Origin: Escherichia coli
GTDB taxonomy: Bacteria > Pseudomonadota > Gammaproteobacteria > Enterobacterales > Enterobacteriaceae
Reading direction: 5' to 3' (one strand)
Assembly (NCBI RefSeq): GCF_041248615.1
Contig: NZ_CP158426.1
Length of the DNA: 64,000 nt
Shown piece after piece: positions 1-64,000 of this stretch. The first letter of the stretch is position 1. Every line of letters starts with the position of its first letter. Both the position numbers and the translations under genes were made by a program. The notes under the pieces are model-generated. The model saw only the letters and a list, made by a program, of their open reading frames with translations, did not search any database and was not told where the DNA came from.

Positions 1-44
1 CATATTTAGTGTACTGTATACGGCCATTTATACAGGAAAAGCCT

Positions 45-215
45 ATGTCAGAACGTAAAGACTCAAAATCACGCCGTAATTATCTCGTTAAATGTTCCTG
101 CCCAAACTGCACCCAAGAGTCAGAACACAGTTTTTCAAGAGTACAAAAAGGTGCCCTTTTGATCTGCCCTCATTGCAACAAAGTATTCCAGACAAATCTT
201 AAAGCTGTAGCTTGA
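45..215 (+). CDS. Small zinc-ribbon protein (56 aa from ATG-45; track ORF 9-215)
   Basis: Two CxxC pairs (CSCPNC ... CPHC). AGGA-type SD before ATG-45. Sits beside csp morons as in Qin-type prophages. Confidence 0.5.
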   Translation: MSERKDSKSRRNYLVKCSCPNCTQESEHSFSRVQKGALLICPHCNKVFQTNLKAVA

Positions 216-274
216 TTGATTTTATTCGTAACAAGTATTTTTTATATTTTAATAACATATTTAAAGCAGATAAT

Positions 275-297
275 AAAAAACCCGCCTGAGCGGGTTT
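275..297. terminator. Intrinsic terminator hairpin, strongest in the minus direction
   Basis: aaacccgc-ctga-gcgggttt, preceded by an A6 run that gives a U-run on the minus strand. Confidence 0.6.
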
Positions 298-578
298 AAT
301 ATTGTGGTGCTTTTTGTGGGAGTCATCCACTTACGCACTTTGTTTTGCTATGCTAGCAGTTAGCTTCTGCTGTAAAACTATTCATGCAGCAAACCTGCAC
401 TTCACCACAATGGTTAGCATACTTTTCCTGATTAAGTTATTGCCAAATATGCTGGCCATTGTTTCATGTATTGGATCTCCTTACTATTTATTAAAGAGAT
501 CCAATATTCACCACTCTGTCTGTATCTCCACTCAGGCATCAGCCTTCTTCGTTATCGTATACAGACAAACTATTAATT

Positions 579-794
579 TTAATCAGTAATTATGACATTT
601 GCTGCTGCAGGACCTTTAGCACCACTCTCTACAGAGAAGGTAACCTTTTGACCTTCAAATAAGGTTCGATAATTATCATTCTGAATCGCAGAAAAATGCA
701 CAAACACATCTTTACTACCATCAACAGGAGAAATAAAGCCAAAACCTTTATCAGCGTTAAACCATTTTACTAAACCAGTCATTTTATTTGACAT
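579..794 (-). CDS. cspB: Cold-shock protein, CspB type (71 aa)
   Basis: [38 protein letters not shown]... has the RNP1/RNP2 CSD motifs. Near-identical to my memory of K-12 Qin CspB. Confidence 0.88.
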
Positions 795-1093
795 TCTACA
801 TTCCTTAACTTGAGCCTTTCGGCATAAATGGCTTGTATAACAGAAACGACTTCGTACTTAATTGGAGAGACTCAAAGAAGGAATAAGTGAATAACACCTG
901 AAATGAGAACTGCTTTAGTAAACTACTTCGTATATCGTCTGTTCTTCAAACCGACGCAATCATTAACGCATAGTTGAACATATGAAGCAATGTTTATTTT
1001 AGACATCCAGCCATCTTCAACCCCATCAAAAAACTATAGCTTTCTTCAGGAACGTGTGTATAGTGCGCCAAGTTATCAGTATTAAGGAATTTT

Positions 1094-1306
1094 TTGTCCC
1101 GTAAAATGACAGGAATTCTCAAAACCTTTGACGGCAAAAGCGGCAAAGGTCTTATAACCCCATCCGATGGTCGTATCGATGTCCAGCTTCATGTTTCAGC
1201 GCTCAATCTCCGCGATGCAGAAGAAATTACCACCGGATTACGCGTGGAATTTTGCCGGATAAATGGTCTGCGTGGACCATCAGCTGCCAATGTTTACCTT
1301 TCATGA
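1094..1306 (+). CDS. cspF: CspF/CspH-type cold-shock-domain protein (70 aa, TTG start)
   Basis: [25 protein letters not shown]...[26 protein letters not shown] upstream. Divergent from cspB, as in Qin. Confidence 0.8.
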
Positions 1307-1360
1307 GCTATATTAAAGCTTTAACTTCAAGCCCCATCGAATCAAACATGGAGAGTTTTC

Positions 1361-1450
1361 ATGAATAAACCCGTCTGTCTTGATGACTGGTTGATTGGCT
1401 TTAAAAGCTTATGCTGTACTTTGACCTTAATAGCTCTGCTAATAATGTAA
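1361..1450 (+). CDS. Possible 29-aa hydrophobic small ORF ([29 protein letters not shown])
   Basis: GGAGAG SD 5 nt before the ATG. Below the track length cut-off. No other support. Confidence 0.2.
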
Positions 1451-1591
1451 TAAGCAGACTCATTGTATCTATGGACATTGTACTGGAAGAAAACATTTTA
1501 AACATCAGGCAAAAAACAAAGTCACCCGATAAATAATAAGTAAACTAACATGAATCCCGTAATGAGATTCAACATCTCTATTACCCTATTT

Positions 1592-1622
1592 AAAGCACAA
1601 AAACCCGCTCATCAGCGGGTTT
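1592..1622 (-). terminator. tR'-like intrinsic terminator downstream of the late promoter (also terminator-like on the + strand)
   Basis: aaacccgc-tcatca-gcgggttt with T-runs on both sides. Confidence 0.6.
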
Positions 1623-1668
1623 TCTACTTTTTCTTAACTTCGGGTATACAAAGCCCATCGTTGAAAAA

Positions 1669-1697
1669 ATTTTATCCATATTTTTTGAAAAATGCAA
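1669..1697 (-). promoter_or_regulatory. pR'-like late promoter immediately downstream of Q
   Basis: On the minus strand: TTGCAT, 17 nt, TAAAAT. About 50-70 nt upstream of the terminator at 1592-1622, a lambda pR'/6S-RNA-like layout. Confidence 0.55.
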
Positions 1698-1728
1698 GCA
1701 TCACGTCGCCATCTTCGGCGAAAATCAC

Positions 1729-2481
1729 TTATCTCGTCACCTTTCTCAATTGTGCTTCAGCGTAAGATTCCTCCTGCCAGCACTTTGTAACCAGTTTATC
1801 AATGACATTTGCATATCCTTTATACCACTGATAATCACTCAGGTCCGGTACCAGCTTCTGGACATGATGCCGCGCCAGTGTGGTTGGTAAACGACTAAAC
1901 CGTTTTCCATTGCAACGCCCACAAATCTTATAAACAGGTGTGCCATGAAGCCGGGTCCTTTTTTCATCCAGGACAATACCTTTACCCTTACACCCTCTGC
2001 ACGCTGTGCTGACTTCTCCCTTACCATGGCAATGCTGACATAGTTCCTTCACCCACTCTTCTTTGATAACAGATTCCCCGCTTCTGGAGTGTTTCACCAC
2101 TTCGCGCAATACATTATGAAATCCAGTACCAGCACAATGCTCGCAACGAGCCTTACTTGCCGCAGACCTGGAATAATCAGCAAAGGCAAAATTCACAAGG
2201 TAAGGAATAATCTGTAGCCGGGTTTCTTCACTCAATTTATTCAATGTCGGGTTATCCAGTGCCATCGCGTAATTGAGCAGACCTTCAATCGCAAACTGAG
2301 GATCCTGAACACCAACTTTTGCCAGGAATAAGGCAAACCCAAGCGGTGCTTTCGACTGCACCATCCCCTGCGCAGCCATCACATCCGTAATCGTTAAACC
2401 ACCAGAGCCTGTCGCCGGTGCGTCATCACTCAATTTTGGAGATTTTGGGGAGTAATATTTTGGTAAGGCTTCAAGGTTCAT
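1729..2481 (-). CDS. Late-gene antiterminator Q (Qin QuuQ-like, 250 aa)
   Basis: Repeated CxxCxGxG zinc-finger motifs (CEHCAGTG, CQHCHGKG, CRGCKGKG, CGRCNGKR). Position upstream of the late promoter. Size and neighbours match Qin quuQ-ydfU. Confidence 0.8.
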   Translation of the reverse strand: MNLEALPKYYSPKSPKLSDDAPATGSGGLTITDVMAAQGMVQSKAPLGFALFLAKVGVQDPQFAIEGLLNYAMALDNPTLNKLSEETRLQIIPYLVNFAFADYSRSAASKARCEHCAGTGFHNVLREVVKHSRSGESVIKEEWVKELCQHCHGKGEVSTACRGCKGKGIVLDEKRTRLHGTPVYKICGRCNGKRFSRLPTTLARHHVQKLVPDLSDYQWYKGYANVIDKLVTKCWQEESYAEAQLRKVTR

Positions 2482-2494
2482 GCTCGTTCTCCAC

Positions 2495-3490
2495 TTACGC
2501 CAGTACGCCTATTGCCAGCGCACGATCGATAAAACGAAATATCAGCTCCAGCTGGGAGCCATACTTCTCTTCAAATGCCACGGTATCCGCATGCAGCTCG
2601 TCGTGATGCTTTCTGCACAAAGGCAACACAAAAAGGTCATGCGCTTTTGTACCCATTCCCCCCTGACCGTGGCCTATCAGGTGGTGGGGATCATCAGCAG
2701 GTTTTCCACAACATGCGCACGGCTGCGTCTTAACCCAGCGCGTGTACTTTTCATTAACCCAGCGGTGACGTTTTGGGCGTAACATAAAAGACTCCGGCGA
2801 CTCCGGATCCACTTTCAGCGCCAGCACCTTTTTCGCCTTATCCTGGATGATGCTGGTGGCAGGAACCGAAGGCACAAGGTCACTTTCCCGGGTAACAGAC
2901 GGCACAACAGGCTTCGGTAATCTCAGTGCCTTACGGGCTGCACTTTCCGGTAAGGCATCCGCCAGATCATTACGAATCAGCCACCAGCACAGTTCCGGCA
3001 TTGTCACAACATGACTGTCATCAAAACCGAGATCCCGACGCACAACAGACAACACCCAGCGGGCACAGTTATCCGTTGCCATTGATTCCAGCCGTTCCGT
3101 GAACTGATCGCGCAGCTGGTTATCGCAGTGCCAGCACAGACGGATTGCGCCCGGAGCGTGTCGCATTGTTGTCATATTCTCGCTGTGCCAGTCGGAATGA
3201 GGCCACTGGCAGCCTTTTTCACGAAGTAACCAGCTTTCAAGACATTCCACCCCACCAGCACGACGGATCACTGCCTCATTGCGGAACACGGCCCGAACGG
3301 CAGGATCATCCGCCAGCGGTTGTGATGCCGCCGGAACGGCACCACTGGCGAAAGATGAATAACGTTCCGGCTCAGGCTCCAGCAGGACACGCCCCTGCAT
3401 AAACAAGGGCATCAGCTCTGAACCTGGTCTGAACAATACGATCCCCATACGCGGGGCAATTTCAGGGGTCAGTAGTGCTCTCACGGTCAC
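2495..3490 (-). CDS. DUF968 (YdfU-like) prophage protein
   Basis: C-terminal CACCGKPADDPHHLIGHGQGGMGTKAHDLFVLPLCRKHHDELH motif, typical of DUF968. Confidence 0.75.
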   Translation of the reverse strand: MTVRALLTPEIAPRMGIVLFRPGSELMPLFMQGRVLLEPEPERYSSFASGAVPAASQPLADDPAVRAVFRNEAVIRRAGGVECLESWLLREKGCQWPHSDWHSENMTTMRHAPGAIRLCWHCDNQLRDQFTERLESMATDNCARWVLSVVRRDLGFDDSHVVTMPELCWWLIRNDLADALPESAARKALRLPKPVVPSVTRESDLVPSVPATSIIQDKAKKVLALKVDPESPESFMLRPKRHRWVNEKYTRWVKTQPCACCGKPADDPHHLIGHGQGGMGTKAHDLFVLPLCRKHHDELHADTVAFEEKYGSQLELIFRFIDRALAIGVLA

Positions 3491-3491
3491 C

Positions 3492-4307
3492 TCAATGAAC
3501 GGTATCGAGCAGCTTTAACAGCTCAGGGAATCGGGATTCGAAGAAATGCGGCTGCGTCTCGCGCGGATTTGCAGGACTGGTGATGTTCTTGCCGAACATG
3601 CAGCCTTTCGCGGTCAGCGACCAGAATTTTTTGATGTTGTTAATCGCGGTACGACTGTATCGTTCGCGTTGTTCAACGATCCCCAGCTTCGCCATCTGGT
3701 GATATGCCTGATTAGCCGTCAGGCGGATACCATACTGCTTCAGCAGTGCACTCAGCGACAGCGTAGGGCGGCTTGAACCATCTGGCGCATCAGCAGGTGC
3801 ATCAATGGCATAGATCGGCATAAGTTCAGGAAGACCAGCTACCTTTGATAATTTCTGGTATGCACCAAGTTTCGAGGAGTTTGACAGATTTAGAGTCTTT
3901 GCTGCTGATTCAAGCAGAATGACCCCGGATTTAATTTTGTCGGATGTGGTTTCTTCTGGTGATGAATTATGAAGCGCATCAAAAGTACGTATCACTTTTA
4001 AGCTGAATGCCGGGCTGATCCACATTGCATATGCATAGACCAGCTCTTTACAGACATACGTCCCACCATTGCGCCCCTGAATGGTGATGACAGGAATACT
4101 ACGGGAATCTCCCGTAGTTTCTTCTTCCAATAATTCCACAAGAGCCTTCGTTTCAGGACGACGCATAAACTCGTGAACTTCCAGCGAACGGGAGGAGCGA
4201 TTCTCACCAGCGGCAAGAAGAGCAGCTTTCTGAAGGTCGTTAAGACAGTAGTTAGATTCGAAGTACTGGCGCACAGAAACGCCATCAATTACAAGCAACT
4301 GATTCAT
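3492..4307 (-). CDS. KilA-N domain DNA-binding protein (271 aa from ATG-4307)
   Basis: GTYVCKELVYAYAMWISPAFSLKVIRTFDAL is KilA-N-like. GGAG SD before ATG-4307. Confidence 0.7.
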   Translation of the reverse strand: MNQLLVIDGVSVRQYFESNYCLNDLQKAALLAAGENRSSRSLEVHEFMRRPETKALVELLEEETTGDSRSIPVITIQGRNGGTYVCKELVYAYAMWISPAFSLKVIRTFDALHNSSPEETTSDKIKSGVILLESAAKTLNLSNSSKLGAYQKLSKVAGLPELMPIYAIDAPADAPDGSSRPTLSLSALLKQYGIRLTANQAYHQMAKLGIVEQRERYSRTAINNIKKFWSLTAKGCMFGKNITSPANPRETQPHFFESRFPELLKLLDTVH

Positions 4308-4469
4308 TGGTTTCTCCACAAATTTTTATCCACGAGCGGGACTGCACTCCCTTTTCGTTGATGCAGGATGAACTTACTGCGATTTTTAATAGTTATCAAG
4401 GATACACTGTTCATAAATACAGTATCTTTAACGAGGTAATACCCAAATTTAGGGTGTTGCTCAATTCCG

Positions 4470-4865
4470 TTACCGAGTTGCTAATTTGCAACTCGCTTTT
4501 TCGTACTTACTGATAGTGATCTCGACCTTCCCCTCCGGGATAACCGGTCCCCACTCCACCAGCATTCTTTTCACCTGACTGTCGTCTTCCCACACACCCG
4601 CGTGGGTCAGGGCGTCAAACAGCGCCTTGTTATAGTTGTCCAGATCGCGGATCCGGTTATCCGGAGGAAACAACACGATCTCCACTGAAGCAGGTGCCGA
4701 CGTTGGTTTCGGCAGACGACGTAACTGCTCAACTATTGCTGCGCACGCCGCGCTCTGGAATTTGCGCCCCGCTGCGCTTATCAGACTCTTACCAGCAAAC
4801 GCCCCTTTGTTGGGGTGTCGCCAGTACGTGTTCACGCTGGGCGGGAAAGGCAGGATCAGCTTCAT
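4470..4865 (-). CDS. rusA: RusA-family Holliday-junction resolvase
   Basis: PPSVNTYW...DLDNYNKALFDALTHAGVWEDDSQV, the RusA signature. ATGA overlap with the upstream gene. Confidence 0.9.
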   Translation of the reverse strand: MKLILPFPPSVNTYWRHPNKGAFAGKSLISAAGRKFQSAACAAIVEQLRRLPKPTSAPASVEIVLFPPDNRIRDLDNYNKALFDALTHAGVWEDDSQVKRMLVEWGPVIPEGKVEITISKYEKASCKLATR

Positions 4866-5188
4866 ACTTTCAGGCCCCTCTCATGTAACCAGTGGGCTGC
4901 ACGCAGCCTGCCGTTTTCCTCACCGGCAAGCAGTGCGCGGATAATCCCGACCGCCTCGCTGTCGTCGTCCTTCACCGCGGTATGAAGCGTTATCCCCCGG
5001 GCCACGCCACGCTTTATCGTGATGACGCCTTTTTTCTCCAGTGCACGAAGATGCTCTACCGCTGCATTCACTGAACGGTATCCCAGCATGGTTGCCACCT
5101 CCTGATTGGTTGGCGGAAAGCCACGCTCTTTCTGGTAAGAAATCAGCATATCCAGCACCTGCTGCTGGCATTGAGTTAACGTCGTCAT
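4862..5188 (-). CDS. LexA-like N-terminal DNA-binding domain protein lacking the S24 peptidase domain (108 aa)
   Basis: LTQCQQQVLDMLISYQKERGFPPTNQEVATMLGYRSVNAAVEHLRALEKKGVITIKRGVARGITL parallels the LexA N-terminus. No Ala-Gly/Ser/Lys autocleavage module. TAATG coupling to the upstream gene. Confidence 0.7.
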   Translation of the reverse strand: MTTLTQCQQQVLDMLISYQKERGFPPTNQEVATMLGYRSVNAAVEHLRALEKKGVITIKRGVARGITLHTAVKDDDSEAVGIIRALLAGEENGRLRAAHWLHERGLKV

Positions 5189-5676
5189 TACGCCCCCACG
5201 TAATTCCCTGACAGATACCACTCATCACTCGATACAGCGCGCTTGCTGCTTTTCCGTAAACACTGCTCACGACGCGCCAGAAAATTGTTTCGTTCTGGCT
5301 GGGAGTGGCTTTCACGGAATGCCGCCATCCACACCGTTGCAGCACGACGGTATAAGCCCCTTGACTCCAGTTCTTCAGCCTGGCGGGTCAGGCACAAAAT
5401 CACCCGGGGATCGTTAGTGCCGACATAGAAATTGCGCACAGGTCTGGTTTCACGAACTGGTTGTGGTTCCGGCTCCTGCGCTCTCTCAGTCAGGCGCGGG
5501 AAATGTCTGCGTGTATCTCCTTCACAACGGTGAGCCACACGCCCACTCTGACGTAACTTGCTTGCTGACTGCAGAACGCGCTGCCGTGAGTAACCTGCAA
5601 AAGCATCCGCAATGTCTCCGGAAGTACACCCCGGATGGGCTTCAATGAATTTCTGAACTTCATTCAAAAGACTCAT
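5188..5676 (-). CDS. PerC-family transcriptional regulator-like protein (162 aa)
   Basis: QAEELESRGLYRRAATVWMAAF matches the PerC/Pch core motif (AE.LE..G.[WY]RRAA..W). Confidence 0.6.
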   Translation of the reverse strand: MSLLNEVQKFIEAHPGCTSGDIADAFAGYSRQRVLQSASKLRQSGRVAHRCEGDTRRHFPRLTERAQEPEPQPVRETRPVRNFYVGTNDPRVILCLTRQAEELESRGLYRRAATVWMAAFRESHSQPERNNFLARREQCLRKSSKRAVSSDEWYLSGNYVGA

Positions 5677-5678
5677 AA

Positions 5679-6620
5679 TCACCCCCTGAATCCTGCCGGG
5701 ATCTGGCTGTAGTCCACGTTGTCGTAACTGGCTTTGAAGTACGGGTCTTCACGTTTTTCTGTGTGCGTGCTGACGGACGGCGATAAGCGCAGGGAAAGCT
5801 CATCCCATTTTTCCCGCAACTTCGACGGGCTGAGCACGTTACGGCACCAGAACGGATCGCGGCTGACGCGGCTGTACATCTCGCAGATTTGTTTGTGAGT
5901 ACGACCATCCTGCACACACATCAGGCGAATTTCGTTTGCCCAGGCTGTCCAGTTAGGTTCTTTGGGACGAACCACCTCGCCGTCACATTCGGCGGCCTGC
6001 TCGTACAGGGCGATGATTTTTTTCCAGAGCCACTGTGCGCAGGTCAAATCATCCTGCGTTCCCCACTGGCGCTTTTTAGGGCTGAATACAACCGCATCAG
6101 GATGGCGAGTTAAAAAATCCTGTTCATCCATCTGCGTGTCCGGTTGCGAAGCGTCCGGACGAGAAGGTTTTTTATCTGATGGATCATGTTTTGATTTTAC
6201 TGACGGATCCCCGCCAGATTCTGACGGGTGAAAACCCGCTTTTTTGCCAGATTTCGACGCATCAAATTTTGACGGGTCAGATTTTGATGCGTCAGATTTT
6301 GACGGGTCAGAATCTGACAGTTGAGAAAATGCCGCTGCCTGAAGCTTCGCAACGTTAAGCTGATAAACATTCGACGCATTGCGGTTACCCTGGCGACGCG
6401 CCTTACGCGTTAACCAGCCTTCTGCTTCCAGCCGTGCGATAGCCGTTCTGACGGTACTCATCCCCGCGCCAATCTGACGGGCAATGGTTTCAATTGATGG
6501 CCAGCACACACCTTCGTCATTACTGAAATCAGCCAGGCGGGCCATAATTGCCACGCTGGATAACTTCATGCCTGATGCAGCGCAACCATCCCATACATAG
6601 CCGGTTAATTTAGTGCTCAT
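5679..6620 (-). CDS. Phage replication initiator (O-like; N-terminal winged-HTH, internal iteron-encoded repeats, DnaT-like C-terminal tail)
   Basis: wHTH WPSIETIARQIGAGMSTVRTAIARLEAEGWL. Pentapeptide repeats SDPSK/SDASK are encoded by 15-bp iterons. The C-terminus DYSQIPAGFRG resembles the DnaT C-terminus. Confidence 0.75.
   Translation of the reverse strand: MSTKLTGYVWDGCAASGMKLSSVAIMARLADFSNDEGVCWPSIETIARQIGAGMSTVRTAIARLEAEGWLTRKARRQGNRNASNVYQLNVAKLQAAAFSQLSDSDPSKSDASKSDPSKFDASKSGKKAGFHPSESGGDPSVKSKHDPSDKKPSRPDASQPDTQMDEQDFLTRHPDAVVFSPKKRQWGTQDDLTCAQWLWKKIIALYEQAAECDGEVVRPKEPNWTAWANEIRLMCVQDGRTHKQICEMYSRVSRDPFWCRNVLSPSKLREKWDELSLRLSPSVSTHTEKREDPYFKASYDNVDYSQIPAGFRG
6190..6322. repeat. Iteron array (putative ori) inside the replication gene
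   Basis: Five contiguous 15-bp units at 6248-6322 (cagatttcgacgcat, caaattttgacgggt, cagattttgatgcgt, cagattttgacgggt, cagaatctgacagtt), plus cagattctgacgggt at 6215-6229. Confidence 0.7.
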
Positions 6621-6789
6621 GACCGACCTCTATTTCCCTGAATTTACGACGAAACTGTTCGAGCGGACTGAAGCATTCATGCTCATAACCTTCGCGGAGG
6701 TAGATAACCCGTTGTGTTTCCGGCTCCCAACGAATGACTCTGACGAGCACTCCGTAGTGATCTTTGAACCAGCGGTTAACTTGTCGCAA
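6610..6789 (-). CDS. Alternative-frame 59-aa ORF (TTG start), or the frameshifted 3' half of the preceding gene
   Basis: AAGGAG 8 nt before the [62 protein letters not shown]. Its TAA overlaps the ATG region of the replication gene (catgagcactaa). Confidence 0.4.
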
Positions 6790-6968
6790 AGGACTGTCTC
6801 CTTCTGCCGGTTGAAATCACCCACAGCCCACTCTGCAAAGCTGTGGGTTACAATTTCCCTGTCACCTGGTACATTCACTGCATAGCAATATTCCACCTTC
6901 GCTTTTCCACCCGGTACAGGAAGCGCAATCAGTTGCGAGCGACGGTAGTGTGTTGTTAAACTGTTCAT
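6630..6968 (-). CDS. Track ORF of 112 aa; only the 5' ~60 codons look protein-like
   Basis: [52 protein letters not shown] looks coding. The Ser-rich tail looks like an out-of-frame read (see 6610-6789). Confidence 0.4.
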
Positions 6969-7522
6969 GCGTTAGTTTCTCCACAACCAGAAGCAATCGA
7001 CGCCACGACGCCCGGAGCTGCACACTCACGGGCGTCATTACTTTCTGAAATGCAAAAAATTTTGTAGACAAGTGCTGCATGCTCCTGCAGCTTCGAAATT
7101 GAGAGATACAGCTCGTCGTTAATTGCTGTCTTCTCATGCGGTTCCACTACGCCGTCTTCGATTGCTGAACGAATCTGTTTTGAATAACTGCCGATCTGTT
7201 CAATGACTTCCAGCAGACGCTGGTTAATATCGGCGTTGTCCACATCCTCGACGTCAGGAAGAGACACAAAGACGCCATTTGCAGACTGCGCCACAGCATC
7301 AGCAATGAAGTGAGTGCCACCAGCACGCTGTAAAACCATTGCCCATCCCAGCGGGAAAATCTGATCGCCATCTGCACGAAGGCGGTTGAATAAAGCGTTC
7401 TCTGTTACATCCAGCCAGTCAGCGGCTTCAGCGTAACCCCCCGGCAACGCCGCGATAGTTTTTCTGACAGCTTTCACGTACCACTCAGGCTGTTTTTCTA
7501 TTTTCCAGTGATGCTTACCCAC
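6965..7522 (-). CDS. CII-like / YdaT-CP76-type phage regulatory protein (185 aa from GTG-7522; alternative ATG-7555)
   Basis: Lies directly downstream of the cro-like gene. TAAGGAG SD 6 nt before GTG-7522. The family call is from memory only. Confidence 0.5.
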
Positions 7523-7544
7523 GGCTATCTCCTTAAAACTGTGG

Positions 7545-7793
7545 TTACTTTTCATCTGATGAATCTTTAATCTTTTGAAAAATATCTGGACGTAATTTTT
7601 CTTTTGATATGCCAGTGGTCTTTTCAATGAATATCGAGAGCTTTGCAGGGGGACGCTTTTCTCTGTTCAACCAGTTCCAGACATGTTGTTGCTTTACTAA
7701 ATGACCGCTGCTGGCTGTGAGCTTCCGAGCCAATTCTGATTGACCACCAGCCAGAGCGATTGCCTCCGATAAGGCTAATTGCTCAGGTGTCAT
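7545..7793 (-). CDS. Cro/YdaS-type HTH regulator (82 aa)
   Basis: HTH GGQSELARKLTASSGHLVKQQHVWNWL. Divergent from the cI-like repressor. Confidence 0.75.
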   Translation of the reverse strand: MTPEQLALSEAIALAGGQSELARKLTASSGHLVKQQHVWNWLNREKRPPAKLSIFIEKTTGISKEKLRPDIFQKIKDSSDEK

Positions 7794-7928
7794 AGCTTTC
7801 TCCTTTTTTGGTAGTTAAGTTGTTACGAGCTGCAAGAATACAACATTAACAACTTTTACCACAACTTTTAGGTGTTGGAAAGCTAAAACATAAAGTTGTA
7901 ACCTCATCAAAAAAGAGAGGGATATGTT
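7794..7928. promoter_or_regulatory. OR-type immunity control region (divergent cro and cI promoters, operators)
   Basis: Multiple copies of ACAACTT/AAGTTGT (7817, 7849, 7861, 7892). The motif ccacaact...aggtgtt is shared with the region at 9541-9600. Confidence 0.65.
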
Positions 7929-8615
7929 GTGAAAACACTGGCAGAACGATTAAAGATAGGTAGAGAGAAAGCTGGCATGAGCCAAGCTCAACTAGCTGAA
8001 AAAATTGGACTTTCACAACAATCTGTAGCCAAAATAGAGAATGGCGAAACTCTACAACCGCGCAAAATTAAAGAAATTGCAAAAGTTTTAGGTGTATCAC
8101 AAAAGTGGTTACAACTTGGTATTGAAGACAACGCATCCATACCTGATCTTGTTGTAAAAGAAGCAGAAAGCACCGCATTAGACCCCGATATTTTCGTAAA
8201 CATTCCTGTTTTAGATGTCGAGTTATCGGCAGGTAACGGATGTCTGGCTGAAATAGTTGAATCAGCTATTGACTGGTTTCCGTTAAGAAGAGCAGATTTG
8301 AGAAAATCTGGCGTATGTGCATCTAATGCCAAGATCGTACAAATATGGGGGAACAGTTTATTACCGGTTCTCAATAATGGAGATCTTGTTGCCGTTGATA
8401 TTTCTCAAACCGTTCCTATTCGTGATGGCGATCTTTATGCCGTACGAGATGGTGTATTGCTAAGGGTTAAAATACTTATCAACTTACCTGACGGTGGCTT
8501 GATTCTTAGAAGCTTCAACAAAGATGAGTACCCAGATGAAATACTCACCTTTGAAGATAGACGAGCCAGAATTCATGTTATAGGTAGGGTATTCTGGTCA
8601 TCGCGAACTTGGTAA
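7929..8615 (+). CDS. CI-type prophage repressor (XRE HTH + S24 LexA-like peptidase, 228 aa, GTG start)
   Basis: HTH MSQAQLAEKIGLSQQSVAKIENG. Ala-Gly cleavage site (LSAGNG). GNSLLP Ser and a downstream Lys (LRVKIL). Confidence 0.9.
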   Translation: MKTLAERLKIGREKAGMSQAQLAEKIGLSQQSVAKIENGETLQPRKIKEIAKVLGVSQKWLQLGIEDNASIPDLVVKEAESTALDPDIFVNIPVLDVELSAGNGCLAEIVESAIDWFPLRRADLRKSGVCASNAKIVQIWGNSLLPVLNNGDLVAVDISQTVPIRDGDLYAVRDGVLLRVKILINLPDGGLILRSFNKDEYPDEILTFEDRRARIHVIGRVFWSSRTW

Positions 8616-9488
8616 TGCATCGAAAAGCATTTCTTCAGAAATAATTTTAAGTTTTGCACCATTATCATCCCTATAAGATATAGCCTTTTCGATCTTCCTT
8701 CCGTGACTAGAGAATTTCCAATCACGGGAGGAAAGCGTCCCAATTACTAAAAAATCCAACTTTTGAGTAATTCCACTACTGATGTTCCCACCAGCATTTT
8801 TAATCAAATTTTCAACTACGGCTCTCTTTCCTGCAACAAAAGTGCCTGTAAGACAATAGGTTTTACCCTCTAACTCTATCGAAGCCCCTACATCAATAGG
8901 CAGCCTGGTCGCCAAACCATCCACCACCCCACTTTCCAAGTCACATCCTGTGAAGTCTACTAATGCCTTATGTAGAGTTAAACTCTCATCTTCAGTAATA
9001 ACACCATCTTTAAGAATTTCCTTTACAAGTGCATAAAGTTTTTTTCCTGGGTAGTTGTTCTTCAAAGCTCCATTTTGCTCAAGCCACCAATTAAGATATC
9101 TTATTTCTTCTTGAGTTAAGTTCCGATCAGCAATTAATCCTTTACATAGTCCATTAAGTAAATGGACATCTACATCCTTGGAGTAAAAATCAATTTCAGG
9201 GATATCAAGAATTTCCCTCTGTATTTGGAGAAGACTATTTTTAAGGTCATCACGTTCTTCTGATGTGATTATTCCATCCGCAAGAATATCCGACACCCGT
9301 GCAGATAGACTTTTTATAACTCCATTATTGATAATCTGCTTTGCTTCAAGTAACCATGTATCTAAGTAAAGAACCTCCTCTTCACGGACAACTCCATCTG
9401 CAATGATTCCATCAATGATGCTAATCAAGTTAGCAAATAACTTGTCCCGGTTCTGTGTGTAATTAAAAGCGTAAAGCGCGTCTTCCAT
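8598..9488 (-). CDS. BRCT-domain protein with four TerB-like DG-[VI]-I/V-x-x-E-E repeats (296 aa from ATG-9488)
   Basis: C-terminal GKTYCLTGTFVAGKRAVVENLIKNAGGNISSGITQKLDFLVIG...W is the BRCT pattern. Strong AAAGGAGG SD. AT-rich by eye. Convergent with cI, with an 18-nt overlap. Confidence 0.75.
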   Translation of the reverse strand: MEDALYAFNYTQNRDKLFANLISIIDGIIADGVVREEEVLYLDTWLLEAKQIINNGVIKSLSARVSDILADGIITSEERDDLKNSLLQIQREILDIPEIDFYSKDVDVHLLNGLCKGLIADRNLTQEEIRYLNWWLEQNGALKNNYPGKKLYALVKEILKDGVITEDESLTLHKALVDFTGCDLESGVVDGLATRLPIDVGASIELEGKTYCLTGTFVAGKRAVVENLIKNAGGNISSGITQKLDFLVIGTLSSRDWKFSSHGRKIEKAISYRDDNGAKLKIISEEMLFDALPSSR

Positions 9489-9540
9489 ACAACCTCCTTT
9501 TTTTGATAATCCTTGCACTCCTTGGCTACTCGTTCAAACC

Positions 9541-9600
9541 ACATAAAGTTGTTGACAACATTCAAAACCACAACTAAATTACAACTTAAAGGTGTTAAGA
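9541..9600 (+). promoter_or_regulatory. pL-type early-left promoter with OL operators
   Basis: TTGACA (9552-9557), 17 nt, TAAATT (9575-9580). Overlapped by AAGTTGTtgACAAC and ACAACTaaattACAACTT operator-like motifs. Confidence 0.65.
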
Positions 9601-9712
9601 CAACGAACAGGCAGGACGCCCACGAAGTAGCCGCTTGGGGCATATGAAGTCCAGGATGATTCGTTGAGTCATGTTGTGCCACTAGGCACTCATGTTAAAG
9701 CAGGTGTATGAA

Positions 9713-9988
9713 ATGAAAGTCCAGATTTTAAACAATAACTGTGAAGTCGTTTGGTCATACGACATAGCCGCCCCTGTAGATCAGAGCGGCGATAGCTGGA
9801 CCAATGGGAAACATCAGATTATGGCTGGAGTTGTGTTCTCTTTACGCCGTGCTTTGGAACAGGCTGAAGTATTTCCATCAGACCCTGAATGGAAATGGCC
9901 TTTTTCTATTTGTCCAAATTCGGAGAGCACATTTCAGAAAATTGGTCAGAAAGTCGCACTCGAAGAGCATCAGCCAACTGTTTCCTGA
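9713..9988 (+). CDS. Hypothetical protein, first ORF of the pL operon (91 aa from ATG-9713)
   Basis: AGGTG SD before the ATG. Not Arg-rich, so not N-like. Confidence 0.45.
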   Translation: MKVQILNNNCEVVWSYDIAAPVDQSGDSWTNGKHQIMAGVVFSLRRALEQAEVFPSDPEWKWPFSICPNSESTFQKIGQKVALEEHQPTVS

Positions 9989-10151
9989 TTTTTTCAGGTA
10001 ACTCGTCGGCATCGCAGAAACAACAACGCTCGATCATGTTGAAAGCCGATTCGTAGAACTGTTTCTGCTGAGTGTCGCTGAGACAGGAAAAGAGCGACGT
10101 TACGATGATTTTATTAATTGCATTATCAAATTCTTTTTCATCAAAAGTCAT
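9906..10151 (-). CDS. Hypothetical 81-aa protein antisense to the pL operon
   Basis: AAGGA SD before the ATG. Helical-looking sequence. Its 3' end overlaps ORF 9713-9988 by 83 nt. Confidence 0.45.
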   Translation of the reverse strand: MTFDEKEFDNAINKIIVTSLFSCLSDTQQKQFYESAFNMIERCCFCDADELPEKIRKQLADALRVRLSDQFSEMCSPNLDK

Positions 10152-10260
10152 TTGATTTTCCTTTTATGTATACGGGCTTAAAAGGATACCACCGAGCCTG
10201 AAGTGGTGAAAAGACAGGCACATAACAGCTAAGTATTTTCAACCAAAGAGAATCCTTAGC

Positions 10261-10384
10261 GTTGTGGTGAATGCGGCTCAGCGCACGCGGGTTAAGGTTG
10301 AGGCTGACAGTCGACCTTCTGTGGATACCCACCCGCCTGGTGTGCAACCTTCGCCAGGCACCGGGAGGCACCCGGCACCACAAC
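10261..10384 (+). ncRNA. Candidate structured RNA domain (multi-helix junction closed by a 9-bp helix)
   Basis: gttgtggtg (10261-10269) pairs perfectly with caccacaac (10376-10384). Internal hairpins: aaggt/acctt, cctgg/ccagg, ccggg/cccgg, gcgggt/acccgc. All six frames give only overlapping low-quality ORFs. Confidence 0.45.
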
Positions 10385-10404
10385 TTTATGCTGTGTGTAG
10401 TCTT

Positions 10405-10451
10405 GGCGGTACCAGTTTGTACACTTGCTTCCGGCTGGTACCGCTCTTTTT
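10405..10451 (+). terminator. Intrinsic terminator hairpin; the 5' arm resembles the DicF sRNA core
   Basis: ggcggtaccag-19 nt-ctggtaccgct, followed by CTTTTT. TTGGCGGTAcCAGTTT compares with DicF TTGGCGGTATCAGTTT, recalled from memory. Confidence 0.5.
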
Positions 10452-10453
10452 AC

Positions 10454-10538
10454 AAAACAGAGAAGAGCATCACCGGACGACGGGCTCATAACCCAATCCA
10501 TCCGGGCGGCTGCCACCGCAGGTGTTCTTCTCTGTTTT
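10454..10538 (+). ncRNA. Second candidate structured RNA domain closed by a perfect 13-bp helix
   Basis: aaaacagagaaga (10454-10466) pairs with tcttctctgtttt (10526-10538). Internal hairpins: ccgga/tccgg and gcgg/ccgc. Confidence 0.4.
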
Positions 10539-10588
10539 GTGGAGAAACCAACCGACCTTGCAGGGTCGATATGATGAGGAGCAGCAAA

Positions 10589-10951
10589 ATGGCTAGCGAA
10601 CGCAGTACTGATGTGCAGGCATTTATCGGGGAGCTGGACGGCGGCGTATTTGAAACCAAAATCGGCGCAGTTCTCAGTGAAGTCGCTTCCGGTGTTATGA
10701 ACACGAAAACCAAAGGTAAGGTCTCACTCAACCTGGAAATCGAACCATTTGATGAGAACCGTGTGAAAATCAAACACAAACTCTCATATGTTCGCCCGAC
10801 TAACCGCGGGAAAATTTCCGAAGAAGACACCACCGAAACGCCGATGTATGTCAATCGCGGTGGTCGCCTGACTATTCTGCAGGAAGACCAGGGACAGTTA
10901 CTGACTCTTGCCGGTGAACCTGACGGAAAACTCCGCGCAGCAGGTCGTTAA
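10589..10951 (+). CDS. YfdP-like early-left protein (120 aa)
   Basis: GAGGAG SD before ATG-10589. Followed by yfdQ/R/S-like genes, as in CPS-53/KplE1. Confidence 0.6.
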   Translation: MASERSTDVQAFIGELDGGVFETKIGAVLSEVASGVMNTKTKGKVSLNLEIEPFDENRVKIKHKLSYVRPTNRGKISEEDTTETPMYVNRGGRLTILQEDQGQLLTLAGEPDGKLRAAGR

Positions 10952-11044
10952 TATCGTTTTTAATTAACTGATTATTTATCTCATCACTGGGTGATGCTGC
11001 CAACTTACTGATTTAGTGTATGATGGTGTTTTTGAGGTGCTCCA

Positions 11045-11320
11045 GTGGCTTCTGTTTCTATCAGCTGTCCCTCCTGTTCAGCTACTGACGGGGTGGTGCG
11101 TAACGGCAAAAGCACCGCCGGACATCAGCGCTATCTCTGCTCTCACTGCCGTAAAACATGGCAACTGCAGTTCACTTACACCGCTTCTCAACCCGGTACG
11201 CACCAGAAAATCATTGATATGGCCATGAATGGCGTTGGATGCCGGGCAACCGCCCGCATTATGGGCGTTGGCCTCAACACGATTTTCCGCCATTTAAAAA
11301 ACTCAGGCCGCAGTCGGTAA
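11045..11320 (+). CDS. insA: IS1 InsA
   Basis: [43 protein letters not shown]... Confidence 0.95.
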
Positions 11321-11742
11321 CCTCGCGCATACAGCCGGGCAGTGACGTCATCGTCTGCGCGGAAATGGACGAACAGTGGGGATACGTCGGGGCTAAATCG
11401 CGCCAGCGCTGGCTGTTTTACGCGTATGACAGGCTCCGGAAGACGGTTGTTGCGCACGTATTCGGTGAACGCACTATGGCGACGCTGGGGCGTCTTATGA
11501 GCCTGCTGTCACCCTTTGACGTGGTGATATGGATGACGGATGGCTGGCCGCTGTATGAATCCCGCCTGAAGGGAAAGCTGCACGTAATCAGCAAGCGATA
11601 TACGCAGCGAATTGAGCGGCATAACCTGAATCTGAGGCAGCACCTGGCACGGCTGGGACGGAAGTCGCTGTCGTTCTCAAAATCGGTGGAGCTGCATGAC
11701 AAAGTCATCGGGCATTATCTGAACATAAAACACTATCAATAA
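11239..11742 (+). CDS. insB: IS1 InsB' frame (expressed as InsAB' by a -1 frameshift)
   Basis: A6C slippery run at 11296-11302. The rest of the frame reads as the canonical InsB sequence. Confidence 0.95.
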
Positions 11743-11792
11743 GTTGGAGTCATTACCCATCACTGAATATCTTTATATAGTGAGGACTTATT

Positions 11793-12617
11793 ATGTCTCA
11801 GAACTTAGACGCAACCGCAATTAATCAAATCCATGCCCTTATTTCTGCTCAGGGTGTTAATGAAATTATCAGTAAGATTGGTGCCGATGCTGTGGCATTG
11901 CCTGAGAATTTCCGCATTCATGATCTGGAAAAATTTAATTTAAATCGCTTCCGTTTCCGTGGTGCGCTTTCCACTGCCAGCATCGATGACTTTACCCGTT
12001 ATTCTAAAGATCTTGCAGATGAAGGCACCCGCTGCTTTATCGATGCTGATAATATGCGTGCCGTCAGTGTGCTTAACCTGGGTACTATTGATGAACCAGG
12101 TCACGCAGATAACACCGCCACACTCAAACTGAAAAAGACAGCACCGTTCTCTGCTCTGTTGTCTGTTAACGGCGAGCGTAACTCCCAGAAGTCACTGGCA
12201 GAATGGATTGAAGACTGGGCCGACTATCTTGTGGGCTTTGATGCTAATGGTGACGCTATTCAGGCAACAAAAGCGGCTGCGGCTGTCCGTAAAATCACGA
12301 TTGAAGCAAACCAGACCGCTGATTTTGAAGATAATGACTTCAGCGGCAAACGCTCCCTGATGGAGTCTGTCGAAGCGAAAACCAAAGACATTATGCCAGT
12401 GGCATTTGAATTTAAATGCGTTCCGTTTGAAGGCCTGAAAGAACGTCCGTTTAAATTACGCCTCAGCATTATCACTGGCGATCGTCCTGTACTGGTTCTG
12501 CGCATTATTCAGCTGGAAGCGGTGCAGGAAGAAATGGCTAACGAATTTCGTGATCTGCTTGTTGAGAAATTCAAAGACAGCAAAGTAGAAACCTTCATTG
12601 GTACTTTCAGCGCCTGA
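11793..12617 (+). CDS. YfdQ-like (DUF2303) protein, 274 aa
   Basis: Size and order match CPS-53 yfdQ. The family call is from memory. Confidence 0.6.
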
Positions 12618-12744
12618 TTTCATTACTGCAAATGCCCCTGCGGGGGCATTTATGGAAACATAATCGACTCAATAATCGCCGGATGGTGAGGGCTTCCTTT
12701 TACCAGAATTCAGCGTGGTGCAGCACATATACGTGGAGAACAAA

Positions 12745-13281
12745 ATGTCATTTATTAAAACTTTTTCTGGGAAGCATTTTTATTATGACAAGATAAATAA
12801 AGACGACATCGTGATTAACGATATCGCGGTTTCCCTTTCAAATATCTGTCGCTTTGCAGGACATCTTTCACACTTCTACAGCGTCGCCCAACATGCGGTG
12901 CTTTGCAGCCAACTGGTACCGCAGGAATTTGCTTTTGAAGCGTTAATGCATGATGCAACAGAAGCGTATTGTCAGGACATCCCCGCTCCACTGAAACGCC
13001 TTCTTCCTGACTATAAACGGATGGAAGAAAAAATAGACGCCGTAATCCGTGAGAAATACGGGTTACCCCCGGTTATGAGCACGCCTGTGAAATATGCCGA
13101 TCTCATCATGCTGGCAACTGAACGCCGCGAACTCGGGCTTGATGATGGCTCTTTCTGGCCAGTACTGGAAGGTATCCCGGCAACAGAGATGTTCAAAGTT
13201 ATTCCACTGGCTCCGGGTCATGCCTACGGGATGTTTATGGAACGTTTTAACGAGTTATCGGAGTTACGCAAATGCGCATGA
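12745..13281 (+). CDS. HD-domain phosphohydrolase, YfdR-like (178 aa)
   Basis: SVAQHAVL...LMHDATEAYCQDIPAPLK, the HD motif. Confidence 0.7.
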   Translation: MSFIKTFSGKHFYYDKINKDDIVINDIAVSLSNICRFAGHLSHFYSVAQHAVLCSQLVPQEFAFEALMHDATEAYCQDIPAPLKRLLPDYKRMEEKIDAVIREKYGLPPVMSTPVKYADLIMLATERRELGLDDGSFWPVLEGIPATEMFKVIPLAPGHAYGMFMERFNELSELRKCA

Positions 13282-13634
13282 ATGTTTTCGAAATGGAAGG
13301 GTTTCTTCACGGGAGATGTGTACCACGAGACCTGAAAGTGAATGAAACGGATGCTGAATACCTGGTGCGTAAATTCGATGCGCTTGAAGCTAAATGTGCA
13401 GCACAGGAAAACAAAGTAATACCAGTATCAGTTGAACTGCCACCAGCAAATGAAAGTGTTCTGTTATTTGATGCTAACGGAGAAGGCTGGCTGATTGGCT
13501 GGCGTTCTCTCTGGTACACCTGGGGACAAAAAGAAACCGGAGAATGGCTGTGGACATTTCAGATCGGGGACCTTGAAAATATTAATATCACTCACTGGGC
13601 AGTAATGCCAAAAGCACCGGAGGCTGGAGCATAA
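13272..13634 (+). CDS. DUF551-like small protein (YfdS-like, 120 aa)
   Basis: C-terminal ITHWAVMPKAPE motif. Coupled to its neighbours. Confidence 0.55.
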   Translation: MRMNVFEMEGFLHGRCVPRDLKVNETDAEYLVRKFDALEAKCAAQENKVIPVSVELPPANESVLLFDANGEGWLIGWRSLWYTWGQKETGEWLWTFQIGDLENINITHWAVMPKAPEAGA

Positions 13635-14254
13635 TGACCACTTACACCGATAAGGAACAGATTAAAGAAATCAAAGAACGAATCGGCAGCCTAGACGTGC
13701 GAGACAATGTTGAGCGCCTTGCTTATGAAATTGCTCTGGCATCACTGGAAGCAGAGCCGGTGGCGTGGCTTCATTCAGACAATGGCTTAGGTATTCCGGC
13801 AATAACCAGGAGCAAAAACATTGCTGACAGTTGGTTATCAAAGGGCTGGTATATTCAGCCGCTATATATGGCTCAGCCAGTGTCGGTGGTGCCGGATGCT
13901 CTTCCGTCTTTAAATAATGGCATAGTCGGCTTTGATGAAGGCTGGAACGCCTGCCGCGCCGCCATGCTTCATGGTGCCAAACCTGTAAGCCAGACTTACA
14001 AGTTGAACGAGCTGTCGGGCAACTCTCCGGTAACTCCGGATGGTTGGATAAGCTGTAGTGAGCGAATGCCGAACGATAAACAGTATGTTTGGTGTTGGGG
14101 GAAGTCTTACGGCTGGACTGAGTGCGATACCTTCGAAGGGTATTACGATTGGTCGAGAAACAAATGGTGGGCAGTTACTGACGATGTGGAAGAACCGGCA
14201 TCGAAAGTAACCCACTGGATGCCGCTACCGGAGCCGCCGCAGGAGGTAAAGTAA
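13634..14254 (+). CDS. DUF551-domain protein (206 aa)
   Basis: C-terminal DGWISCSERMPNDKQYVWCWG...VTHWMPLPEPP. Confidence 0.6.
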   Translation: MTTYTDKEQIKEIKERIGSLDVRDNVERLAYEIALASLEAEPVAWLHSDNGLGIPAITRSKNIADSWLSKGWYIQPLYMAQPVSVVPDALPSLNNGIVGFDEGWNACRAAMLHGAKPVSQTYKLNELSGNSPVTPDGWISCSERMPNDKQYVWCWGKSYGWTECDTFEGYYDWSRNKWWAVTDDVEEPASKVTHWMPLPEPPQEVK

Positions 14255-14436
14255 TGAACAACTTAATGACAACTAAACAAGTCGCCAACTTCTGTGGAGT
14301 TTCAGTATCGACAGTTCTTCGCTGGAACAGCGTAAACAGGAGAACTGGCCAGAAATACAGGCCAGACTTTCCAGATCCTGATATTAAATCATGCCCAAAT
14401 AAATGGGCATCAGAGCCTGTACATAGATTTGTGTAA
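14254..14436 (+). pseudogene. AlpA/excisionase-like HTH gene, 3' end replaced by an IS insertion
   Basis: MTTKQVANFCGVSVSTVLRWN is the HTH. The IS left end at 14413 swaps the native tail RKIYKFAGVIE (readable after the IS at 15736 onward) for EPVHRFV. Confidence 0.7.
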
Positions 14437-15727
14437 TTGCCTGATTTTGATATGTTCAATCCAGCATCAAATGAAGGTTAATTTATGGACGAAAAACAGT
14501 TACAGGCTCTGGCTAACGAACTGGCCAAAAACCTCAAAACCCCTGAAGACCTCAGTCAGTTTGATCGGCTGCTGAAAAAGCTCAGCGTTGAAGCCGCTCT
14601 CAATGCAGAGATGACACACCATCTTGGGTATGAGAAAAATCAGTCCAGACCAGGAGCTAACTCCCGCAACGGTTATTCCACAAAGACCGTTATCACAGGC
14701 GACGGTCCACTGGAACTGCGTACTCCGCGCGATCGTGACGGTACCTTCGAACCACAACTGGTAAAGAAAAATCAGACCCGTATTACCGGGATGGATAACC
14801 AGATCCTCTCGTTGTATGCCAAAGGGATGACCACCCGTGAGATAGCCGCTGCGTTCAAAGAACTGTATGACGCAGATGTTTCACCGGCACTGATATCAAA
14901 GGTTACCGATGCCGTGATGGAGCAGGTTGTAGAATGGCAAAACCGACCACTGGATGCTGTTTACCCCATTGTTTATCTTGACTGTATCGTCCTGAAAGTT
15001 CGGCAGGACAGTCGCATCATCAACAAATCGGTGTTCCTGGCACTGGGCATCAATATCGAAGGTCAGAAAGAACTGCTGGGTATGTGGCTGGCCGAAAATG
15101 AAGGGGCGAAGTTCTGGCTCAATGTGCTGACTGAACTGAAAAACCGCGGTCTGAACGATATCCTCATCGCCTGTGTGGATGGCCTGAAAGGCTTCCCGGA
15201 TGCCATCAACACAGTATATCCGAAGGCCCGCATCCAGTTATGCATCGTGCATATGGTGCGCAACAGCCTGCGCTTCGTGTCATGGAAGGACTACAAAGCC
15301 GTCACTCGCGACCTGAAAGCGATTTATCAGGCTCCCACGGAAGAGGCAGGTCAGCAGGCACTGGAAGCGTTCGCTGCGGCCTGGGACAGTCGCTATCCTC
15401 AGATAAGCCGAAGCTGGCAGGCTAACTGGCCGAATCTTGCCACGTTCTTCGCTTATCCAACGGACATCCGCAAAGTGATCTATACGACGAATGCCATCGA
15501 GTCGCTAAACAGCGTGATCCGCCATGCGATCAAAAAGCGTAAAGTGTTCCCGACAGACGACTCGGTGAAAAAAGTGGTGTGGCTGGCAATCCAGTCTGCG
15601 TCCCAGAAATGGACGATGCCGTTGAAGGACTGGCGAATGGCAATGAGCCGCTTTATTATCGAGTTCGGTGACCGCCTGGACGGTCACTTCTGAGAAAAGG
15701 CATTTACACAGAATCCTAAACAGGCTC
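14413..15727 (+). mobile_element. IS256-family (mutator-type) insertion sequence, 1315 bp
   Basis: Imperfect ~29-bp terminal inverted repeats (gagcctgtacatagatttgtgtaattgcc / ggcatttacacagaatcctaaacaggctc). An 8-bp target duplication GGGCATCA sits at 14405-14412 and 15728-15735. Confidence 0.9.
14485..15693 (+). CDS. IS256-family transposase (402 aa)
   Basis: Mutator-family layout: ...YLDCIVLKVR..., ...IACVDGLKGFPDAI..., ...TTNAIESLN... Confidence 0.92.
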   Translation: MDEKQLQALANELAKNLKTPEDLSQFDRLLKKLSVEAALNAEMTHHLGYEKNQSRPGANSRNGYSTKTVITGDGPLELRTPRDRDGTFEPQLVKKNQTRITGMDNQILSLYAKGMTTREIAAAFKELYDADVSPALISKVTDAVMEQVVEWQNRPLDAVYPIVYLDCIVLKVRQDSRIINKSVFLALGINIEGQKELLGMWLAENEGAKFWLNVLTELKNRGLNDILIACVDGLKGFPDAINTVYPKARIQLCIVHMVRNSLRFVSWKDYKAVTRDLKAIYQAPTEEAGQQALEAFAAAWDSRYPQISRSWQANWPNLATFFAYPTDIRKVIYTTNAIESLNSVIRHAIKKRKVFPTDDSVKKVVWLAIQSASQKWTMPLKDWRMAMSRFIIEFGDRLDGHF

Positions 15728-15878
15728 GGGCATCACGCAAGATTTACAAATTTGCGGGAGTTATTGAGTAACGAGCATTAGCTCAGATGAGAGTTGGTAC
15801 ACCTATGGCACAGAGCTAAACCTGATCTGTTATATTCGCTCTGTGCCGGAAGTATGCCATATTTATTACATACAGTTG

Positions 15879-18011
15879 TCAATCTTTAAGACTAATTGTG
15901 ATTGCATCTGGAAATCCAATTTGGCTATAGCACATAGTTTCGGTTATGAATAATTTTCTATCGATAAAATCAAGTACATCTTTTTTCGTGAGCCCCGTTA
16001 ACATCGTCAATTTGTTAATTACATAATCATACCAATCATGGTGAAGCATGTTTATATACATGTTAATATCAACTGCATCTTTCTTCCATGAATTATTCGG
16101 TATCAAATCTTCAGATAAAAATCCTCTTATTAAATCGCTTGCATAGGACATCCTAAGAAAAACAGAAAGAAAAAGCCTTACATTAACATGTGTAAAATTT
16201 GTAGATAGCGTCGAAGGAAACTCGTAAAACCGGTAGATCAACCGACTTACAAAAACAGCAGAGTCTATCGCATTTACAGGCAGTAATGTTCCGATGACAC
16301 TTAATGCACCACTTATAACGAAGCCATTAGCAACAGAGGCATGAGAACCACTTAGGGCAGATGTTAAACATGCACTCAGAATTACGATAGGAGGAATTCT
16401 TGCTATTTTTCTCAAACTCCAAGTGTCCACTTTATCCTCACCTATTATTAACCATCCATGACTCCCATTGCCATCATGGTTTCCATGACAATCCATAACA
16501 AGAATATGACCTTGATATTGATTTAGAGCATCAATAAACTCAGCTTTCGATCTAACATCAATAATCTCGCAATCAAGATCTGGCATCTGTTTTTTAAATA
16601 TCTCAATTGCGTTCTCTAATATGAACTTTAAGTGATCATCAGGCTCAAAAGAACGTATAACTAAAACCTTTCTCAACTCAGATGCTTTTACTAAAACGCG
16701 CGGAAAAGCAGAGGCGCTCTGTAGAAGAACGTTACCAGGCGTAGCATTTATTCTTGATATCTCATGACTGAACATTATAGGTATGTTATTAAACCTAATC
16801 CAATCCAATGGTACATCACAAACAAAGGACAAATCGCTATAGTTTTTACTTATATATGTTCTCAACTTGCAACCAAGGGCTCTTCGAATAACAGTATTGA
16901 ATGCTTTAGATTTAGTGATGAATGCTTCACTATTTATCCCAGAAGAAGTTGCAAGATCTTCAAGATTTTTCAAATAATTGGAGTAATGATTTATTGCATT
17001 TGGCAATCTTATTGCTGGGATTTTTTTATTTATGCTAAATAAAGTAATCGCAGCTGTTGTTAATCGCATTTCAGCGCGTCTTAGTGAGGTGAGGTAACGG
17101 AAAGCAGGACTTTTAAAAAGTTCTTTTCTATCTGAATTTATATCAAGTCTAATTCCAGAATAGCCTGGATTCCTCAACACTCCATCAATAAGGAATTTTT
17201 TCTCAATTGTGGATAAATTTTCCGTTATTAACTCATAAAAGTCATTATTTTTATCATATAAAAAAGAGTGCATACCCGGAGCAAAAAGTAAGACTTCCGT
17301 TGGAAGTGGTATATCTAATTCCTTTAAACATTCGGTGTATGCATCAACGCTATGAAGTATTATTTCTATAAACTCTCTTTTGCTACTACCATCTTTAATT
17401 CTTTTTGGTGGAGATAGCATATAGCCAAGTGATTCAATTAACAACTCATTGGGTAGTGTTGAATTGTTAAGCGTCGATCTCCAAGGTGATTTATTAAATA
17501 AAGCCCCTCTTCGCTTCAACTTCGTTGATATTTTCTTTTCACTGTGATTTTTTCTTATTTTATCCTCAATGAATTTCAACCGAGAGAAGAGCACCTTATC
17601 AAATGAGTATATACTATTAATCTTATTAAGTGGTAGATCAGCGCGTTTAGAATTGCAACAAATTATAGGTGGTATAGCAAAATGTTTTTTTAAAGCACAA
17701 ACATACGAAAAATCTTCTTTAGCACAAAAAATTAAGCAAAATGGCGTTTGATAAATATTTGGTATTTTTTCAAGATTTTCTTTAGATATTAAAAAAATAG
17801 GATTTAGCCCGCTTAGAGTAGGCTGAAAGTTATCATTTTCACTGACAAAAATCTCACTAATTTCTTTTGGTGTTTTGGCCAATAAAAAAAGAATGTTGGA
17901 TATCTCTGGGTTGAGGAGGCCAGTATCGAAACCTTGGATTATGGTTTGTTCCCCAGTAGTAGGCATGATTACAACTTTAAGTATCGCCCCGTGTTCCTGT
18001 AACAGTTCCAT
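15879..18011 (-). CDS. CHAT/caspase-like domain protein with a ~470-aa unassigned N-terminal region (710 aa from ATG-18011; track ORF extends to 18068 via TTG)
   Basis: His-Cys dyad context ILVMDCHGNHDG (His codon 16485-16487) and PPIVILSACLTSA (Cys codon 16368-16370), ~38 aa apart. Very AT-rich. TATAAT on the minus strand at 18095-18100. Confidence 0.7.
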   Translation of the reverse strand: MELLQEHGAILKVVIMPTTGEQTIIQGFDTGLLNPEISNILFLLAKTPKEISEIFVSENDNFQPTLSGLNPIFLISKENLEKIPNIYQTPFCLIFCAKEDFSYVCALKKHFAIPPIICCNSKRADLPLNKINSIYSFDKVLFSRLKFIEDKIRKNHSEKKISTKLKRRGALFNKSPWRSTLNNSTLPNELLIESLGYMLSPPKRIKDGSSKREFIEIILHSVDAYTECLKELDIPLPTEVLLFAPGMHSFLYDKNNDFYELITENLSTIEKKFLIDGVLRNPGYSGIRLDINSDRKELFKSPAFRYLTSLRRAEMRLTTAAITLFSINKKIPAIRLPNAINHYSNYLKNLEDLATSSGINSEAFITKSKAFNTVIRRALGCKLRTYISKNYSDLSFVCDVPLDWIRFNNIPIMFSHEISRINATPGNVLLQSASAFPRVLVKASELRKVLVIRSFEPDDHLKFILENAIEIFKKQMPDLDCEIIDVRSKAEFIDALNQYQGHILVMDCHGNHDGNGSHGWLIIGEDKVDTWSLRKIARIPPIVILSACLTSALSGSHASVANGFVISGALSVIGTLLPVNAIDSAVFVSRLIYRFYEFPSTLSTNFTHVNVRLFLSVFLRMSYASDLIRGFLSEDLIPNNSWKKDAVDINMYINMLHHDWYDYVINKLTMLTGLTKKDVLDFIDRKLFITETMCYSQIGFPDAITISLKD

Positions 18012-18144
18012 CAAAAATCCTAATAAACAAATAAGAATGTTATAATCAAAAACTGCAAGGATTAGCAAGCAATTCTTACAGTTTTAAGAAGGGGATTATA
18101 CCGCAATATGCATAATTGCGTTCTGCCTATGCAAAATGTCAGTT

Positions 18145-19362
18145 CTAGTCTGAACAAGTACAAGTAACTATCGATTCAACTCTCTCCCACCATGCCTGGT
18201 AAGCTTTACGCTGTTCATCTAAATAATCGCTCTTGTCATAAACCTGCCATACCCCTGGCAGTTTATGACCGAGCATTATTTCTGCAATATGAGGTGCAGT
18301 AAGATCAGAAAAGTTTGTTCGTGCTGTTCGTCTCAAATCATGAAGAGACCAATGAGGGAATTGATACCCCAAACGCCGCCATGCGTACTGCATTAAATTG
18401 TAAGGCAGCGACTGCAATGATGTCCGGCCAACGGGTTCCCTGCTTCCTTCCTTAGTAAAAAGCATATCGGAACCATTGTTCATAGAGATAACGTACTTTA
18501 TAAGCTCTTCAACCGGTTCAATAATGGGGCGCTTTAGCGGTTCGCCTGTTATATCCCCTGTCTTATGTCGTTCTGGCGGTACAGTCCATACCTTATTAAT
18601 GAAATCAAAATCATTCACCCTAGCGGTAATTAGCTCTGAACTACGGCAGCCAAAATGCAGCAATAGTTTAATGAAGGCCCGGTATTTAGGAACCATTCGA
18701 GAACCATCGATCGCAGCATAAAGGATTTTAATTTCATCATGTGTCAGAAACCGTTTCTTCTGACCTTTACGGATATCCATATCTTTACCCGTGATATCCG
18801 ACAGCGGGCGAGTTTCAATGAGCTTTCTCTTATACGCCCAGACATGGGCCTGCTTTGCGTTAATTAGCAATCGGTCTGCTATTGCTGGAGTCTTAGTGCT
18901 AAGAGGCTCCAGGACTTCTAACCAATCATGCAATGTAGCTGCATCGTGAGGGATATTCCCGATTTTAGAGAACAGGTGCAGCTCAAACGAGCGGAGTATC
19001 TGTTCAGAACCTTTTTTATTTTTTACACAATATGCTTCATACCAGGCACGGATCACAGACTCTACCGTCATGGCTTCAGTAGCTTTTCGTTTTTCAGCCT
19101 GCTTGACTAATCGTGGATTGCGGTTTGACTCGAGTTCACCACGGAGACGGATAACTTCTTCTCTGGCCTCTTTTAATCCAGTTGCCGGGTAAGTTCCGAT
19201 ATCAAGGCGCTCACCTTTCCCTGCCCATTGATAACGATATTGGAACACTACGCGACCTTTCGGTGATACTCTGACAGACAGACCATCACGATCGGATTTA
19301 ACCAAAACCTTATCACGTTCCTTTCCAACGACTGAACGCAACCACGCATCAGACAGCGCCAT
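18145..19362 (-). CDS. Tyrosine integrase, P4-like (405 aa)
   Basis: N-terminal DUF4102-type arm-binding region (LSVRVSPKGRVVFQYRY). Catalytic WSLHDLRRTARTNF and LGHK...VYDKSDY. Confidence 0.92.
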   Translation of the reverse strand: MALSDAWLRSVVGKERDKVLVKSDRDGLSVRVSPKGRVVFQYRYQWAGKGERLDIGTYPATGLKEAREEVIRLRGELESNRNPRLVKQAEKRKATEAMTVESVIRAWYEAYCVKNKKGSEQILRSFELHLFSKIGNIPHDAATLHDWLEVLEPLSTKTPAIADRLLINAKQAHVWAYKRKLIETRPLSDITGKDMDIRKGQKKRFLTHDEIKILYAAIDGSRMVPKYRAFIKLLLHFGCRSSELITARVNDFDFINKVWTVPPERHKTGDITGEPLKRPIIEPVEELIKYVISMNNGSDMLFTKEGSREPVGRTSLQSLPYNLMQYAWRRLGYQFPHWSLHDLRRTARTNFSDLTAPHIAEIMLGHKLPGVWQVYDKSDYLDEQRKAYQAWWERVESIVTCTCSD

Positions 19363-19373
19363 TACTCACCTTG

Positions 19374-19430
19374 TACAAATAAAAAAACACCTCTGCTGTT
19401 TTGTACATTATGTACAAGCACATGTACAGA
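19374..19430. repeat. Four TGTACA-core repeats upstream of int (candidate arm-type/autoregulatory sites)
   Basis: TGTACA at 19374, 19404, 19413 and 19425. Confidence 0.5.
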
Positions 19431-19582
19431 TTTTTGATGAAAGCAACCTGATCGATTTAAAGTTACATGAAAGAATTTTCAATTAAAGAAACCACATAAC
19501 ATCATGTTATTAAATGAGTTATATGATTAGCACTCAATTAACTGAAAGGACTTTGAAAGAGTAAAAGAGCTTTAATTTGGGC

Positions 19583-19657
19583 TTAATTATTGGGGTGAGA
19601 AATAATGGCAAAAGTGCGGCGCTTCGCCACCTCTTGCAAATAAGGAGACAACGTCAT
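19583..19657 (-). pseudogene. prfC: 5' fragment of prfC (RF3), 22 native codons then phage-derived NN-stop; attR junction at about 19590-19596
   Basis: ATGACGTTGTCTCCTTATTTGCAAGAGGTGGCGAAGCGCCGCACTTTTGCCATTATTTCTCACCC = [22 protein letters not shown]. The expected DAGKT P-loop is missing. Confidence 0.85.
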
Positions 19658-19747
19658 AATTCTTTCTTCTTGAGTAAGCGGCATCGCGCCGCGCTTGTTG
19701 AAAACGAAAAATTGCGGCTATTTTACCCATCAACGGGGGGGAGGCAA

Positions 19748-20425
19748 TCAGTGTTTACACAGGAGCTGCTCCAGTTCGTGCAACGAAGAAACGGTCCAGG
19801 TAGGCGCGATGCCTTCTGGTTGCTCGCGATTGTGCGCATTCAGCCAGCAGGTCGCAAGCCCGGCGTTGATGCCACCGAGAATATCGGACTCGGCAGTGTC
19901 GCCAACCATCAGCACGCGTGAACGGTCAGGATTGCCCGCCTGTTCCAGCGCATAATCGAAAATTTTCTTATTCGGTTTGGCTACGCCAACTTCTTCGGAA
20001 ATCACCAACAAATCGAAATAATCACGCAGGCCCGTGCGTTCCAGACGCACTTGCTGCAAGGCGCTAAAGCCGTTGGTGATGATGCCGATTTTGGCGTTGC
20101 CACGAATGGCGTTAAGCAGAGAAACCGCGCCCGGCAGCGGCGTACAGATTTCCGCCATCGCATTAATAAAGGCTTCGTTGAGTTTACCCGGCTCGACGTT
20201 CAGTCGTTCGGCCCAGCTCTCAAACCGCCCGTGCTGAAGCTGTAATGAAGTGATCGCGCCGTTTTGATAATCCACCCACAGTGGCTTGTTAACGGCCTGA
20301 TAGTCCTGAAAATCTTCAGCGGTAAAGGTGACGCTGTAATCAAGAAACATCCGCTGCAGGCCGGTGAATGAGTCAAAGGTAAACAGCGTTTCATCGGCAT
20401 CAAAGAAAATCCAGTCCCACTTCAT
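19748..20425 (-). CDS. yjjG: HAD-family pyrimidine 5'-nucleotidase YjjG
   Basis: DADETLF HAD motif. Sequence and synteny as recalled for K-12. Confidence 0.93.
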
Positions 20426-20439
20426 TATTCCACCTTGTC

Positions 20440-20886
20440 TTACATACTGATTGGCAACGCCATGATGATGGCGTCTTCGCGACCGTCCGTGGTGGGGTAG
20501 TAATTGCGGCGAATCGTCGCCTCGTTAAAGCCTAAACTTTCGTACAGTGCAATGGCGGCAGCGTTTGAGGCACGGACTTCCAGCCATAGCGTCGCCACGC
20601 CGCGTTTTTCCAGTTCGTCGATCAGATGTTCCAGCAGCGCCCTTCCCAATCCCTGACGCTGATAGTCAGGATCGACCGCAATATTGAACAATGTAGCTTC
20701 ATCCAGCACCACTTGCGTAATCGCAAACGCCGCCATTTTGCCGTTTTGCGTTAACTGAAAGTTGAGATAACGCTCGCCCTGGTTGCTGGCAAAGGTTTTT
20801 TCACTCCACGGAAAGGCGTGGGCGCGTTGTTCAATGTGGTAAGCCGCTGGTAAATCAGTCGTTTCGAGGGAAGAAATCGTGTTCAT
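20440..20886 (-). CDS. rimI: Ribosomal protein S18 alanine N-acetyltransferase
   Basis: GNAT motif [13 protein letters not shown]. Synteny. Confidence 0.95.
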
Positions 20887-21268
20887 ATGTGCAAATTTGT
20901 TGCCATAACGCGGCGCGTGCCGTTGGGTTTGCCCGTAATTCGGTGAGCGCCGGTGATGCCACCTGAGCGCCTTCCAGTGATAGCGGTTCGTCAGTACCCA
21001 ACCGCCAGCTGTTGCAGCGACTGCCTTGCGGCAGCATCGCGATTTTTTCTGGCGTCAGTTGCAGCACTTGATCGGGGCTGACGGTTAATGCGCGCAGAAC
21101 ATCGCTCACCAGAGGATCGGTCAGGGCGGGAAGATCGTTTGCCACCATCACCAGACGGACGTGTGCCGGGATCGCAATCGCAATCTCCCCCTGCAACGCG
21201 CCAGGGCGACGCAGCGACCACTGGGTAATGCCCAGTTGCTGTAACTGCCAGTCTCGTCGGGATGTCAT
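20855..21268 (-). CDS. holD: DNA polymerase III psi subunit
   Basis: MTSRRDWQLQQLGITQWSLRRP... Overlaps rimI, as in K-12. Confidence 0.95.
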   Translation of the reverse strand: MTSRRDWQLQQLGITQWSLRRPGALQGEIAIAIPAHVRLVMVANDLPALTDPLVSDVLRALTVSPDQVLQLTPEKIAMLPQGSRCNSWRLGTDEPLSLEGAQVASPALTELRANPTARAALWQQICTYEHDFFPRND

Positions 21269-21370
21269 AGCGAATCGCTCCTGTTGTCAGGGGCGCAAAT
21301 ATAGCAAATTCGTCGATACCGCGCCAACATATGGCTATAATCGCCGCCAGTATCAATTGAGGAGCATTCC

Positions 21371-22402
21371 ATGTCTGCATTTACCCCGGCAAGTGAAGTC
21401 TTGCTGCGTCACAGTGATGATTTCGAACAAAGCCGTATTCTTTTTGCCGGAGACTTACAGGATGACCTGCCCGCGCGTTTAGATACCGCGGCCAGCCGTG
21501 CTCATACCCAGCAATTCCACCATTGGCAGGTGTTAAGCCGCCAGATGGGGGATAACGCCCGTTTCAGTCTGGTCGCCACGGCGGATGATGTCGCAGATTG
21601 CAATACGCTGATTTACTACTGGCCGAAGAACAAACCGGAAGCCCAGTTCCAGTTGATGAATTTACTTTCTCTACTGCCGGTGGGCACGGATATTTTTGTC
21701 GTTGGCGAGAACCGCAGCGGCGTGCGCAGCGCCGAACAGATGCTGGCAGATTATGCGCCGTTGAATAAAGTCGACAGCGCCCGTCGCTGTGGCCTCTATT
21801 TTGGTCGTCTGGAAAAACAGCCGGAATTTGATGCCGATAAATTCTGGGGCGAATACAGCGTCGATGGCCTGACAGTCAAAACGCTGCCTGGCGTGTTTAG
21901 CCGCGACGGTCTGGATGTCGGTAGCCAGTTACTGCTCTCGACGTTAACTCCGCACACGAAAGGTAAAGTACTGGATGTCGGCTGTGGCGCGGGCGTGCTT
22001 TCTGTTGCCTTTGCGCGCCATTCACCGAAAATTCGTCTCACTCTGTGCGATGTCTCTGCGCCAGCGGTAGAAGCCAGCCGCGCAACACTTGCGGCCAACG
22101 GTGTTGAAGGTGAAGTCTTTGCCAGTAACGTCTTTTCCGAGGTGAAAGGTCGTTTTGATATGATCATCTCCAACCCGCCGTTCCACGATGGGATGCAAAC
22201 CAGCCTCGATGCGGCGCAAACGCTGATTCGCGGCGCGGTGCGTCATCTTAATAGCGGCGGCGAGCTGCGAATTGTAGCGAACGCCTTCCTGCCTTACCCG
22301 GACGTGCTGGATGAGACATTTGGCTTCCACGAAGTGATCGCGCAAACCGGGCGCTTCAAGGTGTATCGCGCCATTATGACCCGCCAGGCGAAGAAAGGTT
22401 AA
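21371..22402 (+). CDS. rsmC: 16S rRNA m2G1207 methyltransferase
   Basis: SAM motif [12 protein letters not shown] and NPPFH. Synteny. Confidence 0.95.
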
Positions 22403-22404
22403 GT

Positions 22405-22672
<268 letters not shown>

Positions 22673-22711
22673 CATTTTTCCAGCAATTACACCTCCGGCG
22701 ATAATTAACTA

Positions 22712-22739
22712 TTGACGAAAAGCTGAAAACCACTAGAAT
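22712..22739 (+). promoter_or_regulatory. leuQPV promoter
   Basis: TTGACG, 16 nt, TAGAAT, followed by a GC-rich discriminator gcgcctccg. Confidence 0.7.
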
Positions 22740-22780
22740 GCGCCTCCGTGGTAGCAATTCTTTTTAAGAATTGATGGTAT

Positions 22781-22867
22781 GCGAAGGTGGCGGAATTGGT
22801 AGACGCGCTAGCTTCAGGTGTTAGTGTCCTTACGGACGTGGGGGTTCAAGTCCCCCCCCTCGCACCA
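22781..22867 (+). tRNA. leuQ: tRNA-Leu(CAG)
   Basis: 87-nt gcgaaggtggcggaattggtagacgcg...ggttcaagtcccccccctcgcacca. Anticodon loop cttCAGgtg. Confidence 0.97.
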
Positions 22868-22895
22868 AAAACCACGTTGATATTGCTCGCACTGG

Positions 22896-22982
22896 GCGAA
22901 GGTGGCGGAATTGGTAGACGCGCTAGCTTCAGGTGTTAGTGTCCTTACGGACGTGGGGGTTCAAGTCCCCCCCCTCGCACCA
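22896..22982 (+). tRNA. leuP: tRNA-Leu(CAG)
   Basis: Identical 87-nt copy. Confidence 0.97.
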
Positions 22983-23016
22983 AACGAGGCGATATCAAAA
23001 AAAGTAAGATGACTGT

Positions 23017-23103
23017 GCGAAGGTGGCGGAATTGGTAGACGCGCTAGCTTCAGGTGTTAGTGTCCTTACGGACGTGGGGGTTCAAGTCCCCCCCCTCGCA
23101 CCA
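23017..23103 (+). tRNA. leuV: tRNA-Leu(CAG)
   Basis: Identical 87-nt copy. Confidence 0.97.
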
Positions 23104-23141
23104 ATTATCTTTACTTCCTTTCTTGTTTCTTCCCTGATTTT

Positions 23142-23378
23142 TCATCCCTGATTCAAATTCATTATCATCAGCATGATGCCAGCAATAAGCGCCAGGCACG
23201 ATGGCAGCAAAACGTAATGCCGCAACTGTTTGTGATACAGCATCACCGGCGTCAATATTAATCCCATCAGAATGACAATCCGCCACTGATCCGGCGATAA
23301 ATCCGCATACATCAGCCCTGCAATCAGCAATCCCGGCAGCAACACTCCCCAGCCACTGCCCAGCGTACGTTGCAACAT
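23142..23378 (-). CDS. yjjZ: Small membrane protein YjjZ (78 aa)
   Basis: MLQRTLGSGWGVLLPGLLIAGLMYADL... Fur boxes lie upstream. Confidence 0.8.
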   Translation of the reverse strand: MLQRTLGSGWGVLLPGLLIAGLMYADLSPDQWRIVILMGLILTPVMLYHKQLRHYVLLPSCLALIAGIMLMIMNLNQG

Positions 23379-23396
23379 GGTTTCATCTCTTTCATT

Positions 23397-23500
23397 GATA
23401 ATGATAACTAATATCATATGATAATTTTTATCATTTGCAAGCCAGAGAAATCCCTTGCTATCGGGTAAACCTATCGCTAGGATTAGCAATCATTATCATT
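23397..23500. promoter_or_regulatory. Fur boxes in the yjjZ-fhuF divergent promoter region
   Basis: GATAATGATAACTAATATC (23397-23415), ATGATAATTTTTATCATT (23419-23436), GCAATCATTATCATT (23486-23500). Consensus is GATAATGATAATCATTATC. Confidence 0.75.
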
Positions 23501-23518
23501 TAGATTACTATCCCGATT

Positions 23519-24307
23519 ATGGCCTATCGTTCCGCACCGCTCTATGAAGATGTTATCTGGCGAACGCATCTCCAGCCGCAGGATGCTGGGCTTGCACAAG
23601 CCATACGGGCGACGATCGCCGAACATCGTGAACATTTGCTCGAGTTTATCCGCCTGGATGAACCCGCTCCGCTTAACGCCATGACGCTGGCGCAATGGTC
23701 ATCAACGAATGCGCTAAGTTCTCTACTGGCGGTCTATTCCGATCATATCTATCGCAACCAACCAACGATGATCCGCGAGAACAAACCGCTGATCTCACTA
23801 TGGGCGCAATGGTATATCGGCCTGATGGTGCCACCATTAATGTTGGCGCTGCTGACGCAGGAAAAAGCATTAGATGTGTCGCCGGAACATTTCCACGTTG
23901 AGTTTCACGAAACCGGACGCGCCGCCTGTTTCTGGGTCGATGTGTGTGAAGATAAAAACGCAACACTACATTCGCCGCAGCAGCGAATGGAAACGTTAAT
24001 CAGTCAGGCGCTGGTTCCGGTAGTGCAGGCATTAGAAGCAACGGGAGAGATCAACGGCAAACTTATCTGGAGCAATACCGGTTATTTGATCAACTGGTAT
24101 CTGACTGAGATGAAACAGCTGCTTGGCGAGGCGACGGTTGAATCGCTGCGCCATGCCCTCTTTTTTGAGAAAATGCTCACGAACGGTGAAGATAATCCAC
24201 TCTGGCGTACCGTGGTACTGCGCGACGGCCTGCTGGTGCGCCGCACTTGCTGCCAGCGTTATCGCTTACCGGATGTGCAGCAATGTGGCGATTGTATGCT
24301 GAAATGA
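23519..24307 (+). CDS. fhuF: Ferric-siderophore reductase FhuF (2Fe-2S)
   Basis: C-terminal CCQRYRLPDVQQCGDC cluster motif. Confidence 0.93.
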   Translation: MAYRSAPLYEDVIWRTHLQPQDAGLAQAIRATIAEHREHLLEFIRLDEPAPLNAMTLAQWSSTNALSSLLAVYSDHIYRNQPTMIRENKPLISLWAQWYIGLMVPPLMLALLTQEKALDVSPEHFHVEFHETGRAACFWVDVCEDKNATLHSPQQRMETLISQALVPVVQALEATGEINGKLIWSNTGYLINWYLTEMKQLLGEATVESLRHALFFEKMLTNGEDNPLWRTVVLRDGLLVRRTCCQRYRLPDVQQCGDCMLK

Positions 24308-24344
24308 AAGCACTGCCGGGGAAGTAAACCCGGCATCATGCGGA

Positions 24345-25022
24345 TTAATAGGGATGCAACACATTACTTGCTTCGCAATGCCGCATACATAACAGAATAT
24401 CTGCGGCCTCCAACAACCCTGCATCAGAACTTACGCCCAGTTTCGACATCACATTAAATTTATGTGCACGGATCGTTTTGATATTGCGTTTAAGCTGCTC
24501 GGCAATTTGTGTCATTGAGTAGCCACGCGACATAAAGCGCAATATTTCTCTCTCCGTCGGGCTTAGCGTTCGGCTTTGATTAATGTACCACTGATTGTTC
24601 AGTCGGTCGGTCGCCTGACGTACACCATTTAATGACAAAAAGAGTTCCTGATGAAAAATCTCCAGCGTTGACGCTTTACTTAATACACCGTCCAGCGGTG
24701 ATGGCGACAATGAGCCGATCAGCCGAGCTTCAATATCATCATCCGCAATAACTAAACGCCGGGTACGCGGAAACTTAATCGCCAGTTCAGTCAGGCAAGA
24801 TAATCCCTCTCTACGCTCACCTCTCATGGCAGAAAAAGAAAAAATGACCGCCGCAAACGAGATCCGCGACATGGCATCCTGAAATGACTCCTGACTGGTA
24901 TAGGTATGGAGCTTATAAGGGTTACCCGCAAACTTTCTGAATAAACTCTCAATACCGATACTACTCATGACGCATTTTTCTATGAGTGCGACATTTCTCT
25001 TCTTAATTCGGCTGTGTTCCAT
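24345..25022 (-). CDS. bglJ: LuxR-type transcriptional activator BglJ
   Basis: C-terminal Lux[40 protein letters not shown]. Confidence 0.9.
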
Positions 25023-25705
25023 TCTGCGGCATCTCCATAAACAGAAGGCAAGTTAAGTTCTCTTGCACCCTGTGCGCTATTTATCCATGCATACATTTCA
25101 GCGTTGCTGTGAATTGCCAGTCGACGCATCGCACTGTTTTTTTGGGCGCTGATAGTTTTATTACTTTTCTTAAGCAATGAAGCTATCTGGTTGATGCCCC
25201 ATCCTTTACCTAATAGCCGCAGTACCTTGCGCTCTGAAAGAGTGAGAATGACGGAGCGATAGCTAAAATCATGAGTTTCAGTCATTGCCGGAGAGGTCAG
25301 CATGGCGCTGATACGCTCTGCGTGCGTATTGCCGGAACGTACGGTCTTGACCAGATTCTCAATGGGTTCAACATCAGACAATAACGTCGCCGTAGGGCAC
25401 ATAAGCAGTTCTACTGCCTGGGAATACCAGGAGCGTGACACCATGAAAACCCAGTGAATTTCCCGATATTGTGAGATTAAAGAATAATAATGTTCACAAA
25501 CAGAACGTGGATCTTCACTTTCACCGGCTAAATCAGCAATGACTAATCCGGAACGACGTAATTGTAATAAGGTAAGGTCCTCCGCAGAGGCGCTGGATAT
25601 TATTTCATATTCAGGGAAGTGAGTCCTCATGACCTCTTTTAACCCTGCTTGCATAACAGGTATTTTACTGATAACAATTCCATTTTTGCAGCATCCTGGC
25701 AACAT
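24980..25705 (-). CDS. yjjQ: LuxR-type regulator YjjQ
   Basis: Lux[38 protein letters not shown]. Overlaps bglJ. Confidence 0.9.
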
Positions 25706-26323
25706 ATTTCCTCCACATCCACTGTCTAAAAATTATGATGGTTTATTCAGGATATTCATTCCTTAAATGTTTCCAGCAAATTAATAGATTAAGCGAATAA
25801 ATTATCCTTAGCATTCACTTTCATATCAGCATACTCCTGCTGCACAACAACTCCACTGCATGTGTCAGAAGGTTAGCATCAAATGATAACCTGGTGAAAT
25901 AGCCTGGAGACATTTAAAATATCTACATTAAGTTGTTAGAAATACTTAATGAAAAACAGAATTCTCATTCATTTAATTTATAATTAACTGATATCCCTTC
26001 CAGTAGAATGCAAAATCACACAATCAATATTTATTCAATAAAATCTGATAGTTTTAACTTGTAAAAATTAAAAAACGCGCCCAGTTATCTTTTATCCTGA
26101 TTCGTAAAGGCTAAACAATAAATTCATTATAGTGATAATATTCATGTGATAATTTATTTGCGACGAGAGATAATTCGCTTTTTATCACCGAGCTTCTCCC
26201 GATAACCAGGATTAATCAGCGCAATTTTGATCTTAACCTACCGCAAAACAACCGTGCTTCATGATACAAATGGATTCTCATTATCTGAACAATACGCAGC
26301 ACGTCTATGACAAAGGGCGAGTT

Positions 26324-27094
26324 ATGCAAACTGAGCAACAGCGAGCCGTAACACGGCTTTGTATCCAGTGTGGATTATTTCTTTTGCAACATGGTGCGGA
26401 AAGCGCGTTGGTTGATGAGCTTTCCTCACGACTGGGTCGGGCGCTGGGAATGGACAGCGTCGAAAGTTCTATCTCTTCGAACGCCATAGTGCTGACAACT
26501 ATTAAAGATGGGCAATGCCTGACATCGACACGAAAAAATCAAGATCGCGGCATTAATATGCATGTGGTGACTGAAGTCCAGCACATTGTGATTCTGGCGG
26601 AGCATCATCTGCTGGATTACAAAGGTGTAGAGAAACGATTTAGCCAAATTCAGCCATTACGTTACCCGAGATGGCTGGTAGCCTTAATGGTCGGCCTTTC
26701 TTGCGCCTGTTTCTGTAAACTCAATAAAGGTGGCTGGGATGGTGCCGTCATCACCTTCTTTGCCAGTACGGTCGCGATGTATATCCGCCAGCTGCTGGCA
26801 CAACGTCATCTTCATCCACAGATCAACTTTTGCCTCACCGCTTTCGCCGCCACCACCATTTCCGGTTTGCTTTTGCAACTTCCCACTTTCAGCAATACAC
26901 CCACTATCGCGATGGCCGCCAGCGTTCTGCTGCTGGTGCCGGGTTTTCCGTTGATTAATGCCGTCGCCGATATGTTTAAAGGCCACATCAATACCGGACT
27001 GGCACGCTGGGCGATCGCCAGTCTGCTGACACTGGCTACCTGCGTCGGCGTAGTAATGGCACTGACGATTTGGGGGCTACGCGGATGGGTGTGA
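26324..27094 (+). CDS. yjjP: ThrE-family inner-membrane protein YjjP (256 aa)
   Basis: [30 protein letters not shown]... Confidence 0.88.
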
Positions 27095-27558
27095 TCGAAT
27101 TTCTGTTAGCGTTGGCGCAGGATATGATCCTCGCCGCCATTCCTGCGGTCGGCTTTGCGATGGTGTTCAACGTTCCCGTGCGGGCGTTACGCTGGTGTGC
27201 GCTGCTTGGCTCGATAGGTCATGGTTCCCGAATGATCTTAATGACCAGCGGGCTGAATATTGAGTGGTCAACTTTTATGGCTTCTATGCTGGTCGGCACC
27301 ATTGGTATTCAATGGTCGCGCTGGTATCTGGCGCATCCGAAAGTGTTTACCGTGGCGGCTGTTATTCCTATGTTCCCTGGCATATCGGCTTATACCGCAA
27401 TGATTTCGGCGGTAAAAATCAGCCAGCTAGGTTACAGCGAACCGTTGATGATTACCCTGTTAACCAACTTTCTTACAGCTTCATCAATTGTTGGTGCGTT
27501 ATCCATCGGTCTTTCCATTCCTGGATTATGGTTGTACCGCAAGCGCCCTCGCGTATAA
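27085..27558 (+). CDS. yjjB: Inner-membrane protein YjjB (157 aa)
   Basis: [31 protein letters not shown]... Overlaps the yjjP stop. Confidence 0.88.
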
Positions 27559-27664
27559 AATTGCCTCGCTTAAGCACACGGATGAGAGACAGCCTCCTCT
27601 CCTCCGTGTGTTACTATAAAAGTTATCTCCCTTCTCGTTCATCGTTCCATATTTGAGAAACAGT

Positions 27665-28204
27665 ATGTCTTCCAGAGTTTTGACCCCGGACGTCGTTGGT
27701 ATTGACGCCCTGGTACACGATCACCAAACCGTTCTGGCAAAAGCTGAAGGCGGTGTGGTTGCCGTATTTGCTAACAATGCCCCGGCGTTTTATGCCGTCA
27801 CGCCTGCACGCCTGGCTGAACTGCTAGCGCTGGAAGAAAAGCTGGCGCGTCCGGGAAGCGATGTCGCTCTGGACGATCAACTCTATCAGGAACCGCAAGC
27901 TGCTCCCGTTGCTGTACCCATGGGGAAATTCGCCATGTATCCGGACTGGCAACCCGATGCCGACTTTATCCGCCTGGCGGCGCTATGGGGCGTGGCACTA
28001 AGAGCGCCGGTGACCACCGAAGAACTGGCCTCATTCATTGCCTACTGGCAGGCGGAAGGTAAAGTCTTTCACCATGTGCAGTGGCAACAAAAACTGGCGC
28101 GCAGCCTGCAAATCGGTCGTGCCAGCAACGGCGGACTGCCTAAACGAGATGTGAATACGGTCAGTGAACCTGACAGCCAAATTCCACCAGGATTCAGAGG
28201 GTAA
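27665..28204 (+). CDS. dnaT: Primosomal protein DnaT (179 aa)
   Basis: [30 protein letters not shown]...[13 protein letters not shown]. Confidence 0.95.
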
Positions 28205-28206
28205 CG

Positions 28207-28944
28207 ATGAAAAACGTTGGCGACCTGATGCAACGCCTGCAAAAAATGATGCCTGCCCATATCAAACCTGCTTTCAAAACGGGTGAAGAACTACTGGCCT
28301 GGCAGAAAGAACAAGGGGCGATCCGCTCCGCCGCTCTCGAACGTGAAAATCGGGCGATGAAAATGCAGCGCACCTTTAACCGCTCCGGTATTCGTCCACT
28401 GCATCAGAACTGCTCCTTTGAGAACTATCGCGTTGAGTGTGAAGGGCAGATGAATGCGTTAAGCAAAGCGCGCCAGTATGTCGAAGAGTTTGACGGCAAC
28501 ATCGCCAGCTTCATCTTTTCTGGTAAGCCAGGAACCGGCAAAAACCATCTGGCGGCGGCAATCTGCAACGAGCTGCTGCTACGCGGTAAATCCGTATTGA
28601 TCATCACCGTGGCCGATATTATGTCGGCGATGAAAGATACCTTCAGGAATAGCGGTACCAGCGAAGAACAACTGCTTAACGATCTGAGCAATGTTGATCT
28701 GCTGGTGATCGATGAGATCGGCGTGCAAACCGAATCGAAATACGAAAAAGTGATCATCAACCAGATCGTCGATCGCCGCTCTTCTTCCAAACGCCCAACC
28801 GGGATGCTGACCAACAGTAATATGGAAGAGATGACCAAGTTGCTGGGCGAACGCGTGATGGACCGTATGCGCCTGGGTAACAGTTTGTGGGTGATCTTCA
28901 ACTGGGATAGCTACCGTAGCCGGGTAACGGGTAAAGAGTATTAA
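28207..28944 (+). CDS. dnaC: Helicase loader DnaC
   Basis: Walker A GKPGTGKNHL. Synteny with dnaT. Confidence 0.95.
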   Translation: MKNVGDLMQRLQKMMPAHIKPAFKTGEELLAWQKEQGAIRSAALERENRAMKMQRTFNRSGIRPLHQNCSFENYRVECEGQMNALSKARQYVEEFDGNIASFIFSGKPGTGKNHLAAAICNELLLRGKSVLIITVADIMSAMKDTFRNSGTSEEQLLNDLSNVDLLVIDEIGVQTESKYEKVIINQIVDRRSSSKRPTGMLTNSNMEEMTKLLGERVMDRMRLGNSLWVIFNWDSYRSRVTGKEY

Positions 28945-28989
28945 TCCCCGTTTCTGGCGGTATACTGCGACACAATTCCACCTTGAGTA

Positions 28990-29487
28990 ATGATGATGAA
29001 AACTGTTAAACATCTTCTGTGCTGTGCCATTGCCGCCAGCGCATTAATTTCCACCGGGGCACATGCTGCGTCATGGAAAGATGCGCTCTCCAGCGCCGCC
29101 AGCGAACTTGGCAACCAAAACAACACGACACAGGAAGGCGGTTGGTCGCTCGCGTCATTAACTAACTTGCTTAGCAGCAGGAACCAGGCCTTAAGCGCAG
29201 ATAACATGAACAATGCCGCAGGCATTCTGCAATACTGCGCGAAGCAAAAGCTGGCTTCGGTAACCGATGCCGAAAACATCAAGAATCAGGTACTGGAAAA
29301 ACTGGGCCTGAACAGTGAAGAGCAAAAAGAAGACACCAACTATCTGGATGGCATTCAGGGTTTGCTGAAAACTAAAGATGGTCAGCAACTCAATCTGGAT
29401 AATATCGGAACGACTCCGCTGGCAGAAAAGGTGAAAACCAAAGCCTGCGATCTGGTGTTAAAGCAGGGGCTGAACTTCATTTCCTGA
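28990..29487 (+). CDS. yjjA: Secreted/periplasmic protein YjjA (DUF2501)
   Basis: Signal peptide MMMKTVKHLLCCAIAASALISTGAHA. Confidence 0.85.
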   Translation: MMMKTVKHLLCCAIAASALISTGAHAASWKDALSSAASELGNQNNTTQEGGWSLASLTNLLSSRNQALSADNMNNAAGILQYCAKQKLASVTDAENIKNQVLEKLGLNSEEQKEDTNYLDGIQGLLKTKDGQQLNLDNIGTTPLAEKVKTKACDLVLKQGLNFIS

Positions 29488-29740
29488 ACCGCGAAACGCC
29501 GCGTTTTAGCTGTTACCCGGCTGACGCGGCTCTCTCCTGCCCTTTTCCCTGCTCCTGGACGGTTTTCCCCCTGTTACACGGGAAGCGACCGTAATCAAAA
29601 AAGTCTGTTTATAAACTAATTCCTAACAACATCGCATTTTTTTGACACTAGAATTGCAGCAATATGGCCACGCCATTACATTGTGCTTCTCAAAAAGCTT
29701 AAACGTTGGCTAAACGGCCCGGTTTAGTGAGGATCGCCCG

Positions 29741-32032
29741 TTGTCAGAACTACTCTCTTTCGCCCTTTTTCTCGCCTCTGTGCTGATTTACGCATGGAAA
29801 GCGGGACGTAACACCTGGTGGTTTGCAGCCACGTTAACGGTGCTGGGGCTATTTGTCGTTTTAAATATCACCCTGTTTGCCAGCGACTATTTTACTGGTG
29901 ATGGTATTAACGACGCGGTTCTCTATACCTTAACCAACAGCCTGACCGGTGCTGGTGTCAGCAAATACATTCTTCCGGGTATCGGCATTGTGCTGGGGCT
30001 GACGGCGGTGTTCGGTGCGCTGGGCTGGATCCTGCGCCGTCGTCGTCATCATCCGCACCATTTTGGTTACAGCCTGCTGGCACTCTTACTGGCGTTGGGT
30101 TCAGTGGATGCCAGCCCGGCATTTCGTCAGATAACGGAACTGGTGAAGTCCCAGTCACGCGACGGCGACCCGGACTTTGCGGCTTATTATAAAGAGCCGT
30201 CGAAAACTATCCCTGACCCGAAACTCAACCTGGTTTATATCTACGGCGAAAGTCTCGAGCGGACCTATTTTGATAACGAAGCTTTCCCGGATCTCACGCC
30301 TGAACTGGGCGCGTTGAAAAATGAAGGCCTGGATTTCAGCCACACGCAGCAGCTGCCGGGAACGGATTACACGATTGCGGGTATGGTGGCTTCTCAGTGC
30401 GGCATTCCGCTTTTTGCCCCATTTGAAGGTAACGCCTCCGCTTCTGTTTCCAGCTTCTTCCCGCAGAACATCTGTCTGGGCGATATCCTGAAAAACTCGG
30501 GTTATCAGAACTATTTCGTGCAGGGCGCGAATCTGCGTTTTGCCGGTAAAGATGTGTTCCTGAAGTCGCATGGCTTCGACCACTTATACGGCTCAGAAGA
30601 GCTGAAAAGCGTGGTAGCCGACCCGCACTATCGCAACGACTGGGGATTCTACGACGATACCGTTCTCGATGAAGCGTGGAAAAAGTTTGAAGAGCTTTCC
30701 CGCTCAGGTCAGCGATTCTCACTGTTTACCCTGACAGTCGATACCCATCACCCGGATGGTTTTATCTCGCGTACCTGTAACCGCAAAAAATATGATTTTG
30801 ACGGTAAGCCGAATCAGTCATTCAGCGCGGTAAGTTGCAGCCAGGAGAATATCGCGACGTTTATCAACAAAATCAAAGCGTCACCGTGGTTTAAAGATAC
30901 CGTCATCGTCGTCTCTTCTGACCATTTAGCGATGAACAACACGGCGTGGAAATACCTTAATAAACAGGATCGCAATAACCTGTTTTTTGTCATCCGTGGC
31001 GACAAGCCGCAGCAAGAGACGCTGGCAGTGAAGCGTAACACGATGGATAACGGCGCGACGGTGCTGGACATTCTCGGTGGCGATAACTATCTCGGACTTG
31101 GTCGTAGCAGTTTATCCGGGCAGTCGATGTCGGAAATCTTCCTCAATATCAAAGAGAAAACATTGGCGTGGAAGCCGGATATCATCCGCCTGTGGAAATT
31201 CCCTAAAGAGATGAAAGAGTTCACCATCGACCAGCAGAAAAACATGATTGCCTTCTCGGGTAGCCATTTCCGTTTGCCGCTGCTGTTGCGGGTTTCAGAC
31301 AAGCGCGTAGAACCGCTGCCGGAAAGTGAATACTCAGCACCGCTGCGTTTCCAGCTGGCCGATTTCGCTCCACGCGACAATTTCGTCTGGGTTGACCGTT
31401 GCTATAAGCTGGCACAACTCTGGGCTCCGGAACTGGCACTTTCCACCGACTGGTGTGTCTCGCAAGGGCAGCTTGGCGGTCAGCAAATTGTCCAGCATGT
31501 TGATAAAACAACATGGAAGGGCAAAACGGCATTTAAAGATACGGTCATCGACATGGCGCGTTACAAAGGCAATGTCGATACGCTGAAGATTGTTGATAAC
31601 GATATTCGCTACAAAGCCGACAGTTTCATCTTTAACGTCGCCGGTGCGCCAGAAGAGGTGAAACAGTTTAGCGGGATTTCCCGTCCGGAGTCGTGGGGCC
31701 GCTGGTCCAACGCGCAACTGGGCGACGAAGTAAAAATCGAGTACAAGCATCCGCTGCCGAAGAAATTTGACCTGGTGATTACCGCCAAAGCATACGGCAA
31801 TAACGCCAGCCGTCCTATTCCGGTACGCGTAGGCAATGAAGAACAAACTCTTGTGCTGGGCAATGAAGTGACCACCACCACGCTGCATTTCGATAACCCA
31901 ACCGATGCCGACACGCTGGTAATTGTGCCGCCGGAACCTGTCTCAACCAACGAAGGGAATATCCTCGGACACTCGCCGCGTAAGCTCGGGATCGGCATGG
32001 TGGAAATTAAAGTGGTAGAACGTGAAGGTTAA
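29741..32032 (+). CDS. opgB: Phosphoglycerol transferase I (OPG biosynthesis), TTG start
   Basis: 763 aa. N-terminal TM segments plus a sulfatase-like domain. Synteny. Confidence 0.93.
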
Positions 32033-32044
32033 TTCCTGACTGAT

Positions 32045-32073
32045 GTGTAGGTCGCATAAGGTGCGACCTACAC
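32045..32073 (+). terminator. Hairpin downstream of opgB
   Basis: gtgtaggtcgc-ataaggt-gcgacctacac, an 11-bp stem. Confidence 0.5.
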
Positions 32074-32169
32074 GCCTTCTCCGGCTTACAACACACTATT
32101 AAGAAACAAAAAAAACAGCGCCCAACACTTCCCCGGACGCTGCATGGCAACTTTAATAATCTCGCCTTA

Positions 32170-33192
32170 TCAGAAAGTAATTACACCCTTAATCAACTCA
32201 CGATTGTTAATCACATCACGCTCGTAGGTTTCTGCCAGCGTGGCGAACGGGTAGCGATGGGTTAACATCATGTCGGCAGTGATTTTCCCTTCCGCCATCA
32301 GTCGACCGACTTTAGCGAAATCTTCCGGCGTGGCGTTGCGGCTACCCATCATCGTCGTTTCTTTTTTATGGAATTCTGGATCGGAGAACTGCAACTCACC
32401 TTTAAACAGACCGACAAATACCACCGTGCCGCCGTGACGAATCAGATTCACGGTGTTATTCATCGCATGTTGATTACCTGTCGCGTCGATCACTTTCTGC
32501 GCCAGCGAACCACCAAACTGCGCCCGCAGCTGCGCGTCAAAATCTTCGGCTGACGGGTCCAGCACGGGCAACTCCAGACGCGTTGCCACATGTTCACGGC
32601 GCGCCGGACTGGTATCCGCCACCACTACCTGTGCGCCATCGGCTTTAGCGATTGCCGCCGCGCCCAGACCGATTGGCCCCGCCCCGACCACCAGCACCTG
32701 CTCGCCGGGAGCCATGGCTGCGCGACGCACCGCATGAGCGCTAATAGCGAAAGGTTCAATCAATGCTGCCGCCTGCGGGTCAATACCGTCTGCGGGCAAA
32801 ATGTTCGCCACCGGCACGCTCAAATACTCACTAAAACCGCCATCCTGATGCACGCCAATGACTGAAATTTTTTCACAGCAATTGGTACGCCCGCTTTTAC
32901 ACGCCGGGCATTGCTGACAGGCAACATAAGGGATCACCGCTACTTGCTGTCCATTTTTAAGATTTGCAATATTTTTACCCAGCCCAACAATCTCCCCACA
33001 TATTTCATGGCCTAAAACCCGTGGATAACTAAAAAATGGTTGATTTCCACCCCAGGCATGAATATCGGTACCGCAAATCCCGACAGACTTAATTTTTATT
33101 AATGCTTCATTGTCACCCGGAATAGGTATCTCGCGTTGTTTCCAGACTAATTCTTTCGGCTGCTGGCAAATTAAAACATTCATCGTAGACAT
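32170..33192 (-). CDS. lgoD: L-galactonate-5-dehydrogenase (Zn-ADH family, 340 aa)
   Basis: GHEICGEIV Zn motif. GAGPIGLG Rossmann fold. Confidence 0.9.
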   Translation of the reverse strand: MSTMNVLICQQPKELVWKQREIPIPGDNEALIKIKSVGICGTDIHAWGGNQPFFSYPRVLGHEICGEIVGLGKNIANLKNGQQVAVIPYVACQQCPACKSGRTNCCEKISVIGVHQDGGFSEYLSVPVANILPADGIDPQAAALIEPFAISAHAVRRAAMAPGEQVLVVGAGPIGLGAAAIAKADGAQVVVADTSPARREHVATRLELPVLDPSAEDFDAQLRAQFGGSLAQKVIDATGNQHAMNNTVNLIRHGGTVVFVGLFKGELQFSDPEFHKKETTMMGSRNATPEDFAKVGRLMAEGKITADMMLTHRYPFATLAETYERDVINNRELIKGVITF

Positions 33193-33330
33193 GATTCGGC
33201 TCTCCATTTTTTGTTGCCTTAGATATCAATGAAAATGAAAAATGGCAGCGGAACGGAAAATCTGTTTTGTGAAAACACACGCATAAAAATGTTTTAAATC
33301 GGGTTTTAATGGACTCACAAGGAGGAAAAT

Positions 33331-34245
33331 ATGAGTCGTTCACAAAATTTACGCCACAATGTGATTAACCAGGTCATTGATGATATGGCGCGGGGTCATA
33401 TCCCTTCCCCACTTCCATCGCAAAGTGCGTTGGCGGAAATGTACAACATCAGCCGCACTACAGTGCGTCATATTCTCAGCCACTTACGCGAATGCGGCGT
33501 CTTAACGCAGGTTGGAAACGACTATGTTATTGCGCGTAAACCTGACCATGATGACGGTTTCGCCTGTACTACCGCTTCAATGAGTGAACAAAACAAAGTG
33601 TTTGAGCAGGCTTTTTTCACGATGATAAACCAGCGTCAGTTACGCCCTGGGGAAACTTTTTCTGAACTGCAACTGGCTCGGGCCGCGGGTGTCAGCCCGG
33701 TTGTAGTAAGAGAATATCTTTTAAAATTCGGCCGTTATAATCTTATTCAAAGCGAAAAGCGCGGCCAGTGGAGCATGAAGCAATTCGATCAATCCTACGC
33801 TGAGCAGCTGTTTGAGCTACGCGAAATGCTCGAAACTCATTCACTTCAGCACTTTCTCAACCTGCCTGATCATGATCCCCGCTGGCTGCAGGCGAAAACC
33901 ATGCTCGAACGTCATCGGCTACTGCGTGACAACATCGGCAATAGCTTTCGCATGTTCTCGCAACTTGACAGAGATTTTCACTCCTTACTGCTTTCAGCTG
34001 CCGACAATATCTTTTTTGATCAATCGCTTGAGATCATCTCAGTCATCTTTCATTTTCACTATCAATGGGACGAAAGCGATCTTAAACAGCGCAATATCAT
34101 TGCCGTCGATGAGCATATGACCATTCTCAGCGCTCTGATTTGCCGCAGTGACCTTGATGCCACCCTTGCGCTCCGTAACCATTTGAATTCAGCTAAACAA
34201 TCAATGATTCGATCCATTAATGAGAACACGCGTTATGCTCATTAA
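33331..34245 (+). CDS. lgoR: GntR/FadR-type regulator of L-galactonate utilisation
   Basis: GntR HTH LPSQSALAEMYNISRTTVRHILSHL. Confidence 0.88.
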   Translation: MSRSQNLRHNVINQVIDDMARGHIPSPLPSQSALAEMYNISRTTVRHILSHLRECGVLTQVGNDYVIARKPDHDDGFACTTASMSEQNKVFEQAFFTMINQRQLRPGETFSELQLARAAGVSPVVVREYLLKFGRYNLIQSEKRGQWSMKQFDQSYAEQLFELREMLETHSLQHFLNLPDHDPRWLQAKTMLERHRLLRDNIGNSFRMFSQLDRDFHSLLLSAADNIFFDQSLEIISVIFHFHYQWDESDLKQRNIIAVDEHMTILSALICRSDLDATLALRNHLNSAKQSMIRSINENTRYAH

Positions 34246-34459
34246 GTACGGATTAAAAACAGCAAACTATTAGCGGGTGCACGGTTTTATCAAAAGATAA
34301 ATACCGGGAAATTCCCGCTTACCTATGCTCACAATCAGTCGACTAAAAATGTTTTTGTGAGCGGTAGTAAAGTCCTAAAACTTTAACCTGCCGTTAATGT
34401 CAACCTTGCGTAATGCACAATTACGTAAACAATTAAAATTATAAATACAGGAGTCCGGC

Positions 34460-35821
34460 GTGGAAAAAGAAAATATCACCCTCGATCCGCGTTCTTCATT
34501 TACTCCATCTTCGTCGGCAGATATTCCCGTGCCACCAGATGGATTAGTTCAACGCAGTACCCGAATTAAACGCATTCAAACCACCGCCATGTTGTTATTA
34601 TTTTTTGCGGCGGTAATCAATTATCTCGACCGCAGTTCGCTGTCGGTAGCAAATTTAACGATTCGTGAAGAATTGGGATTAAGTGCCACCGAAATCGGCG
34701 CTTTGCTCTCCGTGTTTTCACTCGCTTACGGGATTGCGCAACTTCCTTGCGGCCCACTATTGGATCGTAAAGGCCCGCGCCTGATGCTGGGACTCGGGAT
34801 GTTCTTCTGGTCACTGTTCCAGGCAATGTCTGGCATGGTGCACAGCTTTACGCAGTTCGTGTTGGTGCGTATCGGTATGGGGATTGGTGAAGCGCCGATG
34901 AACCCATGCGGTGTAAAAGTCATTAACGACTGGTTCAACATCAAAGAGCGCGGACGCCCGATGGGCTTCTTCAACGCAGCTTCTACCATTGGCGTTGCCG
35001 TAAGCCCACCGATTCTTGCGGCGATGATGCTGGTGATGGGCTGGCGCGGGATGTTTATTACCATTGGTGTACTGGGGATTTTTCTCGCCATCGGCTGGTA
35101 TATGCTCTATCGCAACCGCGAGCACGTAGAACTGACTGCCGTTGAACAAGCTTATCTCAATGCAGGTAGCGTCAATGCCCGCCGAGATCCGCTCAGTTTT
35201 GCCGAATGGCGCAGCCTGTTCCGTAACCGCACAATGTGGGGAATGATGCTCGGATTCAGTGGCATCAACTACACTGCGTGGCTGTATCTGGCCTGGCTTC
35301 CTGGTTACCTGCAAACAGCCTATAACCTGGATTTAAAAAGCACAGGGTTGATGGCGGCTATCCCTTTCCTGTTTGGGGCTGCCGGGATGCTGGTCAACGG
35401 TTACGTTACTGACTGGCTGGTCAAAGGGGGAATGGCTCCGATTAAAAGCCGTAAGATCTGCATTATTGCCGGGATGTTCTGTTCTGCCGCCTTTACGCTG
35501 GTCGTACCGCAAGCGACAACATCCATGACGGCGGTTCTGCTGATTGGCATGGCACTGTTCTGTATTCACTTTGCCGGAACATCCTGCTGGGGCTTGATCC
35601 ACGTCGCAGTTGCTTCTCGCATGACGGCGTCGGTGGGCAGTATCCAGAACTTTGCCAGCTTCATCTGCGCCTCTTTTGCGCCGATCATTACTGGTTTTAT
35701 TGTTGATACCACCCACTCATTCCGTCTGGCACTAATCATCTGCGGTTGCGTCACCGCAGCGGGGGCACTGGCGTACATCTTCCTGGTTCGTCAGCCGATC
35801 AACGACCCGCGTAAAGATTAA
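34460..35821 (+). CDS. lgoT: MFS L-galactonate transporter (GTG start)
   Basis: 12-TM MFS anion:cation symporter pattern. Synteny. Confidence 0.9.
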   Translation: MEKENITLDPRSSFTPSSSADIPVPPDGLVQRSTRIKRIQTTAMLLLFFAAVINYLDRSSLSVANLTIREELGLSATEIGALLSVFSLAYGIAQLPCGPLLDRKGPRLMLGLGMFFWSLFQAMSGMVHSFTQFVLVRIGMGIGEAPMNPCGVKVINDWFNIKERGRPMGFFNAASTIGVAVSPPILAAMMLVMGWRGMFITIGVLGIFLAIGWYMLYRNREHVELTAVEQAYLNAGSVNARRDPLSFAEWRSLFRNRTMWGMMLGFSGINYTAWLYLAWLPGYLQTAYNLDLKSTGLMAAIPFLFGAAGMLVNGYVTDWLVKGGMAPIKSRKICIIAGMFCSAAFTLVVPQATTSMTAVLLIGMALFCIHFAGTSCWGLIHVAVASRMTASVGSIQNFASFICASFAPIITGFIVDTTHSFRLALIICGCVTAAGALAYIFLVRQPINDPRKD

Positions 35822-35869
35822 ACTCCCTATGCCCGATAACATTTTGCTTATCGGGCATTTTTATGGCGA

Positions 35870-37534
35870 TTAAAACGTTTCCCAATTCTCGCCGCTATCT
35901 GCCACGGCCATTTTACGCGGCGTAGCTGGCGTCACGGTTTTTACTACAGCCGATGTTTCACGCTGCTGTTGCTGCTGTTGCTGAATCCGGAACACTGCCA
36001 CAGCTTCGGTCAGGCGACTGGCCTGCTCTTCCAGCGCGGCAGCGGCGGCGGCAGATTCTTCCACCAGCGCGGCGTTCTGTTGAGTTACCCGGTCCATCTC
36101 AGCAACCGCTAATCCAACCTGATCGATACCACGGCTCTGCTCATCAGAAGCAGAAGCAATTTCGCCCATAATGTCCGTCACGCGGGTCACGGCACTGACA
36201 ATCTCCGCCATTGTTTCCCCTGCGCTTTCGACCAGCGTAGAGCCAACATCCACTTTCCCCACCGAGTCTTCAATCAGGCTTTTAATTTCACGAGCCGCCT
36301 GGGCGCTGCGCTGGGCCAGATTACGCACTTCTCCCGCGACCACCGCAAAACCGCGCCCTTGCTCACCCGCGCGCGCTGCTTCAACCGCCGCGTTCAAAGC
36401 CAGAATATTGGTCTGGAAGGCAATGCCGTCAATTACGCTGATAATATCGGCGATTTTCTGCGAACTGGTGGAGATATCGCGCATAGTCTGCACCACGTTA
36501 TCCACCACTTTGCCGCCGCGTTGCGCCGTTTCAGAAGCACTTAACGCCAGCTGGCTGGCCTGGCGCGCATTTTCGGCGTTCTGCTTCACCGTTGCGGTCA
36601 GTTGCTCCATGCTGGCTGCCGTCTCTTCCAGCGAAGCGGCCTGTTGCTCGGTGCGCGAAGAGAGATCGTTATTACCGGTGGCGATTTCGCTGGCACCGCT
36701 ATAGATGGCATTGGCCCCGTTGCGCACATCACCGACGGTACGCATCAGCTCTCCCTGCATATGGCGCAAACTCTCTGCCAGTTGCCCCATCTCATTAGAG
36801 CCATCTACCTCAATCGGTTTCACCAGATCGCCGCCTGCAATATGACGAATGCTGTCAATCAGGCGATTCATTGGCGCTACCAACGAGGCTTTAATACCGA
36901 ACCAGACGGCGAAGATGACCGCCAGTACGACGATCATCACGCCCACCAGGATCCACATCGCCTGGCTGTAGGAGGCATTATTATCGCTGACGGCGATATC
37001 ATAGAGCCGATCGTTTTGCTCCATGTAAGCCACATACTGCTTCTCGAAACCGTCCTGATATCCCTGGGTCGGCTGATCAAAGAACTCGTTGATTTTGCCT
37101 GCACCTAACAGTTGGATCAGCTCCGCCAGCGCATTGTGATAAATATCGTAATTACGTTTGATCTCTGCCGCTGCGGCGGTGCTCTGACGCGGGTCACGCG
37201 GCAACGCTTCGTAATCCGCCCAGTTTTTTTCCGCCTGTTTCAGCGAAATACTGGCACTCTGCATCAGCTCAGCAACGGTTGAACCGCTACCAATATTATT
37301 CTGATCCATCATGTAGCGGATACCCGCGCGGTTGAGGGTGTTACGCGTCTGCAACAACGCAACCCAGCTGCCATTCAGCGTGGATTGCTGCTGGCGAATG
37401 GTTTGTAAAACAGTGAAATTTTCTTTGTCATTCTTTAAGGCATTAAAGAACAGACCGCCTGATGTCAGTTGTAAAAGGCCAAAAACGGCCAAAACCAGCA
37501 GTAAGCTGGTCACAATTTTGATACGTTTTAACAT
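35870..37534 (-). CDS. tsr: Serine chemoreceptor Tsr (554 aa)
   Basis: MCP signalling-domain hairpin. C-terminal NWETF pentapeptide. Confidence 0.95.
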
Positions 37535-37652
37535 GGTTTCTCTTTCCTGTGGACCGATGCAAGATTTTCGGCCTGGAAAGCAAAAACTTTATGAAAAGGT
37601 GTAACCCGCCATCCATGGAAAAACCAGGCGCTGGTTATCAGATATTAAAAAG

Positions 37653-38099
37653 TTATTCATTATCGCCCGGGATGTCTTCTTGTCGGGAATTACCCAGAGC
37701 AATAAATTCCTCTAACAGATGGGTTAACTGTTGCATTTTCTCGGCAGTAAACTGAGCTTCAATCTGCCGATAGGCTTCTTCAATCTGTGTCTGAGCGCGG
37801 TTATACAGGGCCTGCCCCTCTTTGGTCAGCGAGATATAGAGCTTCCGCTGATCATTGATCGGCTTTAATCGCAACACTAAACCGTCGCGTTCCATCCGCG
37901 TGAGGATCCCGGTCAGGCTTGGGCGCAAAATGCAGGCGCGATACGCCAGATCGTGAAAATCCATTGATGGGCTTTCCGCCAGAATACGCACGATGCGCCA
38001 CTGTTGCTCAGTCAAATTATGCCGTTTAACGATTGGGCGAAAATAACTCATCGCCGCTTCTCGCGCCTGGAGCAACGCAATGGTTAGTGAGTCGTGCAT
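37653..38099 (-). CDS. hpaR: MarR-type repressor of the homoprotocatechuate operon (148 aa)
   Basis: MarR wHTH. Divergent from hpaG. Confidence 0.88.
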   Translation of the reverse strand: MHDSLTIALLQAREAAMSYFRPIVKRHNLTEQQWRIVRILAESPSMDFHDLAYRACILRPSLTGILTRMERDGLVLRLKPINDQRKLYISLTKEGQALYNRAQTQIEEAYRQIEAQFTAEKMQQLTHLLEEFIALGNSRQEDIPGDNE

Positions 38100-38370
38100 T
38101 ATCTTTCCCCTGAAAAATTCAAAATCATTAATATAGAAACAGTTAATCATCACATTACTGGGACTGAGCTATCCCCGCAATTCCTCATTTTATCAAAATT
38201 GAGCATACTTTATTAACTTACTGATATTTAGTATTTTATTACCTGCAAATGTAAATAGTTTGTTAATTGGATCACATTTACATCACTTACTTTTGCCAAA
38301 CTTCGCAATCGGGAATAAAAGTAATCATTAACATATTAATGATTAAAATGATCGAATCCGAGGAGTGGTA

Positions 38371-39660
38371 ATGAAAGGCACTATCTTCGCCGTAGCGTTG
38401 AACCATCGCAGCCAGCTTGATGCATGGCAGGAAGCGTTCCAGCAATCCCCCTACAAAGCCCCGCCTAAAACTGCGGTCTGGTTTATTAAACCGCGCAATA
38501 CGGTGATTGGTTGCGGTGAACCGATTCCCTTTCCACAGGGTGAAAAAGTACTGAGCGGTGCGACTGTTGCGCTGATTGTGGGGAAAACGGCGACGAAAGT
38601 ACGTGAAGAAGATGCGGCAGAGTACATCGCCGGATATGCGCTGGCTAACGACGTCAGCCTGCCGGAAGAGAGCTTTTACCGCCCGGCAATCAAAGCAAAA
38701 TGTCGTGATGGATTCTGCCCCATTGGCGAAACCGTGGCTCCCAGCAATGTCGATAATCTGACTATCTATACCGAGATCAACGGGCGTCCTGCCGATCATT
38801 GGAACACCGCCGATTTACAACGTAACGCCGCGCAGTTGCTGAGCGCTCTGAGCGAATTTGCCACGCTGAATCCAGGCGATGCCATTCTGCTCGGCACGCC
38901 ACAGGCGCGCGTGGAAATACAGCCAGGCGATCGCGTGCGTGTTCTCGCAGAAGGTTTCCCGCCACTGGAAAATCCGGTAGTGGACGAACGTGAAGTGACC
39001 ACGCGCAAGAGCTTCCCAACGCAGCCACACCCGCACGGCACGCTGTTTGCCCTCGGCCTGAACTACGCCGACCACGCCAGCGAACTGGAATTTAAGCCAC
39101 CGGAAGAACCGCTGGTGTTCCTGAAAGCGCCGAATACCCTCACTGGCGATAACCAGACCTCCGTGCGCCCGAACAATATTGAATACATGCACTACGAAGC
39201 GGAGCTGGTGGTAGTTATTGGCAAGCAGGCGCGTAACGTCAGCGAAGCCGATGCCATGGATTATGTCGCGGGCTACACCGTGTGTAACGACTACGCCATT
39301 CGCGACTATCTGGAAAACTACTACCGCCCTAACCTGCGGGTAAAAAGCCGCGACGGACTGACGCCGATGCTTTCAACCATCGTGCCGAAAGAGGCGATCC
39401 CGGACCCGCATAATCTGACCCTTCGCACCTTCGTCAACGGCGAGTTACGCCAGCAAGGCACCACCGCCGATCTGATCTTCAGCGTGCCCTTCCTGATCGC
39501 CTACTTAAGCGAATTTATGACCCTGAATCCGGGCGACATGATCGCCACCGGCACACCAAAAGGCTTATCTGACGTGGTGCCTGGCGATGAAGTAGTGGTG
39601 GAAGTAGAAGGCGTGGGCCGCCTGGTGAACCGAATTGTGAGTGAGGAAACAGCGAAATGA
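38371..39660 (+). CDS. hpaG: Bifunctional OPET decarboxylase / HHDD isomerase (two FAH-family repeats, 429 aa)
   Basis: Duplicated fumarylacetoacetase-like halves. GAGGAG SD. Confidence 0.9.
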   Translation: MKGTIFAVALNHRSQLDAWQEAFQQSPYKAPPKTAVWFIKPRNTVIGCGEPIPFPQGEKVLSGATVALIVGKTATKVREEDAAEYIAGYALANDVSLPEESFYRPAIKAKCRDGFCPIGETVAPSNVDNLTIYTEINGRPADHWNTADLQRNAAQLLSALSEFATLNPGDAILLGTPQARVEIQPGDRVRVLAEGFPPLENPVVDEREVTTRKSFPTQPHPHGTLFALGLNYADHASELEFKPPEEPLVFLKAPNTLTGDNQTSVRPNNIEYMHYEAELVVVIGKQARNVSEADAMDYVAGYTVCNDYAIRDYLENYYRPNLRVKSRDGLTPMLSTIVPKEAIPDPHNLTLRTFVNGELRQQGTTADLIFSVPFLIAYLSEFMTLNPGDMIATGTPKGLSDVVPGDEVVVEVEGVGRLVNRIVSEETAK

Positions 39661-41123
39661 AAAAAGTAAATCATTGGATCAACGGCAAAAATGTTGCAGG
39701 TAACGACTACTTCCAGACCACCAATCCGGCAACGGGTGAAGTGCTGGCAGATGTGGCCTCCGGCGGTGAAGCGGAGATCAATCAGGCGGTAGCGGCAGCG
39801 AAAGAGGCGTTCCCGAAATGGGCCAATCTGCCGATGAAAGAGCGTGCGCGCCTGATGCGCCGTCTGGGCGATCTGATCGACCAGAACGTGCCTGAGATCG
39901 CCGCGATGGAAACCGCGGACACGGGCCTGCCGATCCATCAGACCAAAAATGTATTGATCCCACGCGCTTCTCACAACTTTGAATTTTTCGCGGAAGTCTG
40001 CCAGCAGATGAACGGCAAGACCTATCCGGTTGACGACAAGATGCTCAACTACACGCTGGTGCAACCGGTAGGCGTTTGTGCGCTGGTATCGCCGTGGAAC
40101 GTGCCGTTTATGACCGCCACATGGAAGGTCGCGCCGTGTCTGGCGCTGGGCAATACCGCGGTGTTGAAAATGTCGGAACTCTCCCCGCTGACCGCTGACC
40201 GCCTGGGTGAGCTGGCGCTGGAAGCCGGTATTCCGGCGGGCGTGCTGAACGTGGTACAGGGCTACGGCGCAACCGCAGGCGATGCGCTGGTTCGTCATCA
40301 TGACGTACGTGCCGTGTCGTTCACCGGCGGTACGGCCACCGGGCGCAACATCATGAAAAACGCCGGGCTGAAAAAATACTCCATGGAACTGGGCGGTAAA
40401 TCGCCGGTGCTGATTTTTGAAGATGCCGATATTGAACGCGCGCTGGACGCTGCCCTGTTCACCATCTTCTCGATCAACGGCGAGCGCTGCACCGCCGGTT
40501 CGCGCATCTTTATTCAGCAAAGCATCTACCCGGAATTCGTTAAACGCTTTGCCGAACGCGCCAACCGTCTGCGCGTGGGCGATCCGAACGATCCGAATAC
40601 CCAGGTTGGGGCGCTTATCAGCCAGCAACACTGGGAAAAAGTCTCCGGCTATATTCGTCTCGGCATTGAAGAAGGCGCAACCCTGCTAGCGGGCGGTCCG
40701 GATAAACCGTCCGACCTGCCTGCGCACCTGAAAGGCGGCAACTTCCTGCGCCCAACGGTGCTGGCTGACGTTGATAACCGTATGCGCGTCGCCCAGGAAG
40801 AGATTTTCGGGCCGGTCGCCTGTCTGCTGCCGTTTAAAGACGAAGCTGAAGGTCTGCGCCTGGCAAATGACGTGGAGTATGGCCTCGCGTCGTACATCTG
40901 GACGCAGGATGTCAGCAAAGTGTTACGCCTGGCGCGTGGCATTGAAGCAGGCATGGTGTTCGTCAACACCCAGAACGTGCGCGACCTGCGCCAGCCGTTT
41001 GGCGGCGTAAAAGCCTCCGGCACCGGGCGTGAAGGCGGTGAGTACAGCTTCGAAGTGTTCGCGGAAATGAAGAACGTCTGCATTTCCATGGGCGACCATC
41101 CAATTCCGAAATGGGGAGTCTGA
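39657..41123 (+). CDS. hpaE: 5-carboxymethyl-2-hydroxymuconate semialdehyde dehydrogenase
   Basis: ALDH motifs ELGGKSP and FSINGERCTAGSR. Confidence 0.92.
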   Translation: MKKVNHWINGKNVAGNDYFQTTNPATGEVLADVASGGEAEINQAVAAAKEAFPKWANLPMKERARLMRRLGDLIDQNVPEIAAMETADTGLPIHQTKNVLIPRASHNFEFFAEVCQQMNGKTYPVDDKMLNYTLVQPVGVCALVSPWNVPFMTATWKVAPCLALGNTAVLKMSELSPLTADRLGELALEAGIPAGVLNVVQGYGATAGDALVRHHDVRAVSFTGGTATGRNIMKNAGLKKYSMELGGKSPVLIFEDADIERALDAALFTIFSINGERCTAGSRIFIQQSIYPEFVKRFAERANRLRVGDPNDPNTQVGALISQQHWEKVSGYIRLGIEEGATLLAGGPDKPSDLPAHLKGGNFLRPTVLADVDNRMRVAQEEIFGPVACLLPFKDEAEGLRLANDVEYGLASYIWTQDVSKVLRLARGIEAGMVFVNTQNVRDLRQPFGGVKASGTGREGGEYSFEVFAEMKNVCISMGDHPIPKWGV

Positions 41124-41124
41124 T

Positions 41125-41976
41125 ATGGGTAAGTTAGCGTTAGCCGCCAAAATCACGCACGTACCGTCGATGTATCTCTCTGAACTGCCAGGGAAAAACC
41201 ACGGTTGCCGCCAGGGTGCGATCGACGGGCATAAAGAGATCAGCAAGCGTTGCCGGGAAATGGGCGTCGATACCATTATCGTTTTCGATACTCACTGGCT
41301 GGTCAACAGTGCTTATCACATCAACTGTGCAGACCATTTTGAAGGCGTCTACACCAGTAACGAGCTGCCGCATTTTATTCGTGACATGACCTACAACTAC
41401 GAGGGCAACCCGGAGTTGGGGCAGCTTATTGCCGATGAAGCGTTAAAACTCGGCGTGCGGGCAAAAGCGCACAATATTCCCAGCCTGAAACTGGAATACG
41501 GCACGCTGGTGCCAATGCGCTACATGAATGAAGACAAGCACTTCAAAGTGGTCTCCATTTCGGCTTTCTGCACGGTTCACGATTTTGCCGACAGCCGCAA
41601 GCTTGGCGAAGCGATTTTGAAAGCAATCGAACAGTACGACGGCACCGTGGCGGTCCTTGCCAGCGGTTCGTTATCGCACCGCTTTATTGACGATCAGCGT
41701 GCAGAAGAAGGGATGAACAGCTACACCCGCGAGTTCGACCGCCAGATGGACGAGCGCGTGGTGAAGCTGTGGCGCGAAGGCCAGTTCAAAGAGTTCTGCA
41801 ATATGCTGCCGGAGTACGCCGACTACTGCTACGGCGAAGGCAATATGCACGACACGGTGATGCTGCTGGGGATGCTCGGCTGGGATAAATACGACGGCAA
41901 GGTGGAGTTTATTACCGAGCTGTTCCCAAGCTCTGGCACCGGTCAGGTTAACGCTGTTTTCCCGCTTCCCGCGTAA
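41125..41976 (+). CDS. hpaD: Homoprotocatechuate 2,3-dioxygenase (LigB type)
   Basis: 283 aa. Position in the hpa operon. Confidence 0.9.
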   Translation: MGKLALAAKITHVPSMYLSELPGKNHGCRQGAIDGHKEISKRCREMGVDTIIVFDTHWLVNSAYHINCADHFEGVYTSNELPHFIRDMTYNYEGNPELGQLIADEALKLGVRAKAHNIPSLKLEYGTLVPMRYMNEDKHFKVVSISAFCTVHDFADSRKLGEAILKAIEQYDGTVAVLASGSLSHRFIDDQRAEEGMNSYTREFDRQMDERVVKLWREGQFKEFCNMLPEYADYCYGEGNMHDTVMLLGMLGWDKYDGKVEFITELFPSSGTGQVNAVFPLPA

Positions 41977-41985
41977 GGAACCACC

Positions 41986-42366
41986 ATGCCGCACTTTATC
42001 GTGGAATGTACTGAAAATATTCGTCAAGAAGCCCGCTTACCTGAGCTGTTTGCCAGTGTTAACACCGCACTGGCGGCGACGGGGATTTTTCCGCTTGGGG
42101 GAATACGTAGCCGGGCGCACTGGATCGATACCTGGCAAATGGCTGATGGCAAGCACGATTACGCCTTTGTGCATATGACGCTAAAAATCGGCAGCGGGCG
42201 CAGTCTGGAAAGCCGTCAGGAAGTAGGCGAAATGCTGTTTGATCTGATTAAAACGCACTTCGCCTCACTGATGGAGAGCCGTTACCTGGCGCTTTCATTT
42301 GAGATTGCAGAGCTGCACCCGACGTTGAATTTCAAACAGAACAACGTACACGCGTTGTTTAAATAA
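41986..42366 (+). CDS. hpaF: 5-carboxymethyl-2-hydroxymuconate isomerase
   Basis: N-terminal MPHFIVECT, tautomerase-like. Confidence 0.9.
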
Positions 42367-42433
42367 ATTTGTACCAGCTTCCAGGCCGGATGATAAGGCG
42401 CAGCCGCATCCGGCAATGCCACAGGATATCGCC

Positions 42434-43237
42434 ATGTTCGATAAACACACCCACACCCTGATCGCCCAGCGTCTGGATCAGGCAGAAAAACAGCGCGAAC
42501 AGATCCGCGCGATCTCGCTGGATTACCCGGAGATCACCATCGAAGACGCCTACGCCGTACAGCGCGAATGGGTCCGCCTGAAAATTGCCGAAGGCCGTAC
42601 GCTGAAAGGCCACAAAATCGGCCTGACCTCAAAAGCGATGCAGGCAAGCTCGCAGATCAGCGAACCGGATTACGGCGCACTGCTGGACGACATGTTCTTC
42701 CACGATGGCAGCGATATCCCGACCGATCGCTTTATCGTGCCGCGCATTGAAGTGGAGCTGGCTTTTGTGCTGGCAAAACCGCTGCGTGGGCCAAACTGCA
42801 CGCTGTTCGACGTTTACAACGCCACGGACTACGTGATCCCGGCACTGGAGCTGATCGACGCTCGCTGCCACAACATCGATCCGGAAACCCAGCGCCCGCG
42901 CAAAGTATTCGACACCATTTCCGATAATGCCGCCAACGCCGGAGTGATCCTCGGCGGTCGTCCCATTAAGCCCGATGAGTTGGATCTACGTTGGATCTCC
43001 GCCCTGATGTATCGCAACGGCGTGATTGAAGAAACCGGCGTCGCCGCTGGCGTGCTGAATCACCCGGCAAACGGCGTGGCCTGGCTGGCGAACAAACTCG
43101 CACCGTATGACGTGCAACTGGAAGCCGGGCAAATCATTCTCGGCGGTTCGTTCACCCGCCCGGTTCCGGCGCGTAAGGGCGACACCTTCCACGTCGATTA
43201 CGGCAACATGGGTTCCATTAGCTGCCGCTTTGTTTAA
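42434..43237 (+). CDS. hpaH: 2-oxo-hept-3-ene-1,7-dioate hydratase (267 aa)
   Basis: FAH-fold hydratase family. Operon position. Confidence 0.9.
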
Positions 43238-43247
43238 GGAGAGAACG

Positions 43248-44036
43248 ATGGAAAACAGTTTTAAAGCGGCGCTGAAAGCAGGCCGTCCGCAGATCGGATT
43301 ATGGCTGGGGCTGAGCAGCAGCTACAGCGCAGAGTTACTGGCCGGAGCAGGATTCGACTGGTTATTGATCGACGGTGAGCACGCGCCGAATAACGTGCAA
43401 ACCGTGCTCACCCAGCTACAGGCGATTGCGCCCTACCCCAGCCAGCCGGTAGTACGTCCGTCGTGGAACGATCCGGTGCAAATCAAACAACTGCTGGACG
43501 TCGGCACACAAACCTTACTGGTGCCGATGGTTCAAAACGCTGACGAAGCCCGTGAAGCGGTACGCGCCACCCGTTATCCCCCCGCCGGTATTCGCGGTGT
43601 GGGCAGTGCGCTGGCCCGCGCCTCGCGCTGGAATCGCATTCCTGATTACCTGCAAAAAGCCAACGATCAAATGTGCGTACTGGTGCAGATCGAAACTCGT
43701 GAGGCAATGAAGAACCTACCGCAGATTCTGGACGTGGAAGGGGTAGACGGCGTGTTTATCGGCCCGGCGGATCTGAGCGCCGATATGGGTTATGCCGGTA
43801 ATCCGCAGCACCCGGAAGTGCAGGCCGCCATTGAACAGGCGATCGTGCAAATCCGTGAAGCGGGCAAAGCTCCGGGGATCCTGATCGCCAATGAGCAACT
43901 GGCAAAACGCTACCTGGAACTGGGCGCGCTATTTGTCGCCGTCGGCGTTGACACCACCCTGCTCGCCCGCGCCGCCGAAGCGCTGGCAGCACGGTTTGGC
44001 GCGCAGGCCACGACCGTTAAGCCCGGCGTGTATTAA
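43248..44036 (+). CDS. hpaI: 2,4-dihydroxyhept-2-ene-1,7-dioate aldolase (262 aa)
   Basis: HpcH/HpaI aldolase pattern [11 protein letters not shown]. Confidence 0.9.
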
Positions 44037-44039
44037 TGC

Positions 44040-44112
44040 TGAATGCGCTTATCCGGCTTACAGCAGTACCAAACTGTAGCCGGATAAGGCGTTTACGCCG
44101 CATCCGCCATAA
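44040..44112. repeat. REP element pair
   Basis: gcttatccggcttacag...ctgtagccggataaggcgtttacgccgcatccg. Confidence 0.8.
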
Positions 44113-44153
44113 ATCTTGTCGTACCCTACAAAAATCCCATTAGAGGAAGAAAA

Positions 44154-45530
44154 ATGAGCGACACCTCACCTGCCATACCGGAAAGTATCGATCCGGCAAA
44201 TCAGCATAAAACGCTGACTGCCGGACAACAGGCGGTTATTAAGAAGCTATTTCGCCGCCTGATCGTCTTTCTGTTCGTGCTGTTTATCTTCTCGTTCCTT
44301 GATCGCATCAACATCGGCTTTGCCGGGCTAACGATGGGACGCGACCTCGGTCTGAGCGCCACCATGTTTGGCCTCGCCACCACCCTGTTCTATGCCGCTT
44401 ATGTCATCTTCGGCATTCCCAGCAACATTATGCTGAGTATTGTCGGTGCGCGGCGCTGGATCGCCACCATCATGGTGCTCTGGGGCATCGCCTCTACGGC
44501 CACCATGTTTGCCACTGGCCCCACCAGCTTATACGTACTGCGTATACTGGTTGGCATTACCGAAGCCGGCTTTCTGCCTGGCATTCTGCTGTATTTAACC
44601 TTCTGGTTTCCGGCCTATTTCCGCGCCCGTGCCAACGCCTTGTTTATGGTAGCAATGCCGGTAACGACAGCGCTGGGATCGATCGTTTCCGGCTACATTT
44701 TGTCGCTGGATGGCGTAATGGCATTAAAAGGCTGGCAGTGGCTGTTTTTGCTGGAAGGCTTCCCGTCGGTATTACTCGGCGTCATGGTGTGGTTCTGGCT
44801 TGATGACTCACCGGACAAAGCTAAGTGGCTGACGAAAGAAGACAAAAAATGCCTGCAAGAGATGATGGATAACGATCGTCTGACGCTGGTTCAGCCAGAG
44901 GGAGCCATCAGTCACCACGCCATGCAACAACGCAGCATGTGGCGGGAGATCTTCACTCCGGTGGTGATGATGTATACCCTGGCGTATTTCTGCCTGACCA
45001 ACACACTTAGTGCAATCAGCATCTGGACACCGCAGATCCTACAAAGCTTTAATCAGGGCAGCAGTAATATCACCATCGGCCTGCTGGCCGCCGTACCGCA
45101 GATTTGTACCATTCTCGGGATGATCTACTGGAGCCGTCACTCAGATCGCCGCCAGGAACGAAGGCATCACACCGCCCTTCCTTATTTGTTCGCTGCCGCT
45201 GGTTGGTTACTGGCTTCGGCAACTGATCACAACATGATCCAGATGCTGGGGATCATTATGGCTTCGACCGGATCATTCAGCGCAATGGCGATTTTCTGGA
45301 CAACACCGGATCAGTCCATCAGCCTGCGGGCACGAGCGATCGGTATTGCGGTGATCAACGCCACTGGCAACATTGGTTCAGCGTTAAGTCCGTTTATAAT
45401 CGGCTGGTTGAAAGATCTGACCGGCAGCTTTAACAGTGGATTGTGGTTTGTTGCCGCGCTGCTGGTGATTGGTGCGGGGATTATCTGGGCAATTCCAATG
45501 CAGTCCTCCCGTCCGCGAGCGACCCCGTAA
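44154..45530 (+). CDS. hpaX: MFS 4-hydroxyphenylacetate transporter
   Basis: 12-TM MFS. Operon context. Confidence 0.88.
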   Translation: MSDTSPAIPESIDPANQHKTLTAGQQAVIKKLFRRLIVFLFVLFIFSFLDRINIGFAGLTMGRDLGLSATMFGLATTLFYAAYVIFGIPSNIMLSIVGARRWIATIMVLWGIASTATMFATGPTSLYVLRILVGITEAGFLPGILLYLTFWFPAYFRARANALFMVAMPVTTALGSIVSGYILSLDGVMALKGWQWLFLLEGFPSVLLGVMVWFWLDDSPDKAKWLTKEDKKCLQEMMDNDRLTLVQPEGAISHHAMQQRSMWREIFTPVVMMYTLAYFCLTNTLSAISIWTPQILQSFNQGSSNITIGLLAAVPQICTILGMIYWSRHSDRRQERRHHTALPYLFAAAGWLLASATDHNMIQMLGIIMASTGSFSAMAIFWTTPDQSISLRARAIGIAVINATGNIGSALSPFIIGWLKDLTGSFNSGLWFVAALLVIGAGIIWAIPMQSSRPRATP

Positions 45531-45539
45531 GGAACGACG

Positions 45540-46430
45540 ATGTGTGACCGTCAGATTGCCAATATTGATATCAGCAAAGAGTACGATGAAAGCCTGGGCA
45601 CGGACGATGTGCATTATCAGTCCTTCGCCCGCATGGCGGCATTTTTTGGCCGCCATATGCTGCCACATCGCCACGAACAGTACTTTCAGATGCATTTCCT
45701 CAATAGCGGACAGATTGAGCTACAGCTTGACGATCATCGCTACTCGGTGGAAGCGCCCCTGTTTGTCCTGACGCCGCCGTCAGTACCTCATGCGTTTATT
45801 ACGGAGTCTGACGCCGACGGTCATGTGTTGACGGTACGGGAAGATCTGATCTGGCCCCTGCTGGAAGTTCTTTATCCGGGCACTCGGGAAACCTTCGGCC
45901 TGCCGGGGATTTGCCTGTCACTGGCAGATAAACCCGACGAACTGGCAGCGCTGGAACACTATTGGCAACTGATAGAGCGGGAATCGGTGGAACAACTGCC
46001 TGGACGGGAACACACCCTGACGTTACTGGCACAGGCAGTATTCACCCTACTGCTGCGTAACGCAAAACTCGACGACCATGCCGCCAGCGGGATGCGCGGA
46101 GAATTAAAACTGTTCCAGCGTTTTAATATGCTGATTGAAAGCCATTTTCATCAGCACTGGACAGTACCGGATTACGCTAACGAACTGCATATCACCGAAT
46201 CACGTCTCACGGACATCTGCCGCCGCTTTGCCAACCGTCCGCCAAAACGGTTGATTTTCGACAGGCAGCTGCGAGAAGCCAAGCGGCTGCTGCTGTTTTC
46301 TGATAACGCCGTGAACAATATTGCCTGGCAACTCGGTTTTAAGGATCCGGCTTATTTTGCGCGCTTTTTTAATCGTTTAGTCGGTTGCTCGCCCAGTGCT
46401 TATCGTGCCAAAAAAGTACCTGTGACGTGA
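45540..46430 (+). CDS. hpaA: AraC-family activator of hpaBC
   Basis: C-terminal AraC HTH NNIAWQLGFKDPAYFARFF. Confidence 0.88.
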   Translation: MCDRQIANIDISKEYDESLGTDDVHYQSFARMAAFFGRHMLPHRHEQYFQMHFLNSGQIELQLDDHRYSVEAPLFVLTPPSVPHAFITESDADGHVLTVREDLIWPLLEVLYPGTRETFGLPGICLSLADKPDELAALEHYWQLIERESVEQLPGREHTLTLLAQAVFTLLLRNAKLDDHAASGMRGELKLFQRFNMLIESHFHQHWTVPDYANELHITESRLTDICRRFANRPPKRLIFDRQLREAKRLLLFSDNAVNNIAWQLGFKDPAYFARFFNRLVGCSPSAYRAKKVPVT

Positions 46431-46680
46431 AAATCCCTTAGCCTTAACGGGAAACCAGGCACCACCTGCTATTCCCCTTTCTCCGCCTGGAGCAAGGGGA
46501 TTTAGTAACGTCAAAAATCGCTAAAAGCGACCTCGATCACAAAACCGTACCCGACCTGAAAAGTACCAGCCATTGTCCCAAAAGTGTCTTCCCGTAATCG
46601 CCCCTGCAAGCTTCAATTGAATAACAAAAACAACACACAAAATTAACAATCGTATTCCGATTAATACTGTAGAGGTCGAC

Positions 46681-48243
46681 ATGAAACCAGAAGATTTCCG
46701 CGCCAGTACCCAACGTCCGTTCACCGGGGAAGAGTATCTGAAAAGCCTGCAGGATGGTCGCGAGATCTATATCTACGGCGAGCGAGTGAAAGACGTCACC
46801 ACTCATCCGGCATTTCGTAATGCGGCAGCGTCTGTTGCCCAACTGTACGACGCGCTGCACAAACCGGAGATGCAGGACTCTCTGTGTTGGAATACCGACA
46901 CCGGCAGTGGCGGCTATACCCATAAATTCTTCCGCGTGGCGAAAAGTGCCGACGACCTGCGCCAGCAACGCGATGCCATCGCTGAATGGTCACGCCTGAG
47001 CTATGGCTGGATGGGCCGTACCCCAGACTACAAAGCCGCTTTCGGTTGCGCACTGGGCGCGAATCCGGGCTTTTACGGTCAGTTCGAGCAGAACGCCCGT
47101 AACTGGTACACCCGTATTCAGGAAACTGGCCTCTACTTTAACCACGCGATTGTTAACCCACCGATCGATCGTCATTTGCCGACCGATAAAGTGAAAGACG
47201 TTTACATCAAGCTGGAAAAAGAGACTGACGCCGGGATTATCGTCAGCGGTGCGAAAGTGGTTGCCACCAACTCGGCGCTGACTCACTACAACATGATTGG
47301 CTTCGGCTCGGCACAAGTGATGGGCGAAAACCCGGACTTCGCACTGATGTTCGTTGCGCCAATGGATGCCGATGGCGTGAAATTAATCTCCCGCGCCTCT
47401 TATGAGATGGTCGCGGGTGCTACCGGCTCGCCGTACGACTACCCGCTCTCCAGCCGCTTCGATGAGAACGATGCGATTCTGGTGATGGATAACGTGCTGA
47501 TCCCATGGGAAAACGTGCTGATCTACCGCGATTTTGATCGCTGCCGTCGCTGGACGATGGAAGGCGGTTTCGCCCGTATGTATCCGCTGCAAGCCTGTGT
47601 GCGCCTGGCAGTGAAACTCGACTTCATTACGGCACTGCTGAAAAAATCACTCGAATGTACCGGCACCCTGGAGTTCCGTGGTGTGCAGGCCGATCTCGGT
47701 GAAGTGGTGGCGTGGCGCAACACCTTCTGGGCATTGAGTGACTCGATGTGTTCAGAAGCGACGCCGTGGGTCAACGGGGCTTATTTACCGGATCATGCCG
47801 CACTGCAAACCTATCGCGTACTGGCACCAATGGCCTATGCGAAGATCAAAAACATTATCGAACGCAACGTTACCAGTGGCCTGATCTATCTCCCTTCCAG
47901 TGCCCGTGACCTGAACAATCCGCAGATCGACCAGTATCTGGCGAAGTATGTGCGCGGTTCGAATGGTATGGATCACGTCCAGCGCATCAAGATCCTCAAA
48001 CTGATGTGGGACGCCATTGGCAGCGAGTTTGGTGGTCGTCACGAACTGTATGAAATCAACTACTCCGGTAGCCAGGATGAGATTCGCCTGCAATGTCTGC
48101 GCCAGGCACAAAGCTCCGGCAATATGGACAAGATGATGGCGATGGTTGATCGCTGCCTGTCGGAATACGACCAGAACGGCTGGACTGTGCCACACCTGCA
48201 CAACAACGACGATATCAACATGCTGGATAAGCTGCTGAAATAA
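46681..48243 (+). CDS. hpaB: 4-hydroxyphenylacetate 3-monooxygenase, oxygenase component
   Basis: 520 aa, HpaB family. Followed by its reductase. Confidence 0.93.
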   Translation: MKPEDFRASTQRPFTGEEYLKSLQDGREIYIYGERVKDVTTHPAFRNAAASVAQLYDALHKPEMQDSLCWNTDTGSGGYTHKFFRVAKSADDLRQQRDAIAEWSRLSYGWMGRTPDYKAAFGCALGANPGFYGQFEQNARNWYTRIQETGLYFNHAIVNPPIDRHLPTDKVKDVYIKLEKETDAGIIVSGAKVVATNSALTHYNMIGFGSAQVMGENPDFALMFVAPMDADGVKLISRASYEMVAGATGSPYDYPLSSRFDENDAILVMDNVLIPWENVLIYRDFDRCRRWTMEGGFARMYPLQACVRLAVKLDFITALLKKSLECTGTLEFRGVQADLGEVVAWRNTFWALSDSMCSEATPWVNGAYLPDHAALQTYRVLAPMAYAKIKNIIERNVTSGLIYLPSSARDLNNPQIDQYLAKYVRGSNGMDHVQRIKILKLMWDAIGSEFGGRHELYEINYSGSQDEIRLQCLRQAQSSGNMDKMMAMVDRCLSEYDQNGWTVPHLHNNDDINMLDKLLK

Positions 48244-48260
48244 CGCAGCAGGAGGTTAAG

Positions 48261-48773
48261 ATGCAATTAGATGAACAACGCCAGCGCTTTCGTGACGCAA
48301 TGGCCAGCCTGTCGGCAGCGGTAAATATTATCACCACCGAGGGCGACGCCGGACAATGCGGGATTACGGCAACGGCTGTCTGCTCGGTCACGGACACACC
48401 ACCGTCGCTGATGGTGTGCATTAACGCCAACAGTGCGATGAACCCGGTTTTTCAGGGCAACGGCAAGTTGTGCGTCAACGTCCTCAACCATGAGCAGGAA
48501 CTGATGGCACGCCACTTCGCGGGCATGACAGGCATGGCGATGGAAGAGCGTTTTAGCCTCTCATGCTGGCAAAAAGGTCCGCTGGCGCAGCCGGTGCTAA
48601 AAGGTTCGCTGGCCAGTCTTGAAGGTGAGATCCGCGATGTGCAGGCAATTGGCACACATCTGGTGTATCTGGTGGAGATTAAAAACATCATCCTCAGTGC
48701 AGAAGGTCACGGACTTATCTACTTTAAACGCCGTTTCCATCCGGTGATGCTGGAAATGGAAGCTGCGATTTAA
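48261..48773 (+). CDS. hpaC: 4-HPA 3-monooxygenase flavin reductase component
   Basis: 170 aa, flavin-reductase-like fold. Confidence 0.92.
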   Translation: MQLDEQRQRFRDAMASLSAAVNIITTEGDAGQCGITATAVCSVTDTPPSLMVCINANSAMNPVFQGNGKLCVNVLNHEQELMARHFAGMTGMAMEERFSLSCWQKGPLAQPVLKGSLASLEGEIRDVQAIGTHLVYLVEIKNIILSAEGHGLIYFKRRFHPVMLEMEAAI

Positions 48774-48780
48774 GCTCCAG

Positions 48781-48813
48781 CCCCTTCACGCATTCGTCGA
48801 AGGGGCATTTTTA
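48781..48813 (+). terminator. Intrinsic terminator after hpaC
   Basis: ccccttc-11 nt-gaagggg, followed by cattttta. Confidence 0.7.
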
Positions 48814-49165
48814 TTGTGATCTCAATCACATATCCACCCGATGAATAATTCTTGCCCAACCGCTCACCGCCATTCCTGACCGCTTACATCCCTAAAATAA
48901 CCACTCAGTTATTTACCTTACTTTACGCGCGCGTAACTCTGGCAACATCACTGCAGGATAGCGGTCAATTTACCTCCTCAAACGCAACGCAAACCTAGAA
49001 CGGCTTCGGCCTATGATTAACAAATTACTCTATGGATTTTGGTTTGCAGGAAGGCAGCAAGTGAGTGAATCCCCGGGAGCTTACAACAGTAAGTGACAGG
49101 GGTGAACGAACGCAGCTGCCGCACCTGTAAGCCAAAAGACGACGAGTAAAATGCCAGGTTTTACT

Positions 49166-51316
49166 ATGGATACGAAAAAACTATTCAAGCACATACCCTG
49201 GGTGATTCTCGGAATCATCGGTGCATTCTGCCTCGCGGTAGTTGCATTACGTCGGGGGGAGCACGTCAGCGCCCTGTGGATCGTGGTCGCCTCTGTGTCG
49301 GTGTATCTGGTGGCTTATCGCTACTACAGTCTGTACATCGCCCAGAAGGTAATGAAACTCGACCCCACGCGCGCGACGCCTGCGGTTATTAACAACGACG
49401 GTCTGAACTACGTTCCGACCAACCGTTACGTGTTGTTTGGTCACCACTTCGCCGCTATCGCCGGTGCTGGTCCGCTGGTTGGTCCGGTTCTCGCCGCGCA
49501 GATGGGCTACCTGCCTGGCACGCTGTGGCTGCTGGCGGGGGTCGTGCTGGCCGGTGCAGTACAGGACTTTATGGTGCTGTTTATCTCCTCTCGCCGTAAC
49601 GGCGCATCTCTCGGTGAGATGATCAAAGAAGAGATGGGACCAGTACCGGGGACTATCGCGCTGTTTGGCTGTTTCTTAATCATGATCATCATCCTCGCCG
49701 TTCTGGCGCTGATTGTGGTTAAAGCCCTGGCCGAAAGTCCGTGGGGTGTCTTCACCGTTTGCTCAACCGTACCGATTGCGCTGTTTATGGGTATCTACAT
49801 GCGCTTTATCCGTCCGGGGCGTGTGGGTGAAGTTTCTGTCATTGGTATCGTGCTGCTGGTTGCCTCTATCTACTTCGGTGGCGTGATTGCACACGATCCG
49901 TACTGGGGTCCGGCACTGACCTTTAAAGACACCACCATTACCTTCGCGCTGATTGGCTATGCGTTTGTTTCCGCACTGCTGCCAGTGTGGCTAATCCTCG
50001 CACCGCGCGACTATCTGGCAACCTTCCTGAAAATCGGTGTTATCGTCGGCCTGGCGCTGGGTATCGTGGTGCTGAACCCGGAACTGAAAATGCCTGCGAT
50101 GACTCAGTACATTGACGGTACTGGCCCGCTGTGGAAAGGCGCTCTGTTCCCGTTCCTGTTCATCACCATCGCCTGTGGTGCGGTATCTGGCTTCCACGCG
50201 CTGATCTCTTCCGGTACGACGCCGAAACTGCTGGCTAACGAAACCGACGCGCGTTTCATTGGCTACGGCGCAATGCTGATGGAGTCCTTCGTGGCGATTA
50301 TGGCGCTGGTTGCTGCGTCCATCATCGAACCGGGTCTTTACTTCGCGATGAATACCCCGCCTGCTGGCCTTGGCATCACCATGCCTAACCTGCATGAAAT
50401 GGGTGGCGAGAACGCGCCGATCATCATGGCGCAGCTGAAAGACGTTACCGCACACGCGGCAGCGACCGTCAGCTCCTGGGGCTTCGTGATTTCGCCAGAG
50501 CAGATCCTGCAAACCGCGAAAGACATTGGTGAGCCTTCTGTCCTGAACCGTGCAGGTGGTGCGCCAACGCTGGCGGTAGGTATCGCTCACGTGTTCCACA
50601 AAGTGCTGCCGATGGCTGACATGGGCTTCTGGTATCACTTCGGTATTCTGTTCGAAGCCCTGTTCATCCTGACCGCGCTGGATGCGGGTACCCGTTCTGG
50701 CCGCTTTATGCTGCAAGACCTGCTGGGTAACTTCATCCCGTTCCTGAAAAAAACCGACTCTCTGGTTGCCGGTATCATCGGTACTGCGGGCTGTGTGGGT
50801 CTGTGGGGCTACCTGCTGTATCAGGGCGTGGTCGATCCGCTGGGCGGCGTTAAGAGCCTGTGGCCGCTGTTCGGTATCTCCAACCAGATGCTGGCAGCCG
50901 TGGCGCTGGTACTGGGTACCGTTGTGCTGATTAAGATGAAGCGCACCCAATACATCTGGGTAACTGTTGTTCCGGCTGTATGGCTGCTTATCTGCACTAC
51001 CTGGGCGCTGGGCCTGAAACTGTTCAGCACCAACCCGCAGATGGAAGGCTTCTTCTACATGGCAAGCCAGTACAAAGAGAAGATTGCTAACGGTACTGAC
51101 CTGACGGCGCAGCAGATTGCCAACATGAACCACATCGTTGTGAACAACTACACCAACGCAGGCCTGAGTATTCTGTTCCTGATTGTGGTGTACAGCATCA
51201 TCTTCTACGGTTTCAAAACCTGGCTGAAGGTGCGTAACAGCGACAAACGTACTGACAAAGAAACACCGTACGTTCCAATCCCGGAAGGCGGCGTGAAGAT
51301 CTCTTCGCACCACTAA
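49166..51316 (+). CDS. btsT: Pyruvate/H+ symporter BtsT (CstA family, 716 aa)
   Basis: MDTKKLFKHIPWVILGIIGAFCLAVVALRRGEH... CstA-family multi-TM protein. Confidence 0.93.
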   Translation: MDTKKLFKHIPWVILGIIGAFCLAVVALRRGEHVSALWIVVASVSVYLVAYRYYSLYIAQKVMKLDPTRATPAVINNDGLNYVPTNRYVLFGHHFAAIAGAGPLVGPVLAAQMGYLPGTLWLLAGVVLAGAVQDFMVLFISSRRNGASLGEMIKEEMGPVPGTIALFGCFLIMIIILAVLALIVVKALAESPWGVFTVCSTVPIALFMGIYMRFIRPGRVGEVSVIGIVLLVASIYFGGVIAHDPYWGPALTFKDTTITFALIGYAFVSALLPVWLILAPRDYLATFLKIGVIVGLALGIVVLNPELKMPAMTQYIDGTGPLWKGALFPFLFITIACGAVSGFHALISSGTTPKLLANETDARFIGYGAMLMESFVAIMALVAASIIEPGLYFAMNTPPAGLGITMPNLHEMGGENAPIIMAQLKDVTAHAAATVSSWGFVISPEQILQTAKDIGEPSVLNRAGGAPTLAVGIAHVFHKVLPMADMGFWYHFGILFEALFILTALDAGTRSGRFMLQDLLGNFIPFLKKTDSLVAGIIGTAGCVGLWGYLLYQGVVDPLGGVKSLWPLFGISNQMLAAVALVLGTVVLIKMKRTQYIWVTVVPAVWLLICTTWALGLKLFSTNPQMEGFFYMASQYKEKIANGTDLTAQQIANMNHIVVNNYTNAGLSILFLIVVYSIIFYGFKTWLKVRNSDKRTDKETPYVPIPEGGVKISSHH

Positions 51317-51324
51317 CCGTGTTT

Positions 51325-51352
51325 AGCCCCGCTTCGGCGGGGCTTTGTTCTT
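51325..51352 (+). terminator. Hairpin/attenuator between btsT and yjiX
   Basis: agccccgc-ttcg-gcggggct, followed by ttgttctt. Confidence 0.6.
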
Positions 51353-51365
51353 ATCAGAGTGAACT

Positions 51366-51569
51366 ATGTTTGGTAACTTAGGACAGGCAAAAAAATATCT
51401 CGGCCAGGCGGCGAAGATGTTGATTGGCATTCCAGACTACGACAACTACGTCGAGCATATGAAGACCAACCATCCCGACAAGCCGTACATGAGCTATGAA
51501 GAATTCTTCCGCGAACGCCAGAACGCGCGCTACGGCGGCGATGGTAAAGGCGGTATGCGCTGTTGTTAA
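51366..51569 (+). CDS. yjiX: YbdD/YjiX-family small protein (67 aa)
   Basis: [33 protein letters not shown]... Confidence 0.9.
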
Positions 51570-51579
51570 TGGAGAGAGC

Positions 51580-52536
51580 ATGAACCCGATTGCAGTGACC
51601 CTACTCACCGGTTTTTTAGGCGCGGGCAAAACTACCCTGCTGCGCCATATTCTTAACGAACAACACGGCTACAAGATTGCCGTGATTGAAAACGAATTCG
51701 GCGAAGTCTCCGTTGATGATCAACTGATTGGCGACCGCGCCACGCAGATCAAAACGCTGACCAACGGCTGCATCTGCTGTTCGCGCTCCAACGAGCTGGA
51801 GGACGCGCTACTCGACCTGCTGGACAATCTCGACAAGGGCAATATTCAGTTCGACCGTCTGGTCATTGAATGCACCGGCATGGCCGATCCTGGCCCGATT
51901 ATTCAGACCTTTTTCTCCCATGAGATTTTATGCCAGCGCTACCTGCTGGACGGGGTGATTGCGCTGGTGGATGCGGTACATGCCGATGAGCAGATGAACC
52001 AGTTCACCATCGCCCAGTCACAGGTTGGCTACGCCGACCGTATTCTGCTGACTAAAACCGACGTCGCAGGCGAAGCAGAAAAACTGCGCGAACGCCTGGC
52101 GCGCATCAACGCCCGCGCACCGGTCTACACCGTCACCCACGGCGACATCGACCTGGGCCTGCTGTTCAACACCAACGGTTTTATGCTGGAAGAAAACGTC
52201 GTCAGCACCAAACCGCGTTTCCACTTTATCGCGGATAAACAAAACGATATTTCGTCGATTGTGGTGGAACTGGATTACCCGGTAGATATCAGCGAAGTTT
52301 CCCGGGTGATGGAAAACCTGCTGCTGGAATCGGCAGATAAACTGCTGCGTTACAAAGGGATGCTGTGGATTGACGGCGAACCTAACCGCCTGCTGTTCCA
52401 GGGCGTCCAGCGCCTCTACAGCGCCGACTGGGACAGGCCGTGGGGCGATGAAAAACCGCATAGCACGATGGTGTTTATCGGGATTCAGCTGCCGGAGGAT
52501 GAGATTCGGGCAGCGTTTGCTGGGTTGAGGAAGTAA
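51580..52536 (+). CDS. yjiA: COG0523 metal-binding GTPase YjiA (318 aa)
   Basis: P-loop GFLGAGKTTLL and a CxCC motif (GCICCS). Confidence 0.93.
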   Translation: MNPIAVTLLTGFLGAGKTTLLRHILNEQHGYKIAVIENEFGEVSVDDQLIGDRATQIKTLTNGCICCSRSNELEDALLDLLDNLDKGNIQFDRLVIECTGMADPGPIIQTFFSHEILCQRYLLDGVIALVDAVHADEQMNQFTIAQSQVGYADRILLTKTDVAGEAEKLRERLARINARAPVYTVTHGDIDLGLLFNTNGFMLEENVVSTKPRFHFIADKQNDISSIVVELDYPVDISEVSRVMENLLLESADKLLRYKGMLWIDGEPNRLLFQGVQRLYSADWDRPWGDEKPHSTMVFIGIQLPEDEIRAAFAGLRK

Positions 52537-52604
52537 GTTCGGGAAAGATCAACTTTTTGAGAGTTCCACCGCAACATTATTACAAGTGGAACTCTTTAGA
52601 TATG

Positions 52605-54257
52605 TCAGACCAACCAAAGCTTCTTCAATTGCGTTTTCATTTTTTCATGTCTCATTTTCAGTTCAGCCAATCCCCATTCTGAAGAATTACAAACATCTTT
52701 TGTTAAATCAAAAGAGCTTTTACTATTAAGTTTCTCATAAATAGATTTCTTTTTGATAAAATCATAGTGTTGTGCTTCAGAATTTTTGGAACCACTTATG
52801 AGTGTTAAATTACCTATTTTATGCAGCCAGTAGACATGCTCTTGAGGTTGGAATCTATTAATCCAGTATTCATTAACTAATGCTTGAGGAAGAATATGCT
52901 CAATTGTGATTCTCCCCGTATAGGTTTTAATCACGCTCTCATCTTGTTGCTCCATGTCTAAGCGAAGCAAAATTGCTTTTATTAAGTTCACTTGATTCGG
53001 ACGAGGCTCATATAAATCTTCATCCAGAGCAGCTATAAAACCTGAATTATCTGCATGTTGGTTTATCTGATTTATCACAGAATCAAAAGGCATATCATTA
53101 TTTATTGCTACCAGAGCTGAATAACAAACCATTTCTCTTTGGCTTTTAATTTGTTTTTTTAACCACCCATGCATATATACCTTCTCAAAGGCGGTAATAA
53201 ATTGAGAAAAATCATCTAAATTAAAATCTTCTGTACGAGCCATTCGATTCATGAATGCCATAACCGGAGGAATCCACTCATCTACCCCTAAATTACTTAG
53301 CGATGCTATTTTTCGTCGTATTGAAGGGTGTTCAAAATCATTCTCTAAAATCTTAGTATAATTTTTTGCAGAATTAACCAACATCAGTGACATAGCAATA
53401 GCATCTCCATCAAATTGCTGCTGGAGATTTTCAATAAAAGCTTCAAAACCTTTTTGTAATACCCTGTCACGATCTTTTTTCTCGGAAAGCTTATGAAGAG
53501 TAAGAAATTTATCAAGCCGTCTCACTCCAACCATATCTTCAATTTGCGACCATGCTGATTCTATTTGCTCTGATTTTTTATTATGCGTAGAAGCTGATTC
53601 AAACAGTGCATTTTTTAAAAGATCTGCATTACTTAAAGGTAAACCTCGACTATTTAATACATTAAAGAGTCTAAATGATGATGCGAAATCATCAGTTTGC
53701 ACAAATACGATATATACATTTTGCAAAATATATTTAGCAAGCAACTTCAACTCATCAACAGATAACCGCAACAAATAATCTCTAATTGTTTCAGCGTTGC
53801 TAATGAATACTAACTCAGTATCCGATGGCTTTTCAGGTTTATAATCTTTAGAATCCTGCAGTATATAATATTTATAAAGATCATACTCTTTTTTTCTAAC
53901 AATTAGTCTTGGTTCATCAGTTTCATCAGAATAAACATCAATAGGCAGAACTCTTTTTTGCAAATCATCTTTTATCCCCTGAATCGGGATGATTTTTTTT
54001 AGCTCGGAGACAATAATGCTTAACGTTGTAAGACGTTGTTGTCCATCTACAACTTCATACTGATTTTGCCCTTTATTGATACAAATCATACTCCCAATAA
54101 AATATTCATTCTCTTCTGATTGAGAGCTTTTATAAATATCATCAATGAGTTGCTCTGCATTATCTACCGTCCAACTGTAAGGACGCTGATAAGAAGGAAT
54201 AATAAACTTTTTGTTTTCAGTAAGGATATCCTGCACCTTACATTCTTTAGCTTCCAT
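52605..54257 (-). CDS. DUF262 + DUF1524 (GmrSD-like) putative type IV restriction / modification-dependent nuclease (550 aa from ATG-54257)
   Basis: N-terminal IIPSYQRPYSW ... VVDGQQRLTT. C-terminal ITIEHILPQ ... HKIGNLTLISGSKNSEA. Very AT-rich. Occupies the K-12 mrr slot. Confidence 0.75.
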   Translation of the reverse strand: MEAKECKVQDILTENKKFIIPSYQRPYSWTVDNAEQLIDDIYKSSQSEENEYFIGSMICINKGQNQYEVVDGQQRLTTLSIIVSELKKIIPIQGIKDDLQKRVLPIDVYSDETDEPRLIVRKKEYDLYKYYILQDSKDYKPEKPSDTELVFISNAETIRDYLLRLSVDELKLLAKYILQNVYIVFVQTDDFASSFRLFNVLNSRGLPLSNADLLKNALFESASTHNKKSEQIESAWSQIEDMVGVRRLDKFLTLHKLSEKKDRDRVLQKGFEAFIENLQQQFDGDAIAMSLMLVNSAKNYTKILENDFEHPSIRRKIASLSNLGVDEWIPPVMAFMNRMARTEDFNLDDFSQFITAFEKVYMHGWLKKQIKSQREMVCYSALVAINNDMPFDSVINQINQHADNSGFIAALDEDLYEPRPNQVNLIKAILLRLDMEQQDESVIKTYTGRITIEHILPQALVNEYWINRFQPQEHVYWLHKIGNLTLISGSKNSEAQHYDFIKKKSIYEKLNSKSSFDLTKDVCNSSEWGLAELKMRHEKMKTQLKKLWLV

Positions 54258-54534
54258 TTCATATACCCAATCAAACAATCAACAATAACATTATCTTTCT
54301 TGCTCGAAAGAAACGCAACTATAAGATTTTTATATATTTTGTTAGAGTTGATATGGTTCCTGTAACTTCTGTTTATCTGTCTCTGATATGCCCAGATTAA
54401 TTCAAGCAAGATATAACAGAGATATCAATGTGATCTCTGCTACGTACTTTACGTTGAAACACCGCCCTAAATCATAGCCAGGCTATTGATTTTATGTACA
54501 ATCAGAATCGTCCTGATAAAAGCGAGAATACCCC

Positions 54535-56967
54535 ATGGCGGAACTGAACCTAAGTAACCTGACGGAAGCAGACATCATTACCAAATGCGTTATGCCAGCC
54601 ATTCTCAATGCAGGCTGGGACAACACAACGCAAATCAGACAGGAGGTCAAACTCCGGAACGGTAAAGTCATCGTACGTGGTAAAGTTGCGGCACGCAGAA
54701 CGGTAAAATCTGCTGACATCGTGCTGTATCACAAACCAGGCATTCCCTTAGCCGTGATTGAAGCAAAAGCCAACAAACATGAAATCGGCAAAGGGATGCA
54801 ACAGGGCATTGAATATGCGCGCCTGCTGGACGTTCCTTTTGTTTTTGCCACCAACGGTGATGGCTTTATCTTCCGCGACGCCACCGCAGCCGAAGGTGAA
54901 TGCCTTGAAAAGCAAATAACGCTGGATGACTTCCCCTCCCCCGCTGAACTCTGGCAAAAATTCTGCCTCTGGAAAGGATACACACAAGCTCAGCTTCCGG
55001 TGATTACTCAGGACTATTACGACGATGGCAGCGGTAAATCACCACGTTATTACCAGCTTCAGGCAATCAACAAAACCATTGAAGCCGTCTCCAACGGGCA
55101 AAACCGCGTTCTGCTGGTCATGGCGACCGGAACAGGGAAAACCTATACCGCATTCCAGATCATCTGGCGCCTGTGGAAATCAAAAAATAAAAAACGCATT
55201 TTGTTCCTTGCCGATCGCAACATTCTGGTCGACCAAACCAAACATAATGATTTCCAGCCATTTGGTACGGCAATGACCAAAGTCAGCGGACGCACCATTG
55301 ATCCCGCTTATGAAATTCACCTCGCGCTCTATCAGGCTATAACTGGCCCGGAGGAAGACCAAAAAGCGTTTAAACAAGTCGCACCAGATTTCTTCGATCT
55401 GATCGTGATCGACGAATGCCATCGCGGCAGCGCATCCGAAGACAGCGCCTGGCGAGAGATCCTTGATTATTTCAGTTCCTCCACCCAAATTGGCTTAACC
55501 GCCACGCCAAAAGAGACGCATGAAGTCTCCAGCACGGATTACTTCGGCGATCCGGTTTACGTCTACTCACTAAAAGAAGGGATCGAAGACGGCTTCCTCG
55601 CCCCTTATAAAGTTGTCCGTGTTGATATTGATATAGACCTGCAAGGCTGGCGCCCAACCAAAGGGCAAACTGACTTAAACGGCGAAGTGATCGACGATCG
55701 TATCTATAACCAGAAAGATTTCGATCGCACGATGGTAATCGACGAACGCACAGAACTGGTTGCCAGAACCATTACCGACTACCTCAAGCGCACCAACCCG
55801 ATGGATAAAACCATCGTCTTCTGTAACGACATCGATCATGCAGAACGTATGCGCCGCGCCCTGGTTAATCTCAACCCGGAGCAGGTGAAAAAGAACGACA
55901 AATACGTCATGAAAATCACCGGCGATGATGAAATTGGCAAAGCTCAGTTGGATAACTTCATCAACCCGAAAAAACCGTACCCGGTTATCGCGACCACTTC
56001 AGAGCTGATGACCACCGGTGTGGATGCTAAAACCTGCAAACTGGTAGTACTGGACCAGAACATCCAGTCGATGACCAAATTCAAGCAAATTATCGGTCGT
56101 GGTACACGCATCGACGAACGTTACGGCAAACTCTGGTTTACCATCCTCGACTTTAAAAAAGCCACCGAACTGTTTGCCGATGAGCGTTTCGATGGCATTC
56201 CCGAAAAAGTCATGGATACCACGCCAGAGGATATCGCCGACCCAGAATCTGATTTTGAAGAGAAACTCGAAGAAATCAGCGAACATGACGACGAACAGGT
56301 AACAGGCGTTGATGAACCGCCTGCGCCACCATACCAGGTTACCGATACCGATGATGTCGGCCCACTTCCGGAAGAAGACGAGAAGAAAATCCGCAAGTTT
56401 CACGTCAACGGTGTAGCGGTGGGCGTTATTGCGCAGCGTGTTCAGTATTACGATGCCGACGGTAAACTGGTTACCGAATCTTTTAAAGATTACACCCGCA
56501 AAACACTGCTCAAAGAATATGCCTCGCTGGATGACTTTACCCGCAAGTGGCAGGACGCCGATCGCAAAGAAGCGATCATTCACGAGCTGGAACAACAGGG
56601 GATCATCTGGGAAGTACTGGCAGAAGAAGTCGGTAAAGATCTCGACCCGTTCGACATGCTTTGCCACGTAGTGTATGGTCAGCCGCCGTTAACCCGCAAA
56701 GAGCGCGCCGAGAACGTGCGCAAGCGGAACTACTTCACAAAATACTCTGAAGCAGCGCAAGCCGTGCTCGATAATCTGCTGGATAAATACGCCGATGCGG
56801 GCGTACAGGAGATCGAAAGTATTCAGGTGCTGAAACTTAAGCCATTCGACAGCATGGGCACCTTACCGGAGATTATTAAAACCGGATTTGGCGACCGTAA
56901 CGGGTATAATCAGGCGCTCAGCGAGCTGGAAAACGAAATCTACCAATTACCGCCCCGCTCTGCTTAA
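54535..56967 (+). CDS. hsdR: Type I restriction enzyme R subunit, IB (EcoAI-like) family, 810 aa
   Basis: N-terminal PD-(D/E)xK (DIVLY...IEAKAN), DEAD-box helicase motifs ([18 protein letters not shown]), acidic C-terminal linker. Confidence 0.9.
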
Positions 56968-56981
56968 CAACTCTCTTTTGC

Positions 56982-57020
56982 GCCTTCTGCAACCATCATG
57001 TTGCAGAAGGCCTTGTTTTT
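56982..57020 (+). terminator. Terminator-like hairpin between hsdR and hsdM
   Basis: gccttctgcaac-catcat-gttgcagaaggc, followed by cttgttttt. Confidence 0.55.
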
Positions 57021-57033
57021 CATGGAATACAAC

Positions 57034-58503
57034 ATGTCTATCAGCTCAGTAATCAAATCATTACAAGATATTATGCGCAAAGATGCCGGTGTGGACGGCG
57101 ATGCGCAGCGTCTCGGTCAGCTCTCCTGGCTGCTGTTTTTGAAAATCTTCGATGCCCAGGAAGAGGCGCTGGAACTGGAGCAGGATAACTATCAATATCC
57201 GATCCCACAGCGTTATTTATGGCGCAGTTGGGCCGCAAACGCTCAGGGCATTACCGGTGATTCCCTGCTGGAATTCGTTAATGATGATCTGTTCCCGGCG
57301 TTGAAAAACCTCACTGCGCCTATCGATAAAAACCCACGCGGCTACGTGGTAAAGCAGGCGTTCAGCGATGCCTATAACTACATGAAAAACGGTACGCTAC
57401 TGCGTCAGGTGATCAACAAGCTGAACGAAATTGACTTTACCAGCGCCAGCGAACGGCATCTGTTTGGTGATATTTACGAGCAGATCCTTAAAGATCTGCA
57501 ATCTGCGGGCAATGCGGGCGAATTCTATACTCCACGCGCCGTCACTCGCTTTATGGTGGATCGCGTTGATCCGAAACTCGGCGAATCCATTATGGACCCG
57601 GCCTGCGGTACGGGCGGTTTTCTTGCCTGCGCATTTGATCATGTAAAGAACAAATACGTGAAGAGCGTCGCCGATCATCAGACGCTGCAACAACAGATCC
57701 ACGGTGTTGAGAAAAAACAGCTTCCGCACCTGCTGGCGACCACCAATATGCTGCTACACGGCATTGAAGTGCCAGTGCAAATTCGTCACGACAACACTCT
57801 GAACAAACCGCTTTCCTCCTGGGATGAGCAACTGGATGTCATTGTTACCAACCCGCCGTTTGGTGGCACGGAAGAAGACGGTATTGAGAAGAACTTTCCA
57901 GCAGAGATGCAAACCCGCGAAACGGCGGATTTGTTCCTGCAACTGATTGTGGAAGTACTGGCGAAAAATGGTCGCGCGGCGGTGGTATTGCCGGATGGCA
58001 CACTATTTGGCGAAGGCGTTAAAACCAAAATCAAAAAGCTACTTACCGAAGAGTGCAACCTGCATACCATCGTGCGCTTACCGAATGGTGTGTTTAACCC
58101 CTATACCGGCATTAAAACCAACCTGTTGTTCTTTACCAAAGGTCAGCCAACCAAAGAGATTTGGTTCTATGAGCATCCGTATCCGGCGGGCGTGAAAAAT
58201 TACAGTAAAACTAAGCCGATGAAGTTTGAAGAGTTTCAGGCGGAGATTGACTGGTGGGGTAACGAGGCCGATGGTTTTGCCAGCCGCGTCGAGAATGAGC
58301 AGGCGTGGAAAGTCAGCATTGATGACGTGATTGCGCGCAACTTCAATCTGGATATTAAAAACCCACATCAGGCGGAAACCGTTAGCCATGATCCGGACGA
58401 ACTGTTAGCGCAGTATGCAAAACAGCAGGCGGAGATCCAGACGCTGCGTAATCAACTGCGCGATATTCTTGGCGCTGCGCTGTCTGGCAAGGAGGTTAAC
58501 TAA
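57034..58503 (+). CDS. hsdM: Type I R-M N6-adenine methyltransferase subunit (489 aa from ATG-57034)
   Basis: SAM motif DPACGTGGFL and catalytic NPPFG. Confidence 0.9.
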   Translation: MSISSVIKSLQDIMRKDAGVDGDAQRLGQLSWLLFLKIFDAQEEALELEQDNYQYPIPQRYLWRSWAANAQGITGDSLLEFVNDDLFPALKNLTAPIDKNPRGYVVKQAFSDAYNYMKNGTLLRQVINKLNEIDFTSASERHLFGDIYEQILKDLQSAGNAGEFYTPRAVTRFMVDRVDPKLGESIMDPACGTGGFLACAFDHVKNKYVKSVADHQTLQQQIHGVEKKQLPHLLATTNMLLHGIEVPVQIRHDNTLNKPLSSWDEQLDVIVTNPPFGGTEEDGIEKNFPAEMQTRETADLFLQLIVEVLAKNGRAAVVLPDGTLFGEGVKTKIKKLLTEECNLHTIVRLPNGVFNPYTGIKTNLLFFTKGQPTKEIWFYEHPYPAGVKNYSKTKPMKFEEFQAEIDWWGNEADGFASRVENEQAWKVSIDDVIARNFNLDIKNPHQAETVSHDPDELLAQYAKQQAEIQTLRNQLRDILGAALSGKEVN

Positions 58504-60248
58504 TGAGTGTGGAAAAGCTGATCGTTGATCATATGGAAACCTGGACCTCGGCGTTGCAAACCCGTTCCACCGCCGGGCGCGGCAGTTCCGGAAAAATTGA
58601 TTTATATGGCATTAAGAAATTACGTGAGCTGATTCTGGAACTGGCTGTGCGCGGTAAACTGGTGCCGCAGGACCCGAACGATGAACCGGCGTCGGAGCTG
58701 CTGAAGCGTATTGCGGCAGAAAAAGCAGAGCTGGTGAAGCAAGGTAAAATTAAAAAGCAAAAACCACTGCCGGAAATTAGTGAGGAAGAGAAGCCGTTTG
58801 AATTGCCGGAGGGATGGGAGTGGGTGCGTATTAGTGAAATTGGACATGACTGGGGACAAAAAACTCCAGATAAAGATTTTACTTACATTGATGTTGGTTC
58901 AATAAATAAAGAATATGGAATTATTGAAGAGCCATCTATTCTTTCAGCGAAAGATGCCCCATCGCGAGCGAGAAAAATTGTTCAGCAAGGGACTATCATA
59001 TACTCTACTGTTCGCCCGTATTTGTTAAATATAGCTATTATTGAAAACGAAATACTACCTGAACCGATCGCTAGTACTGCCTTCGCTATTATTCATCCAT
59101 ATACGGCGATGGATGCTAATTTCATTTATTATTATCTACGTTCTCCGGTATTTGTTTGTTATGTTGAAAATTGTCAGACAGGGGTTGCCTATCCAGCAAT
59201 CAATGACAAACAATTTTTTTCTGGAATAACTCCAGTTCCTCCATCCTTGGAACAAGTTCGCATCGCAAACAAAATCAAAGAATTAATGTCCCTCTGCGAC
59301 CAACTGGAACAGCAATCCCTGACCAGTCTGGACGCACATCAACAACTGGTTGAAACCCTGTTGGGAACGCTGACTGACAGCCAAAACGCCGAGGAACTGG
59401 CTGAAAACTGGACGCGTATTAGCGAGCATTTCGACACACTATTTACCACCGAAGCCAGCGTGGATGCGCTAAAACAGACCATTCTGCAACTGGCGGTAAT
59501 GGGTAAACTTGTGCCGCAGGATCCGAATGACGAACCTGCCTCTGAACTGCTCAAACGAATTGCGCAGGAAAAAGCACAACTGGTGAAAGACGGGAAAATA
59601 AAAAAACAAAAACCGTTGCCGCCGATTAGCGATGAGGAAAAACCGTTTGAACTGCCGGATGGGTGGGAGTGGTGTCGTATCGTTGATTTAGCAATTGTAG
59701 GTACAGGCGCAACACCTTCTCGTGATGAGCCCAACTATTGGAAAAATGGAGTAATTAATTGGGTGACAAGTGGAGAAACTTGCTTACCTTTTATTCAAAA
59801 CACCACCGAACATATTACCCAAAAGGCTGTTGATGAAACAAATGTTTCAATCTATCCACCAGGAACTCTTATTATTGCAATGTATGGACAAGGAAAAACA
59901 AGAGGGCAAATCACAGAGTTATTAATAAGTGCTGGAACAAACCAAGCATGCGCAGCCATTCGATTAATCGAAACGGATAATGAGCATCGTAAATTTATAA
60001 AACTTTTTTTTGAAAAGTCTTATGATGATTTACGTAGTTTAGCCGCTGGAGGTGCACAGCCAAATCTAAATGTAGCAAAAATATCACAAACTGTTATACC
60101 ATTGCCCCCTAAAAGAGAACAAAATCGGATCGTTTCTATTGTGGGGGAGTTATTAATTTATTGCGATAAATTACGCAAAAATATCCAGACCGCCCAACAA
60201 ACCCAACTGCACCTTGCAGATGCACTAACTGACGCGGCGATAAACTAA
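58503..60248 (+). CDS. hsdS: Type I R-M specificity subunit, long IB-type (581 aa) with two AT-rich TRDs and a duplicated conserved spacer
   Basis: The ~70-aa segment GKLVPQDPNDEPASELLKRIA.EKA.LVK.GKIKKQKPLP.IS.EEKPFELP.GWEW occurs twice (nt ~58630-58840 and ~59485-59700). ATGA overlap with hsdM. Confidence 0.9.
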   Translation: MSVEKLIVDHMETWTSALQTRSTAGRGSSGKIDLYGIKKLRELILELAVRGKLVPQDPNDEPASELLKRIAAEKAELVKQGKIKKQKPLPEISEEEKPFELPEGWEWVRISEIGHDWGQKTPDKDFTYIDVGSINKEYGIIEEPSILSAKDAPSRARKIVQQGTIIYSTVRPYLLNIAIIENEILPEPIASTAFAIIHPYTAMDANFIYYYLRSPVFVCYVENCQTGVAYPAINDKQFFSGITPVPPSLEQVRIANKIKELMSLCDQLEQQSLTSLDAHQQLVETLLGTLTDSQNAEELAENWTRISEHFDTLFTTEASVDALKQTILQLAVMGKLVPQDPNDEPASELLKRIAQEKAQLVKDGKIKKQKPLPPISDEEKPFELPDGWEWCRIVDLAIVGTGATPSRDEPNYWKNGVINWVTSGETCLPFIQNTTEHITQKAVDETNVSIYPPGTLIIAMYGQGKTRGQITELLISAGTNQACAAIRLIETDNEHRKFIKLFFEKSYDDLRSLAAGGAQPNLNVAKISQTVIPLPPKREQNRIVSIVGELLIYCDKLRKNIQTAQQTQLHLADALTDAAIN

Positions 60249-60374
60249 TTTTCTCGCCCTCAAAAAAACCAATAAAGCGGCTCAATAGCCGCTTTATTAA
60301 CATCACCAAAAATTATATTTCACGCTAATTTTCATCTTATTTTCATTAATTTTTAGCTGGACTTTCCCTGTATT

Positions 60375-60394
60375 TACTGATGATATATCCAGGT
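60375..60394. promoter_or_regulatory. LexA (SOS) box upstream of symE
   Basis: TACTGatgatatatcCAGgt fits CTG-N10-CAG. Confidence 0.7.
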
Positions 60395-60399
60395 ATTTA

Positions 60400-60478
60400 G
60401 CGCGGTGCGGATGTGCGCCAACACACCCACACCGCTCATCACAATCCCTATTTCACGAGAATAGTAATCATGACTGAC
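60400..60478 (-). ncRNA. symR: Expected SymR antisense sRNA overlapping the symE 5' UTR and start codon (approximate ends)
   Basis: Inferred from the K-12 symE/SymR arrangement. The ends cannot be determined from sequence alone. Confidence 0.4.
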
Positions 60479-60811
60479 ACGCATTCTATTGCACAACCGT
60501 TCGAAGCAGAAGTCTCCCCGGCAAATAACCGTCAATTAACCGTGAGTTATGCGAGCCGCTACCCGGATTACAGCCGTATTCCCGCCATCACCCTGAAAGG
60601 TCAGTGGCTGGAAGCTGCCGGTTTTGCCACCGGCACGGCGGTAGATGTCAAAGTGATGGAAGGCTGTATTGTCCTCACCGCCCAACCACCCGCCGCCGAA
60701 GAGAGCGAGCTAATGCAGTCGCTGCGCCAGGTGTGCAAGCTGTCGGCGCGTAAACAAAAGCAGGTGCGGGAATTTATTGGGGTGATTGCGGGTAAACAGA
60801 AAGTCGCCTGA
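60470..60811 (+). CDS. symE: SOS-induced type I toxin SymE (113 aa)
   Basis: [52 protein letters not shown]... AbrB-like fold family. Confidence 0.9.
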
Positions 60812-60857
60812 TACATTGACCCGGTAGCGCCAGTGCTACCGGGTATTATTCGCCACG

Positions 60858-62951
60858 TTATACCAACGCGTTCTCCATCTGTTTTTCAAATGCCTGACGA
60901 ATTAATCCCATAATGTAAGGAAGTTGTGCGAGGTCGCTGAAACCAATTTCCACATCACCATTGCCCCAGCGCCCAACATTTGTCACATCTTTGGCAATAC
61001 CTTTCGGATCGACCAGTTCATGAAACTGCATATTAAGCGACAATCGCAGTCGGCTTTTTTGCGGCACAACATCAACAAAATTCGTTTCAGCTTTAAACGC
61101 AATATATAGCTTCAATACTTCCTGCGTGATCCCTGCGTCCAGGCGCATAACTTCATCGCGAAGATGATCGAATAACACTCGGCTATGCGAACCATCAGCA
61201 AGAAAAGGAAAATCATTCAGGCTGTAACTGGTTTTGTTTTCAGGCTGCCCCCGATAAACAGCTAAAACCTCTTCAGGAAGAGCAGGCGCTTGCCAAACCT
61301 GAACCGCAAGCTCCGCCAGACGATCGGCACGGGCATGAATGGCGGCTTCATCCCATTTTTCGCACTGTCCAAGACCGATATTCAAATAGAGCGGGCTATG
61401 TTTAAAGCCGTCTTCAATATCGCGTTTTTCCGCGAAAGGTCTGTCACTGTAGCGGGAGTTATAGCGCGTTAAAGTGAGATTCCCCAACGTATGTAACAGT
61501 TCTTTATGCACACGCTGCCAGTCGCTTCCCAGCTCTTCACGCCATTTAGCCGACAGATTTTCGTTCTGCGGCATAATATGCTCAATCGTAAACTCTTCCA
61601 CGCGCTCTCTGCGTTTATCGTTTTCCAGTCGTCGTAACCAGTAGCTGCGACTACGGAAGTTATAGAGATCGCGAACTTTTAATTCCCGTTTAAATTCATC
61701 ATCGTTGGGGAAACGACGATATGAAGGCAGATTCAGAAAATGTACCTGAATACTTTCCAGATATTTTTCTTTAATAATGACCTTATAAAAGGTAGCAAAC
61801 GTCTTGTTAAGAGAATTTGTCGGAATCGCACATACTGCACGGCGGAAAACATAAGATTCAATTAAACGAATTATGCTCAGGAAATCTTCGTGAGGCAAAT
61901 CGCCATTTTTATAGTCATGATAAAGCGCCAGTAAGAAAGGATACGCCACATCGACCTTTAACTCGCGCAAATCCTGAAAAGCCGTAGCAAGCGATTTGTC
62001 ACTTTCTTTACCCAATGCCATTGCACAGTAATACTCCGCGTAGATGTGAATATCTTCAACCAGGCGATCTACGCCTTTTTCAGCAACACTCTGGCTGCGG
62101 GCATGGAGTTTAAATGCCTCATAGACTTCATCTGTCCGAGGGATCTCCCCCGTTTTTACCGTCAGATAATGACGCATAAAACTGTCAAAATATTCGCTGT
62201 AACCTTGCTGACCAAAAGCGACTTCCATGGGTCGCCAGTGATCTTCATACAACCGGGTTTGATGCTCTGGTTCGAGGCCCATCAGAATAAAATTGCGCAC
62301 CAGATCGGCCTGACTTAACGCCTTACCGGTAGAGTTCATACTTTCAAAAATCAGTTGCGGATTATCCTGACCACGATTAAGCGCCACATCGACAATTAAT
62401 AATTTTGCTAACCCACGACATAAGGGAATCAAGTCATCCCCGAGTTTGGCAATTTGTTCATCAAAGAAAGTAAAGTTTTCCATTATTCGATGGGAATAGT
62501 TTTCTGGCATTGGTCTTTGTTTTATTAACGCCAGCAAACTGTCTTTATCAGTCTCGGTCAGCAGTAATTTAAATCCTTTCTCGCCGGACTCATAAGGATT
62601 GAGTAAATAATAATTACGCAATTTCATTGCTGAAAAGCCATCAAAAACTTCGTCTTCGCCAAGATGACGCGATAAAGCCTCAATCAGCAACATTGCGGTC
62701 GTCAGCCTTTGTTGACCATCAATGACCAGTAACGGAGAAATACCAGAAACCTGATACAACCCCTGCTCAATATAAACAACCGAACCGATAAAATGCGCTG
62801 ATATATCGTCACGCTTTCCGGCACGAATGATGTCGTCCCAAAGTTGCCGACATTGTTGTTCTGTCCATGAATAAGTCCGTTGATAAATGGGAATAACAAA
62901 CTGCTGCGAACGTTTTAAAAAATCGAGTAGGCGGGCTTCTGTAGCTTTCAT
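60858..62951 (-). CDS. DUF262 + DUF1524 (GmrSD-like) putative type IV restriction enzyme with an extra ~170-aa C-terminal domain (697 aa)
   Basis: FVIPIYQRTYSW ... VIDGQQRLTT. FTIEHIMPQ ... HTLGNLTLTRYNSRYSD. C-terminal KLYIAFKAETNFVDVVPQKSRLRLSL module. Occupies the K-12 mcrBC-yjiTV slot. Confidence 0.8.
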   Translation of the reverse strand: MKATEARLLDFLKRSQQFVIPIYQRTYSWTEQQCRQLWDDIIRAGKRDDISAHFIGSVVYIEQGLYQVSGISPLLVIDGQQRLTTAMLLIEALSRHLGEDEVFDGFSAMKLRNYYLLNPYESGEKGFKLLLTETDKDSLLALIKQRPMPENYSHRIMENFTFFDEQIAKLGDDLIPLCRGLAKLLIVDVALNRGQDNPQLIFESMNSTGKALSQADLVRNFILMGLEPEHQTRLYEDHWRPMEVAFGQQGYSEYFDSFMRHYLTVKTGEIPRTDEVYEAFKLHARSQSVAEKGVDRLVEDIHIYAEYYCAMALGKESDKSLATAFQDLRELKVDVAYPFLLALYHDYKNGDLPHEDFLSIIRLIESYVFRRAVCAIPTNSLNKTFATFYKVIIKEKYLESIQVHFLNLPSYRRFPNDDEFKRELKVRDLYNFRSRSYWLRRLENDKRRERVEEFTIEHIMPQNENLSAKWREELGSDWQRVHKELLHTLGNLTLTRYNSRYSDRPFAEKRDIEDGFKHSPLYLNIGLGQCEKWDEAAIHARADRLAELAVQVWQAPALPEEVLAVYRGQPENKTSYSLNDFPFLADGSHSRVLFDHLRDEVMRLDAGITQEVLKLYIAFKAETNFVDVVPQKSRLRLSLNMQFHELVDPKGIAKDVTNVGRWGNGDVEIGFSDLAQLPYIMGLIRQAFEKQMENALV

Positions 62952-63047
62952 TCTGACGTCTTTCCGTGAAGCGATGATTTCGCAATAATAACCACTTCCT
63001 TGTGGAGGTTATAGAGAAATCCTGTTTATCCGCGACGAACTGCCCCC

Positions 63048-63212
63048 TCACTCCACATCCTCCCTGCGTAACCCAATATCCCTCAACCGCTCATCACTCA
63101 TCTGCTGTAACACCCGCCGGGCCTGCATTTGCCGCCGCCAACGCCTCACTGCCTGCCAGAGTTGCACAAGTCCAATAAACGGTGCTTTAGCTTTGTTTTC
63201 GTGAAATTCCAT
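63048..63212 (-). CDS. yjiS: DUF1127 small protein YjiS (54 aa; below the track cut-off)
   Basis: Hand translation: MEFHENKAKAPFIGLVQLWQAVRRWRRQMQARRVLQQMSDERLRDIGLRREDVE. Confidence 0.8.
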   Translation of the reverse strand: MEFHENKAKAPFIGLVQLWQAVRRWRRQMQARRVLQQMSDERLRDIGLRREDVE

Positions 63213-63388
63213 CTGCTGCCTCCTCATCTTTCAGAGGCTTCATCATCCGCCTTCTGGCAGTTCACAATACAGATGCAAATATTAGTTTTATTTAACATAC
63301 AGACAGGTTAAAACAGCATCTGCATCCGGTTTTTTAGCCTCATCTGTACCGGTTTTTCTCTCTGTATGGTCCAAAGAAGGAATACAGC

Positions 63389-64000
63389 ATGACGCGTTAT
63401 CAACATCTGGCGACTTTGCTTGCCGAGCGGATTGAGCAAGGGCTGTATCGTCACGGGGAGAAATTGCCGTCGGTGCGCAGCTTAAGTCAGGAGCACGGCG
63501 TCAGCATCAGCACCGTGCAGCAGGCGTACCAGACGCTGGAGACGATGAAGCTCATCACTCCGCAGCCGCGTTCGGGTTATTTTGTCGCACAACGTAAAGC
63601 CCAGCCGCCAGTACCACCAATGACGCGTCCGGTGCAGCGCCCGGTGGAAATTACCCAGTGGGATCAGGTGCTGGATATGCTGGAGGCGCATAGCGACAGT
63701 TCCATTGTACCGTTAAGCAAAAGCACGCCGGATGTCGAAACGCCCAGCCTGAAACCGCTGTGGCGTGAGCTAAGCCGGGTGGTGCAGCATAATCTGCAAA
63801 CCGTTCTCGGTTATGACTTGTTAGCCGGTCAGCGAGTGTTGCGAGAGCAGATTGCCCGCCTGATGCTCGACAGCGGCTCGGTGGTCACTGCCGATGACAT
63901 CATCATCACCAGCGGCTGCCATAACTCGATGTCGCTGGCGTTAATGGCGGTGTGTAAACCGGGCGATATTGTCGCGGTCGAATCCCCCTGTTATTACGGT
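63389..64000 (+). CDS. yjiR: MocR/GntR-family regulator with aminotransferase domain, 5' part (runs off the window)
   Basis: MTRYQHLATLLAERIEQGLYRHGEKLPSVRSLSQEHGVSISTVQQAYQTLE... The frame stays open to the window end. Confidence 0.85.
   Translation, partial: MTRYQHLATLLAERIEQGLYRHGEKLPSVRSLSQEHGVSISTVQQAYQTLETMKLITPQPRSGYFVAQRKAQPPVPPMTRPVQRPVEITQWDQVLDMLEAHSDSSIVPLSKSTPDVETPSLKPLWRELSRVVQHNLQTVLGYDLLAGQRVLREQIARLMLDSGSVVTADDIIITSGCHNSMSLALMAVCKPGDIVAVESPCYYG

Follow-up and report, generated by a model that had tools for sequence, protein, structure and literature searches.

The cassette between yjiA and hsdR

The window analysed here, a 64-kb stretch of Escherichia coli DNA, carries between yjiA and the hsd genes of a type IB system one minus-strand gene for a protein of the GmrSD family. 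The features of the locus are the following.

51580 to 52536, plus strand: yjiA, which anchors the island on the left and is conserved, with 98% identity to K-12 as far as the stop codon
52548 to 54523, no strand assigned: swappable cassette, delimited by blastn against L004/L005 (similarity up to 52547 and again from 54524)
52560 to 52596, no strand assigned: hairpin (10-bp stem) where yjiA and the GmrSD-like gene converge, from the sequence and fold z-scores
52605 to 54257, minus strand: GmrSD-family coding sequence, from the ORF list, Pfam, an identical RefSeq annotation and a start common to 35 homologs
54258 to 54534, no strand assigned: AT-rich divergent intergenic region, cassette-specific except for its last 11 bp
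54345 to 54318, minus strand: candidate -35/-10 pair, weak match
54475 to 54502, plus strand: candidate -35/-10 pair, weak match
54535 to 56967, plus strand: hsdR, type IB (EcoAI family), from Pfam (ResIII and EcoEI_R_C) and RefSeq names
57034 to 58503, plus strand: hsdM of the same system
58503 to 60248, plus strand: hsdS of the same system

The reading frame encodes 550 amino acids if translation starts at an ATG, or 557 from an upstream TTG. The ATG is supported because the residues M-E-A-K-E open all 35 aligned homologs. The product is identical to RefSeq WP_000387532.1, which is labelled 'DUF262 domain-containing protein', and in this strain the frame is uninterrupted with all catalytic residues kept. 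A second GmrSD-like copy at 60858-62951 differs in sequence, as the sequence-only reading had stated, with 24% identity over about 550 aa; this paralog is broken in many strains. An NCBIfam search assigned neither of the two GmrSD-like proteins of the window to any family, and an Rfam search of positions 52300-54700 gave zero matches.

The order and orientation of the genes, yjiA (+), GmrSD-like gene (-) and hsdR (+), are those of yjiA-mrr-hsdR in K-12, which agrees with the earlier assignment of the gene to the mrr slot. The claim that it replaces mrr next to hsdR stands as far as the slot is concerned; mrr is, however, not the sole difference. The hsdR gene encodes here an 810-aa protein of the EcoAI/type IB kind without real DNA similarity to K-12 hsdR, so that the difference from K-12 spans the whole hsd cassette. 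Mrr, a type IV enzyme, also stands alone, but it is a non-homologous PD-(D/E)XK protein of 304 aa, and the K-12 DNA is dissimilar past the yjiA stop codon: similarity stops at 52537, one base beyond it. Similarity to the alternative type IB cassette stops at 52547, and in those other type IB strains the same slot is filled by an unrelated two-gene cassette. Inside the cassette no further ORF with a DUF262 domain was found, and the neighbours are yjiA and hsdR. The type IB hsd system is a neighbouring system, for which no partner role is required.

The composition of the gene (GC 0.332, GC3 0.261) departs strongly from that of yjiA (0.550 and 0.690) and hsdR (0.497 and 0.564), and the AT-richness first judged by eye is confirmed by these values. 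Together with the clean similarity breaks on both sides, the alternative cassette and the scattered homologs, of which those with 70-92% identity occupy unrelated contexts in other genera, this odd composition supports the horizontal acquisition that had been proposed for the gene.

The hairpin is formed by the stem AGAGTTCCAC/GTGGAACTCT at 52560-52569 and 52587-52596, with fold z-scores of -2.8 on the plus strand and -4.2 on the minus strand. The hairpins that K-12 and Leclercia carry at this position are different ones, and the element is probably a bidirectional terminator for the two convergent genes. The consensus scan for terminators gave a single terminator-like site, antisense and within the GmrSD-like gene. 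The stem had been said to coincide with the left junction; the 10-bp stem exists, but it lies 12-24 bp within the insert. A recombination junction at the hairpin was therefore rejected: the breakpoints fall 12-24 bp earlier, and the hairpins of other alleles at this place are unrelated to it. On the other side of the gene, the intergenic region is specific to the cassette except for its last 11 bp, and hence the sequence upstream of hsdR travels with the cassette. The promoters are named as candidates only, because the consensus scan gave weak matches and fewer promoter-like sites than shuffled sequence.

Domain architecture and related enzymes

The protein combines two domains, whose limits and key residues were defined with Pfam and with an alignment of 35 homologs (A2; 52-92% identity).

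53601 to 54236, minus strand, residues 8-219: N-terminal DUF262/GmrSD_N domain (ParB-like NTPase), Pfam 4.7e-41, with invariant motifs
54033 to 54047, minus strand: DGQQR (residues 71-75), which with QR (24-25) and FRLFNVLN (195-202) makes up the N-terminal motifs, from alignment A2
52638 to 53024, minus strand, residues 412-540: C-terminal DUF1524/GmrSD_C His-Me finger nuclease domain, Pfam 2.1e-27, with conservation
52896 to 52901, minus strand: E453-H454, the nuclease key residues together with N483 and N492, from alignment A2 and the structural model

The match to PF03235 reached 141.6 bits (cutoff 33.2) and covered profile positions 1-199 of 199, and that to PF07510 reached 96.1 bits (cutoff 23). 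These two GmrSD domains were the sole Pfam matches, and no Mrr PD-(D/E)XK domain was found. The motifs previously picked out by eye are all present, namely SYQRPYSW (22-29), VDGQQRLTT (70-78), IEHILPQ (452-458) and GNLTLISGSKNSEA (482-495). Q24-R25, D71-G72-Q73-Q74-R75 and the FxxxN pairs F195...N199 and F198...N202 are invariant in the 35 homologs, as are H454, N483 and N492, while E453 is kept in at least 90%. The AlphaFold model (pLDDT 85.8, pTM 0.82) places H454 at the end of the strand 450-454 and shows an all-helical interdomain linker at about residues 210-437, with pLDDT mostly above 85. In a Foldseek search of the PDB, all ten matches with E of at most 0.001 were chains of DndI, SspE or BrxU, the next match having an E of 0.77. 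Domain profiles, motifs, model and fold matches are thus four independent supports for membership of the GmrSD family (Machnicka et al. 2015) and bear out the DUF262+DUF1524 assignment. The sequence-only reading had also held that this domain pair defines modification-dependent nucleases. The GmrSD/BrxU/SspE-type family stands; the pair alone, however, does not imply modification-dependent cleavage, because SspE and DndI share the architecture yet sense the phosphorothioate of the host itself and attack unmodified DNA.

By sequence and fold together, the best solved matches are DndI (PDB 9JFL) and then SspE (6JIV, 7DRR), which have the same domain order. DndI matched with a sequence E-value of 4.8e-13, a fold E of 2.7e-15 and a TM of 0.54; identity in the structural alignments with DndI and SspE was 14-17%. 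Both enzymes depend on phosphorothioate, which dndBCDE or sspABCD introduce, and target DNA without it. BrxU (7P9K/7P9M) was matched at the level of the GmrSD-family fold (E about 1e-5), and its sequence similarity to our protein is confined to the DGQQR region. It works alone beside a system attacking unmodified DNA and so gives complementary cover, but its gene is co-directional with and inside the BREX operon, which is not the case here.

The type IV prototype acting on glucosyl-hmC DNA, GmrSD of E. coli CT596 (and Eco94GmrSD), is a single-chain, NTP-stimulated enzyme which has the two-domain architecture and the motifs in common with our protein; the identity to the CT596 enzyme is 23% over the first 241 residues (E 9e-14). 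These prototypes are prophage-borne and of 629 aa, in contrast to the 550-aa product of an island gene, and their inhibitor IPI* and substrate preference are not to be transferred to it by assumption. TgvAB from VPI-2 of Vibrio cholerae offers a GmrSD-like type IV activity tied to a type I system and targets phages with glucosylated hmC. It consists, however, of two proteins (DUF262-only and DUF262-DUF1524) encoded within the type I operon, whereas the gene analysed here is single, outside the operon and divergently transcribed. An adjacent DUF262-only gene, as in the two-protein systems TgvAB and GmrS1/GmrSD2 of ECOR17, was not found at this locus.

A further parallel is HEC-06 (Payne et al. 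2024 preprint, 10.1101/2024.01.29.577857), a single protein in which, as here, a helical linker joins DUF262 to DUF1524. With PADLOC, three of the four HEC-06 profiles (558-569 positions, a length close to that of our protein) were matched end to end at 1.5e-66 to 4.7e-64. HEC-06 acts alone, and its defence needs the DGQQR and EH residues (10.1101/2024.01.29.577857). HEC-06 reportedly blocks T4, and the protection given by a Bacteroides homolog covers T-even phages with modified DNA but not T4-GT7, whose cytosine is unmodified. HEC-06 was found embedded in Hma systems, whereas our gene lies beside a type I system, outside it and on the opposite strand.

The protein itself is already catalogued. 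WP_000387532 is listed in the GmrSD cluster CLS_005 of Silas et al. 2025 (Nat Commun 16:7828, PMC12373910), which is the same entity; its locus in E. coli ATCC 8739, adjacent to yjiA, is given there, and the LF82 and O157 alleles are listed as well. CLS_005 ranks among the 20 commonest GmrSD clusters of enterobacteria. According to the published text, these clusters were reduced to 12 single-gene and three two-gene systems, all 15 of which were represented, synthesised and tested on T2, T4 and T6; eight restricted T-even phages and seven were inactive against them, and over-expression of some variants was grossly toxic. The published text states no activity for WP_000387532, the CLS_005 plaque data being given as an image (Supplementary Fig. 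8). The accession appears in a supplementary table of PMC12373910, whereas a search of main texts for it gave no match; the Silas et al. 2023 preprint contains no cluster analysis, and the gene goes unmentioned in the EcoAO83I paper, which deals with a type IB island. That this restriction-gene island can hold GmrSD homologs is on record in He et al. 2015 and in a 2025 EcoSal review. Since the exact protein is in CLS_005 and the island homologs were described in 2015 and 2025, what was found is already known: the family, the place and the likely role have been published. Current understanding is unchanged, and the gene is a real but ordinary one among the swappable occupants of the island.

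Distribution and mobility of the gene

Homologs of the gene were compared in eight contexts.

E. coli: island with type IB hsd genes
Leclercia: yjiA locus without hsd genes
Enterobacter: flanked by a ScoMcrA-like HNH gene and by a type III system
Pectobacterium: flanked by ASCH and TIR genes
V. parahaemolyticus: integron cassette with attC-like repeats of about 127 nt on both sides
V. splendidus: P2-like element, between two Ogr/Delta genes
Microbulbifer: solitary
Nostoc: solitary

No neighbour is shared across the eight contexts and no partner gene occurs in any of them. Because close homologs (54-92% identity) stand in such unrelated surroundings, the gene is a self-contained single-gene module, and it offers a clean example of a defence gene that moves in this minimal form. 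A GC content of about 33% is constant in the chromosomal cassette beside yjiA, the integron cassette and the P2-like cargo. Codon comparison with three other enterobacterial genera gave 223-230 synonymous against 46-56 nonsynonymous differences, which points to strong purifying selection across genera. The phage and plasmid collections contained no homolog above 31% identity and no informative annotated relative, and the subfamily is not plasmid-borne.

Within E. coli, the gene was found in 619 of 5426 complete genomes (about 11%, or about one in nine), always on the chromosome. Carriers, which include LF82, 83972, O104:H4 and ATCC 8739, belong to several lineages, and in 618 of the 619 the identity is at least 99%, the remaining genome being at 95-99%. 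It is thus among the commonest type IV-like genes of the species, and for this reason its specificity bears on the host range of phages used in therapy and on the transformability of wild strains. Type IB hsd genes are present in 975 genomes, about 40% of these loci being without the gene. An obligate coupling to the type IB system was rejected on this ground and because homologs occur without type I genes. One further feature is relevant to its loss.

53993 to 54000, minus strand: run of eight A residues (codons 86-88), the site of a 1-bp deletion in O157:H7 and O55:H7

In the O157:H7/O55:H7 lineage this deletion splits the gene, as seen in the alignment with L003 and in the split annotation. 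Phase variation through the run was considered and rejected, because the run is an E. coli feature that is broken up in the other genera. Frameshifted in this lineage and missing from about 40% of type IB loci, the gene is dispensable.

Proposed activity and alternative explanations

We favour, with reasonable confidence, a self-contained single-polypeptide defence nuclease of the GmrSD family that is most likely modification-dependent (type IV). The analysis shows the cassette borders, the domain architecture with its conserved motifs, the fold, the independence from any one context and the purifying selection. From the likeness to characterised enzymes we infer an NTPase activity, a nuclease activity, a dependence on modification and a target. 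The protein would probably act as a dimer, whose ParB-like DUF262 domains would bind and hydrolyse NTP through QR and DGQQR and sense the state of the incoming DNA. This sensing may then license the C-terminal His-Me finger (E453-H454, N483 and N492) to cut that DNA, the likeliest targets being hypermodified cytosines of T-even-like phages. A cognate modification enzyme is lacking in all eight contexts, one of which is a single integron cassette. Since there is no methyltransferase or other partner, host DNA would most likely be spared because it lacks the target, which is the type IV situation. In the island, the enzyme would catch phages whose base modifications evade the adjoining type IB system. 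Type IV restriction is the best-supported reading, against which stand the low identity to the CT596 and BrxU prototypes, the fact that the closest solved relatives, DndI and SspE, are not modification-dependent cutters, the dispensability of the gene and the inactivity of seven of the 15 synthesised systems against T-even phages.

It is unlikely that the gene is here a silent or decaying passenger, with an intact frame and no defence for want of expression (for instance through xenogeneic silencing) or of a current target. Such a state would fit the frameshift loss across the successful O157:H7/O55:H7 lineage, the absence of the gene from most E. coli, promoter matches not above chance and the broken same-island paralog of many strains; with 33% GC, the gene is a conceivable target of H-NS silencing in this species. 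However, the frame is intact with its full set of catalytic residues, selection across genera is strongly purifying, the sequence is nearly uniform in carriers of several lineages, and the gene recurs as cargo in defence hotspots such as the integron and the P2-like element.

Less probable still is an SspE/DndI-like nickase that senses modification, which would attack unmodified foreign DNA while a host-made mark (such as phosphorothioate or the m6A of the adjacent HsdM/HsdS) protects the chromosome. DndI and SspE are the first and second PDB matches, the best PADLOC profile for the protein is 'Orf5' (1e-141), which we tentatively take to be the DndI-type family, and in E. coli the gene adjoins a methylating type I system with which it has a divergent control region in common through hsdR. 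However, no dnd or ssp genes were found in the 64-kb window, nor closer than 7-8 kb to the homologs of the seven other contexts, and phosphorothioate dependence was rejected because these genes are not nearby in the window. Without phosphorothioate, moreover, DndI is toxic and SspE inactive, neither of which suits a gene that travels alone. Also against this reading are the type IB loci that lack the gene and the homologs of 70-92% identity that have no adjacent type I system, one being the lone integron cassette. A role outside restriction, for example as an abortive-infection nuclease cutting host DNA on a phage cue or as a DNA-repair or partition factor, is very improbable: the ParB-like fold serves many processes and some over-expressed GmrSD variants are grossly toxic, but all characterised two-domain DUF262 + DUF1524 proteins act on invader DNA, and the contexts are without exception defence islands, mobile cargo sites or solitary insertions.

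We tentatively consider a specificity new to the family, although this is doubtful: instead of hmC or glucosyl-hmC, the enzyme might recognise another modification of phage DNA, for instance arabinosyl-hmC, a 7-deazaguanine, or a modified thymidine or adenine. If true, it would explain why E. coli keeps the gene alongside the 24%-identical GmrSD paralog of the same island, and it would also suit a place of CLS_005 among the seven of 15 systems without restriction of T2, T4 or T6.

The GmrSD-like gene and the borders of its cassette

The GmrSD-like (DUF262 + DUF1524) feature that a sequence-only reading had described between yjiA and hsdR is real, and the interpretation given there was essentially right. 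The features concerned are:

51580-52536, + strand: yjiA, one flank of the GmrSD-like gene
52560-52596, both strands: hairpin with a 10-bp stem, which folds better than shuffled sequence
52605-54257, - strand: GmrSD-like coding sequence, the sole ORF in the gap, 550 aa counted from the ATG
53993-54000, - strand: A8 run of this gene (T8 on the + strand), which has lost one base in O157:H7 and O55:H7
54535-56967, + strand: hsdR, the other flank, encoding an 810-aa EcoAI-family (type IB) protein
60858-62951, - strand: second GmrSD-family gene, 697 aa, in the mcrBC slot past symE

Every DUF262 and DUF1524 motif quoted for the 550-aa protein was found in it. Pfam matched GmrSD_N/DUF262 at full length (4.7e-41) and GmrSD_C/DUF1524 (2.1e-27), and RefSeq names the product (WP_000387532.1) 'DUF262 domain-containing protein'. 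An in-frame TTG upstream would add seven residues if used; the ATG is nevertheless taken as the start because all 35 aligned homologs, with identities down to 52%, open with M-E-A-K-E. The gene was also correctly described as AT-richer than its flanks, with GC and GC3 values of 0.332 and 0.261, against 0.550 and 0.690 for yjiA and 0.497 and 0.564 for hsdR.

Similarity to K-12 DNA ends one base past the yjiA stop codon, and the K-12 matches beyond yjiA are two of 90-110 bp within the hsd genes, at around 70% identity. The proposed replacement of mrr was therefore understated: mrr is gone, but so is the whole mrr-hsdRMS block, and hsdR is of type IB and not of the K-12 type IA. When other type IB strains were compared, homology reached 52547 and restarted at 54524, 11 bp ahead of the hsdR start, which delimits an exchangeable unit at 52548-54523 that includes nearly all the sequence upstream of hsdR. 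Positions 54258-54523, the hsdR upstream region bar its final 11 bp, are thus part of the cassette, and its exchange therefore also exchanges the promoter driving the type IB hsdR, whichever that is.

Many type IB loci without the GmrSD-like gene carry a two-gene cassette in this slot instead, as seen in both E. coli loci examined (L004 and L005, 4661-5860 in each). It consists of a 63-aa gene annotated 'antitoxin' and a 322-aa hypothetical protein, neither of which has a Pfam or PADLOC match. The pair is uncharacterised, occupies a defence slot and may be more novel than the GmrSD-like gene.

The hairpin reported at the left junction does exist, but it sits 12-24 bp within the insert; the same site holds a REP-like hairpin in K-12 and a further, different one in Leclercia. 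It was consequently rejected as a mark of the junction. Because it lies off the breakpoint and is unlike the hairpins of K-12 and Leclercia, we regard it as a probable terminator separating convergent genes; a terminator consensus scan did not call it.

Prevalence, selection and genomic contexts

The gene, its family and its island position are already known. He et al. (2015) described GmrSD homologs by type I genes in the restriction-gene island ('immigration control region') of strains including LF82, whose locus is arranged exactly as here. A 2025 EcoSal review of 9,040 such loci gives 12% for GmrSD homologs and 11% for type IB systems. Enterobacterial GmrSD proteins were clustered by Silas et al. 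2025 (PMC12373910). Their CLS_005 contains WP_000387532 together with the LF82 allele and the fragment from O157, and their table includes the ATCC 8739 locus adjoining yjiA; representatives of 15 systems were synthesised, and 8 of the 15 were active on T-even phages.

Of the 5426 complete E. coli genomes searched, 619 contain the ORF, in every case on the chromosome, and with at least 99% identity in 618 of the carriers, which include LF82, 83972, O104:H4, IAI39 and ATCC 8739. Since 975 genomes have a type IB hsdR, around 60% of type IB loci have the gene.

A less likely reading, prompted by the AT-rich composition and by the O157 frameshift, is that the gene is a silent or dispensable passenger. 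In O157:H7 and O55:H7 the A8 run (codons 86-88) is one A short, and the gene is thereby broken just past DGQQR into ORFs of 94 and 452 aa, listed as two proteins in RefSeq; about half of evenly sampled E. coli matches have a split annotation. The run is broken up in homologs from other genera, and is thus a mutational weak spot and no conserved switch. Against a passenger stand the strong purifying selection on the gene and its repeated carriage in defence hotspots. Codon differences from three enterobacterial genera were 223-230 synonymous and 46-56 nonsynonymous. The low GC itself looks kept up, not a residue of recent transfer. The gene and its homologs in other genera (L006, L012 and L014) share a GC of 0.33 and a GC3 of 0.26-0.29 in hosts of 50-55% GC, in spite of synonymous differences at around 40% of codons.

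Full-length homologs were found at 90-92% identity in Leclercia, Pectobacterium and Enterobacter, 73-76% in Vibrio and Photobacterium, 70% in Microbulbifer and 54% in Nostoc. Their neighbours change in every context examined:

Leclercia (L014): yjiX-yjiA-gene in collinear arrangement, 81% identical to the E. coli DNA, hsd absent
Enterobacter: between a ScoMcrA-like HNH gene with symE and a type III system
Pectobacterium: between an ASCH gene and a TIR/SEFIR gene
Vibrio parahaemolyticus (L009, 7785-9790): a single chromosomal integron cassette, attC-like repeats of around 127 nt on both sides
V. splendidus (L018, 6567-9346): in a P2-like element, with an Ogr/Delta gene on each side
Microbulbifer and Nostoc: solitary

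The two Vibrio proteins listed are 74-76% identical to the E. coli one. Because the contexts differ throughout, the gene is judged to be a self-sufficient one-gene module that travels with minimal flanks. Searches of sequenced plasmids and phages returned no close relative.

In Leclercia, a full yjiA lies on one side of the homolog and a duplicated yjiA 3' fragment on the other (L014 7142-7621 and 9714-10667). The fragment is 82% identical to window positions 52079-52536, and the duplication hints at arrival of the cassette by recombination through yjiA.

Fold and predicted activity

Modelling with AlphaFold from the alignment of 35 sequences gave a confident structure (pLDDT 85.8, pTM 0.82). 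Its N-terminal domain is mixed alpha/beta, and a long helical linker connects it to a C-terminal domain with H454 at the end of a beta-strand. Only three PDB folds matched it significantly, DndI (E 2.7e-15, TM 0.54), SspE and BrxU; the PDB sequence search gave the same order, with BrxU under threshold. The alignment leaves Q24, R25, D71-R75, F195/N199, F198/N202, H454, N483 and N492 invariant, and mutation of their counterparts abolishes defence in BrxU, HEC-06 and TgvAB. PADLOC profiles matched at full length, 'Orf5' at 1e-141 and those of HEC-06 at around 1e-66. HEC-06 acts alone and has been reported to block T4, and a Bacteroides homolog protects against T-even phages but not against unmodified T4-GT7. 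The protein shares 23% identity with the prototype GmrSD of CT596 across 241 residues, identity to BrxU is limited to DGQQR, and the copy at 60858-62951 is, as had been claimed, a different protein (24% identity).

The most likely reading, with fair confidence, is an NTP-driven, modification-dependent nuclease. Such an enzyme would complement the adjacent type IB system, whose substrate is unmodified DNA. The opposite logic, in which unmarked DNA is attacked and a host mark holds the enzyme off, is that of the best structural matches, DndI and SspE, but it fails on context: dnd/ssp genes are absent from the 64-kb window and, up to 7-8 kb away, from the surroundings of the homologs, some homologs have no type I genes, and without the mark DndI is toxic and SspE inert.

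The second family member and other features of the window

The 697-aa paralog combines GmrSD_N and GmrSD_C with a C-terminal DUF5655. It is a single unbroken ORF here and matches a PADLOC profile end to end, although RefSeq annotates a 387-aa protein and a pseudogene fragment on the same DNA. In O157 the gene is split, and in a further strain IS1 interrupts it.

Positions 1-19600 hold the terminal part of a lambdoid prophage that has inserted beside yjjG, with a gene for a 710-aa CHAT-domain protein by the integrase, and with IS1414 and IS1 copies. Within hsdS, a direct repeat of around 190 bp (58632-58823 and 59481-59672, 78-81% identity) is present, and we interpret its copies as the pair of conserved regions in a type I specificity subunit.
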